58,677 nt of DNA from an uncultured Sandaracinaceae bacterium (GTDB taxonomy: Bacteria > Myxococcota_A > Polyangia > Polyangiales > JAFGIB01). Shown piece after piece: positions 1-58,677 of the stretch. The notes beneath the pieces were generated by a model that saw only the letters and a list, made by a program, of their open reading frames with translations, was not told the origin of the DNA and did not search any database. The stretch is from the NCBI GenBank assembly GCA_964450715.1, contig CAYVFC010000016.1, positions 1-58,677 of the forward strand, given 5' to 3'. Both the position numbers and the translations under genes were made by a program. Numbering within the stretch: position 1 is the stretch's first letter; each line of letters begins with the position of its first letter.

Positions 1-303
1 CCGTCTTCCCCCTTATTGCTCTTTTCAGCCGTTGAGAAATCCGGAATTAGCCCAAAATTTGCCACGGGAACCAGCAAAACGACTGCAACGTGCCCAATCG
101 AGGGAATGGGATCAAAGAAGGTCTGCGCGCACATCCCGGTAATAGCCTCGAAGATGAGCGTTCCCAGGGGAAGCAGGATCCCGAACAGAAACAAGCAGGC
201 GCTGCCTAACTTCTGCCAACGAGATCGTGTTCCGTCCGGCAAGCGTTCTGCAGACCCGACAAACGGCGATTCGCCGACGTTGTTTCTTTGCTCTTCCGGA
301 GCG

Positions 304-984
304 CTATTTTTCGGTTGTTGTTCGTCCATTTTCGTAACGCCCTCTGGTTAGCCTTTTCAGATATCCCCGAGACGAGTCCGGGCCGGTCAGGTTGTACAGG
401 GCCTGATAAATGTTGGTGGAGCCGTTGTAGTCGGCCGTGCTACCGCGCATGAAAGGGGCGTCGAGCGTGGCCACTCCGCAAAACGGTCGGAGGTACCAGG
501 CCCACTGACCTCCGACAAACAGCGAAAGAAACATCCAGGAAAGAATGATGAGCGAACTTCTTCTTGCTGATAGCGCGTAACCTTTGAGTAACCTGAGTGT
601 CTGGCGTACGAGAGAGAAAGATCCGCATACGGGTATAAACAGTACATTCAGTGATAGAAACAAAGGGTACTCGCAGAGTCCTTGTAGGTTCGGTTTTTCG
701 TAGGTGTAGGCCAGGAAGAAAAAGACCGGGGAGAGCGATGCCAGCAGGGCGGAGGTATCGCGGAAGTTCTCGAGGACCAGGTGCTGTACTTCGAAAAAAC
801 CGAGCTTGACCGTGAGTGACCTGGCGGCGATGTAGTAAGCGACCCAACAGACTGCGGCGGTGACCAGCAGAAGTAGCGGGAACTTGACGGTATTGCGCGC
901 TGCGTACTTGAAGCTGTCCCCGATTCCTATGGAGAAACCATAGATCGACGAACAGAAAATCAGCGTCGCGATCGTTTTTCGCAT
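304..984 (-). CDS. hypothetical polytopic integral membrane protein
   Basis: 226-aa ORF with several hydrophobic segments. It overlaps the stop of the upstream membrane-protein ORF at 984 and lies in the same operon as uppS. No motif recognised. Confidence 0.4.
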   Translation of the reverse strand: MRKTIATLIFCSSIYGFSIGIGDSFKYAARNTVKFPLLLLVTAAVCWVAYYIAARSLTVKLGFFEVQHLVLENFRDTSALLASLSPVFFFLAYTYEKPNLQGLCEYPLFLSLNVLFIPVCGSFSLVRQTLRLLKGYALSARRSSLIILSWMFLSLFVGGQWAWYLRPFCGVATLDAPFMRGSTADYNGSTNIYQALYNLTGPDSSRGYLKRLTRGRYENGRTTTEK

Positions 985-1706
985 CAGAAAAGCCCGAGGA
1001 ACAGGCCCATTCGGTACGCGATAAAAGCGAGCAGCGCCTGCCAGAAAAAGATCAGAATGGTAAATGACCCGTACGTACTAAGCGGCGTCTCGGGCATTAG
1101 ACAACGGAATAGCTGCAGGATTCCTGCTAGCAGGGAAATGCTGAGCAAGAAGACCGAGATGGCCCGCACGGTGCCTACGGAGTTCTCGTCCGTCATAGTT
1201 GCGGACAAAAACCATAGGATGGGGAAAAAGCCGAAGCTGAAGATGGCCGCGACCGACGAAACCAGAATGGCCATAGCCAGACTCTGGGCCAGGCTGATCC
1301 TCACACCCAGATACGCGCTGAACACATGCAGGGAGGAGAAGCATATGGCGACAGATCCGAGGTATAGGGCTGAAATCTGCCAGTAGCGATCCCAGCCGAT
1401 CACTGCGCCGTATGGAACCGCATAGAATAGGCTGGTGGAGAACATCAACGACACCAGAAGGACCAGCTCGCGCTTTTCAGCGACGCTAGTAATCCAACGC
1501 GCCCTCTGGGCCAGAATCACGTCTATAGCTCGATGGGGGCGCAGAAAAGCCGATAGCAACTCTTGGGAGGAATACGGATGAAGTTGACCGGAAGTAGATA
1601 GCAGTTGCGTACGGCTTTCCGGTATCGTTGCAGGCCGGACGTCTGCTTGGCTATCTAGTTGGCTGTTTGAATGGTCTTTAGTCTGATCGCCTTGCTGTTC
1701 ATCCAT
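984..1706 (-). CDS. hypothetical polytopic integral membrane protein
   Basis: 240-aa ORF with a hydrophilic N-terminus followed by about 6 hydrophobic helices. It lies directly downstream of uppS on the same strand. Confidence 0.4.
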   Translation of the reverse strand: MDEQQGDQTKDHSNSQLDSQADVRPATIPESRTQLLSTSGQLHPYSSQELLSAFLRPHRAIDVILAQRARWITSVAEKRELVLLVSLMFSTSLFYAVPYGAVIGWDRYWQISALYLGSVAICFSSLHVFSAYLGVRISLAQSLAMAILVSSVAAIFSFGFFPILWFLSATMTDENSVGTVRAISVFLLSISLLAGILQLFRCLMPETPLSTYGSFTILIFFWQALLAFIAYRMGLFLGLF

Positions 1707-1724
1707 GTCCTATCCTCTTCCGCC

Positions 1725-2489
1725 CTATGCACTACGAACCTTGGTCAATCTCTTCGCGGCCAGTACGGTCGACGACACCGCACCGAAGCGGCGATCCCTT
1801 TTTCGGAATTCCCCGACGGCTTCGACCAGATCCGATTTACCGAAATCCGGCCAGAGTCTTTTGGAGAACAGAATCTCCGCGTACGCGCACTCCCAGAGCA
1901 TGAAGTCGCTCAACCTCTGCTCCGCTCCGGTCCTGATGAGCAGGTCCACGCCGGCCACGGGCTCCGAGTCATGGATGGCCTGCCCCAGGGCACCGGCGAA
2001 GCTCTCGCGGGATGGTTCCAACCCCGAACGCCAGAGCCGAGAGGAGGCAGCGACCAGGGCGTCCCTGGCCGAGTAATCCAGGGCAATCCGCAAGCGTATC
2101 CGGCTACAGTGTGAGGTCGCCCGCTCTACGTCCTCGATTGCGCGTACCAGGGACTCGGCGAGCCTATCTCGCCTTCCGATGACGCTCACCCGTACGCCGT
2201 TTCGGATGCATTCCTCGCGCTCCTGCCTGAGGTAGCGTCTACACAGCCCCATCAGAGTCGACACCTCCGCGGCCGGCCGGTTCCAGTTATCCGACGAGAA
2301 AGCGAATAGCGTCAGCGTACCGATGCCCAGTTCGGGCGCGACCTCCACCACCTCCCGTACCGCTCTTGCCCCTGCTCGATGTCCAGAAGACCGCACCCTC
2401 CCGCGCGCCTGGGCCCAGCGCCCGTTTCCGTCCATTATAATGGCGACGTGGAGATCACCTCGGCGAATGCGAGAAAGCGACATGCTCAT
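1725..2489 (-). CDS. uppS: undecaprenyl-diphosphate synthase (di-trans,poly-cis-decaprenylcistransferase)
   Basis: Hallmark N-terminal [13 protein letters not shown] motif, plus [26 protein letters not shown] and C-terminal RFG motifs of cis-prenyltransferases. The start was chosen at the internal Met 17 residues into the longer ORF. Confidence 0.85.
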
Positions 2490-2658
2490 GCTCCGGGTGG
2501 CTAACAAGACCAGGTTGCCCCGGGTGGATGAAATCACGATGAAAGGAGTATTAAGATTCGATGAAAAAGGCTGAGGCCACTTGCATCACCCCTCTCGAGT
2601 ACATAGAGCGATCCTTACAGGGGCCGCACACCGCCACGTAAGCGTTGCCTCACTCAAT

Positions 2659-3627
2659 ATGAAGAAGAAAAGGCGTTTCCTCGTTGTCTCAACCGCTCTG
2701 CTGGTCGGTATCTTCGCCCTGCTAAACGCGATGGCCTACCGCCACGCGTATTCGATGCTGCACTTTCGCGGCGAAGGGGAGAAAACGGGCCGGCCGGAAT
2801 CGCTGTCCGTGGCGCAGAAGACCTACACCCTGTTCGCCGGGGTAGAAATCCCGAAACCCAGGGCCGACTGGACGCCAAACGATCTCGGCATGCCTTTCAC
2901 AGACCTATCGATTCCCGTCTTTTCTAGAATCACGCTTGCGGCCTGGTATTGCGAAAACGACGGCGCGACAAGCCTCGTCATCCTCTTTCAAGGCTACTCC
3001 GACGAGAAATCGTCGGTTCTCCGTGAAGCGTCACTGCTTCACTCAAAGGGATACGCGACGCTTTTGGTCGATTTTCGGGGATCGGGCGACTCCTCGGAAT
3101 CGTATACCAGCATCGGCTATTTCGAGGCCGAGGACGTCAAGGCCGCCATGGCATACGCGAGAAGCCACTTCCCGCGCCACAGGATCGTACTATACGGCCG
3201 CTCGATGGGAGCCGTGGCCGTCCTCCGCGCGTTGCGTGAATACCGCCTCAAACCCGACGCGGTTGTCCTGGAAGCCGTTTTCGCCAGCATGCTGCGGACG
3301 GTCGAGAATCGCTTCGAGATCATGGGCGTCCCCTCCTTTCCTAGCGCCATGCTGCTGGTCTACTGGGGTGGCTAGCAACTCGGTTTCAACGGGTTCGAAC
3401 ACAACCCCATAGAGTACGCGCGCGGCATCGACACCCCGGTTCTCTTCCTCCACGGCGATAAAGACACCCGCGCTAGGCTCGAGGACGCTCGACGCGCATA
3501 TGGTGTTGTCGCAGGCCCGAAGAAGCTGACGGTGTTCAAGGGATCCGGTCACGTGCCGCAAGCAAAACGCTGGCCGACGAAGTGGATCGAGGCCGTGGAC
3601 AGCTTCCTCCGAATTCAGCTACGGTGA
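2659..3627 (+). pseudogene. secreted/membrane-anchored alpha/beta hydrolase interrupted by an in-frame TAG at 3373-3375
   Basis: The ORF starting at ATG 2659 has an N-terminal hydrophobic anchor and a GRSMG nucleophile elbow. It stops at TAG 3373. The same frame continues without a frameshift through HGDKD (catalytic Asp) and GSGH (catalytic His) to TGA 3625-3627, so the catalytic triad is split across the amber codon. Confidence 0.6.
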
Positions 3628-3670
3628 TTGGATGTAAACGTATCGCAGTTGGCGCGGCAGGTAGTGCGAA

Positions 3671-4264
3671 ATGAAATACCTACTACCGGGGATGGGCGCG
3701 GACTCTTCGATGTACGGCGGCCCGTGGAAGGAACTCGAGGACACGACCTTCGTCGATTGGCCGCAATACCGGGGCGAGACAACTCTGAACGAGGTCGCGA
3801 ACAGCGTTCTGGAGACCTTGGACATCGATGAAGGCGACGTGATCGGCGGCTCATCGATGGGCGGCATGGTCGCGCTCGAGATGGCGGTGATTACCGGCGT
3901 CTCAAGAGTTGTTTTACTCGGAAGCGCAATATCGCGATCCGAAATAAATCCGTTCATAAAGATGATGGCGCCTCTGGCAAAGGTCACGCCTCTGGGACTC
4001 GCTCAAGTCCTTGCCGGGAAGCACTTAGGGTTGGCGGGCGAGATGTTTCAGAAAGCCGAACCCGGGTTCATAAGGGCGATGTGCAAGGCGGTCTCGAGGT
4101 GGCCGGGCGTGAACTCGCAGGGCAAAGACCTCCTTCGGATCCACGGAACGAATGACAGAGTGATACCATGCCCGAAAGATGCCCATCGCATCGCGGGTGC
4201 CGGGCATCTGGTAGCGATGACACATCCGGCCGAATGTATGGAAATCATCGATAAGACACTGTAA
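3671..4264 (+). CDS. small alpha/beta-fold hydrolase (esterase-like)
   Basis: 197 aa with a GGSSMGG nucleophile elbow, a later Asp and a GAGH motif. No signal peptide. Confidence 0.6.
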   Translation: MKYLLPGMGADSSMYGGPWKELEDTTFVDWPQYRGETTLNEVANSVLETLDIDEGDVIGGSSMGGMVALEMAVITGVSRVVLLGSAISRSEINPFIKMMAPLAKVTPLGLAQVLAGKHLGLAGEMFQKAEPGFIRAMCKAVSRWPGVNSQGKDLLRIHGTNDRVIPCPKDAHRIAGAGHLVAMTHPAECMEIIDKTL

Positions 4265-4282
4265 AGGCGAAGAAGTCCGGCC

Positions 4283-5611
4283 CTAGCGCTGTAAAACGGT
4301 TCTCTTCATTTCTGCTCGGCGCTGCGCTGCAGAAATAGTGTTGGCCAGAAACATGTGACCGCGCTGCCTGGCAAGGCTTGCCGCGGTATCGCCGTTGTAG
4401 TCTTTTAACCCGGTGTCAGCCCCGCGGGCGATGAACGCTTCGACGATTTCGGAATGGCCCTCGCGCGCGGCGAGCATAAGCGCACTCCAGCCGCCTTTCG
4501 CGGTTTGACGGTTCAGTTCTTTGGTAATCGGAAGTAAGAGATCCACAATCGAAGTGAAGCCGAGCTCAGCGGCTTTCATCAGCGGACTTCTTCCCTGGCT
4601 ATCCGTAGCGTCGACGTCGGCGTCGTATTTGAGCAGGATCTCGACCGTGCCCAGACCGCGAGTAGTGACCGCGTGCATCAATGCCGTTTCTCCACACCGC
4701 GAACGCGAATTGACCGGGACCCCCGCTTCTAGAAGCATCTCAACGATATGATCCGAGTTGCGGACGGAAGCCGCAAGCAGAGCCGGTTCACCGTATTGTT
4801 CCACGATCTCTTCAACGTTCCGGCTCCGTAAGATCTTTTTTACGAGCGCGTAATGCTCCAAATCGGCGGCCGCGAAAAGCGCCTGCCCGAGTTGCTCGGC
4901 GGCCTCGGGATGCTTGATCACGACGGCGTACAGCGCGTCAATGATCGGAGTGTTTCCCCGTTCAACCGCGATGGCCAGAAGTCCGGAGCAATTGGGTTTG
5001 CCCAACGTCGGATCGGCTCCCAGGCTCAGCAATAGGTTTACCGCTTCGAGTTTGCTCTGAAGTACGGCCGCTATCAGGGCTGTCCCTCCTCTTTCGCTCC
5101 GGTGATCCAGCTCGGCACCTTTACTCGCGAGCAGTTCGATCGCGGAGGTGCTGCCGGCGAAGGCGGCGCAGATCAGGGGCGAGTATCCGCCTTTGCTAGC
5201 GAGCTCTACGGATGCGCCTTCACGAACCAAGAGCTCTGCAATTCGCGAGTCATTGTGTTCCGCCGCCCTGCATAGAACCGTGTATCCGTCGGGAGCCAAC
5301 GTATTGGCGTCCGCACCCTTCGCAAGCAGGGCTTCTACCTCTTCGACCATCTCGTAACTGACGGCAGTGACCAACGCCAACGATTCCACGGAAATATTCG
5401 GCGCCGGATCCGGACCGGAAGCCGCGGGCGCCGATTCGTCCCGGTTCGGCCTCCGTGCCGCGACCTGGGCAGCCACTACAAAAGGGATACACGCCAGTAC
5501 GAAACAAAACGCCGCCGCAACAGCGACCGCCGACTGAATCGAAACGGCAAGCCGTATCGGCCTTCTGGATATTTGACCGTCTTCCCGACGCACACCCCTG
5601 AAGACATGCAA
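4283..5611 (-). CDS. ankyrin-repeat protein with N-terminal transmembrane anchor
   Basis: At least 9 tandem 33-residue ankyrin repeats (for example G-TALxxAxxxGHxxxVxxLLxxGA). Hydrophobic helix near the N-terminus. Confidence 0.8.
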   Translation of the reverse strand: MHVFRGVRREDGQISRRPIRLAVSIQSAVAVAAAFCFVLACIPFVVAAQVAARRPNRDESAPAASGPDPAPNISVESLALVTAVSYEMVEEVEALLAKGADANTLAPDGYTVLCRAAEHNDSRIAELLVREGASVELASKGGYSPLICAAFAGSTSAIELLASKGAELDHRSERGGTALIAAVLQSKLEAVNLLLSLGADPTLGKPNCSGLLAIAVERGNTPIIDALYAVVIKHPEAAEQLGQALFAAADLEHYALVKKILRSRNVEEIVEQYGEPALLAASVRNSDHIVEMLLEAGVPVNSRSRCGETALMHAVTTRGLGTVEILLKYDADVDATDSQGRSPLMKAAELGFTSIVDLLLPITKELNRQTAKGGWSALMLAAREGHSEIVEAFIARGADTGLKDYNGDTAASLARQRGHMFLANTISAAQRRAEMKRTVLQR

Positions 5612-5898
5612 CTACCGGACCAGCCGCCCTAGATATATATTCCCTAGTAATTGCGGTCCTAAATGGATATACGCCGAACACAACGCTTTCTAGGTGTGGA
5701 GATCCGGCAACAGTTCCGTGGTAACTCTAGCAACACCATCGATACGGAATTTTCTGGAAAAAGCGTTCCTCCGGACGGATATAGCTACAGCGCGGTCCGT
5801 CGCCCATCAGGTTGGCATTGATTCGGCCCAACGGAGGACAACGCCCGTGGCTCACTTCGCTCGCAATCGCAAACTCTATTTCTAGTTACGGACGAGAA

Positions 5899-6495
5899 AT
5901 GGCAAAGAAAGTATATCAGCTCAAGATATCGCTGAACGAAATTGTTCCGGCTGTCTGGAGAAGAATCGTCGTACCGGAAGCCTATAGCTTCTGGGATCTA
6001 CACGTTGCGATCCAGGACTCGATGGGATGGCTCGATTACCATCTACACGCCTTTAAAATCCGACGTAAACATTCGAGAAAGGTGATCGAAATCGGGATAC
6101 CGGACGAAGACGGGTTTGATGAACGCGAGGTTCTTCCGAGTTGGGAAGTAACGATGAAGGATTACTTCCGTGAAGTCGGTACCGTCGTGGAATACGAATA
6201 CGATTTCGGAGACGGCTGGGAGCACGAGATACTATTCGAAGGACTACTGCTGGCTGAAAAGGAAAAGAGGTATCCCAAGTGTATGGACGGCGAGCGGGCG
6301 TGCCCGCCCGAGGATTGCGGCGGAGTTCCCGGTTACTATGAACTTCTAGAGGTGCTTTTCGATCCGGAACACGAGGAGTACGAAAACCGCGTCATGTGGC
6401 TCGGAAAGAAATACGATCCCGACCGTTTCGAGCCCAAGAAGGTAAAATTCGATAACCCCAGGAAACGTTGGATAGAAGCGTTTCGAGAAGACTGA
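5899..6495 (+). CDS. plasmid pRiA4b ORF-3-like family protein
   Basis: KVYQLKISL start, WRRIVVP and the YEYDFGDGWEHEI signature characteristic of this family. The gene has lower GC than its surroundings. Start set at ATG 5899. Confidence 0.7.
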   Translation: MAKKVYQLKISLNEIVPAVWRRIVVPEAYSFWDLHVAIQDSMGWLDYHLHAFKIRRKHSRKVIEIGIPDEDGFDEREVLPSWEVTMKDYFREVGTVVEYEYDFGDGWEHEILFEGLLLAEKEKRYPKCMDGERACPPEDCGGVPGYYELLEVLFDPEHEEYENRVMWLGKKYDPDRFEPKKVKFDNPRKRWIEAFRED

Positions 6496-6531
6496 TATCC
6501 ACGGTCCGAGGGAGTCCCGGTCGAGGCTGCT

Positions 6532-7662
6532 TCAATCCGACGGAATCGTCATGACAAACGTCGAGCCGTCGGTGCCGGTGGATCGCAACTCGGCGCGACC
6601 GCCGTGCGATTCGGCGACAGCTTGGACGATGGCCAGGCCTAGGCCGGTACCGCCGTCCGCGTGACGGGTGGTAACGAAGCGCTCGAAAAGGCGGTCCTTG
6701 ACGGCCGGATCGATACCCGAGCCTCTGTCGGTCACTGTGAGTTCGACGGCTCCGGAGCGGGCTTGAGCTGATACCGTTACCTCGGAATTCTCGGGGGAAT
6801 GGTTGATGGCGTTGGCGATGAGGTTCTCGGTCGCTCGCTGCAGCCACTCCTTGTCGCCTCGGACCCAGAGGCCTTTTTCGGCTGAGACGTTCACGGAAAT
6901 GGAGCGCCTGGTGGCCTGTGCGGCGAGTGCGACAACGGCGGCGTGGACGACTTCGGCGAGGTCGACCCGGGCTGGAGGCCCGGAAAGTCCCTGGGCCTCG
7001 AGACGTGCGAGAGAGAGGAGATCCGCGGTGAGCTTTTCGAGCTTGTCAGCCGCCTCGGAGATACGGCGGCCGAACTTACGGGCGGCGTCGGGGTCTTCGC
7101 GGATAGCGTCCTCCAGGACCTCGGCCGCGGCCCTGATGGATGCTACCGGATTCTTGATCTCGTGAGAAAGATCCATGACGAAGCGTTCCATGGCGTGGCG
7201 CTGCTCAAGCTCCCGCCGCATGGACTCGAAAGCGGTAGTGAGCGCCCTTACCTCGCGACCGCGCGGGACGGGCAGTACGGCCTGCCGTTCACCGGCCGCG
7301 ATCCGTTCCGCCGCGCGGGTCAACCGCTCGATGGGCTTGGCCACCGCGCGCCCGATGAAGACTGCGGCAATAGCAGCCGCGCCTGCCAGGATGAAAGCCA
7401 GTAATCCGACCTCGGGTGCTATGTCCGCCAGAAGCTCGGTCACGTTCATAGCCCCCGACAGCGCGCGCGGCGCGTTTTCCAGCACGATCAGCGCGAAGAC
7501 CGCGGAGAGGAGCAGCGTCGTGACCGCCATGGCCAAAAACACCTGCATACGAATAGACACACCGCGCCGCCGCGCGCGTATCAGGCGCGCGGCGGTGGCC
7601 GCCGCGCCGACGAGATAGAGTGCGACGAGCAGTAGCAGAGCCCCCTGCCCCGCGATATTCAT
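6532..7662 (-). CDS. sensor histidine kinase (two TM helices, HAMP, HisKA, HATPase_c)
   Basis: Two hydrophobic helices, an H-box HEIKNP, and N, G1 and G2 boxes (NLIANAINHS, DRGSGI, GGTGLGLAI). Its ATG overlaps the upstream response-regulator stop in an ATGA arrangement. Confidence 0.85.
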   Translation of the reverse strand: MNIAGQGALLLLVALYLVGAAATAARLIRARRRGVSIRMQVFLAMAVTTLLLSAVFALIVLENAPRALSGAMNVTELLADIAPEVGLLAFILAGAAAIAAVFIGRAVAKPIERLTRAAERIAAGERQAVLPVPRGREVRALTTAFESMRRELEQRHAMERFVMDLSHEIKNPVASIRAAAEVLEDAIREDPDAARKFGRRISEAADKLEKLTADLLSLARLEAQGLSGPPARVDLAEVVHAAVVALAAQATRRSISVNVSAEKGLWVRGDKEWLQRATENLIANAINHSPENSEVTVSAQARSGAVELTVTDRGSGIDPAVKDRLFERFVTTRHADGGTGLGLAIVQAVAESHGGRAELRSTGTDGSTFVMTIPSD

Positions 7663-8408
7663 GCTTCCTCGTCGCGCAGCCTGTACCCCACCCCGCGCAC
7701 CGTCTCCAGCACCTCCGGATCTCCGCCGGCCTGCTCGATCTTGGTACGCAGGGCCTTCAGGTGCACATCCACGGTTCGTTCGCCGACCGAACAGTCGGGG
7801 CCCCAGACCTTCTGCAGAAGATGGCCCCTCTCGAACACCCGACCCGGCGACCGTAAGAACACCATCAGAAGCTCGAACTCTGTCCTGGAGAGCTGTAGCT
7901 CGCTCTCGCTGCGCCATGCCCGCCGCGCAGACGGGTCGAGTCGCAACTCGCCGGGCCCTACAAGCGCGTCGCCCTGATCCTCGCCGAACTGCGCTGAATT
8001 ACGAGCAGAGTCTGCAGGCCTGCCGTTAGCGCTGACGCTGGTTGCGCCGTTGGTACCTAACCGCCGCAGAACCGCGCGCACCCTGGCTACGATTTCCCGT
8101 GGCGAGAACGGCTTGACCACATAGTCGTCTGCGCCCACCTCGAGTCCCACCACCCGATCAGTCACCTCCTCACGGCTCGTCAACACGATGACCGGCACCT
8201 GGGACTTGGCCCGGATCGCGGAAAGAAAATCGATTCCGTTGCCATCGGGGAGCATCAGGTCGAGAACGATGAGATCGGCCGTCTCCCAGCTCTCCCACGC
8301 CTCCCCCAGCGTACCCGCCTCCACGCACTTGAAGCCGTCTCTACCAAGTGCGTACCCCAGGCTCTCTCGGATCGCCGGCTCATCATCCACGAGCAGAATG
8401 GTTGGCAT
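7659..8408 (-). CDS. OmpR-family response regulator
   Basis: REC domain (LLVDDEP, with the phospho-acceptor Asp in VLDLMLPDG) plus a C-terminal winged-helix domain (VGYRL). Translationally coupled to the downstream kinase. Confidence 0.9.
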   Translation of the reverse strand: MPTILLVDDEPAIRESLGYALGRDGFKCVEAGTLGEAWESWETADLIVLDLMLPDGNGIDFLSAIRAKSQVPVIVLTSREEVTDRVVGLEVGADDYVVKPFSPREIVARVRAVLRRLGTNGATSVSANGRPADSARNSAQFGEDQGDALVGPGELRLDPSARRAWRSESELQLSRTEFELLMVFLRSPGRVFERGHLLQKVWGPDCSVGERTVDVHLKALRTKIEQAGGDPEVLETVRGVGYRLRDEEA

Positions 8409-8670
8409 GGTTCTGGCCCCGGCTCCTCAATCCCAATGTTAATCGTTTACCCTCAAATACGCTATTCCCTTACTTTTTACGGATGGTTACGAAACAGGTG
8501 CATCACCGATAATGCTTCGGGGACAGGAATGACCTCGTTCTCGTCGTTCCGACTCGCTAGCGGTCGTTCGACAACCGAGAAGGCTTCCGCACGGGCGCCG
8601 CGAACGTTGTGGACGTCGTGGAGGACGCCGGGCGCCGCACGGTTTAGGGGTGATGGATTAGAGTTCATGG

Positions 8671-9783
8671 TCATGCCTTTGCCTTGCCGTCGCCCAGAAG
8701 CTGCGCGGACAGGAGCTTGTCGAGGCCGTCGGAACCGACAACCATGCGTACCTCCTGGATACGCGATGCGATGTCCTTGATGGACTCGAGCTCCTTGAGC
8801 CGCAGCAGGACCGGGTTTTCGGCCATGACGCGGGCGGTGTTGGCCAGGGAACGAGTCGCAGCGGTCTCCTCGCGACGGAGGATGACGTTAGCTGCAGCCT
8901 CCTTCTCGGCCTCGATGACGCGGTTGAGCAGGGTCTTCATTTCGCCCGGCAGGACCACGTCCTTGACGCCGATGCGCTCGATACGCACGCCGAAGCGCGC
9001 AGCGCGGGCGATGGTCTGCTCCTCGAGGAAACGCGTCATGGCGTCGCGACCCTCGAGCAGCTCGTCGAGCGTGACGCCGGCCACGTACTGGCGGGCTGCC
9101 AGCTGCACGAGCAGGTAGACGGCGTCGCGCGGATCCTGCACCGCGTGGGCCATCAGGGCCGGGGCCTCGACCGCGTACTCCGCGGTCAGCGTCAGTCGCA
9201 TGGTGACCTTGTCACGGGTCATCAGCTCCTGACCGGTCAGCGCTACCTGCTGCCGGCGCATGTCGACAGCCTGGACCGTGACCTCGGCCTCGGGATGGGT
9301 CCACAGGGCGTAACGACCCGGCTCGAGCACGCCCGCGATACGTCCCTGCACGTAGTGCAAGCCGCGCTCGTACTCGCGCACCACGGTGTAGACGTACTCG
9401 TTGGGCGGAATGACACCCACGAGCTCGTCCGTCAGCTTGGGCATGGGCCGGTCGATCGCCATCAGCTTCAGCTGTACGGACGGGTCTACCTTCCAGTAGC
9501 GATGCACGCCCGGCCGCAGGAACACGCGCGGCTTTCCATCGCGGAACAGGATTCCGCGCTGGTTGTCCGCGATGGTGACCTCGGCGAACCACTGCTCCGG
9601 CAGCACGGCCCGGACCTCGGGCAGCGCTCCGAACACCAGTGCATCGGTCTGCCAGCGCTGTTCGGTGAGTCGCATGCCCCACACGGTGTGCCGGCCCGGG
9701 CCCAGGGCCCGGAACGGGAGGCCGTCGCGGAACACGACAACGCGCTCGTTCAGCTTCACACGGATTCTCTTGTAGATGAACAT
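8671..9783 (-). CDS. SPFH/band-7 (slipin/HflC-like) domain protein
   Basis: Start chosen at MFIYKRIRV (ATG 9783), preceded by GGGAGG 6 nt upstream. The long N-terminal extension in the ORF track is Arg-rich GC-frame noise. A conserved SPFH core follows. Confidence 0.75.
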   Translation of the reverse strand: MFIYKRIRVKLNERVVVFRDGLPFRALGPGRHTVWGMRLTEQRWQTDALVFGALPEVRAVLPEQWFAEVTIADNQRGILFRDGKPRVFLRPGVHRYWKVDPSVQLKLMAIDRPMPKLTDELVGVIPPNEYVYTVVREYERGLHYVQGRIAGVLEPGRYALWTHPEAEVTVQAVDMRRQQVALTGQELMTRDKVTMRLTLTAEYAVEAPALMAHAVQDPRDAVYLLVQLAARQYVAGVTLDELLEGRDAMTRFLEEQTIARAARFGVRIERIGVKDVVLPGEMKTLLNRVIEAEKEAAANVILRREETAATRSLANTARVMAENPVLLRLKELESIKDIASRIQEVRMVVGSDGLDKLLSAQLLGDGKAKA

Positions 9784-10429
9784 GGGAAGCCTCCCATACG
9801 CCGGTACCGCCGGCTTGCGGGCAGCGCCGCCACTGGCAGCGCTGCGGGTTATCCAGAGGGCCCGTTGAGAACGGGCCCGGAAAAGGCGGCCTCGAGAGGC
9901 CGGGCTTCGGCCCTGCCGGGCTTCGATTGCTACGGCTCTGCCCGCGGGGCAAAGCGTTCGCAACGGAGCGCAACAGAACCAGGACCCAGAAACGCGCAGA
10001 CGATTGCGGGTCCGCGTGCAGGGCGCGGCAGCGGTCGCCGCTGCGATGGCCACCGACCGTGGACACGGACGCGAACCGCCCGGGCGTTTACGGGTTTCGC
10101 GGAGCGACAGGCGAACACAAGCGCTCACCCGCGCGCCGGCGAAGTTGAAGCCACGACCCCCTTTGGCCTGGTACAAGGACGGTTAACAGCCGTCTGCAGG
10201 CTTGATAGGCCCGTTACCTGTGCTCTACCCACTGAGCCACATGGATCCCAAGTCCATGGGGAGAGTCGAACTCCCGACACCAGGTGGTTGCTCAACGCTG
10301 CAAAGGTACACGTGCGCAAAACAGGCAGCACGCGCACACGGCAACGTAGAACCGGCAACCGGACGCACGCGCGGTGACTCCAGCGAGACCGCACGGCGCG
10401 GCACCGCGCCGACGCCAGCCATTGAACAG

Positions 10430-10501
10430 TGCTTCCGGGGAGAATCGAACTCCCGTTTCCGGATTGAAAGTCCGGCGTCCTCACCATTGGACGACGGAAG
10501 C
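10430..10501 (-). tRNA. tRNA-Glu (anticodon TTC)
   Basis: Cloverleaf on the minus strand: acceptor GCTTCCG/CGGAAGC, anticodon stem CCGGA/TCCGG with loop CTTTCAA, T-arm GGGAGTTCGATTCTCCC. Confidence 0.7.
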
Positions 10502-10607
10502 GAATCGAACGCTTTGTGAACCGGCCGTTTTTATGGGCTTTTTTGTAATAGTACGAGACCAACAGCTCGCCCTTGACGACCGATCTCTAGGAGATCACCA
10601 TCGAGCT

Positions 10608-11366
10608 ATGTCGGCCGCCTCGAAGATCGAGTGGACGGAAACCACCTGGAATCCAGTACGCGGGTGCTCACGCGTTTCACCTGGATGCCAGACCTGTTAC
10701 GCCGAACGCATGGCACACCGTTTTAGCAGTCCTGGTATGCCTTACGAGCGGCTAACACGATCGTCCGCAAACGGGCCTAGATGGACCGGCCGACTTCGCA
10801 TCGTAGCTGACGCCATTGAAGAACCTCTTCGGTGGAGGAGGCCCCGGCTGGTCTTCGTTAACTCGATGTCCGACCTTTTCCACGAAGGTCTTCGGGATGA
10901 CGTCATAAAAGAAGTTTTCGAGACCATGGAACGCGCGCACTGGCATACGTTTCAAGTACTCACGAAGCGTGCAGACCGCCTAGCTGAGATGGCGCAGGAT
11001 TTGCGTTGGCCGACCAATATTTGGATGGGAGTTAGCGTAGAAACAGCGGACTACCTTTGGCGTGTTGACAAACTCCGAAGTGTACCGGCCGCTATTCGTT
11101 TCGTATCGATGGAACCTCTGCTTGGGCCGCTCCCGTCGCTCTCGCTTAGAAGAATTCATTGGGTAATCGTAGGAGGCGAGTCTGGACCCGGATCACGACC
11201 TATGGAAGAGGTTTGGGTACGAGGTATTCTAGAGCGTTGCCGAAGGGCCTCAGTACCTTTCTTCTTCAAACAGTGGGGAGGCGTTAGAAAAAACCGACTA
11301 GGACGGTGCCTCGACGGCCGTACCTACGACGAAATGCCGGAACCGCTAGAGCCAGTCTGGCAGTAA
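10608..11366 (+). CDS. phage Gp37/Gp68 family protein (DUF5131)
   Basis: N-terminal IEWTETTWNPVRGCSRVSPGCQTCYAE signature. AGGAGA RBS upstream of ATG 10608. The longer ORF start at 10374 overlaps tRNA-Glu and is rejected. Confidence 0.7.
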   Translation: MSAASKIEWTETTWNPVRGCSRVSPGCQTCYAERMAHRFSSPGMPYERLTRSSANGPRWTGRLRIVADAIEEPLRWRRPRLVFVNSMSDLFHEGLRDDVIKEVFETMERAHWHTFQVLTKRADRLAEMAQDLRWPTNIWMGVSVETADYLWRVDKLRSVPAAIRFVSMEPLLGPLPSLSLRRIHWVIVGGESGPGSRPMEEVWVRGILERCRRASVPFFFKQWGGVRKNRLGRCLDGRTYDEMPEPLEPVWQ

Positions 11367-11370
11367 CGCA

Positions 11371-12249
11371 ATGAATCCTGCATCCAAGAACGACTGCCCT
11401 CACTGTGGAACCAGGCAAGAAAACGGCAACTGCCCTGAGCCGCTCGACGATGGGCACGCCGTCCAATGCGTCGGTGGTTGGGCTCAATGGAAGCATCATT
11501 ATCTGAGCCAGTATATCGACGCGACGTGGAGAACCCGCGTAAAATACTTGCCCCCGAACGGTACGGGAGGAGCTGCCTATATCGATCTTTTCGCGGGACC
11601 GGGCCGGGCTCGGATACGTGATACCGGCGAGGTCATTGACGGTAGCCCTCTTATCGCGATGAGCCACGAGAAGGCCCCTTTCTCGAAAATCCTTCTCTGC
11701 GACCTAGAAAGCGACAACGTTACGGCACTGAAGGAACGATCTCGCCGATACGGAGACCGTGCAGAGGTTTTCAGCTTAGACTCTAACGCTGAGACTTCGG
11801 CCATTATCAATGCTATTCCGAACCTAGGACTAAATCTAGCTCTCGTAGATCCATTTCGACCGCGTGATCTGAAGTGGACCACGATCGAGAAGCTGGCAAA
11901 TCTCCAACGAATGGACTTGATTATAAACTTCGCCACAGGATTCATAAGACGCAATCTATTCGATTCTCCTGGATACGATCGCGTAGTTGACGAGATGCTT
12001 CCCTCCGATAGCGCGTGGAGGACTGCCGTTAGATCGACGAAAGAAGTGTCTAGGTTAATCGAATACTTCCGTAACGGATTGATCGATCTCGGATACGACG
12101 AATCTTGTGTTCGTTGCATTCCGGTTACGAATCGAAGAAACGTCGTGCTGTATCATCTGGTATTCGCGTCGAAACGCGATTTAGGTACCAGAATCTGGAA
12201 CAGCATCGCGCGCTCCGACCCGACCGGACAACGAGATTTTGGTTTCTAG
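11371..12249 (+). CDS. three-Cys-motif partner protein TcmP (methyltransferase-like)
   Basis: Starts 4 nt after the Gp37/Gp68 stop. N-terminal CPHCG...NGNCPEP Cys cluster, HWKHHYL, and an IDLFAGPG Rossmann motif I typical of SAM-dependent methyltransferases. Confidence 0.6.
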   Translation: MNPASKNDCPHCGTRQENGNCPEPLDDGHAVQCVGGWAQWKHHYLSQYIDATWRTRVKYLPPNGTGGAAYIDLFAGPGRARIRDTGEVIDGSPLIAMSHEKAPFSKILLCDLESDNVTALKERSRRYGDRAEVFSLDSNAETSAIINAIPNLGLNLALVDPFRPRDLKWTTIEKLANLQRMDLIINFATGFIRRNLFDSPGYDRVVDEMLPSDSAWRTAVRSTKEVSRLIEYFRNGLIDLGYDESCVRCIPVTNRRNVVLYHLVFASKRDLGTRIWNSIARSDPTGQRDFGF

Positions 12250-12283
12250 ATACTCGGGGACCCGCGTCCTTGAACAGAAGTAG

Positions 12284-12356
12284 TGTCCCCGGCGGGAATC
12301 GAACCCGCATCTGCTGGTCGAGAGCCAACCATCCTGAGCCGTTAGACGACGGGGAC
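12284..12356 (-). tRNA. tRNA-Glu (anticodon CTC)
   Basis: GTCCCCGTCGTCTAACGGCTCAGGA... resembles bacterial tRNA-Glu. Anticodon loop CTCTCGA, T-arm GCGGGTTCGATTCCCGC. Confidence 0.7.
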
Positions 12357-12369
12357 GTTGTCGGAGGGG

Positions 12370-12440
12370 TGCGACTGACCGGAATCGAACCGGTTCTTCC
12401 GCCGTGGCGGGGCGGCGTGCGGCCGGAACACCTCAGTCGC
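12370..12440 (-). tRNA. tRNA-Gly (anticodon GCC, C33 non-canonical)
   Basis: Acceptor GCGACTG/CAGTCGC, anticodon stem CCGCC/GGCGG with loop CCGCCAC, T-arm ACCGGTTCGATTCCGGT. Confidence 0.6.
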
Positions 12441-12582
12441 AACGGCGGAGAGCAGAGGAGTCGAACCTCGACGCCGAAGCGCCTGCCGGGTAGCGGCCGG
12501 CCGTGACGCCACCGTCACTGTGCTATCCCTGTTCGCCACTCACCTCGGTGGCGGAAGGTGGAGGAGTCGAACATGACTGTAG

Positions 12583-12632
12583 CCGTGCAAAGCGGAGCGG
12601 ACGCCAGTCCGCGGAGCTGCACGGGTATAGTC
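12583..12632 (-). repeat. conserved structured hairpin motif, copy 1 (core AGCGGAGYGGACGYCAGTCCRCGGAGCTG)
   Basis: Plus-strand sequence ccgtgcaAAGCGGAGCGGACGCCAGTCCGCGGAGCtgcacgg. The outer stem and the inner GCGGAC/GTCCGC stem both pair, with covariation relative to copies 2 and 3. Confidence 0.6.
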
Positions 12633-12741
12633 CTGTCGACGGGTCGGAGCGAAGCGGAGACCCTAGTCAACCCCTACGTCGGAACGTCCCCGGATTTCGA
12701 GACCGGTGTGGCACCGCTGCCACGTCACCTTCCATTCACGG

Positions 12742-12828
12742 GGCGGAAGCCGGAGGTCTCGATCCCCATGCCTACTGGCACGCGCCCGCTTCCAACGGGG
12801 CCCGAGTCCCACTCGGTTCAGCTTCCGC
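12742..12828 (-). tRNA. tRNA-like, Ser-type (anticodon GGA?) with long variable arm and aberrant T-arm
   Basis: Acceptor GCGGAAG/CTTCCGC, candidate anticodon loop TTGGAAG, long variable stem TGCC-AGTA-GGCA. The T-arm is degenerate, so this may be a pseudo-tRNA. Confidence 0.35.
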
Positions 12829-12842
12829 TTTGCGATGTAAGG

Positions 12843-12916
12843 TCGGGATGGTGGGCTTCGAACCCACGGCCTCCTGCTCCCGAAGCAGGCGCGCTCCCAG
12901 ACTGCGCCACATCCCG
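12843..12916 (-). tRNA. tRNA-Pro (anticodon CGG)
   Basis: Acceptor CGGGATG/CATCCCG, D-arm GCGCAGTCTGGGAGCGC, anticodon stem CCTGC/GCAGG with loop TTCGGGA, T-arm GTGGGTTCGAAGCCCAC. Confidence 0.75.
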
Positions 12917-13052
12917 TAAATACTTCTAGCGGCTAGTGCTATAAGATCCCCGGGGGAAGACAGCGGCGTCAGCGCGTCCCTGAATTCTTGACCTGAATTC
13001 GCGACCGCGTCAGACGCACCACGCGTCTGTCTTCACCCCGGGGGAGTCGAAC

Positions 13053-13595
13053 TCAGTTGCGCGGCTCATCCGAGTCCTCCTCCAGCGCCCCGTGCCAGTA
13101 CAACCAGTTGGTCCAGGCCTCGGGGATGGTGCACGCGGGGTCGATCCTGAAGGCGACCACCGGAAGCCATCTGGGCTTTTCCGGCTGCTTCAGAAGCCGC
13201 ATGCCGGCCTGCTCGGGGGTCCGGTGACCCTTGCGCCCGTTGCAGCGGTAGCAGGCCATGACGACATTCTCCCACCTGGTCTTTCCGCCCTGGGAGCGGG
13301 GAACCACGTGGTCGTACGTCAGCTTGCTGAGCGGGGACTTTCTCCCGCAGTATTGGCAGCGAAAACCGTCGCGCGTGGCGACGTTCATCCGCGAGAACTT
13401 CACCCCTCGTCTGCCCCGGATCGCGCGCAACAGGCGAACGACCGCGGGCATCTTGATGGTGAAGGTCACGGAACGGACGTCCTCGTCGTACTCCTCGATA
13501 ACCTCGACCTTGCCGTCGAAGAGCATGAGAACGGCGCGCTGCCAGCTAACGACACGGTGGGGCTGATACCCCTGATCCAGTACGAGCGTTCGCAT
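13053..13595 (-). CDS. HNH endonuclease
   Basis: CQYCG...YDHVVPRSQGG...WENVVMACYRCNGRKG is an HNH motif with a zinc-binding Cys pair. AAGGAGG RBS upstream of ATG 13595. Embedded in the tRNA array. Confidence 0.85.
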   Translation of the reverse strand: MRTLVLDQGYQPHRVVSWQRAVLMLFDGKVEVIEEYDEDVRSVTFTIKMPAVVRLLRAIRGRRGVKFSRMNVATRDGFRCQYCGRKSPLSKLTYDHVVPRSQGGKTRWENVVMACYRCNGRKGHRTPEQAGMRLLKQPEKPRWLPVVAFRIDPACTIPEAWTNWLYWHGALEEDSDEPRN

Positions 13596-13618
13596 GTTGC
13601 ACCTCCTTTTTCTATCTG

Positions 13619-13692
13619 CACTGGAGGGTGCGGACGGCGAGATTCGAACTCGCACTTGCCTGGGCTTGAATCAGGTGCCTCTGCCGATTGGG
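13619..13692 (-). tRNA. tRNA (anticodon ambiguous, CAA or TCA; short variable arm)
   Basis: Acceptor GCGGACG/CGTCCGC, D-arm GCCCAATCGGCAGAGGC, T-arm GCGAGTTCGAATCTCGC. The anticodon stem has an A-C mismatch. Confidence 0.55.
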
Positions 13693-13720
13693 CCACGTCC
13701 GCTCCATGCCGTTCCTGGCG

Positions 13721-13807
13721 CCTAGTCTGGTGCTGGGGACAGGAGTCGAACCTGCACGGCCACTATGGACCACCGGAGTCTGAGTCCGGCGCGTATTCCT
13801 GTTCCGC
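13721..13807 (-). tRNA. tRNA-Leu (anticodon CAG), long variable arm
   Basis: Acceptor GCTGGGG/CCCCAGC, anticodon stem CCGGA/TCCGG with loop CTCAGAC, an 18-nt variable arm, T-arm GCAGGTTCGACTCCTGT. Confidence 0.7.
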
Positions 13808-13819
13808 CACCCCAGCGTC

Positions 13820-13894
13820 CATGCTCGAGTGCCCACGGGAAGATTCGAACCTCCACTGTACGGATTCTTAGTCCGCTGCCTCTGCCGGGTTGGG
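13820..13894 (-). tRNA. tRNA with anticodon AAG (Leu-type anticodon but short variable arm; non-canonical)
   Basis: Acceptor GCCCACG/CGTGGGC, D-arm GCCCAACCCGGCAGAGGC, anticodon stem GCGGA/TCCGT with loop CTAAGAA, T-arm GGAGGTTCGAATCTTCC. Confidence 0.55.
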
Positions 13895-13899
13895 CTACG

Positions 13900-14070
13900 T
13901 GGGCCTGGTGCGAGCGGCCGGAGTCGCACGTGGTCGAAAATGTGCAAAGCGGAGTGGACGTCAGTCCACGGAGCTGCACATTTTCGGACGCGATACGGGT
14001 CGAAGACCCTAGTGCACCGGCACTGTCCCGGGTTTAAATCGAGCGCCTCTGCCGATTGGGCTACGCTCGC
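13900..14070 (-). ncRNA. aberrant 171-nt tRNA-like element with large insertion containing hairpin-motif copy 2; CCA encoded
   Basis: Perfect acceptor pair GCGAGCG...CGCTCGC-A-CCA. The tRNA-like D-arm GCCCAATCGGCAGAGGC is followed by about 100 nt with no canonical anticodon arm, then a T-loop-like TGCGACTCCGGCC. Confidence 0.45.
13937..13990 (-). repeat. conserved structured hairpin motif, copy 2
   Basis: gaaaatgtgcaAAGCGGAGTGGACGTCAGTCCACGGAGCtgcacattttc. It has an 11-bp outer stem and an inner GTGGAC/GTCCAC stem. Confidence 0.6.
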
Positions 14071-14076
14071 ATTGGG

Positions 14077-14149
14077 TACGGGGGGCCGGAGTCGAACCGG
14101 CGACCTCCTGTTTGTAAGACAGGCGCTCTTCCAGTTGAGCTACCCCCGC
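14077..14149 (-). tRNA. tRNA-Val (anticodon TAC)
   Basis: Acceptor GCGGGGG/CCCCCGT, D-arm GCTCAACTGGAAGAGC, anticodon stem CCTGT/ACAGG with loop CTTACAA, T-arm GCCGGTTCGACTCCGGC. Confidence 0.75.
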
Positions 14150-14156
14150 ATCTTGG

Positions 14157-14225
14157 TCCCGCCGAGCGGAATCGAACCGCCACCGTCGCCCTTATGAGAG
14201 GCGCGTCCGACCTTCGGACGGCGGG
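14157..14225 (-). tRNA. tRNA-Met (anticodon CAT), short D-arm, CCA encoded
   Basis: Acceptor CCCGCCG/CGGCGGG followed by ACCA, anticodon loop CTCATAA, T-arm GGCGGTTCGATTCCGCT. 69 nt. Confidence 0.6.
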
Positions 14226-14226
14226 T

Positions 14227-14298
14227 TGCGGGGGCAAGAATCGAACTTGCGGCGCTCCGGCGTATGAAACCGGGCTGGGATACCAGCACCCTCCCCGC
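14227..14298 (-). tRNA. tRNA-Met/Ile2-type (anticodon CAT), second copy
   Basis: Acceptor GCGGGG(A)/(C)CCCCGC, anticodon stem CCGGT/GCCGG with loop TTCATAC, T-arm GCAAGTTCGATTCTTGC. Confidence 0.6.
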
Positions 14299-14310
14299 GG
14301 CAACCCGCGG

Positions 14311-14384
14311 CGTCCCCGGAAGGAGTCGAACCTTCACGAAACCCGGCTTCGGAGACCGGCGCTCTTCCATTGAGCTACGAGGAC
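14311..14384 (-). tRNA. tRNA-Arg (anticodon CCG)
   Basis: Acceptor GTCCTCG/CGGGGAC, D-arm AGCTCAATGGAAGAGC, anticodon loop CTCCGAA, T-arm GAAGGTTCGACTCCTTC. Confidence 0.75.
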
Positions 14385-14409
14385 GAAAAGATACCTGACG
14401 CCTGCGCGG

Positions 14410-14482
14410 CACCCGCGGGGAGACTCGAACTCCCACCCTCCTGGTTCGTAGCCAGGCGCTCGTCCGCTTGAGCTTCGCGGGC
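14410..14482 (-). tRNA. tRNA-Arg (anticodon ACG)
   Basis: Acceptor GCCCGCG/CGCGGGT, D-arm GCTCAAGCGGACGAGC, anticodon stem CCTGG/CCAGG with loop CTACGAA, T-arm GGGAGTTCGAGTCTCCC. Confidence 0.75.
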
Positions 14483-14486
14483 ATGG

Positions 14487-14559
14487 CTCCCCCGACAGGA
14501 TTCGAACCTGCAAAGGCCGGCTTAGAAGACCGGTGCCCGTCCGATCGGGCTTCGGGGGC
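14487..14559 (-). tRNA. tRNA-Arg (anticodon TCT), CCA encoded
   Basis: Anticodon stem CCGGT/GCCGG with loop CTTCTAA, T-arm GCAGGTTCGAATCCTGT, acceptor ...CGGGGGA-G-CCA with a G1-A72 mismatch. Confidence 0.65.
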
Positions 14560-14587
14560 GACTTCCGTTAGGCGTACGTATCGACGG

Positions 14588-14658
14588 AGTGGCGGGAGGG
14601 AATCGAACCCTCGCATACCGGACTTGCAAACCGGTCCCTGCCCATTCGGATCCGCCAC
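14588..14658 (-). tRNA. tRNA-Cys (anticodon GCA)
   Basis: Acceptor GTGGCGG/CCGCCAC, anticodon loop TTGCAAG, T-arm GAGGGTTCGATTCCCTC. Confidence 0.6.
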
Positions 14659-14727
14659 GTAGCGGGCCCTGCCAGGCGGGAGCGTTTCAGGTCACACGGT
14701 CGTTATCCGTTGTACTCCCGCAAGGCA

Positions 14728-14799
14728 TAAGGCCCGGTGCGCCCGGCGGGATTCGAACCCGCTCCACCTGATTGGAAGCCAGGCGTGCTGCCTTGAACA
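14728..14799 (-). tRNA. tRNA-Gly (anticodon TCC)
   Basis: Acceptor GCGTCCG/CGGGCGC, anticodon stem CCTGG/TCAGG with loop CTTCCAA, T-arm GCGGGTTCGAATCCCGC. Confidence 0.7.
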
Positions 14800-14805
14800 C
14801 CTCGG

Positions 14806-14877
14806 ACGCAATTCGTGGAGCCGCGGGGAATCGAACCCCGGTCTTCCGCTTGCAAGGCGGATGCTCTCCCGGTTAAG
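14806..14877 (-). tRNA. tRNA-Ala (anticodon TGC)
   Basis: Acceptor GGGGCCG/CGGCTCC with the G3-U70 Ala identity pair, anticodon stem TCCGC/GCGGA with loop CTTGCAA, T-arm CGGGGTTCGATTCCCCG. Confidence 0.75.
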
Positions 14878-14886
14878 CGACGGCCC

Positions 14887-14958
14887 CTCTGGTCGGTAGG
14901 CCGGGCGCGAGTCGAACGCGCATCGGCCGCTTATAAGGCGACTGCTCTCTCCCTTGAG
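14887..14958 (-). tRNA. tRNA-Ile (anticodon TAT), unusual isoacceptor
   Basis: Acceptor GGGCCGG/CCGGCCT, D-arm GCTCAAGGGAGAGAGC, anticodon stem GTCGC/GCGGC with loop CTTATAA, T-arm GCGCGTTCGACTCGCGC. Confidence 0.6.
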
Positions 14959-14963
14959 CTACC

Positions 14964-15035
14964 GGCCCTTCGGTCCTCCCGGAAGGACTTGAACCTTCAT
15001 TTCCCGGTCATCAGCCGAGCGTCCTGGCCATTGGA
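14964..15035 (-). tRNA. tRNA-Ile (anticodon GAT)
   Basis: Acceptor CCTCCTG/CGGGAGG, anticodon stem CTCGG/CCGGG with loop CTGATGA, T-arm GAAGGTTCAAGTCCTTC. Confidence 0.7.
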
Positions 15036-15039
15036 CGAC

Positions 15040-15114
15040 AGGAGGGCGGGCTGGTCGGACGGACTCGAACCGACTTGCACCAGACTCACATTCTGGGCCC
15101 TCGACCACTTCGGG
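15040..15114 (-). tRNA. tRNA-His (anticodon GTG) with G-1
   Basis: 8-bp acceptor G-CTGGTCG/CGACCAG-C, anticodon stem CCAGA/TCTGG with loop ATGTGAG, T-arm GTCGGTTCGAGTCCGTC. Confidence 0.7.
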
Positions 15115-15159
15115 ATCGACCAGCATAGTCGTTCAGGCAGCGATACATCCCTCGACGGA

Positions 15160-15291
15160 TTCGCCTTGGTGTCACGGACCGGAATCGAACCGTTCGGCCG
15201 TCCCACGTCCGCTGCGCGGCCGTGAGTTTTTTGGACAGCCTCACCTCCTGGGTTTCAACCAGGCGCTCTTACCGTAGTGAGCTACCGTGAC
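15160..15291 (-). tRNA. tRNA-Phe (anticodon GAA) carrying a ~55-nt structured insertion between anticodon stem and T-stem
   Basis: Acceptor GTCACGG/CCGTGAC-A-CC, D-arm GCTCACTACGGTAAGAGC, anticodon stem CCTGG/CCAGG with loop TTGAAAC. A GC-rich insert GGTGAGGCTGTCC-A6-CTCACGGCCGCGCAGCGGACGTGGGACGGCC follows, then T-arm ACGGTTCGATTCCGGT. Confidence 0.6.
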
Positions 15292-15299
15292 GATGACGG

Positions 15300-15370
15300 C
15301 GCCACGTACGGGAATCGAACCCATCTCGACCGGTCGACAACCGGCTCGCATCCCAGATGCGCAACGTGGC
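15300..15370 (-). tRNA. tRNA-Asp (anticodon GTC)
   Basis: Acceptor GCCACGT/ACGTGGC-G, D-arm CGCATCTGGGATGCG, anticodon stem GCCGG/CCGGT with loop TTGTCGA, T-arm ATGGGTTCGATTCCCGT. Confidence 0.75.
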
Positions 15371-15420
15371 TTCATCACCCGCTCCTCCAAGACCCGGCAC
15401 GCCGTGGAGGAATCGACCGC

Positions 15421-15480
15421 CGTTGAAAACGTCCGGAGCGGAGTGGACGTCAGTCCACGGAGCTGGACGTTTTCAACGGT
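15421..15480 (-). repeat. conserved structured hairpin motif, copy 3 (inside a degenerate tRNA-like region, 15371-15555)
   Basis: gttgaaaacgtccGGAGCGGAGTGGACGTCAGTCCACGGAGCTggacgttttcaac, with a 13-bp outer stem. Flanked by a Trp-like anticodon hairpin (CTCCAAA) and a T-arm-like GGCGGTCGATTCCTCC. Confidence 0.6.
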
Positions 15481-15560
15481 GGCGACGGAGCGCGAAGCGC
15501 GGAGTCAACCCCCCGCGGTCGGGTTTGGAGCCCAACCTGCGCCCAGCGCCCGACGTCTAG

Positions 15561-15633
15561 CTCCGGAGGCAGGATTCGAACCTGCGGTTTGCCGGTTAAC
15601 AGCCGGCCGCCTTTCCGCTTGGCTACCCCGGAA
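15561..15633 (-). tRNA. tRNA-Asn (anticodon GTT)
   Basis: Acceptor TCCGGGG/CTCCGGA, D-arm GCCAAGCGGAAAGGC, anticodon stem GCCGG/CCGGC with loop CTGTTAA, T-arm CGCAGGTTCGAATCCTGC. Confidence 0.7.
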
Positions 15634-15714
15634 TAGTGTGCGGCGCCCGGTCGCCACTCCGGGCGCCCGCACGAAAGCCTTCTCGATTGTCAAAGAACAC
15701 GCTAGCTATGCCGG

Positions 15715-15785
15715 CTCGGGAGGAGGGATTCGAACCCCCGTCGACTTATCCAGAGTCAGTTGTCCTTCCGTTGGACGACTCCCGA
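15715..15785 (-). tRNA. non-canonical tRNA (anticodon uncertain, possibly GGA)
   Basis: Acceptor TCGGGAG/CTCCCGA, D-arm GTCCAACGGAAGGAC, T-arm GGGGGTTCGAATCCCTC. The anticodon arm is irregular (TGACT-CTGGATA-AGTCG). Confidence 0.45.
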
Positions 15786-15880
15786 ATGCTTCAAAGATCG
15801 CTCGAACAAATTTTCAAGAATCTAAACTCCGTTTTCAGGGTGCACTTCGCCGTCCGCCTTCAACGCGGTTGAAGGCGCAG

Positions 15881-15953
15881 TGGATCCGGTGGGCGTCGAA
15901 CCCACACGCGTCCGGTTAAGAGCCGGGTGCTCTGCCTGTTGAGCTACGGATCC
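15881..15953 (-). tRNA. tRNA-Lys (anticodon CTT)
   Basis: Acceptor GGATCCG/CGGATCC, D-arm GCTCAACAGGCAGAGC, anticodon loop CTCTTAA, T-arm GTGGGTTCGACGCCCAC. Confidence 0.7.
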
Positions 15954-15957
15954 GTTG

Positions 15958-16030
15958 TGGGGCCGGTGGGAATCGAACCCACAATCGTCCGGTTAAAAGC
16001 CGGCTGCTCTTCCTGTTGAGCTACGACCCC
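15958..16030 (-). tRNA. tRNA-Lys (anticodon TTT)
   Basis: Acceptor GGGGTCG/CGGCCCC, D-arm GCTCAACAGGAAGAGC, anticodon loop CTTTTAA, T-arm GTGGGTTCGATTCCCAC. Confidence 0.7.
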
Positions 16031-16096
16031 GTTGGGCGCAGCTCTCGTTTTTGTATGTGTAACTTCAATAACATAGCCTCCCTCCGTGTGACCTGG

Positions 16097-16179
16097 TGGG
16101 GCCGGCAGGATTCGAACCTGCATAGCGACCAGCGCGCCCGGTTTACAGCCGAGTTGGGATTCCTGCTCCCCTCGACCCC
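16097..16179 (-). tRNA. tRNA-Tyr (anticodon GTA), long variable arm, CCA encoded
   Basis: Acceptor GGGGTCG/CGGCCCC-A-CCA, D-stem GGGA/TCCC, anticodon stem CTCGG/CCGGG with loop CTGTAAA, 15-nt variable arm, T-arm GCAGGTTCGAATCCTGC. Confidence 0.7.
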
Positions 16180-16238
16180 AGAACACACTACCTTTCGAAT
16201 ACCCTTGTTTTTCAGCTATTTTCTCCCGTTCTTTTCAC

Positions 16239-16271
16239 AAAAAAACCGCCCGAGGCATCTACCTGGGGCGG
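16239..16271 (-). terminator. rho-independent terminator (minus strand)
   Basis: On the minus strand a GC-rich hairpin CCGCCCCAGG...CCTCGGGCGG is followed by TTTTTTTG. It sits immediately upstream (on the transcription side) of the first tRNA of the array. Confidence 0.5.
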
Positions 16272-16960
16272 TCCGAACGCACCGAAATTGCGTTAGTGAC
16301 CGCCCTACACCGGACCCTCCTGAGTATCAAAAAGGATGAAGGCCGAGCTTGAGCCGGTATACGCACACGCCGGGCGTAGATTCATCCCCTTGCCGCCGGA
16401 GGCTGTCCTGGGCAAGCGACTGCTATGGGCTTCCCATGGCAGCCTTTGTTCTTTTTTCGCTATGTTTCTTAAGTTCAACATCCTCGTTCTTTTCGCTTCG
16501 TCTAACTTCAACGGGGCTGAACCCGCCCCGATCTCTTATTGATGTACCCCTTTGACGAACGAGTCAAGTATTTTTTCCAAACAAATCTTCTTCTGGCGGT
16601 TCTTTTTCTCCGCGGGCAATTTCGGCGACCTTTATCCCCGCTACCCCGTCTTACACCCACATACCCGGACACCGTGGCGCCCCACGGCCGCCAGCCTCGT
16701 TAGAAAACACTATTAGGAGATCCATAACGGACCCGGCGGCCGACCGACCGGGCCTCGTATACGGACGGGGTTCTCGAGCCCATTCGTTATAGATCCTTAT
16801 CAGAGAACTCCGAGGCAGTTTTCCACTTGCTCGCCAGACAGTGTCCGTTCACACTACAGCTTCCGTGAAGGGGCGGTAGCGGTACTTCTTCTAGAGAATG
16901 AGAATCGGGGTCACGCGGCGTCGTACGCGGCGCGCATAGAAACCGTAAAAGGATGTAGCA

Positions 16961-17806
16961 ATGCAACGATTGGTTAGACGTTTTTCCGACGCGGGACTGG
17001 TATTGATACCGGCGGGCCAGCCTATCGGTGGGCCTCAAAACGAATCCGTTTTCGGAATGACGATTCTCCGAAAACTTCGGAAGAACACCCGTTCTGAGTA
17101 CTTCTCAATCTGGCCGGGAGACTCTTCTAATCGTCTGGAGGTCGTCAGCGTCGATAAACGGAAGCGCCATGTCGTTTTACTGGTCCACGAGCCCCGCCGT
17201 GAGGTACATCATCGTTTCACCAAGGCGCAGGCAAAACGAACCTCCATTCCAACGGCGGCCACCGGAGTCAAGCGTAACAAGGACGGAAGCGTCGAGTTCG
17301 TTACCCTGAGCCCTTCCCGTAAGCGCCACTTTCTGTGTGGAGTGGATGAGCGCCAGCTGTTCATCGCTCAGCTGCCTCGGGGGGTGACCACCGTACGCGA
17401 CGCCCACGGGTCGCTCGAATCGGTGGAGTTGACGCTTTTTGAAGGGCGAGCGCCCGGGAAGACGGTCCGGCAGGGCGAGTGGTTCTTTCTCAATCCAACG
17501 CCCGAAGAAAGCGAGCAACTCGAGAGGACCATTTCCGATCATTCGGTGGTCGTTCAGAAGAAGGCGTCGATCGGTCGGGTCGCCGGTCGAAACTTCGGCA
17601 ATCCACATACAGCGGACGAGGTCGTTGTGCTCGCGGCACCAAGGCTGGAACACGGCCATCCGGTCCGCGAACGCCCCGACGTGTTTGTCCGCGGTAGAGT
17701 ACGACATCCGGATCACAAGACGGTCTCGTTCAAGACCTGGCGTAAGGTCATTCGAAACGCCGAAACCGACGAAGGACGGATGGAAGGCATCGACTGGATC
17801 GACTGA
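16961..17806 (+). CDS. hypothetical protein (first gene of a three-gene cassette)
   Basis: 281-aa ORF with no recognisable motif. Followed 48 nt later by two nucleotidyltransferase genes on the same strand. Confidence 0.5.
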   Translation: MQRLVRRFSDAGLVLIPAGQPIGGPQNESVFGMTILRKLRKNTRSEYFSIWPGDSSNRLEVVSVDKRKRHVVLLVHEPRREVHHRFTKAQAKRTSIPTAATGVKRNKDGSVEFVTLSPSRKRHFLCGVDERQLFIAQLPRGVTTVRDAHGSLESVELTLFEGRAPGKTVRQGEWFFLNPTPEESEQLERTISDHSVVVQKKASIGRVAGRNFGNPHTADEVVVLAAPRLEHGHPVRERPDVFVRGRVRHPDHKTVSFKTWRKVIRNAETDEGRMEGIDWID

Positions 17807-17854
17807 GCGCAACAGTACCTGTTCTCGACAACTCGTAATAGTATTGCGTTTACC

Positions 17855-18661
17855 GTGTCGACCGCATACCGGAGTCTCATGAAAGCGAGCCAAATAGACG
17901 AGGTCTGGTCGATGCTCGACCGCTCGGCGCTGGCGGATGTAGCCAGAACCGGCCCAGAGGCCATATTCGCGACCATCAGTGGTGCGCATCTCTACGGGTT
18001 CGCCTCGAATAACAGTGACGTGGATCTGCGCGGCGCCTTCATGCTTTCGGCTCGGGAAATGCTCGGGCTTCGTGCGGTAGAAGAGACGGTATCGGTCAGC
18101 GACCAGCGTGCCGGTATGGATCTAGACTGGGTTGCGCATGACATCCGGAAGTTTGCGCGCATGATGACGAAGCACAACGGCTACGTGCTGGAGCAGCTGT
18201 TCTCTCCGTTGGTAGTCATCACCACGCCTGAACACGACGAGCTACGCGAGCTCGGAAGGGGCTGCGTAACGCGCCCGACCGTCCGGCATTACCTGGGTTT
18301 TGCCCAGGGCCGTCGTAAACGATTGAAAGAGCCCGATCCGACCGTCAAGCATCTGCTCTATGCGTACCGGGTCTACCTGACCGGGATACACGCGATGGGT
18401 ACCGGTGAGATCGAAGCGAACATTCGGAGCCTCAACGAGCGCTTTCGCCTAGAGCAGATCGACGAGTTGGTCGCCCGGAAAACGGAGGGAACGGAGAAGA
18501 TGCTCCTCGCCGCCGGCGAAGTCGAACAGCACGAGCGGTTCTTCGACGAGCTCGAGAGCAGGCTCAACGAAGCGCACGAGAGGAGCCGGTTGCCCGAGGA
18601 AGCCACGACCGCGCGCGACCTGGACGATTTCGTCGTCCGGATCCGGCTGAAAAGGGCGTAG
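17855..18661 (+). CDS. nucleotidyltransferase-fold protein (PF10127/RlaP-like)
   Basis: ISGAHLYGFASNNSDVDLRGAF matches the GS-x9-13-D-x-D(E) pol-beta-type NTase signature of PF10127-type predicted nucleotidyltransferases. Confidence 0.6.
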   Translation: MSTAYRSLMKASQIDEVWSMLDRSALADVARTGPEAIFATISGAHLYGFASNNSDVDLRGAFMLSAREMLGLRAVEETVSVSDQRAGMDLDWVAHDIRKFARMMTKHNGYVLEQLFSPLVVITTPEHDELRELGRGCVTRPTVRHYLGFAQGRRKRLKEPDPTVKHLLYAYRVYLTGIHAMGTGEIEANIRSLNERFRLEQIDELVARKTEGTEKMLLAAGEVEQHERFFDELESRLNEAHERSRLPEEATTARDLDDFVVRIRLKRA

Positions 18662-18663
18662 CG

Positions 18664-19809
18664 ATGACCGGATTTCCGCTACGCCGTCATACGATCTTCG
18701 TGGCGCTGGCGGGTAGCCATGCGCACGGAACGGCTCGCAGTGGATCCGACGTGGACCTACGCGGCGTGTGCGTCGCGCCGCTTCGCATCCGGGCATCCTT
18801 CCGCGAGAGCTTCGAGCAGTACGAGGGAGAGATGGATCAGGAGCTACGGGAGGCGGTGTTCGCCGGGCTGCGAGGTCATCCCACCGCGTCACAGGGACTG
18901 TCGGACAAGATCGACTGCACGATCTTCGACGTGGCCAAGTTCGTGGGGCTGTGCGCGAACGCCAATCCGAATGCGCTGGAGATTCTCTACGCGGATAGGC
19001 GCGACTGGGTATTTAAGACATCAGCCTGGGAGCGCCTGTATGCCGAGCGCCGTCGATTTCTATCGCTGAAGGTCCAACAGACATACGCGGGCTATGCCAT
19101 GGCTCAGCTCAAGAGAATCAAGAGCCACCGGTCCTGGCTTCTGAATCCTCCGGCGAAGAAGCCAACGAGGACGGACTTCGGCCTACCCGAGCAGGGCACG
19201 CTCAACCAGGACGATCGCAATCGCATCGAGCAGGGGATCGCCGAGAAGATCAGTGGATGGGGAATCGAGACACTCGAAATGCCCAAGGCGACCCGCATCG
19301 CTCTCAACGAGCGCCTCGAAGCTTTCCGGAGCGACGTGTTGGCCGCAGAGGCCGAGGAGGTCGCAGACAGGCTCCGCGAAACCGCTGCCCGCAATCTAGG
19401 GATATCGAAACAGCTCATGGAAGCGCTGGAAGGCGAGCGAAAATACAGGGGCGCGCTCAAGCGCTGGGACTCCTACCAGACCTGGAAGCAGCAGCGGAAT
19501 CCGGATAGAGCTAAACTCGAAGCCCAGTTTGGCTACGACACCAAACATGGGATGCACCTGTTACGGCTCATGCGCACGGGACTCGAAATTCTTCGGACCG
19601 GCGAACTTCAGGTTCGCCGCCCGGATGCAGCGGAACTCAGTGCCATCCGCGATGGAGCCATGACTTACGGTGAGCTACTGGCTGAGGCCGAACATTTGCG
19701 GGAAGGAATGGATACTGCGGCCGGAAATGCGGACCTGCCTGCAGACGTCGACTACGAAGCTCTGGACGAGTTGCTGTACACGCTGATTCGTGACGAGGGT
19801 TGCTGCTAA
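18664..19809 (+). CDS. nucleotidyltransferase-fold protein (PF10127/RlaP-like) with C-terminal helical extension
   Basis: ALAGSHAHGTARSGSDVDLRGV carries the same NTase signature. It starts 3 nt after the previous stop, and the two proteins are paralogues. Confidence 0.6.
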   Translation: MTGFPLRRHTIFVALAGSHAHGTARSGSDVDLRGVCVAPLRIRASFRESFEQYEGEMDQELREAVFAGLRGHPTASQGLSDKIDCTIFDVAKFVGLCANANPNALEILYADRRDWVFKTSAWERLYAERRRFLSLKVQQTYAGYAMAQLKRIKSHRSWLLNPPAKKPTRTDFGLPEQGTLNQDDRNRIEQGIAEKISGWGIETLEMPKATRIALNERLEAFRSDVLAAEAEEVADRLRETAARNLGISKQLMEALEGERKYRGALKRWDSYQTWKQQRNPDRAKLEAQFGYDTKHGMHLLRLMRTGLEILRTGELQVRRPDAAELSAIRDGAMTYGELLAEAEHLREGMDTAAGNADLPADVDYEALDELLYTLIRDEGCC

Positions 19810-20248
19810 AGAATTCGGCCACCCCGGGCAATCTTCCGGGTAGTCTTCCAGCGCGTTTTTCCTCCCCGGCACGCAACATCCGGCCTCTTCCGGCCGATAA
19901 CCTAGGCGTGGGTAAAAAGACCCATTCCGAACCCGCTCGTCGGAGGCGTCGTTGTCGATCCCTGCGCATCGAGAACGACGATACCCCCGGGATCGTTTCA
20001 GGGTACGGGGTGAAAGGCGCGTTATGAAGAAGAAAGCCTCCAAACGAACTGCTGGCAAGAATTCGGCGAAAAAAGCGGCGAAAACTGTCGCACCGCCGGT
20101 GCGACAATCTGACGGACCGGTATCTGCAGGCGAGTTTGACGAGGTCCTCGCCTTGATCGAGGCGGCGCGCCAACGGGCTTACCGGGTCGAACCCTTCATG
20201 GCCCACCGATGCCGATCTTCGCTTCGAAAAGATCGGCTTTTTACTTAA

Positions 20249-21745
20249 TCACCTGAAAAGGTCTTCGACGGTCACGACGTTGTCGACGAGATCCTGGGAC
20301 CAGGTGTTCCTCTTGAGACCGTGCATCGTGACCAGAGCCAGGAGGATCTTTTTTTTCGTCCCCGTCCTCTTCTCGAAGACGTCGATCTTGCTCTTCAACT
20401 CTCGTGCGTAAACCTTGTCGATCGCGAACTCGTCGGCGCAATACTTCGCCTCGCAAAGCGTGATGACTCCGTCGGCGCGATCGAACAGCAGGTCGATCTG
20501 CGCTCCCCTTTCGGCCGTCCTTCCCTTTTCGGACACGTATCGCCAGCTGCCGGTCTCAGCGGCCACCGACTGGATACCGAGCGCCTCGCGTATCTGCCGG
20601 GCGTGCTTGAGACAGACGCCTTCGAACGCGTGGCCGGCCCAGGCGCGGTAGGCCGGGGTTCGCGATTTCGCAATCCAGTAGTCGGCGGAGTCCGCTCGAA
20701 ATACTCGCGCTGGAGCCGGCTCGATCCATTTCAGGTAAAACGAGATGTATTCGTCGATGAGCCGATAGGACACTTTCTTCGCCCGGTATCCGTATGGCGT
20801 GGCCGCGGCGATGAAACCGGCCTCCTCTAGCTCGCGTAATCGTTTCTTCAGCCGACCGCCGGAGGGTATACCCGTCAACCGCACCAGCTCTTCGCGGTCG
20901 ATGCCGCTTCCTTTGCTGGCGATGGCCCGGATGACCTTCTCGTAGACATCGGCAGAGCGGAATAGCGAGGCGAACAGCCGCTCGAACTCGTCGAACAGAG
21001 AACCGTTGCGGTCGAAACAGATCGCGCCGATGTTCTGTGCCGCGGATCGTCCCCGCCCAACCTGCATCAGGTAGTAGGGAATGCCTCCGAGCGCCAGATA
21101 TATTTCGACGACCTGAACCGGGTTGAGCGACACGCTGCGAGCGGCCAGGAACTCGCGCACTTCCGATAGCGTGAAAGGCATCAGCCGTATCCGTCTGGTG
21201 ATGCGGTTGTGAAGCCCGCCCTTGGCATGGATCAGATTATCGAGAATCCAGGAAGCCGCGCTTCCGCAGACGATCAACCGTATCTGGCGCAGCCGGCTCA
21301 TTCGCGTATTCCAGTAGTGGTCGAGCGCCTGCAAGAGTCGCGATCTGGGCGTCGCCAGCCAGGGAAGCTCGTCGAGGAAAACGACGATCGTCCGTTTGCT
21401 GTGCTGCTCGATGTACCGATCGATCGCGTCGCAAAGAAGCCCGAGCGCGCTTTCCCAGGATTCGAGATCGGGCAGCGGTCTTCCGTCGTAGAAGACGCGT
21501 TCAAGCTCCCGTTTGAAATGAAATAGCTGGATTGCCGTCGAGGCGTCCTTCTGCCCGGTCGCCGCGAAAAACAGGTCGCAGCGCGGTTCGCAGTACTCGC
21601 GGATCAGATGGGTCTTTCCGACTCGCCGCCGGCCGTAGATGGCGAGAAACTCAGCGGAACCAGATCGGAGAAGATCGTCGAGAATCCTCTTTTCGGGCCG
21701 CCTTCCGATAACGGCGCGATTCGAGCTTTCAATAGATTTGGCCAC
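20249..21745 (-). CDS. ATP-binding protein, archaeal-ATPase (PF01637) + DUF234 family
   Basis: Walker A GRRRVGKT, Walker B FLDELPW, and a C-terminal DUF234-like region. Confidence 0.8.
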   Translation of the reverse strand: MAKSIESSNRAVIGRRPEKRILDDLLRSGSAEFLAIYGRRRVGKTHLIREYCEPRCDLFFAATGQKDASTAIQLFHFKRELERVFYDGRPLPDLESWESALGLLCDAIDRYIEQHSKRTIVVFLDELPWLATPRSRLLQALDHYWNTRMSRLRQIRLIVCGSAASWILDNLIHAKGGLHNRITRRIRLMPFTLSEVREFLAARSVSLNPVQVVEIYLALGGIPYYLMQVGRGRSAAQNIGAICFDRNGSLFDEFERLFASLFRSADVYEKVIRAIASKGSGIDREELVRLTGIPSGGRLKKRLRELEEAGFIAAATPYGYRAKKVSYRLIDEYISFYLKWIEPAPARVFRADSADYWIAKSRTPAYRAWAGHAFEGVCLKHARQIREALGIQSVAAETGSWRYVSEKGRTAERGAQIDLLFDRADGVITLCEAKYCADEFAIDKVYARELKSKIDVFEKRTGTKKKILLALVTMHGLKRNTWSQDLVDNVVTVEDLFR

Positions 21746-21875
21746 TTTCCAAAAAAATAACCGGCCAAATCCTAACTGTCAATAACGATTTGGCCGCATT
21801 TTAGGAATAATAACGGCCAAATCGATCCGAGGAGCCCTCGGGCGCGATTCCAAAACTATCGTCCAACAAACTGTC

Positions 21876-22236
21876 CAACAGGGCTCGAAAAGGCGGGGTT
21901 CGACACGATGAGCGTGCAGGAACGGCGATTTTCGCGTCTTTAGCGTCCGTGACAAAATAACTCGATCAGGTTTCGGAGCGCGACGGCCCCGGATGCAAGG
22001 CGCGACGACGAGAAATATTGGGGATATTTCGAGGAGGAGCAACGCAGCAGACGGGGCCGTCCCGCCCGAAAGATGGATGAGTTATTTTGTCACGGACGCT
22101 TAGGGCCCTGTTTGGCCTTATTCTTAATCCATTGGTCGAAGGTTTACTGCGCGCCTGCGGCGCTCCGTAGCCGTCGCTGGAAAGCTCCAGCACGCTGGAC
22201 CTTTCCAACTCCGGTCGAATCCTTCATGGCCCACCG
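21876..22236. repeat. intergenic repeat family, copy A (carries the MITE insertion)
   Basis: Shares about 85-90% identity over about 200 nt with 29741-29945: ccaacagggctcgaaa...cacgatga.cgtgcag.aacggcg.ttttcgc.tcttt...ttaatccat.ggtcgaaggtttact.cgcgcct...cagcacgctggacctttcca.ctccggtcgaatc.ttcatggcccaccg. Confidence 0.65.
21942..22100. mobile_element. MITE-like insertion (159 bp) with 22-bp perfect terminal inverted repeats
   Basis: AGCGTCCGTGACAAAATAACTC ... GAGTTATTTTGTCACGGACGCT. It is present in repeat copy A (21876-22236) and absent from the otherwise collinear copy B (29741-29945). Confidence 0.6.
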
Positions 22237-22816
22237 CACTTACGCTCTTCTCCGTTTGCTCTTGGCCCACTTTGTGGCCCACTTCGAGGCCCACCTCCTG
22301 TTCCGTCGAAGTCTCCCAAGCTAGTTCGGGGATGGCTTGGTTCAAGGGGACAAGCTCACCCAGTCCAAGCTCCTCGAAGTTGCGGGCGGTACGCTTGTAG
22401 CGGTTGATCATCGCGCTCGACTTGTGCCCCGTCCGGTCCGCGATCCACGACTCACTTCGGCCATCACAAGCGTAATGGTCACGAACGTCACCCGAAGGTC
22501 ATGCTGCAGCCGTCGACCACGAAGCTCTGGACGAGCTGTTGTTTTCGGTGATTAGTGACGATGAAGCCGATCGGGCATTTCCGGGGCGTTTCGACCCCAC
22601 CTGATTCCCGGCGCGGTTTTCGATATCAGGCAATGAAACGATGAACCGAGCGCTATCGAAAGTCGGCGCCTCGTCTAAGTCGGCCCAGCGTGACTTTCTA
22701 ATGAGGAGAGAAGCCGTTGGCTAAGTGTAACACCTCGATATCATGGGGAATATCGCGTGTGCGGCTAAATGTAAATACGATTGACAATTAGCAGAAACCG
22801 TGCTCGAGTGAGCAGA

Positions 22817-24001
22817 ATGATTGAACGAACGCTCCGAAGCGCTCTTCTCGGGCTCGCCGAACGGCACCCGGTCGTCACGGTCACCGGGCCGCGTCAGTCC
22901 GGAAAGACCACGTTATGCCGGGCCGCATTCCCGGACAAACCCTACGTCTCCCTGGAAGACCCGGAAACGCGTGCGTTCGCCTTGAACGACCCGCGCGGCC
23001 TACTCTCGCAATACAGCGGGGGAGCCGTCTTCGACGAGGTGCAGCGCGCCCCGGAGATGACATCTTACCTTCAAGGGATTGTCGATGCCGAACCCGCTCC
23101 GGGGCGTTTCATTCTGACCGGTTCACAACATCTCGGCTTGCACGGCCAGGTATCCCAGTCGCTCGCCGGGCGCACCGCGCTCATCGATCTACTACCCCTG
23201 TCGTGGACGGAGGTCCAACGGTTCCCCGAACATCCAGACACACTATTCGAGGCCCTGGTCGCGGGCGGATATCCCGCCGTATTCGATCGGGGAGTGCCTC
23301 CCGGAGAGTGGATCGCTTCTTATGTCCGTACCTACGTCGAACGGGACGTGCGTCAGATAGTAAACGTAACCGACCTCCTCGCCTTTCAAACCTTCCTCGG
23401 GCTGTGCGCCGGCCACGCCGGCAATCTAGTCAATCTCTCCGAGCTGGGCTCTTCGGCCGGGATATCCCATAATACGGCCCGGGAGTGGCTGTCGGTGCTG
23501 GAGGCGGGGTTTATCGTGTTTCGGTTGCCGCCGTTTTTCGCCAACCTCAACAAGCGGTTGGTGAAGACTCCGAAACTGTACTTCCACGACACCGGTCTAC
23601 TCTGCTACCTGCTCGGCGTTCGCGAACCCAAGGAACTGGTACGCCATCCACTTCGAGGAGCTGTTTTCGAGAACTGGGTGACCACCGAGATCATCAAAGC
23701 CCATACCCATCGTGCGACGACGCCGCGTCTGAGTTTTTACCGCGACCGGGCCAAGATGGAAGTCGACATGGTACTTGAACGCGTCGATCGAATCGTCGCC
23801 ATAGAGATCAAATCGGGGCAGACCGTCGCCGAGGATTTCTTCAAGTCGCTGACAGCCTTCGCTCAACTAATGCACAACGCCGATGAGTCGCGACCGGTGC
23901 AATCCTATCTCGTAACCGGAGGCGATCAGTACCAGGAACGTTCGACAACCACCGTGCTTCCCTGGCACGCGGTCGCGGATCGAGACTGGAGCGGTGGATA
24001 G
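22817..24001 (+). CDS. AAA-family ATPase (AAA_14 + DUF4143)
   Basis: Walker A GPRQSGKTT, Walker B VFDEVQ, and a C-terminal DUF4143-like region. ATG 22817 is preferred over the TTG at 22781. Confidence 0.75.
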   Translation: MIERTLRSALLGLAERHPVVTVTGPRQSGKTTLCRAAFPDKPYVSLEDPETRAFALNDPRGLLSQYSGGAVFDEVQRAPEMTSYLQGIVDAEPAPGRFILTGSQHLGLHGQVSQSLAGRTALIDLLPLSWTEVQRFPEHPDTLFEALVAGGYPAVFDRGVPPGEWIASYVRTYVERDVRQIVNVTDLLAFQTFLGLCAGHAGNLVNLSELGSSAGISHNTAREWLSVLEAGFIVFRLPPFFANLNKRLVKTPKLYFHDTGLLCYLLGVREPKELVRHPLRGAVFENWVTTEIIKAHTHRATTPRLSFYRDRAKMEVDMVLERVDRIVAIEIKSGQTVAEDFFKSLTAFAQLMHNADESRPVQSYLVTGGDQYQERSTTTVLPWHAVADRDWSGG

Positions 24002-24040
24002 CCCTGCCGGTTTCCACCGCCGTCAAGGCAGAAAGCGGTT

Positions 24041-25411
24041 CTACTTGAGATGGCTGTTGTGGCCGTACTCGAACTCGTCGGTCCGGGTACACAGACCGCA
24101 GCTGTCACCCAGCAGCATATCGCGCGCCGCCGGATCGTCGTTCAGCGTGTACTGGAACCAAGCCAGAGCGGGCTCCCAGACCCGTTCGGGTTGCTCCATG
24201 ACGGTCAGGTGCCCGGTCATGCCACCGCCGGTGAGCAGAACCTGGTGGTAGTACAGCCAGGCCGCGGGCTGAGACGCGAGGTTGACCTCGGACGAAAGGG
24301 TCATGACGCTCGGGTTGCCGATGTCCCGCTCCCCCGATATCGCCATCACCGGCTTGTTGACCGCCGCGGCATCGCCGCCGTTCCACAAGATGACGGACTT
24401 GATCCGCGGGTCGCTCGAAGCGGCCTGGGTCCCGGAGGCCCCCTGCGAGTGGCCCATCACTCCGATCCGGTCCAAGTCGAGCTTCTGGTAGTAGACGCTA
24501 TCGGGGTCGTCGTTCAGCTCAGCGGCCAGATCCAGCGCGTGAAGTATCTCGATTCCGCTGCCCGTCCAGCGGCTATTGGCGGCAAAGACGTAGAAGCCAT
24601 GCGACGCTACCTTGACCAGAAAGGAACCGTACCCGCCGGCCTGGCCGCAGGTGCCGTTACCCCAGGTGATGACCGGGTACTTCTCACCTTCCCGGGTGCA
24701 GGCGGGCCGGAATACGGTGTACAGGGTGAGGTCTTGACCCCTCAGGTCTAGCACGTCGGCGGTCACCGACGCGGGTTCCATGAACGCGCCGGCGGCGATG
24801 TCGCAGGTCAACTCGCCCGGATTCATTACATTGGCGAAATCTGCTCCCTCGTTCCACTCCACATACCCGCCGTACGGACCGGCCAAGAGCTCGGTATTGC
24901 CCCAGGTGCTGCCGTCGGTCAGCGGGATGGTCGGAGTGATCATGCTTGAGCAGGCGGTTTCCATCTCGTCATACATGCACCGTTGCTTCAGCGATGCCAT
25001 GCACGCGTCGAACTCGGCGTCGCCACTGCCGGCAATACCGGCGTCTACGCTGCCGGCGGTATCAGCGTCGTCGCTGCTTCCGGCCACGGCGGCCCTACCT
25101 GCCGCGCCGGCTTGTCCGCCGGACCCAGCGGCGGACTCGATGCCGCCCGCACCGGCAGCCGGTTGCGTACTGCCGGCCTCCGCGAACGGTTCGGTCTGGC
25201 CCCCTGCACCGGCTGCGACCCCTCCCCCGCCGCCGCCTATACCCACCCACGGGCCCACGCCGGAACCGGCAATGCCCTGGAAACCGGCGACGTTGCCGGC
25301 GGCGTTCTGGTCGGTACCTGTGCCGTCGCTGCTACACCCGGTCAGGGCGAGTATCGCGAAGAGACCCACTGCCAGACACCTCGTACGGGAAGATCCTCGA
25401 CTGCAAATCAT
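24041..25411 (-). CDS. secreted lipoprotein with Gly/Ala-rich linker and C-terminal alpha/beta hydrolase domain (GHSQG)
   Basis: Lipobox LALTGC, a long GGGxAAG low-complexity linker, then a hydrolase domain with YPVITWGNGTCG and the nucleophile elbow GHSQGA. AAGGAG RBS. Paralogue of the gene at 28462-29616. Confidence 0.7.
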   Translation of the reverse strand: MICSRGSSRTRCLAVGLFAILALTGCSSDGTGTDQNAAGNVAGFQGIAGSGVGPWVGIGGGGGGVAAGAGGQTEPFAEAGSTQPAAGAGGIESAAGSGGQAGAAGRAAVAGSSDDADTAGSVDAGIAGSGDAEFDACMASLKQRCMYDEMETACSSMITPTIPLTDGSTWGNTELLAGPYGGYVEWNEGADFANVMNPGELTCDIAAGAFMEPASVTADVLDLRGQDLTLYTVFRPACTREGEKYPVITWGNGTCGQAGGYGSFLVKVASHGFYVFAANSRWTGSGIEILHALDLAAELNDDPDSVYYQKLDLDRIGVMGHSQGASGTQAASSDPRIKSVILWNGGDAAAVNKPVMAISGERDIGNPSVMTLSSEVNLASQPAAWLYYHQVLLTGGGMTGHLTVMEQPERVWEPALAWFQYTLNDDPAARDMLLGDSCGLCTRTDEFEYGHNSHLK

Positions 25412-25652
25412 TTGAAAAACTCCTTGTTGAATCGACCGCGGCAGTCACCCGACACCTCCGAAACACCGCCTAGCTTCACGAAAGTCGCCGAGAAGCGAGA
25501 TGGACGGTTCTCGGAACTGTAGAGGTACCCTCGTTGACTACGTGGAACGAAACCGGATTACCGGACAACTCCGCAGGGAGCCAAACCGTTCTCAGATCAG
25601 GCCACCGCAGGAAACCGGAGACAGGCCCGACGGCGAGCAATGCCCGGAGGGA

Positions 25653-26690
25653 TCACGAAATGGTTCGCTCGCCCGGTGTCCTGATCGCCCGTCGATATGC
25701 GGCCGGTGTCTCGCCGGTCCAGCGGCGAAACGCTCGCACCAGGTTGGGCACGGTGGAGTAACCCAGCCTTTCGGTGATTTCCTCCAGCGTGTTTTGCGGC
25801 GAGCGCAGCAACAGCAACGCCGCCTCGCGGCGCTCCTGGTCGAGGACGGCGGTAAAGCTGATCTTCCGGGCGGCCAGCCTTCGCTTCAGCGTTCGCGGCG
25901 ACATGTGAAGAGCGGCTGCCACTTCCGACAAGGAACGAAACCCATCGGGCCGGGGCAAGACGCGGCGCACCCGTTCCACTATAGCCTCATCAAAACCGAG
26001 TGCCTGAAGCTCCCGCTCGCATTGCGATCGCGCCAGTCGCATCGCGGCCCGATCAGGCATGATCAGCGGAAGCTCCAGCAACCCGGCGTCGAACAGTAGC
26101 CGCGTCGCGGGCTGGTCAAAGCGAATTTCCGGCAGAAGGTGCGCGAACCGGGTGAAATAAGGCGGTTCCGGCAAGGTCATTTCCGCCGAGCCGTCCACTT
26201 TTTCCCCGGTGAGAGCGTTGGACATCTGCCACAGCCCCACCAGCAGGCTCTGGTACACGACCTCCCGGGCGCTCCCCAGGTCGGTGTTTTCCTCGAGAAT
26301 CAGCGCGGCGACGGACCCCTCCACCTTCAATCTCAAGCTGAGCGCATTGGTGATGACGGGCGTGAATTTTACCACCAGCTCGATCGCCTCCCCGAGCGTG
26401 CCGGCGCTCATGGCGGCAAAACCGAGATACCCGTACATCGACGCCCTTTTTTGCAGACCCAGGTAAAACCCCAGACCGGGCTCACCGGTCAGGGTGCGCG
26501 CCCGTTCCATCAGCGCGTTGATGGTCGTGACCCGCAACCGTGCTCCCGGGGCTTCCAGCTCCGACGCGTCGAGCCCCATCTCCCCCAGCAATTCCTCCGC
26601 GGTGATGTGCCAGCGCTTGACCAGCTCGACAAGCTGCAGGGCTTGTGACCCCGGAACCGTGTATTCCGAATCCGTGGACGAAAGGGCCAT
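25653..26690 (-). CDS. AraC-family transcriptional regulator
   Basis: C-terminal double helix-turn-helix (LAARKISFTAVLDQ...ITERLGYSTVPNLVRAFRRWTGETPAAYRR) and an N-terminal ligand-binding domain. Confidence 0.8.
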   Translation of the reverse strand: MALSSTDSEYTVPGSQALQLVELVKRWHITAEELLGEMGLDASELEAPGARLRVTTINALMERARTLTGEPGLGFYLGLQKRASMYGYLGFAAMSAGTLGEAIELVVKFTPVITNALSLRLKVEGSVAALILEENTDLGSAREVVYQSLLVGLWQMSNALTGEKVDGSAEMTLPEPPYFTRFAHLLPEIRFDQPATRLLFDAGLLELPLIMPDRAAMRLARSQCERELQALGFDEAIVERVRRVLPRPDGFRSLSEVAAALHMSPRTLKRRLAARKISFTAVLDQERREAALLLLRSPQNTLEEITERLGYSTVPNLVRAFRRWTGETPAAYRRAIRTPGERTIS

Positions 26691-26874
26691 ATCGCCTCAG
26701 AAGACCACAATTTCGCGCTTCCGTCATCAAAAGGCGAGCGCCGGAGACCGGCGAGAGGCGGGACAGAGACGGATGAAATCATCTGACCTCCTGGCCCGTT
26801 CTGGACGGAGATTGGCACACGCTGCTCCATCCTGAAGCCGCAGATCCGTCCACTTCGCGCTCAGGAGGTAGTAG

Positions 26875-28215
26875 ATGAATCAAGCCTATCCGGACTATAA
26901 TCCCGACTCCGGACGAGTCGGTACCCTGCGGCTGGTCATCGCGCTTCTCTGTACCGTGAACGCCTGCTCGGCCGAGGGAAACGGCAAGAGCAGTAGCGGG
27001 ATGGGCGGACTGCCGGCCGCTGCTGCCGGCGGTTGGGGCGGGGCCGCCGGTGTGGCCGGCCATGTCTCCGGCGGAAGCGGTTACGGGGGGGTATGGAACC
27101 CGGCGGGCAGCGGAGAAAACTCGATCCTGCCCGGTGAGATAGAGATCAGCGACACCTGCGGATCGATCAGTGTGGCAGCCGTACAGGTGGAAGTAGAAAA
27201 GGAGGTCGAGGTCGAAGTCGAGATCGTCGAAGCCAGTCCGGTCGCGTTGTACTTCATGCTCGACTTCTCCGGAAGCATGGACCAGCCCACCCCGTCCATC
27301 CAGACCAAGCGAATGCTGGCGCTTGACGCCATCAACTGGTTCGTGAACGACCCGGGCTCGATCGGTATCGATCTCGCGCTACAGTACTTCCCCCAGATGA
27401 TGGGGGACTGCGTGACGGGTGCGGTATACGACACGCCTGCCGTCCCCATGGGACGACTTCCCGATCACGCCGCCGCGATATCCGCCTCGCTAGCCGCCGG
27501 GGGCACCAGCAACGGGTTCGGGACCCCGATCGAAGGAGCGCTTCGCGGGGCGACGGCGTACTGCGCGCGCTTCCAGAACGACCCGACGGCTAACCCCGAC
27601 GGTGAGCAATGCGTGGCGGTTCTGATCACCGACGGCCAGCCGACTTTCTGTGACGGCGTACACGCCAACCTGGCGCGAATCGCCGCCGACGCCTACGCCA
27701 ACGACGGGGTGCAGACCTTTGCAGTCGGCATGCTGGGAGCGGATTTCACCCTGCTTGAGCTGATCGGCCAGGCGGGAAACGGCGACTGCACGCCCGACCC
27801 CGGTGACCCTTCCTGGGCCTGCGACGTCAGTACAGGAGGCACCACCTTCATCGACGCGCTGAACCAGATCCGCAACCTGGTGACGACGCTCGAGACCATC
27901 ACCGATACCGTGCTCGAGATGCAATCGGTAGCCCTGGAATGCGAGTGGAAACTGCCGCAAGACACAGAAGACAGCGCCTTCGACCTGGAGCAGGTCAACG
28001 TGGAGTTCTCACCGACCGGTCTGCCTGCCGATCGCCAGATATTCGGCTATGTAGAGGATTCGGAGAACTGCGGCAGCAACCTGGGATGGAGCTTCGACGA
28101 TCCCGAGACCCCCACCCGCATCGTCGCCTGCCCGGCGGCCTGCGAGGCCATTCAGGCCGCGCCCGACGCCGCGATCGATATCCAGCTGGGCTGTCCCCGC
28201 ATGCCCATCGACTGA
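26875..28215 (+). CDS. secreted lipoprotein with von Willebrand factor A domain
   Basis: Signal and lipobox VNACS, a Gly-rich linker, and the MIDAS motif DFSGSMD. AGGAGG RBS. Confidence 0.7.
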   Translation: MNQAYPDYNPDSGRVGTLRLVIALLCTVNACSAEGNGKSSSGMGGLPAAAAGGWGGAAGVAGHVSGGSGYGGVWNPAGSGENSILPGEIEISDTCGSISVAAVQVEVEKEVEVEVEIVEASPVALYFMLDFSGSMDQPTPSIQTKRMLALDAINWFVNDPGSIGIDLALQYFPQMMGDCVTGAVYDTPAVPMGRLPDHAAAISASLAAGGTSNGFGTPIEGALRGATAYCARFQNDPTANPDGEQCVAVLITDGQPTFCDGVHANLARIAADAYANDGVQTFAVGMLGADFTLLELIGQAGNGDCTPDPGDPSWACDVSTGGTTFIDALNQIRNLVTTLETITDTVLEMQSVALECEWKLPQDTEDSAFDLEQVNVEFSPTGLPADRQIFGYVEDSENCGSNLGWSFDDPETPTRIVACPAACEAIQAAPDAAIDIQLGCPRMPID

Positions 28216-28461
28216 AAACGCTCGTTGTGGTGGCTTACCTGGCGGGCAAATAGACAAAATGGGGGGGGCGCCGCGCTCCGGAATACTCGGTCCGGGGTTT
28301 TGAAACCGCTTCTAGCGGCCCGAAGTGGACAGAGTTTGGCCCCTGACGGCACGACCATGCTCGCGCGTGACGTCCACTTCAGAAGAAAAACCCTTTGGAG
28401 GTTCTTCTCCCTATCCACACTGGAAATGCAAGGGCGGGACCTCGATGCGAGGAGTGTGCTC

Positions 28462-29616
28462 ATGCATCGCGTGAATCGATCGGTTAAAATCCTTCGAGCG
28501 GCTCTCGGGCTGCTGGCGGCTCTGGAATTGCTGGCCTGCGGCTCGGAGGACGAGATCGCGTCAACAGACGATGCGGTAACGGCCGCCGACGGTGAATCCG
28601 ACGAGCAGTCCGGTTTCGAGCAATGTCTCGAGTCGGTAAACGAGACGTGCATGATTGCCGAGATGCACAGTCTCGAAGAAATCGAGGCACCCTGTTTCGA
28701 CATGAAGTTCATATCGATTCCGCTCAGCGATGGCGGCACTCACGGCCCGGTGACCGTACCGGGTGGACCTTACGGCGCGATAGTCGACTGGAACGTGGGT
28801 ACGGATACCGATTTCGTGAATCCGGTCAATTCCCTGGAGCCGGCCTGTCTTCCGTTCGGCATTGATACCTTCGCCGAGCCCGCGGAGGTGACCGACGTGC
28901 TGAAGGATACACGTGACCTGGATTATTCCCTCTACACCATTTTTCGGCCGGCCTGCATGAAGGATGGAGAAAAGTACCCGGTCATTACCTGGGCCAATGG
29001 CACCTGTGGGCTGACACACGGATACGCGGCACTGCTCGGCTCCGTCGCCTCGCACGGATTTATCGTCATCGCCTCCAATTCATCCTGGACCGCCACCCCC
29101 CCGACGAACAACGTCCAGTTACGCGCGCTGGACTACGCCGAGGCTCTGAACCAGGATCCCGACAGCGTCTACTACCAGAAGCTCGACCTGGACCGGACAG
29201 GCGCCATGGGCCATTCACAGGGATCGGCGGCGACCGCGGTAGCGGCGGCCGATCCGCGCATCAAGGCGGTAATTCTGTGGAATGGCGGCGCCTCGAACGA
29301 CAAGCCCTTTCTGTTTGTCTCGGGTGATCGGGATATGAACGACATTGGGCCGGAAGGTCTCGGGTCGGCCACGAACGACGCGACCCAACCAGGGGCGTGG
29401 CTGTACTATCATCAGGTTCTGGAAACCGGCGGAAACGCTACTGGACACCTCGTGCTGATGGAACAGCCCGAACGCGTCTGGGAGGTTGCGGTGGCCTGGT
29501 GGGAGTACATGTTGAACGGGGACGAAGAGGCCAAAAAGATGTTCACGGGAGACGACTGCGGTCTATGCGGGAAACCCGACGAATTCGAGTACGGCCACAA
29601 CGACTTGCTCGAGTAA
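28462..29616 (+). CDS. secreted lipoprotein alpha/beta hydrolase (GHSQG), paralogue of the gene at 24041-25411
   Basis: Lipobox LLACG, YPVITWANGTCG, GHSQGS, and a C-terminal DDCGLCGKPDEFEYGHN that is also conserved in the paralogue. GAGGAG RBS before ATG 28462. Confidence 0.7.
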   Translation: MHRVNRSVKILRAALGLLAALELLACGSEDEIASTDDAVTAADGESDEQSGFEQCLESVNETCMIAEMHSLEEIEAPCFDMKFISIPLSDGGTHGPVTVPGGPYGAIVDWNVGTDTDFVNPVNSLEPACLPFGIDTFAEPAEVTDVLKDTRDLDYSLYTIFRPACMKDGEKYPVITWANGTCGLTHGYAALLGSVASHGFIVIASNSSWTATPPTNNVQLRALDYAEALNQDPDSVYYQKLDLDRTGAMGHSQGSAATAVAAADPRIKAVILWNGGASNDKPFLFVSGDRDMNDIGPEGLGSATNDATQPGAWLYYHQVLETGGNATGHLVLMEQPERVWEVAVAWWEYMLNGDEEAKKMFTGDDCGLCGKPDEFEYGHNDLLE

Positions 29617-29740
29617 ACGAATCCGCACCCGGAGACGAAGTCTTGCCGGTGCGCTCGACAGCGCTCGAACCGTGACGATCGGAGAGACACGTCGTTCGCT
29701 CGGCCTGGTTCCGTCCGTTATCGACTGACCAACAACCTGA

Positions 29741-29945
29741 CCAACAGGGCTCGAAATGGCGGGTTTCTGCACGATGAACGTGCAGAAACGGCGGTTTTCG
29801 CATCTTTGGGGCCCTTTGGGGCCTCATACTTAATCCATCGGTCGAAGGTTTACTCCGCGCCTCCCGCGCTCCGTGGCCGTCGCCGGAACGCCCCAGCACG
29901 CTGGACCTTTCCACCTCCGGTCGAATCTTTCATGGCCCACCGGAG
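29741..29945. repeat. intergenic repeat family, copy B
   Basis: Collinear with copy A apart from the MITE insertion. A third partial copy (gggtcgaacccttcatggcccaccgatgcc) lies at about 20185-20215. Confidence 0.65.
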
Positions 29946-30021
29946 ATCGTTGGAGTTTTCGGCCGCCTCGCCAAGCTCACCGGCCGCTGCGTACGTCGTC
30001 CAGGCTCATGCGCGCGATACG

Positions 30022-30336
30022 CTAGATAAATCTCTCGACGGCGCGCGAAGCCTCCTGCTCTCGTTGGGCGCGGGCTCGGGCCTCAGCGATCCGTTTGCCC
30101 CAGGTACGCTCGAAGCGCTCGAGCTCGCCGGCAGCGTCGGGCGGAGTCTGCAGGAAACGCAATGTCCGCGTCTTCTCGTCGGTCAGCGCCTCGTAGGCCG
30201 CTCTCAGGCGACGAAAGCCCTCGGGGTCGATGTGCGGAGGCGTGCGGGACAGAGCGGAGAAGTAGGCCCTCTTGATCCTGGCCACGTCCAGGGTCGACTC
30301 CAGGCCGAGTACGAAATAAGGGTTATCCGGCATCAC
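30022..30336 (-). CDS. J-domain (DnaJ-like) protein
   Basis: NPYFVLGL....DVARIKRAYFSAL...HID is a J-domain helix II/III with the HxD variant. ATGA overlap with the upstream ORF. Confidence 0.65.
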   Translation of the reverse strand: MMPDNPYFVLGLESTLDVARIKRAYFSALSRTPPHIDPEGFRRLRAAYEALTDEKTRTLRFLQTPPDAAGELERFERTWGKRIAEARARAQREQEASRAVERFI

Positions 30337-30842
30337 CGCCTCCTGTCCCCGGCGTCGCCGAACAGGTCGAGCTGCTCTAAAGCGCGCTCGGCCGCGCGTT
30401 TCGGCGCCGGTTTATTGTCGGACTTCTTGTTGGGGGTTTTGGCGCCGTCCGGCTTCTTGCGCGGCCCCGACTTCTTGGCACCGCTCGCCTTTTTGCGCGG
30501 TGCCGCCTTCTTACGCGGCGCGGGCTTCTTGCGCGGTGCCGCCTTCTTACGCGGCGCGGGCTTCTTGCGCGGCTTCAACATTCGGTTTGCCAGGCGCGCG
30601 GCTAAGGCCACGTCGCGCTCGCTAGTCGCGTCAGGCTCGCGCTCCACCGCCTCCAGCACCGATCTCGCCACCATCCTGCGTATCTCGGGCGGTACTCCCG
30701 CCCGCCCGGCGAGCTGCAGGGCGCGGGCGGCATCGAGCGCTCGAGGTGTGATGTCGCTGGTGAAGCTATCCTCGAGCTGCTCGAGCGCGTCGTACAGCCC
30801 TCTCTCCGCGGCGTCGACCAGGACCTCGACCCTGCGAAACAA
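30333..30842 (-). CDS. Lys/Pro-rich protein with tandem KPAPRKKAAPRKK repeats (histone H1-like tail)
   Basis: The N-terminal half is protein-like and the C-terminal half is a basic tandem repeat encoded by a 36-nt DNA tandem repeat (about 30460-30580). The upstream region (30846-31789, minus strand) looks like more of the same gene in another frame. Confidence 0.45.
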   Translation of the reverse strand: MFRRVEVLVDAAERGLYDALEQLEDSFTSDITPRALDAARALQLAGRAGVPPEIRRMVARSVLEAVEREPDATSERDVALAARLANRMLKPRKKPAPRKKAAPRKKPAPRKKAAPRKKASGAKKSGPRKKPDGAKTPNKKSDNKPAPKRAAERALEQLDLFGDAGDRRR

Positions 30843-31983
30843 CGACGGCTTGCGCGCCCAGAACCGCGCGCAACCTCGAGCGCCGAGCGGTTATGGCTGG
30901 CAGTGCGTTGTACCAGCTCCCGGTGCGAGAGCAACGCCGACACGCGGCGGATCTCGCTGGCCACCGTTGGTGGCGACCGATCCAGCCAGACTATCACCAC
31001 CTCGCGAAAGCGGTGCCAGGGCTCGATCGAGAAGCACTGCACGCAGGCCTGCGGTACCCGCTCGAGCGAATCCGGCGGGGCGTAGGACTGCTTCGATCGC
31101 GCCGCGCCGTATCCGAGCCGCTCGCTCTGTTCGTCGGCTTCACCCAGGAACGGCTCCGGGTCGGGGGTTCCCTCGCTCGAAGCCAGCGCGTCCAGTCGCG
31201 ACAGAAGCGCGGAATCCGAGAGCTCGGGGCGAAGCGCGTCGAGCATCCGGCGCACCCGCGGCCACTGCCGCGCGCGCAGCGCCCCCTGCAAAAACCACCA
31301 GCGCGCTCGCGCGCCCGCCACTCGCATCGCGCGCGGGTCCGGCGGCTGCCCGCGCACGGCCAGCCGCCTGTACCCGGACCGCTCGCAGAAGCGCAGCAAC
31401 CGCGCGCTCACCTCGGCGAGCCCCTGCTCCAGGTTCCGCTCCTCCACCAGAGAGCGGGCCTGATCCAGCGCATCGAGGGCGTCGAATACCTCGTCGAGGC
31501 TCTGGTTTTCCGCCGAGTCCCGGGCCGGTCCGCTCTGCAGCTCCTGCTGGACAACGGCGATCCGCGCGTCGAGCTATCCGATCACCGCCTCCAGGCGTGC
31601 CGCCTGTTTGGCCGCCGCCCGGCTCTGCTTCTGCAAGGCACAGAGCAACTCATCCAGCCAGGGCGGGCGAACTCCCGCGCAATACCCATCCGTATTCCCC
31701 TCGTCCGACTGCCCTGCCTCGGGGCGACGGCGGCCTGCAGGGCCGTTCGGCGGAAAAGTAGCGAAAAGCGAGCGCAGCCAGTCGAACATGCCGTGGCGCT
31801 ACCACGCTCCGGGCCGTTCGCTAAGTGTTTCGTAACCGTTCAGGGGGGGCCGAAAACTGGATGTCGTGTGGACCGACTCCGCGCTGCGCGACCTGAAACG
31901 GATCGAATCGAACAGCCCACAGTTCTTGAAGATCGCTTACACTGTACTGGATGCTCAAATGCTGCGTACGAGAGGAGAGGAAA

Positions 31984-34905
31984 ATGCAGGGGCTAATGGT
32001 TCGCCTGGGAGTCGTTGTAGGCGTCGTCATCGGGCTGGGCACCGAGGCGCAGGCGTCGGAGCTGGTGGGTGTGGAGGTGCTGGACCAGGACTTCCTGGTG
32101 GTGCAATTCCGAGACGGGGAGGTCATTCACGACGAGGTGGCTGTCGGCGATCTCAACGAGGTCGTCAACCGTTTTTTGCCGGAGCTCGATACCACGGCGG
32201 CGGCTAGCGCCTCGAGCTGGACCATCACCTCGAGCGATGACGGCAACTACGCCGGCGGGCAACAGCCCACCGGCCGCTTCCGGAAGAAGAAGCTCAACGG
32301 TCATGCCCAGCTCGGCTGGGTCAGCAACGACTTCGCGTACGAGTACACCTACGATCACTTTGTCTACTTGCAGCTGCCGAGCTCGATGCAGCCGGGCGCT
32401 ACCTACACGCTGACCATCGACGGGGCGACCCAGAGCGACGCTGCCTCGGCACAGGTGACCTTCGACCTCTTCAACAGCCGCTCGGAGGCGGTGCACGTCA
32501 ATCTGGTGGGCTACCTGACCGACGCCCCCCAGAAAGCCGCCGACCTCTATTACTGGATGGGGGACGGCGGTGCGCGGGACTACTCGAGCTTCGAAGGAAA
32601 CGAGGTCTTCGTCTACGACGTAGCGAACGGCACCTCCACTTCGGTGGGGACGGTAACCTATGGTGCCGCCAGCGCCAGCGAGGAGCACAACCACAACTAC
32701 ACCCGCTCTGCGGTCTGGCACGTCGATTTCTCGAGCGTCACCACGCCCGGCACTTATCGGCTGGCGGTGGAGGGAGTCGGCTGCAGTCAGGACTTCATCG
32801 TCGGCGACGATGCCTACCACGATCCCTTTCGGGTTTCCCTGCGGGGCTTCTTCTATATGCGCCTCGGCGATATGAACCCGAACAACGTCTCGCCCCCGCC
32901 GCGATCGCCGTCGTATATCCCGGGATCGGATCCGCCGGGCACCCGTGTGGTGCTCACCACCATGCACCCGTTTCATGCCGAGTGGGACAGCATGTCGTGC
33001 GGCGATTGCTGGGACGCTCCCGACCAGTGGGTGTCCTACGCGAAATCGGGCGAACCCACCAACCCCGACGCCTGGGGCGGCTACGCCGACGCCGCGGATC
33101 TGGACCGTCACCTCGGCCACGTGCCGATCATCTGGGATCTACTGCTCCCCTACATCGTGACCGCGGGCGCGATCGATGACGACGACCTGGGCATCGGAGA
33201 GAGCGGCAACGGTATCCCCGATCTCATCGACTCGGCAGCCTGGGAGACCGACTTCTGGCTGAGGCTGCGCGACCCCGATGACGGCAGCTACTCGCACGGT
33301 CTTACCAACCCGAACGACAGCGACACCATCTATCAGGCGGACGGCACCGCCATCTCGGCCTGGGCCAACGCGGTCAATGCCTCCATGCTGGCCGAGGCGT
33401 TTCGGATTGCGGGGCGGACGAGCGAGATGCAGACCTATCGCGACGCCGCCATCGAGGCCTACGACATCGCCGACGGCAGCGCGGAGCCGATGCTCGATGT
33501 CGATTCGGATCTCGGCAGTGCGCGCGGTCGCGACCTGAAGATGACCGCCGCGGCTTATCTCTTCAACGTGACTGGCGATACCGCCTACGAAGAGGTGGTC
33601 AACGCCGAGAGCCACTGCGCCGGCGATCCCGGTGGAGCTATCGCAGACGTGGGGAGCTTCAACCAGCTCTGGGCCACCGCCGCCTACCTGATGACGCCGC
33701 AAGCGGTGAGCTACCCCGCGCTCCAGGACAACATGCGAAGCGCCGTCATCGCCGAGGCAAAGAGCGTCGAGGCGGACAAGATGGGGACCCGGCCCAGCCG
33801 TCGCACCTCGGACGGCGAATCCCTGTGGTTCCAGACGGTCGTCGATGTGAATCGCAGCATCGTGGCCCACGCAGTGGCAGAGAGTCAGGCAGACCAGGAC
33901 TACCTGCTGCAAGCGCTCGCGCTAGAGGCGGACTGGACCCTCGGGCGCAACCCGCTGAACATCATCCAGATGTCGACGGCGTCGTCCGTACTGTCCTCGA
34001 AGCGCAACATGGACCAGATCTACTACCACGAGGGGTTGGAGGACGGCATTCCCGGCACCTACCCGGGGCTGACCCCCTACGTCAACCTGGCGCTCTGGGG
34101 TGGTTGCGGGATGGTCATGAGCTGTCCGCCGCGGCTGTACGAGAACGGCTACCCCGCGGACGCCGAGAACGTATGGCCCTTTGCCGAGGCCTATTTCCCT
34201 TCACCCTGGGTCTACGTACACACGGAGTTCACGCCGCAGCAGACCATGCGCGGCAAGACGGCGCTGTACGGCTACCTGCACGCTCTGGCCGGCGAAGGCG
34301 CGCAGAACCCGGATCCGGCTCTGAGCGTTACCAAGCAGGGGTCGGGTTCGGGAACCGTGAGCTCGTCACCGGCCGGGATAGATTGTGGAAGTGCCTGCAG
34401 CGCGGTCTTCCCGGCGGGCACGACGGTTACCTTATCCGCCACACCGGACAGCGACCACCTGTTCGATGGCTGGGGTGGGGCGTGCACGGGCACCGGTCCG
34501 ACCTGCACGGTAGACATGGCTACCGCGCCTCTGCTGGTGACAGCGACGTTCACGGATCCGAATACGGCGGATACCGGCGGTACGGGCGGTTCGGGAGGTT
34601 CGGGAGGCAGCGACCAGGGCGGTTCGGGAGGCAGCTACCCCGGCGGCTCCGGAGGCAGCTACCCCGGCGGCTCGGGGGGCTCGGGGGGCTCGGGGGGCAC
34701 AGATGGCCCTAGCGGCTCGGGCGGTGCAGGCGGTACGGGCGACACAAACGGTACGCACGACCCAGGCTCCGAGAATGGCTCTGGATGCGGTTGCTCGACC
34801 GCCCGACGGCGGAGCGCCAACCCGGCCGCGCTCCTCGGAGCATTGGCGTTGATGCTTCTTGGCCTGCGTCGCCGTGGGCATCGCTGGCGCGCCTCGACTG
34901 GTTAG
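31984..34905 (+). CDS. large secreted multi-domain protein with C-terminal beta-repeat, Gly/Ser-rich spacer and MYXO-CTERM sorting signal
   Basis: Signal peptide and a GAGAGGAGAGG RBS. About 700 aa of probable glycoside-hydrolase-like/helical catalytic region (family not assigned). A GSGSGTVSS...CGSAC...GTTVTLSATP B-repeat-like domain, GGSGGS repeats, then GCGCSTARRRSANPAALLGALALMLLGLRRRG. Confidence 0.8.
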   Translation: MQGLMVRLGVVVGVVIGLGTEAQASELVGVEVLDQDFLVVQFRDGEVIHDEVAVGDLNEVVNRFLPELDTTAAASASSWTITSSDDGNYAGGQQPTGRFRKKKLNGHAQLGWVSNDFAYEYTYDHFVYLQLPSSMQPGATYTLTIDGATQSDAASAQVTFDLFNSRSEAVHVNLVGYLTDAPQKAADLYYWMGDGGARDYSSFEGNEVFVYDVANGTSTSVGTVTYGAASASEEHNHNYTRSAVWHVDFSSVTTPGTYRLAVEGVGCSQDFIVGDDAYHDPFRVSLRGFFYMRLGDMNPNNVSPPPRSPSYIPGSDPPGTRVVLTTMHPFHAEWDSMSCGDCWDAPDQWVSYAKSGEPTNPDAWGGYADAADLDRHLGHVPIIWDLLLPYIVTAGAIDDDDLGIGESGNGIPDLIDSAAWETDFWLRLRDPDDGSYSHGLTNPNDSDTIYQADGTAISAWANAVNASMLAEAFRIAGRTSEMQTYRDAAIEAYDIADGSAEPMLDVDSDLGSARGRDLKMTAAAYLFNVTGDTAYEEVVNAESHCAGDPGGAIADVGSFNQLWATAAYLMTPQAVSYPALQDNMRSAVIAEAKSVEADKMGTRPSRRTSDGESLWFQTVVDVNRSIVAHAVAESQADQDYLLQALALEADWTLGRNPLNIIQMSTASSVLSSKRNMDQIYYHEGLEDGIPGTYPGLTPYVNLALWGGCGMVMSCPPRLYENGYPADAENVWPFAEAYFPSPWVYVHTEFTPQQTMRGKTALYGYLHALAGEGAQNPDPALSVTKQGSGSGTVSSSPAGIDCGSACSAVFPAGTTVTLSATPDSDHLFDGWGGACTGTGPTCTVDMATAPLLVTATFTDPNTADTGGTGGSGGSGGSDQGGSGGSYPGGSGGSYPGGSGGSGGSGGTDGPSGSGGAGGTGDTNGTHDPGSENGSGCGCSTARRRSANPAALLGALALMLLGLRRRGHRWRASTG

Positions 34906-34920
34906 ATTCGGAGGTGAATC

Positions 34921-35922
34921 TTGCAGAAACCGTTTCATCAGAAATTGATCACCTGGATTGGTTGGCTGCTCACAGGGGTGGTGACGGTCGGTACTTTTCT
35001 CGACGCGGTCGGTAACGTTTTAGGCCTCATCACTAGACCGGTTACCTATCTTGCGACTGCAACTATATGGCTGAGTTGGATATTCGCCCAGGTGTTGTTA
35101 AGAAACCGACCCATCGATTGGATTACCTCTGATGGCTTGCGAATTCACATTAAACGGTTGGGAGTCGGCTCAACGTTGCCGCTCGCTGGCGCAACGATGT
35201 TGCTGTGGGTTCCGGTACTCAGTGCTCCTAAACTTTCACTAACTTGTCCTAAAACTATCGATATGAACGTGGCTACAATCGCTGGAACAGCACCACCAAG
35301 TTCGCGCATAGCGCTTTATATTCGCCCTATCGACGGTTCTTCTGAGTATTGGCTCGAGGGAAATGGTAAGATCACCGTTAGTAAAGACGGTAAATGGAGG
35401 CACCTCACGAGGTTCGGTAATCCCTATGGTATCGGGCATAAAGTCCCATGGCCAGCATTCGATGTTTACGCAGTCGCACTGGAAGGCTCGGCGTCGCCGC
35501 CCAGTGAGAAGGAATTTTCACCAAATGCGAGGGCAGTGCACTGTAGCGTAAAGCGTGAACCCGAGCCTGCCATTGCCTGTAAAGCTCAGATGCTAAACAT
35601 TCTATCGCCCCAACCGCTCTCTTGCCCGTTCGCGGCACAAATTCTAGTAGATCCGAGCTGCGATCCTCAGGAAATTGCTACGGTACGTTCACCAGTCGTC
35701 TTTGCCTGGAAGCCTGAAATCGAAGTGTTCGCAGAGCTATACCGTGATGGTCGCCCCGTAACTTCGCTGCCGAAGCAATTCGATGGCAAATTCGGTAGCG
35801 GTAATCCCTTGGAAAGTGGCCTCGCTGTTCCGCTCCGACCCGGTGAGTATCAGTTCAAAATTGCGAAGCACAAGGGCGCACCTTGCAAGACCTCTAGTTG
35901 GTTTCGTGTTGTAAGTCGTTAA
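34921..35922 (+). CDS. hypothetical membrane-anchored protein (low-GC gene)
   Basis: 333-aa ORF with an N-terminal hydrophobic region. Codon usage and GC (about 50%) differ sharply from the neighbours. Start codon uncertain. Confidence 0.45.
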   Translation: MQKPFHQKLITWIGWLLTGVVTVGTFLDAVGNVLGLITRPVTYLATATIWLSWIFAQVLLRNRPIDWITSDGLRIHIKRLGVGSTLPLAGATMLLWVPVLSAPKLSLTCPKTIDMNVATIAGTAPPSSRIALYIRPIDGSSEYWLEGNGKITVSKDGKWRHLTRFGNPYGIGHKVPWPAFDVYAVALEGSASPPSEKEFSPNARAVHCSVKREPEPAIACKAQMLNILSPQPLSCPFAAQILVDPSCDPQEIATVRSPVVFAWKPEIEVFAELYRDGRPVTSLPKQFDGKFGSGNPLESGLAVPLRPGEYQFKIAKHKGAPCKTSSWFRVVSR

Positions 35923-36009
35923 ATTGTATAGGGGCCCATTTGTTCTCCCTATCGGTAGGCTGAACTCGTGCCGGTGCGTCGGCCACCATCGGTACCGTAG
36001 CGCCCGGGG

Positions 36010-36100
36010 AATACAGGTAGCCCCCGGGTCAAGACCCCCCGCGGCGTCCTCACGGCCAGGGTGCAAAACGGTGGAGGGGTTGCCGGCGGGCGGGGTTAAT
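36010..36100. repeat. conserved ~90-nt intergenic element, copy 1
   Basis: (gtagcc)cccgggtcaagacc.cccgcggcgtcct.ac.gccagggtgcaaaacgg.ggaggggtt...ggcgggcggggttaat is about 90% identical to 42230-42320. Confidence 0.6.
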
Positions 36101-36405
36101 GTGGGTGTGTCCCACTTGGTCAATCGGGTTGGCGGCGCCTTGCGACAACGGCTCAGAAAGGGGTGCCGTAAGACGCCGGCGAACGAGCTGGCACCGCGGG
36201 CCGGTCGGAACGGCGCCTGGCCTCGCTCTGGGCGAGGCGCGGCGCGCCGTTCTCTCCCGACCCTGGCTCCGACACACGTTCTACCTCCCCTCATCTAGAC
36301 AACACGTGCCCGGTCATCTAACCTCGGATGGTGAAATCTAGCTTTGTTTAACCTAAAAGCGTGGCGCCCGATCCGCAGGCCACATACACACAAGGAGTGA
36401 ACTCC

Positions 36406-37122
36406 ATGAGCGTAACAAATACTTTGGCACTAGCATTTATGGCCTCAATGCTGTTTGCGAGTACTGCTTTTGCGCAGGGATCGGGAGTTAATGAAGGGGG
36501 AGTGAATCCCGAGCTTGGCGATGACTCCGTCGCCCAGGAGCCCGAAACCGGTTACGGCCAACAGCCGCCTTCTTCTTCACAAGAGGCGATGCCCGGGCCC
36601 GGGGCAGGGCTAGGACCGATTAGTGTTGGATTACTGCTGGGTTACGGAACCGATTTCGAAGACGCAGACCTCAATATCATGGGTTTTGGTTTTGGACTGC
36701 GCGGCGGTTACACGCTGGATATCGGAGTCTACGTAGGGGCGAAGTTCGTCTACTTTCTTGGTGGGTCTGTGGAGGAAGACATTCCTATGGTTGGCACGAT
36801 GGAAATGTCTTACAACGTCATGATGCTGAGTCTGGAAGGCGGTTACGACATCGATGTAGAGCCGATAATCATCCGTCCCTCGCTCGATCTCGGTCTCGCC
36901 ATAACCGGATACGAAGCAACTAGCCCGGCGATGGCCGGCCTACCGGCGCAAACGGAGGACGACACTTCCACAGATTTCCTACTCGGCTTAGGCGCTTCAG
37001 TGCTCTATCCCATCGAAGCCTGGTTTGTGGGCGGCGATCTTCGGTTGTATATGGTCCTGGGCGAAGACGACTTCGGTTACGAGGGTTTCTCACTATTGGC
37101 GAACGGCGGCTACACCTTCTAG
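36406..37122 (+). CDS. outer-membrane beta-barrel protein (OmpA/OmpW-like porin family)
   Basis: Signal peptide ending AFAQG, alternating amphipathic beta-strands, and a C-terminal aromatic residue (GYTF). AAGGAG RBS before ATG 36406. Confidence 0.7.
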   Translation: MSVTNTLALAFMASMLFASTAFAQGSGVNEGGVNPELGDDSVAQEPETGYGQQPPSSSQEAMPGPGAGLGPISVGLLLGYGTDFEDADLNIMGFGFGLRGGYTLDIGVYVGAKFVYFLGGSVEEDIPMVGTMEMSYNVMMLSLEGGYDIDVEPIIIRPSLDLGLAITGYEATSPAMAGLPAQTEDDTSTDFLLGLGASVLYPIEAWFVGGDLRLYMVLGEDDFGYEGFSLLANGGYTF

Positions 37123-37452
37123 AGCACCGAAGGTAAAAGAGCTTTTTTGTCCGTCCCGGCTGACGCCTTTCAGAAAGGCCTCGCGGGCGCGGTAGCTAGA
37201 GCGCACCAGCGGGGCGGAGGCCACGTACTCGAAACCCATCTTCAGGCCCGCCTCGCGATACCCGTCGAACACGGCGGGCTCGACATAGCGCTCGACCTCG
37301 GCGTGCTTCGCCGACGGCCTCAGATACTGGCCGACGGTCAAGATATCTACCCCGGCTTCCCGGAGCGCCTCCATCGCCGCATACACCTCCTCATCGCTCT
37401 CGCCGCACCCTACCATCAACAGGGATTGTCGAGGTGCGAGCATGAAGTCCAT
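37093..37452 (-). pseudogene. lipA: lipoyl synthase C-terminal fragment (truncated lipA)
   Basis: LMVGCGESDEEVYAAMEALREAGVDILTVGQYLRPS...RYVEPAVFDGYREAGLKMGFEYVASAPLVRSSYRA matches the last 110 or so residues of LipA. The radical-SAM N-terminal two-thirds is absent, and upstream DNA is replaced by an unrelated plus-strand gene. Confidence 0.7.
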
Positions 37453-37553
37453 TATTGACCGAGTAGCGCGGGCGTCGGTTCTCAGGGGGCGTGCAGCCGG
37501 GGTTATGCTCTAGAGCAAGAAAAGCGACAGACCGTAGAGCAAGGAGACCGAGC

Positions 37554-38585
37554 ATGGATCAGAAAGGCTTGCGCTTCATACCGGCGCCGCTTTTGCGGGT
37601 GCGTCGTTTTCTCGATCAACAGGGACGGATGCGGGTCAAACCGTGGGCTACTGTCGAGGAGACCCTGGACGCATTTCACGACGCCTTGCTCGACAACCGC
37701 GACAACGATGCGTTCTGGCAAGGACTGCAATCGCTGCTCGCGGTCCTCACGGCAGACACGCGAAAACGCATGTCGGCGGACGCCGGTAAGATCATCGACA
37801 ACCAGAGCCTCGACCCCGAGCGCAACCGCCTGCTTTTACTCGAGATCAGGCGGGCGCTGGCCGGCCGGCAGAAGCGCGGCGGCGGCTTCCGCCTGCTGAC
37901 GGCGGTGCTTTCGGTGCCGGCGCTCGGCCTGCTGCTGATGCTGGGCGGCGTGGCGAGCCTCGGTTGCTACACGACCCAGGAAGCCGGAAACCTCGACGGC
38001 GCGGGAACCGGTGGGTATGGCGGGCAAGCGGGGTCCGCCGGTTCAGCCTGGAACCAGGCGGGCGCGGGCGGTCCCGCCGCTGCCGGAAGCGCCGGCTCCA
38101 CCGCGGGAGCACCCGATGCGTCGATACCGGGCGCGGGCGGTCAAGGCGTTGCCGGAAAAGCCGGCTCCACCGCGGGAACACCCGATGCGTCGATGGCGGG
38201 CGCGGGCGGCGGCACCGGCCTCGGCGACGGTGGCGCCGAGGCCGGAACCGCACCGCCTCCTGTCGATGCCGGATGCAGCAAGCAGCAATGGGCCATGGAG
38301 GAGATCGTCGAGCTCTGCCTGGCCGATCCCGAAGACCGCGCGCGGGTCCTCTCCTGCCTGGACGCGCTGCACCAGTCGTGGCGGACAGGGCTCGAGGAGC
38401 TTTTTCGTTGCACCGACTGCGGTGTCATCCGCGATCAGCTCGAGTGCCTGGTTCCCGGCGTGGGTTCCTCCGCCTACCCCGCCGAGGATTTCTGCTCGAA
38501 CCCGGAAGCGGCCGGCGAATACGATCCGGATACTCTATTTAAAAACTGTCTTATTCCCATTTACCTCGGCGTCCGTTTCGAATGA
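37554..38585 (+). CDS. membrane-anchored protein: cytoplasmic N-domain, one TM helix, Gly/Ala-rich linker, Cys-rich C-terminal domain
   Basis: AAGGAGA RBS and ATG 37554. TM LLTAVLSVPALGLLLMLGGVASLGC. A (GAGG/AGSAGSTAG) low-complexity region. A C-terminal domain of about 100 aa with 7 Cys. Architecture resembles anti-sigma factors. Confidence 0.55.
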   Translation: MDQKGLRFIPAPLLRVRRFLDQQGRMRVKPWATVEETLDAFHDALLDNRDNDAFWQGLQSLLAVLTADTRKRMSADAGKIIDNQSLDPERNRLLLLEIRRALAGRQKRGGGFRLLTAVLSVPALGLLLMLGGVASLGCYTTQEAGNLDGAGTGGYGGQAGSAGSAWNQAGAGGPAAAGSAGSTAGAPDASIPGAGGQGVAGKAGSTAGTPDASMAGAGGGTGLGDGGAEAGTAPPPVDAGCSKQQWAMEEIVELCLADPEDRARVLSCLDALHQSWRTGLEELFRCTDCGVIRDQLECLVPGVGSSAYPAEDFCSNPEAAGEYDPDTLFKNCLIPIYLGVRFE

Positions 38586-38619
38586 GCGGGCCTTCCCGTG
38601 CGAATGAAGGCCCCTTCCC

Positions 38620-39747
38620 GTGACGAAGAACGGATCGCCAAAACGCTCTCACCCTCTTGACCGGATAGAACGCAGGCCCACGACCTGCATCTGGGAAATC
38701 ACCCGCGCCTGCAATCTTCGCTGCGTACATTGCGAGAACCGGAGCGGCGTCAGGAGCGAGCAGGAGCTCTCGCCAGCGGAACTGATGGCCGTGGCAGAAA
38801 GCCTGGCCCGTCTCGGGTGCCAGACCGTGGACCTGACCGGGGGCGAACCCCTGCTGCGCCCCGACTGGGACGCTCTGTGCCGAGGATTGCGCGCTCTCGG
38901 ATTACAGGTGGCCCTGATCACGAACGGCACTCTTTTGAGCGACGAAAACCTGGATCGCGCCGTCGCCGCCGGGGTCGGTGTGCTCGGCGTATCCCTGGAC
39001 GGGATGCTAGATACACACGACGCCACGCGCCTTCGCCCGTGCCCCGGGCCCTCGCCCTGGGAACAGACGGTATCGGGGATCGAGCGCGCCCTGGGCCGGG
39101 TGACGACCAGGGTCATCACCCAGGTCAACCGCAACAACCTGCGCGATCTCCCTCGGCTCCGCCTCTTCTTGCGAGATCTCGGGGTGCGCCGCTGGCAGTT
39201 ACAACTTGCCGTCCCAACCGGCTGGCTGCTCGATCTCGACGTTCCGTACATTATAGGTCCCGAAGATCTGGAGGAGCTTACCGGGTTCATCGCCGGCGCG
39301 ATCGCCGAGGGTGGGGAACCCGCCATCGATACCGGCGATACCATCGGGTATTACACGGACCGGGAGCTGGTCTTGCGCAAGCGGACTTCCGGTCAGGGTC
39401 TGTGGCTCGGATGCCAGGCGGGAATCCGGGTGGTGGCGATCACCTACGACGGCAAGGTGCGGGGGTGCTCCGCGCTGCCGCGCGGGTTCGACGCCGGCGA
39501 CTTGCGACAGGAATCGCTCGAGGAGATCTGGAGCGACCCGGAGCGGTTCGCCTATTGCACGCGGTTCGATCCTCGCAGGCTTCTGGGTGCGTGCGCCCGT
39601 TGCAGGTTCGGGGCGCTGTGCAGGGCGGGGTGTACCTCGATGGCCTACTGGGTCACGGGCACCATATATCGTAATCCCTATTGCCTCCTACAGCAGAGAG
39701 AACGCTTGCAGACGAGCCCGGGCGTCGTCGAAGGTTGCCGTCCATGA
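38620..39747 (+). CDS. radical SAM/SPASM-domain protein
   Basis: CNLRCVHC is a CxxxCxxC radical-SAM cluster motif. A C-terminal Cys-rich SPASM-like region (CARCRFGALCRAGC...C). GTG start. Confidence 0.8.
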   Translation: MTKNGSPKRSHPLDRIERRPTTCIWEITRACNLRCVHCENRSGVRSEQELSPAELMAVAESLARLGCQTVDLTGGEPLLRPDWDALCRGLRALGLQVALITNGTLLSDENLDRAVAAGVGVLGVSLDGMLDTHDATRLRPCPGPSPWEQTVSGIERALGRVTTRVITQVNRNNLRDLPRLRLFLRDLGVRRWQLQLAVPTGWLLDLDVPYIIGPEDLEELTGFIAGAIAEGGEPAIDTGDTIGYYTDRELVLRKRTSGQGLWLGCQAGIRVVAITYDGKVRGCSALPRGFDAGDLRQESLEEIWSDPERFAYCTRFDPRRLLGACARCRFGALCRAGCTSMAYWVTGTIYRNPYCLLQQRERLQTSPGVVEGCRP

Positions 39748-40781
39748 GCCCGCCGATCCGACTGCAGGCCGCCGGTCTCGAGATAACGCTCGCCTGTCCG
39801 TACCGTTGCCAGACCTGCGGCTCGAACGCGGGAGCACCCAGGTCGAGCGAGCTGCGCACGGACGAATGGCTGGCGGTAATACATGATCTAGCCGGCCTCG
39901 GGTGCGCGCGCGTCGCCCTGCTCGGCGGCGAGCCGCTGCTGCGCTCGGACTGGATCGTACTGGCCCGGGAGGCCATCGAGAACGGCTTGGAAGTCGAGCT
40001 CATCACCTCCGGCATGGGGGTTGATGTCGAAATGGCCCGACGGATAGCCGAGCTCGGCCTGGCATCGGTCACGGTCAGCGTGGACGGAACCCGGCAAGTG
40101 CACGACAGGCAGCGGGACAAGGATGGAAGCTACGACCGGGCGCTTTCTGCCATCGAGCTTCTCGAGCGGAGCGGAATGCGCGTGGGCGTTACCACCCAGG
40201 TTAACCGGGAGACGCTGCACACGCTGGAGGTACTGGCTCCCGAGCTGGAAGCGGCGGGCGCTATGGGATGGCAACTACAGCTCACCATGCCCGCAGGGCG
40301 AGCGCGGCTGCGCACGGATCTGGTCTTGGCCCCCGACGCCATGCCCGAATTGCACGGGATAGCTCGAAGACTCATTGCGCGCCGCGGCCTGCGCCCGGTT
40401 CTCACCGACAACATCGGCTACTTCACTTCGGACGAGCCCCTCCTGCGGACCCCGGGCAGGCAAGCCGAAAGGTGCTGGCTCGGTTGCTTCGCAGGGCTTC
40501 GCAACCTCGGCATCCTCAGCGACGGCTCGGTCAAGGGTTGCCTGGCGCTTCCCGATTCGATGATCGAGGGCAACGTGCGCGAGCGATCTCTCGCCTCCAT
40601 CTGGAACGACCCCGGCTGCTTCGCCTACAGTCGTTCCTTTCGCCCCGAAACCCTGGGCGGAGCCTGCGCCGAGTGCGCCTTCGCAAGACTGTGTCGCGGC
40701 GGTTGCACCGCATTCGCCCTGGCTGTTCACTCGCAACCCGGGGTAAGCACCCATTGCTTCCGATTGCACGGCGTCTGCTGA
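39744..40781 (+). CDS. radical SAM/SPASM-domain protein (tandem paralogue)
   Basis: ATG 39744 overlaps the upstream stop (ATGA). CPYRCQTC cluster motif, and a C-terminal CAECAFARLCRGGC...C SPASM-like region. Confidence 0.8.
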   Translation: MSPPIRLQAAGLEITLACPYRCQTCGSNAGAPRSSELRTDEWLAVIHDLAGLGCARVALLGGEPLLRSDWIVLAREAIENGLEVELITSGMGVDVEMARRIAELGLASVTVSVDGTRQVHDRQRDKDGSYDRALSAIELLERSGMRVGVTTQVNRETLHTLEVLAPELEAAGAMGWQLQLTMPAGRARLRTDLVLAPDAMPELHGIARRLIARRGLRPVLTDNIGYFTSDEPLLRTPGRQAERCWLGCFAGLRNLGILSDGSVKGCLALPDSMIEGNVRERSLASIWNDPGCFAYSRSFRPETLGGACAECAFARLCRGGCTAFALAVHSQPGVSTHCFRLHGVC

Positions 40782-40993
40782 GACAACTGCAATAATCAGC
40801 CACGGGCCCGTAGCTGGCGGAAGCGTCGCATTACCGACGACCGAGCGGGAGGCGGACCGGTGCCGACGGGTTCGGGCAGGTCGTTGTGAGAGCAAGCCAG
40901 CCGGAAAACAGGCTCAGCGTAGTGCGGTGTAGCGCGGCGTGGCGCGGCGTGGCGTGGCGCGAGCGACGAGGCGAGATCTCGCCGAACGCGGCG

Positions 40994-41965
40994 TTAGCTT
41001 TCGCCCAGCGCGGAACAGATTCTCTGCGCTTCTGCGGTCATCTCGGTCAGAATCTCGCGGACCGGTTTGACCTCGTGGATGAGGCCGATTGCCTGCGAGC
41101 AGGAGATGCTCCCCTTGTTGATGTCGCCGGTCTCGTACATCTCCCGAGCGGCCTCGCCCGAGACGTAGGGATAGATCTCACCGATGTCGCCGCCCTTGCC
41201 GGCCGCCTCGAGCTCTTGCACCTTCTTGGAGGGCGGGTTGAGCCAGACCCGGTGGGGAAAGTTGACCGGGCGCATGATGATATCGGTGTCCAGCTCGGTG
41301 GCTTCGAGCAGGGCCTTCTTGAGGTTGTCGTGGATGGGGCACTCCTCGGAGAGCATGATTCGGGTTCCCACGATGACCCCCGAGGCCCCGAGGGCAAATG
41401 CGGCAGCCATCGACCGGCCGTCGACGATGCCGCCGCCACCGATCACGGGAATATCGAGCGCGTCGACCGCAGACGGAATCAGCACGATCGTGCCGATGTT
41501 GAGGTTGCCGGTCGCGCCGCCGTTTTCGTAGCCGACAACGGTGACCGCGTCGGCCCCCATCTTCTCGGCTTTCCTCGCGTAGCGGACGCCGACGCACTTG
41601 TGGAGCCAGACCATGCCGAGCTCTTTGATGCGGGCGATCAGGTCCGCGGGGGGAGAGAAACCGGAGGTTTCGACGATCCTGACGCCCTCTTCGGCCATGA
41701 TCTCCAGGTAGCGCAGGTTGTCCAGCTTACGCATCATGGGAAAGAGGTTGATGTTGACTCCAAAGGGTTTCCGGGTGCCGCCCTTGACCGCTTTCAGATC
41801 GTTGCGGAACTCGCCTTCGTCCTGGTAGATCGCCGAAGCGATGAGCCCGAGGGCCCCTGCCTCCGAGATGGCCGTCACAAAAGGGGCTTTCGAGATGTCC
41901 ATCATGGTCCCCCCGATGATGGGGAGCTCGATCCCGAGAAGGCTGGTTAGCTTGGAGCTGAGCAC
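40994..41965 (-). CDS. nitronate monooxygenase / FabK-like FMN-dependent enoyl reductase family protein
   Basis: NMO/2-nitropropane dioxygenase fold motifs (GGTMMDISKAPFVTAISEAGALGLI, VIGGGGIVDGR, GASGVIVGTR). Confidence 0.75.
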   Translation of the reverse strand: MLSSKLTSLLGIELPIIGGTMMDISKAPFVTAISEAGALGLIASAIYQDEGEFRNDLKAVKGGTRKPFGVNINLFPMMRKLDNLRYLEIMAEEGVRIVETSGFSPPADLIARIKELGMVWLHKCVGVRYARKAEKMGADAVTVVGYENGGATGNLNIGTIVLIPSAVDALDIPVIGGGGIVDGRSMAAAFALGASGVIVGTRIMLSEECPIHDNLKKALLEATELDTDIIMRPVNFPHRVWLNPPSKKVQELEAAGKGGDIGEIYPYVSGEAAREMYETGDINKGSISCSQAIGLIHEVKPVREILTEMTAEAQRICSALGES

Positions 41966-42229
41966 GCGTACCTCCGGCTAGCTGGCGTATGGGGGCTGCA
42001 CCGCGCGGGGCGGCCTCCGATCTGGGTTATCGCGCAAAACCAAGGGCCAGTCAAAGCGCTCCGGCGCGCAAAAGGGGCCATCCCGGACCGCGTTTCCCGA
42101 GCACCTACCGCCCCTTCGTTCCCGCGATTCGCCGTCATCGCCGGAGACGAGATGGCCGGCTTTTCGGGCGTCTGCCGGTGAAATGGTCGCGGTCAGCCGG
42201 GCCTACCTGTCGACGCCCACGCTGGTGGG

Positions 42230-42320
42230 CTATACAGTAGCCTCCGGGTCAAGACCTCCCGCGGCGTCCTTACAGCCAGGGTGCAAAACGGCGGAGGGGT
42301 TATTGGCGGGCGGGGTTAAT
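42230..42320. repeat. conserved ~90-nt intergenic element, copy 2
   Basis: See copy 1. Located between the nitronate monooxygenase start and the MFS transporter stop. Confidence 0.6.
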
Positions 42321-42443
42321 AGCGGTACCTAGAGCGCCGAACGGGTTGAAAACGCCATGATTTAGCGGTCTATCCTCGCGAACTTAAAGACGTTTTATAA
42401 TTGTTGGCACTCCCTTGTGGAGAGAGCCGGCCAACGCGAACGG

Positions 42444-43730
42444 CTACCGATTCCTGTCGATCATCGTCCACAACACCAGGGTGAGCGCGGTGCCTACCAC
42501 CGCCACCGCGACCAGCAGGACGAAGATCGGCGTCAGTGCCTGGTCGTACCGCTCGTACATCCAGCCGATAATCTGCTCCTGAAAAATGGGACCGATGGAT
42601 CCTGTGCCGTTGATGATCCCCGCCGCGGCCAGCGCGCCTCGCTTTGATCCGACGTCGATGGCGGCCACTCCGGACAAGAGCGAATCCGGGCCGTAGAGCA
42701 TGAAGCCGGTCAGGCCCATGCAGAGCGTGAAAGCGAACAGGCTGGAGGCGCCGAACGCGACCATACCGCCGAAAGCCAGCGTCATGACGACCAGCATGGC
42801 AAAGCAGAGAAACGCTCTTCTGCCCCTGAACAGCCTATCGCTGGCAAAACCGGCAAAGATCACACCGGTAAAACCCGAGATGTCGAACACGGTCGATAGA
42901 TAACCGGCCTGATCGCCCTGCAGCTCGAAGTTACCGGCCAGGAAATAGGGCGTCCAGCTCCAGAGCGCGTAACGCAGAAACTTGATGGTGAAGTAGATGA
43001 CGCCTATCAGCACGATGGCGGCCACCACCTCGCGGCTCCAGTTCAGGCCTTTATCGTTTTCACCGTCGGCCGTGCCGTCAGGATCGGCGCCGTCGTCGTC
43101 GTCCTGGTCCTGCAGCTCGGGAAGACCGACGTCCGCGGGGCGACCCGGGTGCAACAACAGCACCGCGAACCAGACGCAGAGCAGCACCAGCGAAGCGCCG
43201 AAAAACGACCAGCGCCACCCGGCCAGGCCTAGCAGATAGGCGGCAAAGGAGGTGGCCAGCACCGAGCCCAGCTGGTAGCAGGTGGACCAGACGCCCAGGA
43301 TCGAACCGCGCTGCCTGCGCTTGAACCAGAAGGCCAACGAGCCGATACAACCCGGCCAACCCGTACCCTGGGCCAAGCCGTTGAGCGCCAGAAAAAGCGC
43401 CACGGTCCATACACCGTTGGAGATGCCGAACACGACATTGCACCCGAGCGAGATGCCCATGCCCACCAGCAGCAGCATTTTGGAGCCGAGCCGGTTGCCG
43501 AAGTAGCTGCTCGAGTACTGTCCGACCATGTAAGCCGCCAGATAGGCGGTACCCAGGTGGGCCAGATCGACGGCATTCAGATCAAATGCCAGCGACAGAT
43601 CGCGTTTGACGACGTAAAACGCCTTTCGGCAGAAGTAGTAGCCGGCGTAGGCCAGCCAGGTAGCGGTGAAGATCTTGATCTGCCATGGGCGGTATTCGCT
43701 GTCTGCACTCCCGGTATTTGTGTTTGCCAT
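42444..43730 (-). CDS. MFS transporter, organophosphate:phosphate antiporter (GlpT/UhpC-like) family
   Basis: 12 predicted TM helices, and an N-terminal WQIKIFTATWLAYAGYYFCRKAF typical of the OPA family. Confidence 0.75.
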   Translation of the reverse strand: MANTNTGSADSEYRPWQIKIFTATWLAYAGYYFCRKAFYVVKRDLSLAFDLNAVDLAHLGTAYLAAYMVGQYSSSYFGNRLGSKMLLLVGMGISLGCNVVFGISNGVWTVALFLALNGLAQGTGWPGCIGSLAFWFKRRQRGSILGVWSTCYQLGSVLATSFAAYLLGLAGWRWSFFGASLVLLCVWFAVLLLHPGRPADVGLPELQDQDDDDGADPDGTADGENDKGLNWSREVVAAIVLIGVIYFTIKFLRYALWSWTPYFLAGNFELQGDQAGYLSTVFDISGFTGVIFAGFASDRLFRGRRAFLCFAMLVVMTLAFGGMVAFGASSLFAFTLCMGLTGFMLYGPDSLLSGVAAIDVGSKRGALAAAGIINGTGSIGPIFQEQIIGWMYERYDQALTPIFVLLVAVAVVGTALTLVLWTMIDRNR

Positions 43731-44278
43731 CCGGCGCGGTATTCAACAGCACTCTTTCTTTTAAGTAAACGTCGAGAGCGCCTTTCCTTCAGCGATCACC
43801 GTGGCACAGACGAATACGATTCCATCTCCGTTCGAATCCTCCCTGACCCACCAACGCCGGTATTCTCATCCGGAAGCGCGATCGAGCCGCCCCAGGAAAC
43901 GATCGCTGGCTGTGCGAGGCCGTAGTGCTCGAGCACCCGTTCCGAAGCGCCGCCGCCCAGGATATGCACCGGCAGCTCCTATTCGGCGATCTCTCCGAGG
44001 TCGGTGATGCCCGACTCGACCTCAACCGCCGCCAGCAGGTATTTCGGATCGGGCCCCTGAGCGCTCATTGGTAATCCTTCCGCCGGTCTCCGAAAGCCCA
44101 GGGATTAGGCCCCGGGCGCCAGTAGGTTGTCCCGAGCGAACACTGCGCGGCCACAACGTACGCCCTAGGGTTAGAAGTAGTTGTTTTCCCTACACACCGT
44201 CCGCGTGGCGCCCCTCTGCCGGTGCGCCCTGGCGAAAGCGAGCGACACGGGGAGGTCTGTAACAAAGGGAGGTCGAGC

Positions 44279-45523
44279 GTGTTGCAGAAGCAAGATCGGT
44301 ACTTTCCGGGTTCGTTCCGATTTCGGCCCACGAAGACGCTGTTGGCGGTCGCCGTTCTCTCCATGACCGCGTGCGACGACAGAGCGCGGTTTGAGGGAAG
44401 CTCCACGCAAAACGACGGCTCTTATTTCGTCGGCGGGGCCGGCGGGACGGGCGGAGCTGCCGGCTGGGTTCAGCCCGAGGCCGGTTCCGGTGCGCCGGCG
44501 GCCGGCACCGGGGGTTCGCCTGCCGTCTCGACGGATTCAACAATCGGCTCGACCGCGCCTCCGTCTGACTCGGGCGGAACGGGCGGTCTTGTCGAAGGCG
44601 GGATCGGAGGAGCCGGCGGGGAGATTGTCGCCGGGGGAACCGGGGGAGCCGCCGGAGCCGGCGACCTGGCCGGAACCGGAGGAAGCAGCGGCAATAGCGG
44701 AGCCGGCGGGATTGGAGGAGCCGGCGGGACCGGAGGAACCGGCAGCACTCACGGAACCTGCTGCGCGGATGGTGACTGCCTGTGCCGCGGCTCCGATCCG
44801 ACGGAGCTTACGGCCGCCAACGGACCGTACCAGACCGCGTCGTACACCATCCTGGCCGGAACGGTCTTCTATCCGACCGACGCCGAGCCGCCTTTCGCCG
44901 GGGTTGCGGTCTGCGGCGGCTACATGAACTTCGGTCCCGAAATGGCGGGCTGGGGTACCTTCTACGCCTCTCACGGCATCGTGACGGTGATCACCAGCAC
45001 CTTACCTACCGACACCCCGCCGATACGCGCCGACAAGTTGCTGGCAGCGATAGCGGAGTTAAAGGGGGAGAACACCAAGGCTGGCAGCCCGCTCGAGGGC
45101 AAGCTGAGCGATCGCTTCGGAACCTCCGGATACTCGATGGGCGGCGGGGGCACCACCATCGCCTCGGGCGACGATCCGTCGCTCAGCACTTCGATAGGTC
45201 TGGCAGCCTGGCAACCGGAAGGGCGCGGCGTGCAGGTCCCCACCCTGCTGCTCTGCGGTTCCGCCGATACCACCGCGCCCTGCAGCTACTCCACCGGAGC
45301 GTACAGCGAAATTCCCTCCTCCACACCCAAGCTCCTGCTCGCTATTCAGGGTGGAAGCCACCTCACCGGCTGGTTCAATCCCACCACCGGCGCGGGCCTG
45401 GGGACGTCCGGCAAGTACGCGCTGGCCTTCCAGAAAGTATTTTTGGAGGGAGACGAGCGGTGGAAACCGCTGCTGCTGGTCGAGCCCGCAGACGCCACCG
45501 ACTGGCGTACCAATATCCAATAG
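44279..45523 (+). CDS. lipoprotein alpha/beta hydrolase of the cutinase/PET-hydrolase (polyesterase) type
   Basis: GGGAGG RBS and GTG 44279. Lipobox LSMTAC. A Gly-rich linker. A catalytic domain with the GYSMGGGG nucleophile elbow characteristic of actinobacterial cutinase/PETase-like esterases, and FYPTD...VCGGYMNF upstream of it. Confidence 0.65.
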   Translation: MLQKQDRYFPGSFRFRPTKTLLAVAVLSMTACDDRARFEGSSTQNDGSYFVGGAGGTGGAAGWVQPEAGSGAPAAGTGGSPAVSTDSTIGSTAPPSDSGGTGGLVEGGIGGAGGEIVAGGTGGAAGAGDLAGTGGSSGNSGAGGIGGAGGTGGTGSTHGTCCADGDCLCRGSDPTELTAANGPYQTASYTILAGTVFYPTDAEPPFAGVAVCGGYMNFGPEMAGWGTFYASHGIVTVITSTLPTDTPPIRADKLLAAIAELKGENTKAGSPLEGKLSDRFGTSGYSMGGGGTTIASGDDPSLSTSIGLAAWQPEGRGVQVPTLLLCGSADTTAPCSYSTGAYSEIPSSTPKLLLAIQGGSHLTGWFNPTTGAGLGTSGKYALAFQKVFLEGDERWKPLLLVEPADATDWRTNIQ

Positions 45524-45823
45524 CTACCCGCGAACATTGCTCCCGCCGCTATGGGTGGCGATCACGGCCCGGCGTCTATCGCCACCCATAGCGGCGGGTT
45601 GACCGGCGAGGAACTCGGCTTTGCATAGGGAATCGAATTAGGCCGCAAGATCCGGAACCCGGATCACGCCATCTGAGCGCTACAAAAGCCGCACCGGATC
45701 CCGGTACATTTCGCAGAATACATCTATAAGGCACCCTTCTCCGAGACGTTCTTTATGTATCCCATGACGATCTCTTCTTCGCATTCGCACCGGCCAGACC
45801 AGGCGACGTCAAAACCTTCGAAT

Positions 45824-46378
45824 CTACGGCGGTTCTCCGCTGCCATGGTCGTGGCCCAATGCTGGTCGACTCGATACCGATGGATCGGTACTAAATGTCC
45901 CTCCCTCTGACGACAGCGGTACGCTTCTCGCCTCGTCTACCCATTTCACCGCACGCACGATCGTACCCTTGCCCACTAACGAGAAGATTTCCATCTCGCT
46001 CATCATCCGACTGACCCCGCCCAAACCTCCGCCCAGGCTGCCAGTGGTCGAGTAGCCATCCCGCATGGCTAGCTCGATATTCGCTATTCCCGGACCCCGG
46101 TCGACGGCCTCTACTTCTACGCCCTTGTTTCCGTCGTCCCGGGTGACGATTCTCATGGTGATTTCGCCTCTTCCGGCGTGATCCAGGATGTTCTGTGCTA
46201 GCTCCGAGATGCTCGTTATTATGCTGAGCTTCTTGTTTTTGCCGAGCCCCACCCTGTCAGCCATCTTACCAACCTTAACCCGAGCCGACGAAATATCGGC
46301 CTCGTGGGCGATCGGGATGGTAATGCGGGCCGGGGCCAATATATCTCTCCTTTGGCTCGCCTTTTCGATTCGAGCCAA
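45824..46378 (-). CDS. anti-sigma regulatory factor-like Ser/Thr kinase (HATPase_c, RsbW family)
   Basis: ITIPIAHEADISSARVKV..., an N-box ELAQNILDHAG, and a G-box DRGPGI. Confidence 0.6.
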   Translation of the reverse strand: MARIEKASQRRDILAPARITIPIAHEADISSARVKVGKMADRVGLGKNKKLSIITSISELAQNILDHAGRGEITMRIVTRDDGNKGVEVEAVDRGPGIANIELAMRDGYSTTGSLGGGLGGVSRMMSEMEIFSLVGKGTIVRAVKWVDEARSVPLSSEGGTFSTDPSVSSRPALGHDHGSGEPP

Positions 46379-46550
46379 CAGTCCCGAAAAACCTCCGTAC
46401 TCGACGGTCCTTCCTGCGCTGGCAATGCTTCCGTCAGCATTATACTCGAAAATCTCGCCGACTGCTCGGCCCGCGCCAGACCGTCCTAACTGCGCGAAAA
46501 CACGCCGCTTCTACCACCGAGCCATATTGGCCCCCTGCATGCGTGGGGGT

Positions 46551-47030
46551 CTACTCTGGAAACAGTTCCCATAGTTTTCGCGTCTTCTCATCTATACCCA
46601 CCGGATGCCCTGCCGCGTTCAAGGCGCAATGCTTCGTAAAACCTTTGCAGACAAGCACTCCCGATTCTTTGTGGGTGATTAGATAGTCAAACTGTAACTT
46701 CACCCTTTCCATCTTCGCCGGTCGCGTATGTATCCAAAAAGGCTCATCATAACGAAGCGGCGCATAGTAAGACACCCCGATCTCAATAATCGGATAGACA
46801 TACCCGCTCTGTTCGATTTCCCGATACGGATATCCCGTATCCCTCATCAGCGAGGCTCGTCCTACTTCAAAGTAAACCAAGTAATTCGAATGGTAGACGA
46901 CTCCCGACCGATCGGTGTCTTTATATAGCGTCCGATTGCCGCAGCGATGCCACACCGCTCCGCCGTTTTTGTCGCGTACGAAACACCCTTGTTCTCTAAA
47001 CGGCTCCGGAATAAACGCCTCGGGCTTCAT
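46551..47030 (-). CDS. hotdog-fold acyl-(ACP/CoA) thioesterase
   Basis: 159 aa. YHSNYLVYFEVGR fits the 4HBT/YbgC-type catalytic region. Low-GC gene at the end of the lipid-type cluster. Confidence 0.6.
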   Translation of the reverse strand: MKPEAFIPEPFREQGCFVRDKNGGAVWHRCGNRTLYKDTDRSGVVYHSNYLVYFEVGRASLMRDTGYPYREIEQSGYVYPIIEIGVSYYAPLRYDEPFWIHTRPAKMERVKLQFDYLITHKESGVLVCKGFTKHCALNAAGHPVGIDEKTRKLWELFPE

Positions 47031-47034
47031 CTCA

Positions 47035-48300
47035 TTAGACTCCCCTAAATACTATGCAGCAATTCGTTCCACCAAAGCCGAAGGCATTGGAAAGCATAAT
47101 TTCGTAGTCGTACGAACGCGCTTCATTCGGCACTACATCCATGTCTCTCATTTCCGGATCGGGAATGTAATTGATCGTCGGCAATAAGATCCCGTTTAGC
47201 ATGGCCTCTATTGAAAGCGCCGCTTCGATTGCGGCTGCCGCGCCGAGCGTATGCCCTATCTGCGATTTTGTTGACGAAATAGGAATGGCTCGCATTCTTT
47301 CGCCGAACACCTTCCGAAGACAATCTATTTCGATTCGGTCCCCCGTCGGAGTCGACGTGCCGTGAGCATTTATATATTGTATATCCTGCGGCTGCAGTTC
47401 CGCGTCTTCGATAGCTTCGGAAATAGCCCTGGTCACCGTTTCCGGGTGGGGTCGGGTGAAATGGTGCGCATCAGACGTCCAACCCACGCCGCATACTTCA
47501 GCGATGGCTCGCAACCCATGCGCCTTTACTATTTCCTGGGCCCCCAAAACCAACACGGCGCAGCCTTCCGAAAGCACCATCCCTTTTCTATCGACACTAA
47601 ACGGCCTTGACGCCGTCTTGGGATCTCCAAACGCTCGATCCTCGGGGACCACTTTGATGGTGGCGTTCATGTTGGCAAAACCGTGGATGATTTCTGGAAT
47701 GAGACAGGTGTCCACGCCCCCTACCAATGCAAAATCGCAATCACCGTCGCGTATCATACGCGCGCCGATTCCAATGGCGTGATTACCCGAGGCGCAGGCG
47801 CCTTGTGGAGAGAATATCGGTCCTGTGAATCCAAACCTCATCGACGCTTTGCCTGACGGTATATTGGCGCACAAATTGGGCAACAAAAACGGGCTTATCC
47901 GTAGCGGACCCTTTTCCAATAAGGTCTTCATTGCCACCCGATACGCATCGCTTCCATTCAACGCCGACCCTATCAAGCAAGCGATTCGCCCGCTGGTCGC
48001 CTCTTCTATCCTCAAACCTGACCGGTTCAACGCCTCCTCACAAACAGCCATCGTCAATAGGACAAAACCGGCGTTCCAGTTATAGACCTCCTTCCGGTCT
48101 ATATAGGAAAGCGATAGCGGATCCCAGTCAGGAATTTCGCCCACGACATCGCTCAAACAATCTACCTTGCAGCGCGATAGTTTTCGAAACCCCGAATCTC
48201 CCTGAACGGCCCGCGAATAGCTTTTGTCGAAACTGAAACCTAGCGGCGTAGCCGCACCATAACCGAGGACCATTACGCGTCTGTTCTGAGGCGGTTTCAT
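47035..48300 (-). CDS. beta-ketoacyl-ACP synthase (KAS I/II type)
   Basis: Active-site GACASGNHAIG, the catalytic His pair context (NAHGTSTPTGD), and a C-terminal GFGGTN. Confidence 0.85.
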   Translation of the reverse strand: MKPPQNRRVMVLGYGAATPLGFSFDKSYSRAVQGDSGFRKLSRCKVDCLSDVVGEIPDWDPLSLSYIDRKEVYNWNAGFVLLTMAVCEEALNRSGLRIEEATSGRIACLIGSALNGSDAYRVAMKTLLEKGPLRISPFLLPNLCANIPSGKASMRFGFTGPIFSPQGACASGNHAIGIGARMIRDGDCDFALVGGVDTCLIPEIIHGFANMNATIKVVPEDRAFGDPKTASRPFSVDRKGMVLSEGCAVLVLGAQEIVKAHGLRAIAEVCGVGWTSDAHHFTRPHPETVTRAISEAIEDAELQPQDIQYINAHGTSTPTGDRIEIDCLRKVFGERMRAIPISSTKSQIGHTLGAAAAIEAALSIEAMLNGILLPTINYIPDPEMRDMDVVPNEARSYDYEIMLSNAFGFGGTNCCIVFRGV

Positions 48301-48320
48301 ATTCGATTAGTATTTTCGGC

Positions 48321-49586
48321 CTAACCCGCGCGCCGGAAGATTATGCAGGAGTTGCATCCCCCGAATCCAAACGAATTCTTTAAAACCGTCCTTTGTTCTA
48401 TCCTTCGCCTTCGATCCGGCACGCAATCGAGATCGAGGTCCGGGTCCGGTTTGTAGTTGATAGTTGGCGGTAAAACGTCTTCGAGCATGCCTTTTACCGC
48501 AAATATCGATTCGATCGCGCTCGATGCACCCATCGCGTGCCCGATAAGAGATTTGTTAGCCGATACCGGAGGTATCCGCGACCCGAATACGTTCTTTAGG
48601 GCTTCGTATTCGACTTGGTCCCCTACTTTGGTCGAAGCCGCGTGAGCGTTGATAGCATCGACGCCGTCAGGCTCGAGGTCGGCGTCTTCAATCGCCTCGG
48701 CGATACACCGGGTCACGGTAGGCAGATGCGGGACAACCACGTGATGAGCGTCCGCGGTCATGCTGAATCCAGCTATTTCAATTTCGTACGGAATACCATG
48801 AGCTCGTGCGAATTGTCGCGTAGCAATAATTATCGCGCCCGCGCCTTCCGATAAAACGAATCCCCTTCGGTCGATCGAAAAGGGACTGCTCGCCTCTTGG
48901 GGTGGCCGCGGTTTTCCGTCTTTTTGATGATGCAGGCAGTTCATGGTGTAAAAGCCCGCTACCAACGCCTCGATCAAGGGAAAATCCACCGCTCCGCATA
49001 TCGCCACTTCCGCCCGCCCCAAAGCCAGCAACATCGCTCCCGTAATCATCGAGGTCGCTCCGGTGGCGCAAGCGGTAATGGTCGACGTTATCGGGCCGGT
49101 CGCTTTGGCGAAAATCGCGACCTGTCCCCCTACCATGTTTATGCACGCGTTCGGATTTACATACGGCAGAGGCAGCCTCTTTTCCCGCACCAAACGCCTA
49201 TCCGCCTTAATAAGCGCGTCCATTCCTCCGATGGCTGAGCTCATGGTAACCGCGGTTCGGGGCGACAAGGCCCGGTCGATTTCGATACCGCTGTTCTTCA
49301 ACGCTCGGTGCACGACTAGCAATGCATGTTTGAATATCGGAGAGGACCAATGCGCCATTTCTCTCGGTTTGAGAAAGTCGTAACCCCCTGTATCGATCTC
49401 CTCGACCTCTCCCGCCGCGAAGACGGGTAACTCTACAGTCGGTTGAAATCGCGTCAAAACGCGAATGCCGCTCTTTCCCTCTTTGGCGCGATCCCACTGC
49501 GATTGAAACTCCGTACCTAGAGGCGATACCGCATCATACCCTATAATAACCGCTGTTCGGTCGTTCGAGGCCACCCAGATCACCAC
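48321..49586 (-). CDS. beta-ketoacyl-ACP synthase (second, divergent KAS)
   Basis: Active-site TACATGATS, NAHAASTKVGD, and a C-terminal GFGGCN. Overlaps the upstream radical SAM gene stop. Confidence 0.8.
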   Translation of the reverse strand: MVIWVASNDRTAVIIGYDAVSPLGTEFQSQWDRAKEGKSGIRVLTRFQPTVELPVFAAGEVEEIDTGGYDFLKPREMAHWSSPIFKHALLVVHRALKNSGIEIDRALSPRTAVTMSSAIGGMDALIKADRRLVREKRLPLPYVNPNACINMVGGQVAIFAKATGPITSTITACATGATSMITGAMLLALGRAEVAICGAVDFPLIEALVAGFYTMNCLHHQKDGKPRPPQEASSPFSIDRRGFVLSEGAGAIIIATRQFARAHGIPYEIEIAGFSMTADAHHVVVPHLPTVTRCIAEAIEDADLEPDGVDAINAHAASTKVGDQVEYEALKNVFGSRIPPVSANKSLIGHAMGASSAIESIFAVKGMLEDVLPPTINYKPDPDLDLDCVPDRRRRIEQRTVLKNSFGFGGCNSCIIFRRAG

Positions 49587-50578
49587 GGAATGAAGCGATA
49601 CAGCTTGGCGAACATCTCGTAGACTTCGACCCAGTTCTGCAAATCCTCGGACGATTTCAGGTGAGCGCGCTTGTTAACCATGATCCAACTCATGTGCGCA
49701 GCGCCGTCTTTACAAGTAACGCAATCTCGGGTTTCGGATGTGCAACAACGGTGCATGGTCTTTAAGTCTGAGGCCCAACGTCGAAAACGTATCAATCGCC
49801 TCACCGGCGGCTCGCGTTTATCCATCGTTTCCGTGACCGAAGGGCATTCCGTCCAGCCAAATTGACGACCGCACATCCGTCCCGTGGCGAGAACGCGGTG
49901 ATAATACTTGGAAGAAATGACCGTATCCGGATAGGCGTCCAGCATGGCGTCCATTTCCACCCTTATCGCCTCTAGTTTCTCCTCGGTCCAAAAAAACTCA
50001 TCCATGGCTTCGTCGTTCGACAGAAGCTGCATGTGGACTTTGACGCCCGTGTCTCTTATCCGTCTAATAATCCGCTCGGTCTTCCCGATCTGTCTCGGCG
50101 TAATCGTATATAGATAATACGTATAAGGGTCGCCTTGATAGTTGGCGCTCGAAATAGAGAACGTGTCCCTGCCTCGCAATTTCTTTTCGTCCTCTTCATC
50201 ACCCCAGAGCGATATTCCCACCATCATATCCGGAAAGCGATCGCGAGGTACTTTTATCAAGCCATTAGTCGCGCAAAAAGTCGGCAACCGCCTGTAAAAC
50301 GCTTCAACGCGATCTAAGCAAAGCGTCGGTTCGCCCCCGATTAGAATCGCCAGGTTCACGCCCCTGGCTTCTTCTTCTTCTATGAACCCCTCCCAACGGC
50401 CAACATCGTTCTCTTCACCCGCGACATTGTGCTCGTTAGACGAAAAGAAAAAGCAGCCTTTGCAGCGCAGATTGCAGCGATTAGTGACGTCGTAGATAGA
50501 GCTTCTGATATTGAGTTGTGAAATCGCCTTGTATCTTCTAACCCAATCGGTGTCGAGCAACGAACTTACGGTTTTCAT
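49580..50578 (-). CDS. radical SAM protein, HpnH/MqnE-like (non-SPASM) with C-terminal Cys cluster
   Basis: DVTNRCNLRCKGC cluster motif, and a C-terminal CGRQ...HRCCTSETRDCVTC region. Confidence 0.75.
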   Translation of the reverse strand: MKTVSSLLDTDWVRRYKAISQLNIRSSIYDVTNRCNLRCKGCFFFSSNEHNVAGEENDVGRWEGFIEEEEARGVNLAILIGGEPTLCLDRVEAFYRRLPTFCATNGLIKVPRDRFPDMMVGISLWGDEEDEKKLRGRDTFSISSANYQGDPYTYYLYTITPRQIGKTERIIRRIRDTGVKVHMQLLSNDEAMDEFFWTEEKLEAIRVEMDAMLDAYPDTVISSKYYHRVLATGRMCGRQFGWTECPSVTETMDKREPPVRRLIRFRRWASDLKTMHRCCTSETRDCVTCKDGAAHMSWIMVNKRAHLKSSEDLQNWVEVYEMFAKLYRFIPW

Positions 50579-51702
50579 ATACTTTTCTCTGAGAACGGTA
50601 TTGCTTCTGAACGTTTCGGCCTCGGCGGGGCAACCGTCCTATCACTCAGGTTTTCTCCCTTCTCGTACCCCATGACCCAAACCGCTAGATAAGTATCTAC
50701 GTAGTCTAGCCACGCCTTAAAGGTATCGGGGTCGATCGCGTGACGAAATAACCGCGCGGTAACCACGGCGCTTCCCGCCGCGTAGTGTCGGCATTGCGCG
50801 CAATCCGTATCCGGCACACAACACGCAGCGCTTCGGTCCCAGCTCAAGTCTGCTCGATACTGGCGGAACGAACGCCCTAGGCCGATTTCCCGAGACGGAT
50901 TTCTTCTCGGATAGGAACATTCAAATAGATCGTGCAGTCCGCGCTCGCCCGTATGAGCCACTGCGTTATATGAGGAAAACAGGATCGAATCGGGATACCG
51001 CGCGAGTAATTTCAGCATGATTCGGCGCACACGCGTCAACGATTCTTCCGTGTGCGCGAGCACACCGTCGTATCCGACCGGCGGCGAAAAGACGTTGAAG
51101 GTAGCTTTTAGATTCGCTTGAGCCAAGGCGTCAACTACGGTATGCGCTTCCTCGATGTTAGACCTGGTAAAAGTATATACGAACACGGCGCGAGGGTCGC
51201 CTTTATAATTGGCAATTTGCTTTTGTAGAAGACTTTTGGCCTTTCGATATCTTTCACTGGTACGATCGTCTCCCCATACCGAGATGTGGATTCTATATCC
51301 TATCGAATCGGGAATCTTTCTAACGCCGTTGGTCGCAATGGCGCCTAGCGGGATCTCGTCAAAGCAGGCCTGACAGATATCCGGGACCAAAGAAGGTTCG
51401 GCACCGGCGAGTACCGCATAGGTAATGCCGCGCTGCTTTTCCGCCGCTAATAACTGACGCCATCTCTCCGCATTCGGCTCGTTCTGCGCAAACTGTTTCT
51501 CTCCTTCGTAATAGTAGCAGCCGTCGCAACGGAGGTTGCAGCGATTAGTCAGGTCGTAGGTGGACTCACGCAAGAAAAAATAGCGGCGCACGCTATTCCA
51601 TCGCGATCGGATATTCGGTTCCTTTAGCAGATCGGAAAATCGCCAGGCTTCCCGGCTGGGCTCTTCCTTTCCGCTTAGCGAGGCTGTTCGGCTAAGTCTC
51701 AT
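50575..51702 (-). CDS. radical SAM protein, HpnH/MqnE-like (paralogue)
   Basis: DLTNRCNLRCDGC, and a C-terminal AACCVPDTDCAQC region. Overlaps the downstream gene start by 4 nt. Confidence 0.75.
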   Translation of the reverse strand: MRLSRTASLSGKEEPSREAWRFSDLLKEPNIRSRWNSVRRYFFLRESTYDLTNRCNLRCDGCYYYEGEKQFAQNEPNAERWRQLLAAEKQRGITYAVLAGAEPSLVPDICQACFDEIPLGAIATNGVRKIPDSIGYRIHISVWGDDRTSERYRKAKSLLQKQIANYKGDPRAVFVYTFTRSNIEEAHTVVDALAQANLKATFNVFSPPVGYDGVLAHTEESLTRVRRIMLKLLARYPDSILFSSYNAVAHTGERGLHDLFECSYPRRNPSREIGLGRSFRQYRADLSWDRSAACCVPDTDCAQCRHYAAGSAVVTARLFRHAIDPDTFKAWLDYVDTYLAVWVMGYEKGENLSDRTVAPPRPKRSEAIPFSEKSI

Positions 51703-51771
51703 CCCTGATGCGCACTATTGTTCGATACACAGCATTTACGCCGGCGGTAGTGCCGTTATCGGCCCCAATAT

Positions 51772-52035
51772 CTATCCGCTCTTCTTTTCGATATAATCTG
51801 CGATTAGACTAATCGTCGTGAGCTTCGGATAGTCGTCTTCGTCGATACGAACGTTATACTCATCCTGCAGAATAAGCGCGATCGTAGCCAGGTCCATGCT
51901 GTCAATTCCCAGCTCATCGACCAGATGGAGATCCGGATCGAATGTCTCGGCGGTCACGTCCTCTAGTTTGAGCTCGTCAATGATGATCTCTGCAATATGG
52001 AGAATCACTTCGTCTTGGCTGATTCTATCGAGCAT
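51772..52035 (-). CDS. acyl carrier protein
   Basis: 88 aa from ATG 52035 (GGGAGAC RBS). DELGIDSMDLATI phosphopantetheine-attachment motif. The longer ORF-track N-terminus is rejected. Confidence 0.75.
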   Translation of the reverse strand: MLDRISQDEVILHIAEIIIDELKLEDVTAETFDPDLHLVDELGIDSMDLATIALILQDEYNVRIDEDDYPKLTTISLIADYIEKKSG

Positions 52036-52410
52036 AACGGTCGTCTCCCAGTATGATAAAAGCCGCGCGAAAGCCCCGACCGGGCTCGGATTGGAACGGA
52101 TCCTAGCTCGACTATTTTTCGGCGCAAAGAAATTAAAAGGCAAGAGGATTCGGGAGTCTGAAGGCGGCAACCAGAGGATTAATTGCTGATATTTCGCCCA
52201 TTTTCCGCCGGTCGAGGGCCGCTTCTTCGCCTCGGTCGAAAAGCGGTGCGATTTTGAAAAGCAGCGACGCAACGGATGGGGTCGCCCCGTCCGAAGGACG
52301 ACGGGAGGGGTTTTAGGGCTCAAACCCCGTAGAACTCACTCCGCCGCACGCGCCGCGCCGCTGCCGTATCTACGGGCGCAACCGCATTACACGGCATGTC
52401 CGAGAACAGC

Positions 52411-55392
52411 TCAGGGGAAGCGGCACTGGTCGTAGCAGTCCGGGTCCTCGCAGTCCGGACGGCCGTCGCCGTCGTTGTCCCAGCCGTCCTGGCAGTCGGT
52501 CTCCTGACGAGACGGGGGATTCGGTGACGAGTTACTCTCGCTGATATTGAGGTTGTAGCCGCCGGCACTGTACCAACCGTCCACCACGATTATCACGCCG
52601 TCGCCTTCGTACAACCAGACCGTTACCGACGATTGAAGCACGTCGTTCGCGTCGTCATTGCATGCACCCGGGATCTCCAGCGGGGCGCACTCCGGCGTGG
52701 CCCACCATAGATAGAGCAATGTGTCGTATACGGAACCGAACGTGTCGAAGGTAAAGTATCCGTCGAACGGCGCGGTCCACCAGAAGATCGCTTCGGGCGC
52801 TTCTTCTCCGCCGCAACTGCCGCTGTAGCGGCCCCAGTTCCCGTATGAAGTGGAACCGCGTGCGACGCCGCGGCCCAGAGATTCGCCCAAGTACTCGGCT
52901 CCACAATAGGGCTGGACAGGCGGTTCAGGCGGGAGCCGGTCATAGCACCAATCGGATCTGAAGCACTCGTCATCGGCGCAATCGATCCAGCCGTCGCGAT
53001 CGTTGTCAATTCCGTCCCAGCAGATCTCGGCAAGCGGACTGGACTGCGACGAGATATTCAACACGAAATAGCCCGAGCTCGAACCGAATCCATCGACGAA
53101 GATGTTGATGCTCTGCCCCCGCGACAGATAGACCGATACCCTGGAATCGAGACCTTGCCAGTCATCGTTGCACGCGTCGTATAGCTCCCCGCCGTCGCAC
53201 AGCGGCGCGTCCTCTTTGACGTACAGCAGCGTATCGGTCGCCGATCCCAAGGTTTGAAAGATAAAAACGCCGCTATACGGAGCGGTCCAACGATACACGG
53301 TTTCCGGTGCCCCGTGTCCGCCGCAGCTGCCCGCGAACCGGCTCGGACCCTGGTTGTAACCCTCGGCCACCGGGTTGCCGAGACTAGATCCCAACTCGAT
53401 TGGATTGCACTCATCCGGCGGCGGAACGGGCGGAACGGGCGGCATCGGAGGAAACGGCGGCGGGGGGTAATAACATGAAAGATGAGAATAGCATTCGTCG
53501 TCCGCGCAATCGATACGGCCGTCGCGGTCGTTATCGATACCGTCGGTACAGATTTCGCCTTGGGAGGTTGTCGGTTGCGAGATATTCAGTACAAAATATC
53601 CCCTGTCGTAATCGCTGAATCCGTCGACCACGACGTTTATAGTCTGTCCCGCCTGCAGGCTGATCGAGACGCGGGAATCCAGCTCGTACCAGTCGTCGTT
53701 GCACGCACCCCACAGCTCCTGACCGCCGCACTGCGGCGCGTCTTGAAGGAGATAGAGCAAGGTATCGATTTCCGAGCCCCGCGTATCGAATGTAAACACG
53801 CCCTCCCTGGGTGCGGTCCAGCGAAACACGGTTTCCGGCGCCCCGTATCCACCGCAACTGCCCGAAAGCAGGCTAATGCCGTCATTGTATCCGTCGGCGG
53901 CCCATTGCCCGATGCGGGATCCCAGGTCGATGGGTTGGCAAGCGACTGGAGGATTGGGCACGGGGGGATACGGCGTGGGCGGGTACGGCGTGGGCGGGTA
54001 CGGCATGGGCGGGTACGGTGTGGGGGGGTACGGCATGGGCGGGTACGGCATGGGCGGGTACGGTGTGGGGGGGAGCCCGAAACATTCGGGACTGCCCCAG
54101 CAATCGCCATCGTCGCAGTCGACAAGTCCGTCCATATCATTATCGAAGCCGTCCCAGCAGACCTCGGGAGCCTGATCGCTGGCCGTTATGGACAAGAAGA
54201 AATCACCAGTCTCCCATCCGTCGTATCCGTCAACGTAAGCGACGACAGCCTGGCCAGCCTGCAAATAGACCGTGACCGACGAGCTCAGGCCTATCCAATC
54301 ATCGTTGCAGCCGCCGGCAAGCTCGGCACCATTACAAAAGGGCGTGTCCCAGCGTAGATAGAGAATCGTATCGAACGAGGCGCCAAAGGTATCGAAGGTG
54401 AAGAAACCTCCGAAAGGAGCGGTCCAGCGATAACCGAGCTCAGGAGAATCCCAGCCGCCACAGCTGCCGGATACCGCGTTGTCGGACCAATAGGTGTTGC
54501 CCGATGCGACCGATCGGCCGAGCACGCTGCCGAGATCTTGGTCCGGGCAACGCCCGCTGTCGGGCGGCGGATACGGCGTCGGCGGATACGGCGTCGGTGG
54601 GAACGGCGTTGGAGGCGTCGGCGGATACGGCGTCGGTGGGAACGGCGTTGGAGGCGTCGGTGGAAACGGCTGCGGATACGACCCGTCGCAATAGCCGGCG
54701 CGCCGACAATCGTCGTCATCGCAATCGAAAAGCCCGTCGTAGTCGTTATCGATGCCGTCCCAACAATCGTACTCCTGCTGGTAATCGGTCGCATTGATAT
54801 TCAACGTATACCAACCCGCTGCGCCTTCAAAGCCGTCGACGATGACGAAGACCACCTGTCCGGCATAGAGCTCCAGCGTCACCGCCGACTGCAAGTCCTC
54901 GCCCGCGTCGTCGTTGCACGCTCCGGCCAGCTCAGCCGGGGCGCACGCCTCGTTGGCATCCCAGATATAGAGAAGTGTGTCGAAAGTCGATCCAAAGGTA
55001 TCGAAGCGGAAAACCCCTTCGTAGGGCGCCGTCCAGGCGTAGGCCACGTCGTTGCTCCCATTGCCGCCGCAGCTGCCGGTAAACCTGTGCGGATGTGCAT
55101 GGGTGGTGCCTGAGGCCAGCTCGTATCCCAGCTCGCTGCCCAGGTCGGCCGATACGCATTCCGGAACCGGAAACGGCAGCGGATTCGGCGACGGCGGCGG
55201 GTTTGGCGACGGATTCGGGTCCCACGGATTCGGGTCCGAAGGATTCGGATATGGCGACGGATTCGGGTCCGAAGGATTCGGCTGCGGATTCTGCCTGCCG
55301 CCGCCCAAATAGTCGCTGAGCAGGTGGGTGCGGCCACAGGCGCCCGCCAGGAACGCGCAGAGAACGGTGATAAGTACGTGTGAACGATTCAC
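52411..55392 (-). CDS. secreted lipoprotein with six tandem ~110-aa beta-sandwich modules separated by Cys-rich CxDGxDNDxDGxxDCxDxDC motifs and Pro-rich (PTPYPP) linkers
   Basis: GTG start and lipobox LAGAC. Each module has GSCGG...APE...WTAP..G.FTFDTFGS..DT.LY...........ELAGACNDD......S.VT..L.AGQ......DG.......Y.LNI. Confidence 0.75.
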   Translation of the reverse strand: MNRSHVLITVLCAFLAGACGRTHLLSDYLGGGRQNPQPNPSDPNPSPYPNPSDPNPWDPNPSPNPPPSPNPLPFPVPECVSADLGSELGYELASGTTHAHPHRFTGSCGGNGSNDVAYAWTAPYEGVFRFDTFGSTFDTLLYIWDANEACAPAELAGACNDDAGEDLQSAVTLELYAGQVVFVIVDGFEGAAGWYTLNINATDYQQEYDCWDGIDNDYDGLFDCDDDDCRRAGYCDGSYPQPFPPTPPTPFPPTPYPPTPPTPFPPTPYPPTPYPPPDSGRCPDQDLGSVLGRSVASGNTYWSDNAVSGSCGGWDSPELGYRWTAPFGGFFTFDTFGASFDTILYLRWDTPFCNGAELAGGCNDDWIGLSSSVTVYLQAGQAVVAYVDGYDGWETGDFFLSITASDQAPEVCWDGFDNDMDGLVDCDDGDCWGSPECFGLPPTPYPPMPYPPMPYPPTPYPPMPYPPTPYPPTPYPPVPNPPVACQPIDLGSRIGQWAADGYNDGISLLSGSCGGYGAPETVFRWTAPREGVFTFDTRGSEIDTLLYLLQDAPQCGGQELWGACNDDWYELDSRVSISLQAGQTINVVVDGFSDYDRGYFVLNISQPTTSQGEICTDGIDNDRDGRIDCADDECYSHLSCYYPPPPFPPMPPVPPVPPPDECNPIELGSSLGNPVAEGYNQGPSRFAGSCGGHGAPETVYRWTAPYSGVFIFQTLGSATDTLLYVKEDAPLCDGGELYDACNDDWQGLDSRVSVYLSRGQSINIFVDGFGSSSGYFVLNISSQSSPLAEICWDGIDNDRDGWIDCADDECFRSDWCYDRLPPEPPVQPYCGAEYLGESLGRGVARGSTSYGNWGRYSGSCGGEEAPEAIFWWTAPFDGYFTFDTFGSVYDTLLYLWWATPECAPLEIPGACNDDANDVLQSSVTVWLYEGDGVIIVVDGWYSAGGYNLNISESNSSPNPPSRQETDCQDGWDNDGDGRPDCEDPDCYDQCRFP

Positions 55393-55915
55393 GTGGTACC
55401 TCGAAATGGTGAGTATGCCTGCCCTCGTGGTTTTCGTTGCAGATTGCGTACCAATCGCCCGACAGACGTGCAGCGATGTTTACGGCCGAAAAAACCTCCT
55501 CGAAACCGCCCCATCACGCTTTCGCATATGACATACCTGTCCCCTTGCGCCCAAAGTGTGCCAAATCGGTCAACTCAGTTGGCGTGTCTCTCATGATCGT
55601 CGGCGGCCGTAATCCCTTTTTCCGCAACGGACGACGCTTATTTACTTTCTGCGGCAACCTCCGCCGATCCGTTAGCCTGCAGCGCTTCCGGTCGCTTTCT
55701 TAACGAAAAACGTGCGAAAACCTCAATAATTCCGCGGACTCGACCCGGTCGGGAATGTCCTGGTTACGGGCCGGTCTGGGCGCGATACCCGCTTTCCCGT
55801 ATCAGCTGCCCGTTCTTACCACCAGGCCACCGTGCCGGCGGATCGTCGCGCAGGTCCCACAGGACCTGACCGTTATCGTCCTCGGCAAAGAGATAGCTAC
55901 GGGCCGCATCGTTGC

Positions 55916-58677
55916 TCACCACCAGGGGCGGCGAAAGCGACGGCGGCGAAGGGCAAGCAGCGAAAGCAGTACGAGCGGCAGAAGCGCCGGCGACGAGCTG
56001 GTGCTCTTTACCGAGCAACCACAGCCGCCGCTATCGAATGCATCGGACCCGGTCTGGCGGCAATCGCTGTCCGACTGTTCGCTGCAGCCGCTCGCGCAGC
56101 AGCCGTCATCGTCGATGCATTGGGTCACCGGCTCCGAGAAGCATTCGACGTCGCAGGAATCGGCGCTGCCGGTCTTGGCGTTATCGGTGCAGGGATCGCC
56201 GTCGTAGCATTCGGTCGGGCAACTGGACGGCGGGTCGCAGGTTTCTCCGGGCTCCACCACCGAGTTGCCGCAGGTCGCCGAGCAGTCGTCGTCGGTCGCC
56301 CCGGTGCAGCCCGGAGCGCAGCAGCCGTCGCCGTCCTGGCAAGAGGTCACCGCGGTATTGCTGCAGGCCGCGCTACAGCCAGCGGCGCTGCCGGTAAGCC
56401 GGTCCACGGTGCAGGTATTGCCGTCGTCGCAATCGGTCGGACAGCTGTCCGGCGGGTCGCAGGTCTCCCCGGTATCGATCACGTCGTCGCCGCAGGTCGC
56501 CGAGCAGTCGTCGTCGGTTGCCGCGGTGCAGCCCGGCGCGCAGCAGCCGTCGCCGTCGGCGCAATCGGTGATGCTCTGGTGGCCGCAAGCGGCGCTGCAC
56601 ACCTCGGCCGAGCCGGTGAGCGCATCGATGGTACAGGCGTTGTCGTCGTCGCAATCGGTCGGACAGCTGTCCGGCGGGTCGCAGGTCTCGCCAGGCTCCA
56701 CCGCCTCGTTGCCGCAGGTCTGCGAGCAGTCTTCGTCCACGGCGGCATCGCACCCGGCCGGGCAGCAGCCGTCGCCGTTCCTACAGGTCGCGATCGGGTC
56801 GTTCGAACAGGCCGCGTTACAGTTGGCGGCCGAGCCGGTGAGCGTATCCGAGGTGCAAGCGTTGCCGTCGTTGCAGTCGGTAATGCAGCTGTCCGGCGGG
56901 TCGCAGCTTTCGCCCGGCTCCAGCGCCTGATTCCCGCAGGTCGGCGAGCAATCGTCGTCCACGGCGGCATTGCATCCGGCCGGACAGCAGCCATCGCCGT
57001 CGGCGCAGGAGACGATGCTCTCGTACGCACAGTCGGCGTTGCAGTTGGCAGCGCTGCCGGTGAGCTGGTCGATGGTGCAGCCATTGCCGTCGCTACACAC
57101 CACGACGCAGCTGTCCGGCGGATCGCAGCTCTCCCCCGGCTCCAGCGTCTCGTTGCCGCAGGTCTGCGAGCAGTCGTCGTCCACCGTCGCGTTGCAACCG
57201 GCCGGGCAACAGCCGTCGCCGTGCGCGCAGGAGACGATTGCGTCGTGGGCACAGGCTGCGTTGCAATTGGCAGCGCTGCCGGTGAGGGTGTCGATGGTGC
57301 AGACGTTGCCGTCGCTGCAACCGGTTACACAGCTGGCAGAGGGATCGCAGGTCTCGCCCGGCTCCACCAACGAGTTGCCGCAAGACGGCGAGCAGTCGTC
57401 ATCCACCGTTGCATTGCATCCTGCCGGGCAGCAGCCGTCGCCGTGAACGCAGGAGACGATGGGCTCGTGAGTACAGGCCGAATTGCAGTTGGCAGCGCTG
57501 CCGGTCAACGCGTCGATGGTGCAGGCGTTGCCGTCGCTGCAGCTGGTCAGGCAGATCGCCGGCGGATCGCAGGTCTCGCCCGGTTCCACGGTTTCATTCC
57601 CGCAGGTCGGCGAGCAGTCGTCGTCGACGATCGCGTCGCAGCCGGCCGGACAGCAGCTGTCACCGTGCGCGCAGGAGACGATTGCGTCATGGGTACAGGC
57701 CGCGTTGCAGTTGGCGCCGCTGCCCGTCAGCGTGTCAATGGTACAGGCGTTACCGTCGCTGCAGGCGGTCAGGCAGGTGGATCTCGGATCGCAGGTCTCA
57801 CCCGGCTCCACCACCTCGTTGCCGCAGGTCGGCGAGCAGTCGTCGTCCGTCGCCGCGTCGCAGCCTACCGGGCAGCAGCCGTCGCCGTCGCTGCAGGCGC
57901 TGATGGGATAGTGCGTGCAAGCCGCGCTGCAATTGGCCGCGCTGCCGGTGAGCTGGTCGATGGTGCAGGCGTTGCCGTCGTTGCAGTCCGCCGGGCAACC
58001 GGAGGGCGGGTCGCAGCTCTCGCCCGACTCCACCACGCCGTTGCCGCAGGACGGCGAGCAGTCGTCGTCGGTGACGGCTTCGCAGCCGCCCGGGCAGCAG
58101 CCGTCGCCATCAGCGCAGGAGACGATGACCTCGTGCGTGCAGGCCGCGTTGCAGTTGGCCGCGCTGCCGGTGAGCTGGTCGATGGTGCAGGCGTTGCCGT
58201 CGCCACAGCTGGTGAGGCAACTCGTGCTCGGATCGCACGTCTCGCCCGGCTCCACCACCGAGTTGCCGCAGGTCGCCGAGCAGTCGTCGTCCACCGCGGC
58301 GTTGCAGCCTACCGGGCAGCAGCCGTCGCCGTCGCCGCAGGAGACGATCGGTTCATGGGCGCATACAGCGTTGCAGTTGGCCGCGCTGCCGGTGAGCTGG
58401 TCGATGGTGCAGGCGTTGCCGTCGCTACAGCTGGTCGGGCAACTGCTGGACGGGTCGCAGGTCTCGCCAGGCTCCACCACCGCGTTGCCGCAGGTCGGTG
58501 AACAATCATCGTCCACCACGGCGTTGCACCCGGCCGGGCAACAACCGTCGCCGTGCGCACAGGAGACGATCGGTTCGTGGGCGCATACCGCGTTGCAATT
58601 GGCCGCGCTGCCGTTCGGCGTATCGATGGTGCACGCGTTGCCGTCGTTGCAGTTAGTCACGCAGCTCTCGGGCGGGT
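55916..58677 (-). CDS. Cys-rich tandem-repeat surface protein with MYXO-CTERM anchor (partial, N-terminus beyond window end)
   Basis: At least 11 repeats of about 80 aa (CSxTCGNxVVEPGETCDPPxSCxTxCxDGNACTxDxLTGSAANCNAxCxHxPIxSCxxGDGCCPxGC..DDDC). The C-terminus is GGCGCSVK...LLPLVLLSLLALRRRRFRR. Confidence 0.8.
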   Translation of the reverse strand, partial: PPESCVTNCNDGNACTIDTPNGSAANCNAVCAHEPIVSCAHGDGCCPAGCNAVVDDDCSPTCGNAVVEPGETCDPSSSCPTSCSDGNACTIDQLTGSAANCNAVCAHEPIVSCGDGDGCCPVGCNAAVDDDCSATCGNSVVEPGETCDPSTSCLTSCGDGNACTIDQLTGSAANCNAACTHEVIVSCADGDGCCPGGCEAVTDDDCSPSCGNGVVESGESCDPPSGCPADCNDGNACTIDQLTGSAANCSAACTHYPISACSDGDGCCPVGCDAATDDDCSPTCGNEVVEPGETCDPRSTCLTACSDGNACTIDTLTGSGANCNAACTHDAIVSCAHGDSCCPAGCDAIVDDDCSPTCGNETVEPGETCDPPAICLTSCSDGNACTIDALTGSAANCNSACTHEPIVSCVHGDGCCPAGCNATVDDDCSPSCGNSLVEPGETCDPSASCVTGCSDGNVCTIDTLTGSAANCNAACAHDAIVSCAHGDGCCPAGCNATVDDDCSQTCGNETLEPGESCDPPDSCVVVCSDGNGCTIDQLTGSAANCNADCAYESIVSCADGDGCCPAGCNAAVDDDCSPTCGNQALEPGESCDPPDSCITDCNDGNACTSDTLTGSAANCNAACSNDPIATCRNGDGCCPAGCDAAVDEDCSQTCGNEAVEPGETCDPPDSCPTDCDDDNACTIDALTGSAEVCSAACGHQSITDCADGDGCCAPGCTAATDDDCSATCGDDVIDTGETCDPPDSCPTDCDDGNTCTVDRLTGSAAGCSAACSNTAVTSCQDGDGCCAPGCTGATDDDCSATCGNSVVEPGETCDPPSSCPTECYDGDPCTDNAKTGSADSCDVECFSEPVTQCIDDDGCCASGCSEQSDSDCRQTGSDAFDSGGCGCSVKSTSSSPALLPLVLLSLLALRRRRFRRPWW

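Follow-up and report, generated by a model that had tools for sequence, protein, structure and literature searches.

We found that the 2.85-kb stretch carrying ORF1 and two RlaP-type nucleotidyltransferase genes is, on balance, probably the place where two units meet that are conserved independently of each other and repeatedly occur together in tRNA-array islands, and not one three-gene system. Within the window (the whole stretch of 58,677 nucleotides that was analyzed), the locus is best read as a tRNA-array island with RNA-repair accessory genes. One unit would be a coupled pair of RlaP-A, short and canonical, and RlaP-B, long and phage-type, both with intact Asp triads. The other would be ORF1, a member of a large uncharacterized family whose usual place is inside long tRNA arrays, in the same orientation as the tRNAs, both in bacteria and in large viral contigs of IMG/VR. 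The features of the locus are as follows:

8671..10176, minus strand: SPFH/Band-7 protein (PF01145, E=5.5e-28), a recurrent neighbor of arrays with ORF1 homologues
10429..10501, minus strand: isolated tRNA-Glu(UUC) on the strand of the Band-7 ORF and 253 nt upstream of it (Rfam, 73.4 bits)
12283..16179, minus strand: tRNA array, 24 ARAGORN tRNAs plus 2 tRNA-like hits from Rfam only, ~6 per kb, divergent from ORF1
13053..13655, minus strand: HNH endonuclease inside the tRNA array, on the tRNA strand (PF14279/PF01844, E=7e-17)
16961..17806, plus strand: ORF1, 281 aa, uncharacterized family linked to tRNA arrays
17855..18661, plus strand: RlaP-A (NTase-A), 268 aa, GTG start, canonical short PF10127 nucleotidyltransferase
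18664..19809, plus strand: RlaP-B (NTase-B), 381 aa, long PF10127 paralogue with a divergent C-terminal half

The three co-directional ORFs at 16961-19809 lie exactly where the preliminary description had placed them, with gaps of 48 nt between ORF1 and RlaP-A and of 2 nt between RlaP-A and RlaP-B, and a consensus scan revealed no terminator-like site at either junction. The automatic gene caller starts RlaP-A 57 nt farther downstream, and conservation among the orthologues begins upstream of that site. Between the tRNA array and ORF1, the search for repeats of a regulatory kind returned nothing beyond short matches in two copies, of a quality expected by chance. At the Rfam gathering score no Y RNA was detected, and tRNAs were the only structured RNAs near the three genes.

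Membership in PF10127 was taken as a profile score above the Pfam gathering cut-off of 23 bits. RlaP-A scored 149.8 bits (E=1.4e-43), its residues 33-261 covering positions 17-248 of the 249 in the profile, and RlaP-B scored 70.6 bits (E=2.2e-19) through residues 10-152 only, at profile positions 20-140. Both are thus Pol-beta-type paralogues of the RlaP family, as had been proposed. Their identity is 29% and is confined to the nucleotidyltransferase core, where RlaP-B carries an insertion; its C-terminal half of 230 residues is unrelated. This half matches phrog_388 and not Pfam, and phrog_388 covers RlaP-B at full length (E=1.2e-56, PHROGs); besides PF10127, RlaP-B has a sub-threshold match to NTP_transf_2 in Pfam. 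The GS...SDxDLRG signature that had been ascribed to both proteins is present in its strict form in RlaP-B (G17-S18 x9 S28-D29-V-D31-LRG), but RlaP-A has G43-A44 in place of the G-S pair. The catalytic aspartates of RlaP-A (D55, D57 and D96) are kept across an alignment of 33 orthologues, and those of RlaP-B (D29, D31 and D89) across its orthologue alignments. The intact triad in both proteins rules out that one paralogue is a dead enzyme.

The family was described as lacking any characterized member, a statement now overtaken by the biochemistry of PfRlaP and PaRlaP, dated December 2025, and by a crystal structure (Carruthers, Fatma & Huang, bioRxiv 2025; PMC12776372). The PfRlaP structure shows a helical domain at the C-terminus with a closing C-terminal helix. 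These enzymes add 1-2 NMP onto RNA 3′-OH ends, prefer a damaged-tRNA mimic, depend on three essential Asp residues and do not use proteins as substrates (PMC12776372). The RlaP product ends in a 3′-OH, whereas RtcB requires a 3′-phosphate or a 2′,3′-cyclic phosphate, and the study postulates an undiscovered RNA 3′-kinase or, alternatively, trimming of the extra nucleotide by a nuclease (PMC12776372). The proteins from the window share PF10127 with the RlaPs of the rtcB-rlaP-rtcA operons of Pseudomonas fluorescens and P. aeruginosa, RlaP-A aligning with the whole profile, and all three catalytic aspartates are present; their chemistry would by analogy be the template-independent addition of 1-2 NMP to RNA 3′-OH ends. 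The proposal that the cassette re-adds CCA was not supported: neither nucleotidyltransferase matched a CCA-enzyme or poly(A) polymerase head-domain family in Pfam or NCBIfam, and the characterized RlaP shows little NTP specificity (PMC12776372). The locus differs from the Pseudomonas operons in that RtcB, RtcA and RtcR are absent nearby, and in its two divergent paralogues, which form an almost obligate tandem pair; as far as the text of PMC12776372 is searchable, it contains no mention of paralogue pairs.

The conserved unit is this RlaP-A/RlaP-B pair and not the three-gene set. Of the 28 close orthologue loci that had enough upstream sequence to be counted, 26 have RlaP-A directly upstream of RlaP-B, as do three long contigs with gene calls, in which the two genes abut or overlap. 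The 2-nt spacer in the window suggests translational coupling, and the near-obligate pairing of abutting or overlapping genes suggests either a heteromeric enzyme or two enzymes that divide the labor. An early clustering of neighbors around the pair was discarded because spurious alternative-frame ORFs were dominant in this high-GC DNA. Pnkp/Hen1 RNA-repair operons with RlaP are known (Burroughs & Aravind 2016, cited in PMC12776372), and Hen1 and Pnkp directly follow the pair in three loci (L088, L101 and L106), with a Pnkp-like gene linked to it in a further one (L104). In contrast to those operons, the window and 22 of the 26 pair loci carry the pair without Pnkp or Hen1 nearby (present in 4/26). 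The neighborhood with an RNA ligase that gave the RlaP family its name is likewise absent from the window, as neither an RNA ligase nor Hen1, Pnkp or RtcB was detected in the 58.7 kb by Pfam scans of ORFs of at least 200 aa. Sealing would thus fall to a ligase encoded elsewhere in the genome, unless the 3′ ends need no ligation, and given that 22/26 pair loci have no ligase nearby, ligase dependence of the pair is an assumption. Orthologues of RlaP-B share ~60% identity with it, and relatives at 31-36% identity occur in 278 deposited phages, among which the long RlaP-type nucleotidyltransferases of phrog_388 (Salmonella phage PVP-SE1 gp166, Cronobacter phage GAP31) match RlaP-B end to end. Unlike the pair in the window, the viral relatives of RlaP-B were solitary, lacking an RlaP-A partner in 80 of 80 IMG/VR loci.

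As for ORF1, the description of a 281-aa protein of unknown function 48 nt upstream of the nucleotidyltransferases was borne out, since it had no match in Pfam, NCBIfam, PADLOC or PHROGs. We found 690 homologues, and the family comprises 2,627 clusters at 50% identity with a patchy distribution over bacteria, Asgard archaea and viral contigs; deposited phages and plasmids yielded no match. The conserved core spans residues ~121-281, and D129, E130, R170-F176, H216, H252, N266 and E268 are invariant across the family. The AF2 model has a mean pLDDT of 90.8 and matched no fold in the PDB, whether ligase (the fold for which, together with phosphoesterase, the preliminary description had proposed to look), 2H, HD, metallophosphatase or nuclease, and the family has no sequence relatives in the PDB. 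One member is fused to a peptidyl-tRNA hydrolase domain (PTH2), while two further members have extensions without any Pfam match.

ORF1 tracks tRNA arrays and not RlaP. Clusters of 3-34 tRNAs were present at 16 of 80 genomic ORF1 loci compared to 1 of 59 control loci (Fisher p = 1e-3), and at least 3 tRNAs at 33 of 79 IMG/VR loci compared to 7 of 80 controls (Fisher p = 1.3e-6). The tRNAs within 1.5 kb of the ORF1 homologues were almost always on the same strand (118 same to 2 opposite in genomes, 106 to 2 in viral contigs), and the homologue had tRNAs on both sides at 10 genomic and 17 viral loci. It occupies a fixed place after tRNA-Arg(UCU) in several genera of Planctomycetota and in one MAG from the Gammaproteobacteria. 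The ORF1 of the window departs from the typical embedded and co-oriented arrangement, as it is oriented divergently from the array, at a distance of 782 nt. Furthermore, 64 of the 80 genomic homologues are not near tRNA clusters, and many are far from any tRNA gene, so the function of the family cannot strictly depend on an array. The link between ORF1 and tRNA arrays is the new lead here, the RlaP part being already known.

The flanking array is real, with 24 minus-strand tRNAs within 3.9 kb according to ARAGORN, and a genome-encoded CCA terminates only 5 of 25 tRNAs in the window. All of the array tRNAs are co-oriented, and the array conforms to the published definition of an array unit (at least 20 tRNAs at no less than 2 per kb; PMC4758250). 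The GC content dips locally to 0.57-0.60 compared to ~0.64 in the flanks; judged from this dip and by analogy, the island was probably acquired horizontally. The HNH gene inside the array is the one other sign that its tRNAs may be a supernumerary set of foreign origin. Homologues of the HNH endonuclease occur at 8 array loci, and those of the Band-7 protein at 8 array loci and also at the L198 locus. The tRNA-Glu(UUC) lying upstream of the Band-7 ORF counts as a candidate for a tRNA associated with Band-7 (b7a-tRNA), a class to which we assign it provisionally.

Similar gene sets recur elsewhere, although the combination of RlaP with a tRNA array is rare (1 of 59 loci). The L077 locus combines an array with TROVE, an ORF1 homologue, HNH, Band-7, RlaP-A and RlaP-B, and L099 is a partial match with RlaP-A/B, HNH and an array. 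The L198 locus has an array, Band-7, GNAT, RlaP, a tRNA, an ORF1 homologue, RtcB and HNH; here, the ORF1 homologue is exactly between RlaP and RtcB, a position that bears on the missing step from RlaP to RtcB. Of the interpretation in the preliminary description, which finds partial support, the tRNA-repair theme is borne out by the recurrence of RlaP, an ORF1 homologue, Band-7, HNH and RtcB or Ro60 at arrays in other lineages and by the biochemistry of RlaP (PMC12776372).

These islands resemble the long tRNA arrays reported in 2021 (PMC8421152) and by Tran et al. 2016 (PMC4758250) in having at least 20 co-oriented tRNAs at more than 2 per kb and a linked HNH gene. In cyanobacteria, genes for RNA processing and translation, rtcB and HNH among them, are enriched in the neighborhoods of such arrays, the HNH gene is linked to the L-arrays, and homing endonucleases beside tRNA arrays are documented (PMC8421152); the enrichment of RNA-processing and repair genes such as rtcB is a further point of likeness. 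On the other hand, the accessible parts of PMC8421152 and PMC4758250 do not name the family of ORF1, the RlaP pair, Band-7 or Ro60 as array partners, and the published arrays treated there are from cyanobacteria or Firmicutes, whereas those seen here are from Myxococcota-like bacteria, Planctomycetota, Verrucomicrobiota and viral contigs. Band-7 is a known part of RNA-repair neighborhoods (bioRxiv 10.1101/312249, citing Burroughs & Aravind 2016). Its modules with b7a-tRNA, and those of Ro60 (Rsr) with Y RNA, are found beside RtcB (bioRxiv 10.1101/312249), and Band-7, TROVE/Ro60 and RtcB likewise recur at the array loci with ORF1 homologues, where a tRNA gene is usually just upstream of Band-7, as in the b7a-tRNA modules. 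Unlike those modules, which have a single tRNA-like RNA, the genes here are attached to whole tRNA arrays.

The preliminary description regarded the three genes as one operon, and a new tRNA-repair operon in which ORF1 supplied the missing end-healing or sealing activity would be consistent with their common direction, their gaps of 48 and 2 nt and the terminator-free junctions. ORF1 and RlaP-A may indeed be co-transcribed locally, being on the same strand, 48 nt apart and without a predicted terminator between them. An ORF1 homologue and RlaP also occur within a few kb of each other in two lineages besides this one, at L077 and L198, the homologue being placed between RlaP and RtcB in L198, one family member is fused to PTH2, and the conserved Asp/Glu/His/Arg constellation of ORF1 has an enzymatic appearance. 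However, the set is not a conserved unit: ORF1 homologues were present at 0 of 163 RlaP-B loci (0/83 metagenomic, 0/80 viral), RlaP was a neighbor at just 1 of the 80 ORF1 loci in genomes and at 2 of the 79 in viral contigs, and the closest relatives of ORF1, at 52-57% identity, have no RlaP neighbors. On the strength of these reciprocal neighborhood surveys we reject a conserved partnership between ORF1 and the RlaP pair, and with no ligase or phosphoesterase fold detected for ORF1, we consider a single operon of this kind unlikely.

A location in a defense island was suggested by the two adjoining ATPases, both of which do have matches among the candidate families of PADLOC, to PDC-S27 at E=1.3e-168 and to PDC-S01 at E=2.3e-107. 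Of their proposed coordinates, 20249-21745 and 22817-24001, the second requires a correction, as its longest ORF begins at 22781. It is very improbable that the cassette itself is an anti-phage or abortive-infection module operating by nucleotidyltransferase signaling or a toxin-antitoxin logic such as that of MNT-type antitoxins, to which RlaP-B has a weak resemblance (MntA, NCBIfam, E=0.0023, with 17.8 bits where the cut-off is 60). A search of PADLOC-DB 2.0 returned no match at E<=0.1 for ORF1, RlaP-A or RlaP-B, which rules out a known defense system and does not bear out the suggested novel anti-phage module; moreover, there is no HEPN or other effector partner, as an MNT/HEPN type VII system would have, and the characterized RlaPs act on RNA 3′ ends and not on proteins (PMC12776372). 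RlaP relatives are also common in phages, which fits counter-defense or repair better than host defense. ORF1 might instead be no repair factor but an element of tRNA arrays that is selfish or engaged in conflict, its adjacency to RlaP being incidental island packing. It could then help arrays to spread as a nuclease of the homing type, as the HNH and SegB genes do, or it could be a ribotoxin that cleaves tRNAs and whose damage the resistant tRNAs of the array offset, so that it serves for addiction or host shutoff. Homologues embedded in arrays beside HNH genes, the patchy spread over viral contigs, bacteria and Asgard archaea, the presence of conserved acidic, His and Arg residues that would be compatible with a nuclease, and the documented homing endonucleases beside tRNA arrays (PMC8421152) point in this direction. 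Against it are the very strong conservation of the motifs across domains of life, which is unusual among homing endonucleases, the fixed synteny after tRNA-Arg(UCU), the many members far from any tRNA gene and the lack of a detectable known nuclease fold, and this explanation seems doubtful to us.

We thus favor two independently conserved units within an island that would consist of the 24-tRNA array, the HNH gene, Band-7 with its adjacent tRNA, ORF1 and the RlaP pair. Gene identities, the conserved pairing, the catalytic residues and the tie of ORF1 to tRNAs are results of the analysis, while we infer the heteromer, the substrates, the activity of ORF1 and the physiological role of the island. 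ORF1 would most likely act on tRNA or its precursors, through processing, end-healing or cleavage, and the island may provide a reserve of tRNAs together with functions for RNA repair when ribotoxins or translational stress strike. A bolder version, in which ORF1 represents a new-fold enzyme family on tRNA ends that in bacteria and huge phages is as a rule transcribed together with tRNA arrays, and possibly provides the missing step from RlaP to RtcB, is quite a long shot. In that version, the invariant Arg, Gln, Glu, His and Asn residues of ORF1 would suit a cyclizing ribonuclease or a phosphotransfer enzyme.

The restoration of nucleotides on damaged tRNAs by RlaP is a recent finding. The coupling of two RlaP paralogues that, judged by their triads, would both be catalytically intact suggests an unstudied division of labor or a heteromeric repair enzyme. 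The ORF1 family, with ~2,600 clusters and no recognized fold or function, is a hallmark of the long tRNA arrays that occur in large viral contigs and in Planctomycetota, Verrucomicrobiota and other bacteria, and at arrays it sits beside RtcB, Ro60, Band-7 and RlaP. Array-linked ORF1 thereby offers a concrete handle on how the tRNAs of such arrays are processed, protected or repaired in RNA-targeting conflicts.

The three plus-strand ORFs at 16961-19809 exist as the preliminary description had them. ORF1 and NTase-A are 48 nt apart and NTase-A and NTase-B 2 nt apart, and a consensus scan found no terminator-like sites at either junction. ARAGORN bore out the tRNA array said to flank them, and the two downstream ATPases, described as of defence-island type, matched PADLOC candidate families. 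The window features discussed here are the following.

8671-10176, SPFH/Band-7 gene
10374-12249, plus strand, DUF5131 (phage Gp37/Gp68-type) gene (PF07505, E=3.9e-95) and a 292-aa ORF
12283-16179, minus strand, tRNA array, 24 ARAGORN tRNAs within 3.9 kb
13053-13655, HNH endonuclease gene inside the tRNA array
14588-14658, minus strand, tRNA match in the array from Rfam only, without an ARAGORN call
14895-14968, minus strand, tRNA-Ile with an encoded UAU anticodon, inside the array
15170-15291, minus strand, second Rfam-only tRNA match in the array, likewise without an ARAGORN call
16961-17806, plus strand, ORF1, 281 aa
17855-18661, plus strand, NTase-A, 268 aa, GTG start
18664-19809, plus strand, NTase-B, 381 aa
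20249-21745, minus strand, stand-alone ATPase, PDC-S27 (ATPase_2, E=1.3e-168)
22781-24001, plus strand, stand-alone ATPase, PDC-S01 (AAA_14 and DUF4143, E=2.3e-107)
24041-25411, 28225-29616 and 44222-45523, three PETase-like hydrolase paralogues
38620-40781, plus strand, two adjacent radical-SAM/SPASM genes, flanked by ORFs without a Pfam match
47035-49586, minus strand, two beta-ketoacyl synthase genes
49580-51702, minus strand, two radical-SAM genes

The proposed PF10127/RlaP identity of both NTases was confirmed by Pfam profile search, each scoring above the gathering score: NTase-A (RlaP-A) over almost the whole profile (E=1.4e-43) and NTase-B (RlaP-B) over residues 10-152 only (E=2.2e-19). 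NTase-B also gave a full-length match to phrog_388 ("nucleotidyltransferase"; E=1.2e-56). The G-S of the Pol-beta motif, ascribed to both proteins, is present in NTase-B (G17-S18) but reads G43-A44 in NTase-A. The two families have the NTase core alone in common (hhalign probability 96.6%, 29% identity over 123 columns); NTase-B carries an insertion of ~20 residues within the core and an unrelated C-terminal half. Orthologue alignments showed the catalytic aspartates to be kept throughout each family (D55, D57 and D96 in NTase-A; D29, D31 and D89 in NTase-B), and with all three conserved in both, neither protein looks like a dead subunit.

NTase-B belongs to a tight orthologous group (~60% identity, 375-398 aa), whose few members with source names come mostly from Polyangiaceae and other Myxococcota. 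The survey covered 80 metagenomic loci, collected with NTase-B as the seed, and three long contigs. On the long contigs an RlaP of 263-265 aa lies directly upstream of NTase-B, abutting or overlapping it, and among the 28 loci of close orthologues whose upstream sequence reaches 900 nt or more, NTase-A occupies this position in 26. Metagenomic relatives below ~45% identity are solitary, as are the viral relatives at all 80 IMG/VR loci. The near-obligate pairing and the translational coupling inferred from the gene spacing suggest that RlaP-A and RlaP-B may form a heteromer or divide the work between them. Hen1 and Pnkp genes come after the pair in three loci (L088, L101, L106) and a Pnkp-like gene adjoins it in L104, giving such neighbours in 4/26 loci with enough downstream sequence. 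At the other pair loci the two genes stand alone, as they do in the window, where a scan of the ORFs of at least 200 aa gave no ligase, Hen1, Pnkp or RtcB.

That no RlaP member had been characterised, as was stated earlier, is outdated: Pseudomonas RlaPs were studied by Carruthers, Fatma and Huang (bioRxiv, December 2025; PMC12776372). In that study these enzymes add one or two NMPs to an RNA 3'-OH with little NTP specificity, do not use DNA or proteins as substrates, and prefer the 3' end in a mimic of colicin-E5-type cleaved tRNA; RlaP action followed by ligation can make over-damaged tRNA competent for aminoacylation again. In the 2.1-Å structure described there, the cleft is formed by an NTase domain together with a helical domain, and three aspartates are essential. 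A search of the paper gave no reference to paralogues paired in tandem. That RlaP puts back nucleotides lost ahead of ligation had been predicted in earlier comparative studies (PMC7824862, PMC6514570). Nothing specifically ties RlaP or ORF1 to the suggested re-addition of CCA; of the 25 window tRNAs, only 5 have an encoded CCA end.

Reciprocal locus surveys placed ORF1 outside the RlaP unit, contrary to the proposal that the three genes form one module. An ORF1 profile found no homologue in the 83 metagenomic or long-contig NTase-B loci, nor in the 80 viral ones. Conversely, RlaP genes occurred in only 1 of 80 genomic ORF1-seeded loci (L077), drawn from Myxococcota, Planctomycetota, Verrucomicrobiota, Acidobacteriota, Asgard archaea and others, and in 2 of 79 viral ORF1 loci (L182 and L198). 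Each protein-coding neighbour of ORF1 was shared by at most 9 of the 80 genomic loci. Its closest relatives (52-57% identity; L085, L086 and L087, on metagenome contigs) lack RlaP and sit among many small ORFs and NADAR, kinase-like, adenylosuccinate-synthetase-like (possibly PurZ-like) and DnaJ-like genes, in what looks like a phage or mobile-element genome. One 416-kb IMG/VR contig (IMGVR_UViG_3300028840_002431; L181, L286) carries an ORF1 homologue with five tRNAs nearby and, ~50 kb away, a solitary NTase-B-type RlaP.

The recurrent association of ORF1 is with tRNA clusters. In 16/80 genomic loci the homologue is embedded in, or adjacent to, a group of 3-34 clustered tRNA genes, and in 33/79 IMG/VR loci at least three tRNAs lie within 8 kb; many of these contigs are 100-530 kb, and their viral status is as IMG/VR gives it. 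At least three tRNAs were found in 1/59 cellular control loci, mostly RlaP-B loci (Fisher p 1.1e-3), and in 7/80 viral NTase-B control loci (Fisher p 1.3e-6). Among tRNAs within 1.5 kb, same and opposite strands relative to the homologue numbered 118:2 in genomes and 106:2 in viral contigs, and tRNAs flank it on both sides at 10 genomic and 17 viral loci. The array-linked hosts include cultured Planctomycetota (e.g. Novipirellula, Rhodopirellula, Stieleria, Roseiconus), Verrucomicrobiota, Terriglobales and gammaproteobacterial and Mycobacterium MAGs; their homologues are full length with all motifs kept, and in several Planctomycetota genera and the gammaproteobacterial MAG they occupy the slot directly after tRNA-Arg(UCU). 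The window is atypical: its ORF1 and array are oriented divergently, with 782 nt between ORF1 and the first tRNA of the array. At two Myxococcota loci a lone tRNA-Met, also divergent, takes the same place. For the majority of full-length homologues from Myxococcota and Asgard archaea, no tRNA cluster lies nearby.

ORF1 had no match in Pfam, NCBIfam, PADLOC or PHROGs. A word-indexed search returned 690 homologues, and an exhaustive profile search 2,627 cluster representatives at 50% identity (1,268 at E<=1e-10), nearly all single-domain proteins of 260-320 aa. Residues conserved in at least 90% of 146 cellular and viral sequences all fall within the C-terminal 160 residues: L125, G127, D129, E130, F134, A148 and L152, then R170-Q-G-E-W-F-F176, H216, G245, H252, W260, N266 and E268. 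AlphaFold2 modelled ORF1 with confidence (mean pLDDT 90.8) as a mostly beta protein; Foldseek gave no structural relative in the PDB at E<=1e-3, BFVD no meaningful match, and the ORF1 profile no match among PDB sequences. One homologue carries a fused PTH2 peptidyl-tRNA hydrolase domain that scores above the Pfam threshold. Neither query matched any of 50,697 deposited phage genomes, and the array-type query matched none of 72,556 plasmids. We favour an enzyme acting on tRNA or tRNA precursors, with a selfish nuclease or a tRNA-directed toxin as live alternatives.

Proteins of the array loci were clustered and partner genes confirmed with Pfam; since loci were ascertained through ORF1 or NTase-B, the partner frequencies are conditional on these genes. 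HNH endonuclease and SPFH/Band-7 genes each occur in eight array loci, the window included, TROVE/Ro60 in seven, beside the ORF1 homologue (L058, L060, L062, L065, L070, L077, L083), 23S-rRNA-IVS protein in five, RtcB in three, and the RlaP pair in the window, L077 and L099. On a single strand, L077 (Verrucomicrobiales) carries a tRNA array, TROVE, the ORF1 homologue, HNH, a PhyH-like gene, Band-7, RlaP-A and RlaP-B, and L198 (IMG/VR, 122 kb) a tRNA array, Band-7, an unknown ORF, GNAT, RlaP, tRNA-Lys, the ORF1 homologue, RtcB and HNH; in L099, HNH and at least 14 tRNAs follow the pair after ~400 nt. Where loci were scanned with Rfam, no match to a Y RNA was as high as the gathering score. The 23S-rRNA-intervening-sequence genes (PF05635, encoding a four-helix bundle) lie by Planctomycetota tRNA arrays (L076, 10138-10608, minus strand; L063, L064, L065, L070). 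A TROVE/Ro60-like gene, assigned by sequence reading, also adjoins an ORF1 homologue without a tRNA array in L057 (Anaeromyxobacteraceae; 6032-7873, minus strand).

All 25 window tRNA genes are on the minus strand. The match at 15170-15291 spans 122 nt against a 71-position tRNA model and so contains a large insertion or intron-like segment. For bacteria, a tRNA-Ile whose UAU anticodon is encoded in the genome is unusual; tRNA-Ile(UAU) also occurs, across phyla, in the arrays of L058, L062, L065, L068, L070, L076 and L077. Several tRNA-Leu genes of these arrays, at only 73-77 nt, are too short to have the long variable arm. An isolated tRNA-Glu(UUC), 253 nt upstream of the Band-7 ORF and on its strand, is reminiscent of the "Band-7-associated tRNA". 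Between it and the main array lie the DUF5131 gene, whose true start is probably downstream, near residue 83, since its 5' end overlaps the tRNA-Glu gene, and, 4 nt on, the 292-aa ORF, which has no Pfam match.

GC content from ~10 kb to 24 kb is 0.57-0.60, lower than in much of the flanks, which suggests one acquired island. The 45000-52000 region, which holds the beta-ketoacyl synthase genes and the radical-SAM genes of 49580-51702, is low in GC (0.52-0.58), has a strongly negative GC skew and probably represents a biosynthetic cluster that was acquired separately. Radical-SAM/SPASM maturases, such as the genes at 38620-40781 may encode, are associated with RiPP biosynthesis.

As relayed by citing papers, Burroughs and Aravind (2016) listed Band-7 with its associated tRNA, Ro60, RtcB and RlaP as components of RNA-repair neighbourhoods. 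Cyanobacterial long tRNA arrays are reportedly induced by translational stress and have HNH, rtcB and further RNA-processing genes nearby (PMC8421152); HNH is likewise present in the window array. Relative to the literature searched, in which the 2016 study is represented through those citing papers, the RlaP pair and the link of ORF1 to tRNA arrays appear new. The best reading of the stretch between ~8.6 and 19.8 kb is a tRNA-array island with RNA-repair accessory genes, and the 2.85 kb of the three ORFs as an array-linked gene, ORF1, joined to the RlaP-A/B pair, a repair nucleotidyltransferase unit.

What the first reader, a model, noticed from the sequence alone, without database searches (positions are those of the whole stretch)
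37093..40781. Truncated lipA abutting an inserted cassette: Cys-rich-domain membrane protein plus two tandem radical SAM/SPASM enzymes
Only the last 110 or so codons of lipoyl synthase remain (37093-37452, minus strand). The radical-SAM half of lipA has been replaced by plus-strand DNA encoding three proteins.
- A protein with a cytoplasmic N-domain, one TM helix, a Gly/Ala-rich linker and a 7-Cys C-terminal domain.
- A radical SAM/SPASM protein (CNLRCVHC).
- A second radical SAM/SPASM protein (CPYRCQTC), translationally coupled to the first.

Tandem SPASM maturases normally install thioether or C-C crosslinks in Cys-rich peptides or proteins (sactipeptides, ranthipeptides, SCIFF, PQQ, mycofactocin, anSME).

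No annotated precursor is present. Candidates are the Cys-rich C-terminal domain of the upstream protein, or an unlisted small ORF. One example is the 18-codon ORF at ATG 38604, which sits in a ccttcccgtg direct repeat, because the ORF track omits ORFs under 60 aa.

This may be an uncharacterised RiPP-like or protein-maturation system.
Basis: partly seen in the sequence, partly recalled or inferred. Interest (0 to 1): 0.65.

Follow-up and report, generated by a model that had tools for sequence, protein, structure and literature searches.

The report
Unnamed radical-SAM pair with membrane-anchored substrate
Next to a dead stub of the lipoic-acid synthase gene sits an intact three-gene unit, a membrane-anchored, lipoprotein-like protein followed by two radical-SAM enzymes, which recurs in many environmental bacteria, matches no described family, and probably makes a chemically modified cell-envelope protein.

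Summary
Bases 37093-37452 (-) encode only the last third of lipoyl synthase, and an independent assembly shows the same junction.

Three co-directional genes follow:
- a 343-aa membrane protein (37554-38585);
- radical SAM/SPASM enzyme A (38620-39747);
- radical SAM/SPASM enzyme B (39744-40781, ATGA overlap with A).

The trio is a conserved module. Relatives of the membrane protein form at least 259 clusters at 50% identity, all from metagenomes and with no Pfam or NCBIfam model. Every contig with enough flanking DNA, except one orphan locus, carries the rSAM pair, in unrelated surroundings.

The shared architecture is a folded ~110-aa cytoplasmic domain, a hydrophobic helix ending in a lipobox-like G-C, a disordered linker, and a helical domain with an even Cys count. 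Most members end in a disordered Y-x-G-V-x-F tail.

Sister clades add a cytoplasmic alkaline-phosphatase-superfamily enzyme with no formylglycine motif, so this is not an anSME/sulfatase pair. The 18-codon ORF comes from a local 22-bp duplication and is not conserved.

Best reading: the rSAM pair modifies this protein in the cytoplasm before export. The site and chemistry are unknown, and the tail looks more likely than the cysteines. It is a new variant of rSAM protein maturation.

The parts
37093..37452 (-). lipA remnant. A 119-aa ORF holding only the C-terminal third of lipoyl synthase (homology 37186-37434). The RSSY motif is kept, and the rSAM and auxiliary-cluster motifs are missing. Presumed pseudogene.
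   Evidence: NCBIfam lipA models match only profile positions ~193-300, at 105-115 bits against cut-offs of 203-310. tblastn with LipA gives residues 229-311 only. The same junction appears in Logan contig L008.
37453..37553 (+). Upstream untranslated region of the trio, with the Shine-Dalgarno sequence AAGGAGA at 37541-37547. No promoter consensus was found.
   Evidence: Sequence reading. The promoter scan found none.
37554..37889 (+). Membrane protein, residues 1-112. This is the conserved cytoplasmic helical domain, proposed to be the leader or docking domain for the rSAM pair. Near-invariant residues are R17, F19, P30, W31, F54, W55 and L61.
   Evidence: Alignments A1-A3. AF2 pLDDT is about 86-98 over most of residues 11-110, dipping to about 69 at 71-90. 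There is no consistent or above-threshold Pfam or NCBIfam hit and no PDB fold match.
37884..37967 (+). Residues 111-138. A hydrophobic helix with positive charges on its N-terminal side (RQKRGGGFR), ending in the lipobox-like A-S-L-G-C138. It acts as an internal signal-anchor or lipoprotein-type signal.
   Evidence: Hydropathy and motif scan: 113 of 117 full-length family members have [..][AGS]C right after the helix. C138 is invariant.
37968..38273 (+). Residues 139-240. A Gly/Ala-rich disordered linker that varies in length across the family. It contains a 69-bp tandem duplication (38059-38127 and 38128-38196, 87% identical).
   Evidence: AF2 pLDDT is below 50. Repeat found. Linker variability seen.
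38274..38561 (+). Residues 241-336. A helical 8-Cys domain with the conserved core L-x-C-x-x-A-L-x-x-S-W-x-x-G-L-x-x-L-F. Predicted to lie outside the cytoplasm and to be disulfide-bonded.
   Evidence: AF2 pLDDT is about 90. Cys positions. Family-wide even Cys counts, 90 of 96. The domain is homologous in the YKGVSFP clade.
38562..38585 (+). Residues 337-343, Y-L-G-V-R-F-E, plus the stop codon. This is the disordered C-terminal tail. The motif Y-x-G-[VIL] lies within 6-13 residues of the C-terminus in about 101 of 117 members. It is the favoured modification site (inferred).
   Evidence: AF2 pLDDT is below 50.
38579..38622 (+). A 22-bp imperfect tandem duplication of the stop/start junction (CGAATGA..CTTCCCGTG, two copies). 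It creates the 34-nt spacer and the 18-codon ORF at 38604. That ORF is not a conserved gene.
   Evidence: 18 of 22 positions identical. Homologous loci have overlapping genes. There are no homologues of the small ORFs.
38620..39747 (+). rSAM-A, 375 aa. A radical SAM/SPASM enzyme with CX3CX2C at 38710-38733 and CX2CX5CX3C at 39592-39633. It has no N-terminal RRE domain.
   Evidence: Pfam PF04055 at 89 bits and PF13186 at 35 bits. The best NCBIfam hit is TIGR03913 at 219 bits against a cut-off of 592. Orthologues are 66-71% identical in the close clade and 44-47% in the YKGVSFP clade.
39744..40781 (+). rSAM-B, 345 aa. A paralogous radical SAM/SPASM enzyme, about 40% identical to A, with CX3CX2C at 39795-39818 and CX2CX5CX3C at 40665-40706. 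Its ATG overlaps the stop codon of A (ATGA).
   Evidence: Pfam. The best NCBIfam hit is TIGR04103 at 252 bits against a cut-off of 725. Overlap seen. Orthologues are 61-65% and 46-48% identical.

Best explanation
The region holds two unrelated things: a dead 3' remnant of lipA, and a complete three-gene operon of an unnamed but widespread metagenomic family.

The first gene encodes the substrate. It has a folded ~110-aa cytoplasmic N-domain, an internal hydrophobic segment ending in a lipobox-like L-G-C, a disordered linker, a helical 8-Cys domain and a floppy C-terminal tail, IYLGVRFE. The next two genes encode paralogous cytoplasmic radical SAM/SPASM enzymes that lack an RRE domain.

Proposed mechanism. 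The gene linkage and the architecture are shown. All the steps below are inferred.
1. The N-domain acts as a leader or docking domain that holds the precursor in the cytoplasm.
2. rSAM-A and rSAM-B each install one radical modification on the still-unfolded C-terminal part. The most likely site is the conserved aromatic tail, Y-x-G-V-x-F, rather than the cysteines.
3. The protein is exported through Sec using its internal signal.
4. The Cys domain oxidises to disulfides. If the G-C is a true lipobox, Lgt and LspA acylate C138 and cut off the N-domain, leaving a modified envelope lipoprotein.

No dedicated protease or transporter is conserved, which fits the use of housekeeping export machinery. 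The biological role of the product is not known. Cross-linked envelope effector, metal or redox site, and defence are all open.
For: Linkage.
- Seven close homologues and four distinct contexts all show membrane gene, then rSAM-A, then rSAM-B, with 4-nt overlaps and unrelated flanks.
- A profile search finds 259 clusters at 50% identity with the same architecture.
- In the divergent YKGVSFP clade, every metagenome locus with enough downstream DNA has orthologues of A and then B (L011, L016, L023, L025, L026, L030).
- The acidic-tail clade has 2-3 tandem precursor-like genes beside an rSAM / AP-enzyme / rSAM operon. Tandem copies also occur in L025 and L032, as is common for RiPP precursors.

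Architecture.
- AF2 predicts two confident helical domains, a helix at residues 111-135, and a disordered linker and tail.
- The positive-inside charge distribution and an invariant G-C follow the helix in 113 of 117 members.
- The Y-x-G-[VIL] tail is present in about 101 of 117 members.
- The even Cys count (90 of 96) points to disulfides in an exported domain.

Enzymes.
- Both are complete rSAM/SPASM proteins.
- Their nearest curated families are peptide maturases, TIGR04103 and TIGR03913.

Other points.
- There is no conserved small ORF.
- There is precedent for rSAM maturation of a signal-peptide protein before export. In the HXS system, the two rSAM enzymes HxsB and HxsC, which carry no signal peptide, mature the signal-peptide protein HxsA, which ends up in the periplasm (PMC13128918).
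Against: - There is no biochemical evidence. The modification, its site and even the substrate relationship rest on gene linkage.
- An internal signal at residue ~113 could trigger co-translational insertion, which would hide the C-terminal part from cytoplasmic enzymes.
- The lipobox is far from the N-terminus, where classical lipoprotein signals sit, so cleavage is unproven.
- The acidic-tail clade lacks Y-x-G-V-x-F yet keeps an rSAM pair. Either the target differs between clades or the tail is not the target.
- One locus, L036/L037, has a family member with no rSAM nearby.
- The N-domain, with its invariant Trp residues, is itself a possible target.
Confidence: 0.55

Rival explanations
1. 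The membrane protein is not the substrate. It is a membrane scaffold or regulator for the rSAM pair, which acts on something else: a small molecule, a lipid or tetrapyrrole-like compound, or another protein such as the AP-superfamily enzyme of the sister clades.
For: - The rSAMs also resemble AhbD/NirJ-type tetrapyrrole enzymes at 115-146 bits.
- Sister clades carry a conserved cytoplasmic PF00884 enzyme with a Thr at the nucleophile position.
- The most conserved part of the membrane protein is its cytoplasmic domain.
Against: - The window clade has no AP-superfamily gene, so the trio stands alone.
- Tandem extra copies of the membrane gene and C-terminal tails that differ by clade look like precursors, not scaffolds.
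- The AhbD/NirJ scores are far below cut-off and lower than the scores for peptide-maturase families.
Confidence: 0.2
2. One reading: the SPASM pair installs thioether (sacti-, ranthi- or QhpC-type) cross-links in the Cys-rich C-terminal domain.
For: - The window protein has 8 Cys in about 95 residues.
- C255, C268, C289 and C314 are near-invariant in the main clade.
- SPASM enzymes often make thioethers. SCIFF, PapB and StsB models give weak hits.
Against: - Cys counts after the helix are even in 90 of 96 members (0, 2, 4, 6, 8...), the signature of disulfide pairing rather than Cys-to-carbon links.
- Three members have no Cys after the helix and eight have only two. They keep the Y-x-G-V tail.
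- The domain is predicted to be a confident helical fold, not a peptide-like core.
Confidence: 0.15
3. A short unannotated ORF, for example the 18-codon ORF at 38604, is the true precursor peptide.
For: The ORF exists at 38604-38660, in the spacer between the membrane gene and rSAM-A.
Against: - It arises from a 22-bp duplication of the gene junction and overlaps the start of rSAM-A out of frame.
- In L002, L003 and L006 the genes overlap by 4 nt, and the intergenic spaces around the trio are 48-118 nt.
- No small ORF from the three candidate regions has a homologue in any related locus.
Confidence: 0.02
4. Housekeeping anSME-type maturases serving a sulfatase, or PqqE- or MftC-type cofactor enzymes.
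For: A PF00884 'Sulfatase' gene is linked in the sister clades. There are weak hits to the PqqE, MftC and anSME models.
Against: - All scores are far below cut-off: anSME 43 against 349, PqqE 72-93 against 381, MftC 104-114 against 265.
- The linked 'sulfatase' is cytoplasmic and has T-[LV]-P-[AS]-[LI] instead of C/S-x-P-x-R.
- The window holds no sulfatase homologue, and no pqqABCD or mftAB neighbour was seen among the ORFs called next to the trio.
Confidence: 0.03
5. The lipA truncation is an assembly artefact.
For: The sequence comes from a metagenome, and no close relative is available for synteny comparison.
Against: An independently built Logan contig (L008, 10.9 kb) is 100% identical across the junction. 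The composition shows no sharp break exactly at the junction.
Confidence: 0.05

Closest known systems
HXS antiphage system (HxsA effector with the rSAM enzymes HxsB and HxsC, plus HxsD)
   Same: Two radical SAM enzymes that carry no signal peptide jointly mature a signal-peptide-bearing protein rather than a short peptide. That protein is then processed at its N-terminus and works in the periplasm (PMC13128918).
   Different: There are no His-x-Ser repeats, no peptidoglycan-binding domain and no HxsD partner. Here the signal is internal, behind a 110-aa folded domain. No defence function is shown (PADLOC gives only generic viperin-type rSAM hits). The HxsB/C models are not among the 25 best of the 69-72 NCBIfam hits listed for each window rSAM.
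Nif11-class or NHLP-leader RiPP systems and the 'GDL motif peptide' rSAM (TIGR04103, TIGR03913)
   Same: These are the nearest curated rSAM/SPASM families (219-252 bits). Their precursors have unusually long, protein-like leaders, a point taken from my own knowledge of those families.
   Different: Scores are a third of the cut-offs. Our enzymes lack the C-terminal extension of those models, matching positions ~3-355 of 412-477. The N-domain gives no Nif11 or NHLP hit. There is no GG cleavage site and no PCAT transporter. The precursor carries a transmembrane or lipobox segment.
anSME with a sulfatase, and QhpD with QhpC of quinohemoprotein amine dehydrogenase
   Same: In both, an rSAM/SPASM enzyme without an RRE modifies a protein in the cytoplasm before it is exported to the periplasm. 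QhpC is a small Cys-rich subunit. These statements come from my own knowledge, not from a test here.
   Different: The anSME model scores 43 bits against 349. There is no FGly motif anywhere. There are no qhp genes. The even Cys count argues against QhpC-like thioethers.
Bufferins (RiPPs modified by MNIO enzymes that carry Sec signal peptides)
   Same: The precursor carries an export signal, is modified in the cytoplasm and then goes to the periplasm through housekeeping export. The product is Cys-rich (PMC11626156, seen; the details are from my own knowledge).
   Different: The enzyme class differs (MNIO/DUF692, not rSAM). The signal peptide is N-terminal and there is no folded cytoplasmic domain.
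TIGR04133 'rSAM_w_lipo' radical SAM/SPASM family
   Same: The model name indicates an rSAM/SPASM enzyme paired with a lipoprotein. It hits at 127-143 bits.
   Different: The score is below the cut-off of 425. That system has one rSAM, not two. The partner lipoprotein family is different, and there is no NCBIfam hit for our protein.
Lipoyl synthase LipA (for the fragment)
   Same: The C-terminal 83-90 residues are 52% identical to E. coli LipA and include the RSSY motif.
   Different: About two thirds of the protein, including both Fe-S cluster motifs, is missing. It cannot be a functional LipA.

Membership tests
Lipoyl synthase (LipA, TIGR00510) | Full-length match above the curated cut-off | tested here: not met
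   111.5 bits against 310.25, and only profile positions 210-300 of 302 are matched.
Lipoyl synthase (LipA, TIGR00510) | Radical SAM CX3CX2C motif and N-terminal CX4CX5C auxiliary-cluster motif | tested here: not met
   The ORF starts at about LipA residue 220. tblastn finds no other LipA segment in the window.
Radical SAM / SPASM superfamily (PF04055 + PF13186) | CX3CX2C cluster motif, the SPASM CX2CX5CX3C motif with its flanking Cys, and Pfam gathering scores | tested here: met
   Both proteins pass both Pfam thresholds. Motif positions are given. The motifs are conserved in all orthologues.
nif11-class peptide radical SAM maturase 3 (TIGR04103) | Score above the equivalog cut-off, and a Nif11-leader precursor nearby | tested here: not met
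   202-252 bits against 725. No Nif11-type hit in the N-domain or in neighbouring genes.
GDL-motif peptide-associated rSAM/SPASM maturase (TIGR03913) | Score above the equivalog cut-off | tested here: not met
   210-219 bits against 591.75. The adjacent small GDL-motif peptide was not searched for by motif; no small ORF near the trio is conserved in related loci.
Anaerobic sulfatase-maturing enzyme (TIGR03942) | Score above cut-off, and a linked sulfatase with a C/S-x-P-x-R motif | tested here: not met
   43 bits against 349 for the best case. The window has no sulfatase. The PF00884 proteins of the sister clades have T-[LV]-P-[AS]-[LI] at that site and no signal peptide.
PqqE / MftC cofactor maturases | Score above cut-off, and PqqA-D or MftA/B neighbours | tested here: not met
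   PqqE scores 72-93 against 381, and MftC scores 104-114 against 265. No pqqA-D or mftA/B gene was seen among the called neighbours.
HXS system | HxsA with His-x-Ser repeats, HxsD, and HxsB/C family membership | tested here: not met
   There are no HxS repeats in the protein. The HxsB/C models are not among the 25 best NCBIfam hits listed. No small fourth gene is conserved.
Bacterial lipoprotein (signal peptidase II substrate) | Lipobox [LVI][ASTVI][GAS]C at the end of an N-terminal signal peptide, with the Cys within about 35 residues of the start | tested here: inconclusive
   A lipobox-like motif follows the hydrophobic segment in 113 of 117 members, but it lies at residue ~138, behind a folded domain. 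Acylation and cleavage cannot be tested with these tools.
Sactipeptide / ranthipeptide-type thioether precursors | Cys residues used singly as cross-link donors, and a short core peptide | tested here: inconclusive
   Even Cys counts (90 of 96) and members without Cys argue against it. The chemistry itself cannot be tested here.
RiPP precursor in the broad sense (leader plus core, with adjacent maturases) | Conserved recognition region, variable or class-specific core, tandem precursor copies, and strict linkage to modifying enzymes | tested here: met
   The N-domain is conserved across three clades with different tails. Tandem copies are seen. Linkage is shown. Actual modification is not testable here.

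The most novel reading that the evidence does not exclude
This is a previously unrecognised class of rSAM-matured pro-lipoproteins. A folded cytoplasmic leader domain is fused upstream of an internal lipoprotein-type signal. Two SPASM enzymes, helped in sister clades by a Thr-type alkaline-phosphatase-superfamily enzyme, build a new cross-link or cofactor in the C-terminal Y-x-G-V-x-F tail. The cell's own Sec/Lgt/LspA machinery then both exports the product and removes the leader. The product would be an envelope-anchored effector, for example for defence, metal binding or redox chemistry, in the way HxsA is for phage DNA entry.
Probability: 0.3. Interest if true: 0.8.

Novelty: new variant of a known kind. 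Interest (0 to 1): 0.62.

Why it matters
If the first protein is the substrate, this family adds a new precursor design to rSAM-dependent maturation. The design is a large folded leader domain followed by an internal export or lipoprotein signal, with no dedicated protease or transporter. It may also add a new radical modification on a conserved aromatic tail.

The family is sizeable, with at least 259 clusters at 50% identity. It was found only in metagenome and MAG data and has no Pfam or NCBIfam model, so current annotation and RiPP-mining tools that look for short precursors would miss it.

It gives a compact three-gene set that can be tested directly by co-expression and mass spectrometry. 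The lipA stub itself is of minor interest: a gene remnant in an uncultured, probably Myxococcota-like, genome.

Tried and rejected
- Profile search of the 5.8-billion-protein set with 62 N-domains (A2) returned nothing.
- The genome-contig scan with A1 found no member in 185,579 species representatives.
- The lipA-fragment scan found only 53-57% relatives (a SAR324 MAG and a Pseudomonadota MAG), so no synteny test of an 'insertion' was possible.
- Alignments A3 and A4 were too diverse for the metagenome scan.
- The afdb50 fold library was unavailable.
- Rfam found nothing in 34500-43500.
- Promoter and terminator scans were uninformative.
- The repeat search found no terminal repeats or insertion scars at the edges of the cassette.
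- Literature searches for lipobox with SPASM, for the TIGR accession numbers and for the GDL motif found nothing relevant. Haft & Basu 2011 is not held in the library.
- PADLOC gave only generic viperin-type rSAM hits.
- I considered an anti-sigma-factor reading of the membrane protein, since it has a cytoplasmic domain, one transmembrane helix and an outer domain. I dropped it because no sigma factor is conserved nearby and no anti-sigma-factor family matched the protein.

Full report
**Observation**

The ORF at 37093-37452 (-) matches lipoyl-synthase models only over their last third (TIGR00510 positions 210-300 of 302, 111 bits against a cut-off of 310). That corresponds to LipA residues 229-311 of 321, and no other piece of lipA lies anywhere in the 58.7-kb window. 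The fragment keeps the C-terminal RSSY motif but lacks both Fe-S cluster motifs, so it cannot be a working enzyme.

A Logan contig from run SRR14802574 (L008, 10.9 kb) is 100% identical to window 31313-42220 and spans the junction. A second contig, from SRR30905122, covers 38235-40543. A misassembly is therefore unlikely.

No close relative exists among 185,579 species representatives. The best lipA match is 57% identical. Whether the neighbouring genes 'replaced' the 5' part of lipA therefore cannot be tested by synteny. No insertion scars flank them.

**The three genes**

- The first gene starts at ATG 37554, behind a strong AAGGAGA. It encodes 343 aa with nine Cys: C138, plus eight in the C-terminal domain rather than seven.
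- rSAM-A (38620-39747) and rSAM-B (39744-40781) both pass the Pfam thresholds for Radical_SAM and SPASM. Each carries CX3CX2C and CX2CX5CX3C.
- A and B are about 40% identical to each other, and their coding regions overlap by ATGA.
- The rSAM domain begins within about 20 residues of the N-terminus in both, so there is no RRE domain.
- No NCBIfam model reaches its cut-off. The best are TIGR03913 (219 against 592) and TIGR04103 (252 against 725). PqqE, MftC, NirJ/AhbD and SCIFF-type models score far lower.
- By sequence, the nearest solved structures are BlsE, SkfB, PqqE and SuiB, at E-values of 1e-9 to 1e-17.

**A conserved module**

A word-indexed search with the membrane protein gave only six homologues, probably because its low-complexity linker saturated the candidate list. 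Their contigs all show the same order: membrane gene, rSAM-A, rSAM-B, with 4-nt overlaps. The surroundings are unrelated:
- ExoD and TPR genes in L002;
- acyltransferase and LTD genes in L003;
- a Mur ligase gene in L006/L007;
- the lipA stub and an NMO gene in the window.

An exhaustive HMMER profile search found 259 cluster representatives at E <= 1e-3 and 152 at E <= 1e-10. None of those tested has an above-threshold Pfam or NCBIfam hit. A scan of the species-representative genomes found none. The family is known so far only from metagenome and MAG data.

A metagenome scan seeded with the divergent 'YKGVSFP' clade returned 22 loci. Every locus with enough downstream DNA carries an orthologue of A (44-47% identity) followed by an orthologue of B (46-48%). 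These are L011, L016, L023, L025, L026 and L030. L025 has two tandem membrane genes. L016 has a second copy placed before rSAM-B.

A third clade has tails that are acidic and end in His. It shows 2-3 tandem family genes beside a convergent operon of rSAM/SPASM, AP-superfamily enzyme and rSAM. One locus, L036/L037, is an orphan copy between protein kinase genes.

**Architecture of the first protein**

Across 117 full-length members the plan is as follows.
- A ~110-aa N-domain with near-invariant R17, F19, P30, W31, F54 and W55.
- A hydrophobic helix preceded by Arg/Lys residues and ending in a lipobox-like [..][AGS]-C in 113 of 117 members.
- A linker of variable length and low complexity. In the window it is lengthened by a 69-bp tandem duplication.
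- A ~95-aa helical domain with the core L-x-C...S-W-x-x-G-L-x-x-L-F.
- In about 101 of 117 members, the motif Y-x-G-[VIL] within 6-13 residues of the C-terminus.

The number of Cys after the helix is even in 90 of 96 members that carry the tail motif. Three members have none. That pattern fits disulfide pairs in an exported domain. It argues against cysteines being used singly for thioether cross-links.

**The sulfatase question**

In the two sister clades a PF00884 'Sulfatase' protein is indeed part of the cassette. Three points argue against an anSME reading:
- The Sulfatase domain starts at residue 3, so there is no signal peptide.
- The site where sulfatases have C/S-x-P-x-R reads T-[LV]-P-[AS]-[LI]...L-T-G here. 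As far as I know, a Thr nucleophile is typical of the phosphotransferase and phosphodiesterase members of this superfamily.
- The rSAMs score 43 bits against 349 on the anSME model.

The window and its close relatives have no such gene. I take it to be an accessory tailoring enzyme of some clades, not the substrate.

**Small ORFs**

The 34-nt spacer between the first gene and rSAM-A comes from a 22-bp imperfect tandem duplication of the junction (38579-38600 and 38601-38622, 18 of 22 identical). That duplication creates the 18-codon ORF at 38604. Homologous loci have overlapping genes and only 48-118 nt of flanking intergenic DNA.

**Mechanism**

What is shown: strict and ancient linkage of this protein family with two paralogous cytoplasmic rSAM/SPASM enzymes; the domain plan; tandem amplification of the first gene; and the absence of a dedicated protease or exporter.

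What is inferred:
1. The first protein is the substrate.
2. Its N-domain serves as a leader or docking domain.
3. A and B each make one modification before export, most likely on the disordered aromatic tail.
4. Export uses Sec.
5. The G-C may be a real lipobox, in which case processing would remove the leader.

A published precedent is the HXS system. There, two rSAM enzymes mature a signal-peptide protein that then acts in the periplasm (PMC13128918).

Weak points of the model:
- The internal signal may cause co-translational insertion.
- The acidic-tail clade lacks the Y-x-G-V-x-F motif.
- The conserved Trp residues of the N-domain could themselves be the targets.

**Verdict**

The finding is real. 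The small-ORF and thioether details are not supported. The system is a new variant of rSAM-dependent protein or peptide maturation, with an unusual precursor design. It is worth an experiment.

Noticed in passing
window 10429-16179 (-): A dense array of 25 tRNA genes on one strand within about 5.8 kb. It covers many anticodons, including two tRNA-Met, three tRNA-Arg and three tRNA-Leu.
   Followed up: no
window 36012-36100 and 42232-42320: A ~90-nt direct repeat, 90% identical, with only two copies in the window and no Rfam match. It folds into a stable hairpin-rich structure. The two copies bracket a 6.2-kb segment that holds the OMP gene, the lipA stub, the rSAM trio and the NMO/FabK-like gene. 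It could mark island boundaries or be a repeated intergenic RNA element. No integrase was seen.
   Followed up: partly
window 34750-37250: A low-GC patch (51-57%, against 62-72% around it). It covers a 333-aa protein with no family hit (34921-35922), a ~440-bp stretch (35923-36360) with no convincing ORF, and an OMP beta-barrel gene (36361-37122) that converges on the lipA stub and overlaps it by 30 bp.
   Followed up: no
window 31951-34905 (+): A 984-aa secreted glycoside-hydrolase-like protein (CelD_N and Flg_new_2 by precomputed Pfam). Its C-terminal tail, GCGCS...hydrophobic...RRR, looks like a MYXO-CTERM sorting signal, which suggests a Myxococcota-like host.
   Followed up: no
window 38059-38196: A 69-bp tandem duplication (87% identical) inside the Gly/Ala linker of the membrane protein. 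It explains why this member is 343 aa when close relatives are 258-305 aa.
   Followed up: yes
L011 8119-9342, L016 7846-9072, L023 6216-7475, L025 10375-11637, L034 10557-11816 (-): Sister clades of the cassette carry a cytoplasmic alkaline-phosphatase-superfamily ('Sulfatase', PF00884) enzyme with Thr at the nucleophile position. L023 and L025 also carry a type I phosphodiesterase (PF01663) gene. Their role in the pathway is unknown.
   Followed up: partly
L036 8001-8714 and L037 4021-4734: An orphan member of the membrane-protein family (acidic-tail clade). It sits between two Ser/Thr protein kinase genes and has no rSAM genes within 8 kb.
   Followed up: no
L034 and L035 497-7378 (-), and the JGI 229-kb contig: Next to the acidic-tail cassette there is a conserved block: two T2SSE-type ATPase genes (one fused to HEAT repeats), an LMW phosphatase gene, an Rce1-like protease gene and two genes of unknown function. 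This could be functionally linked, since Rce1-like proteins are CAAX-type membrane proteases.
   Followed up: no
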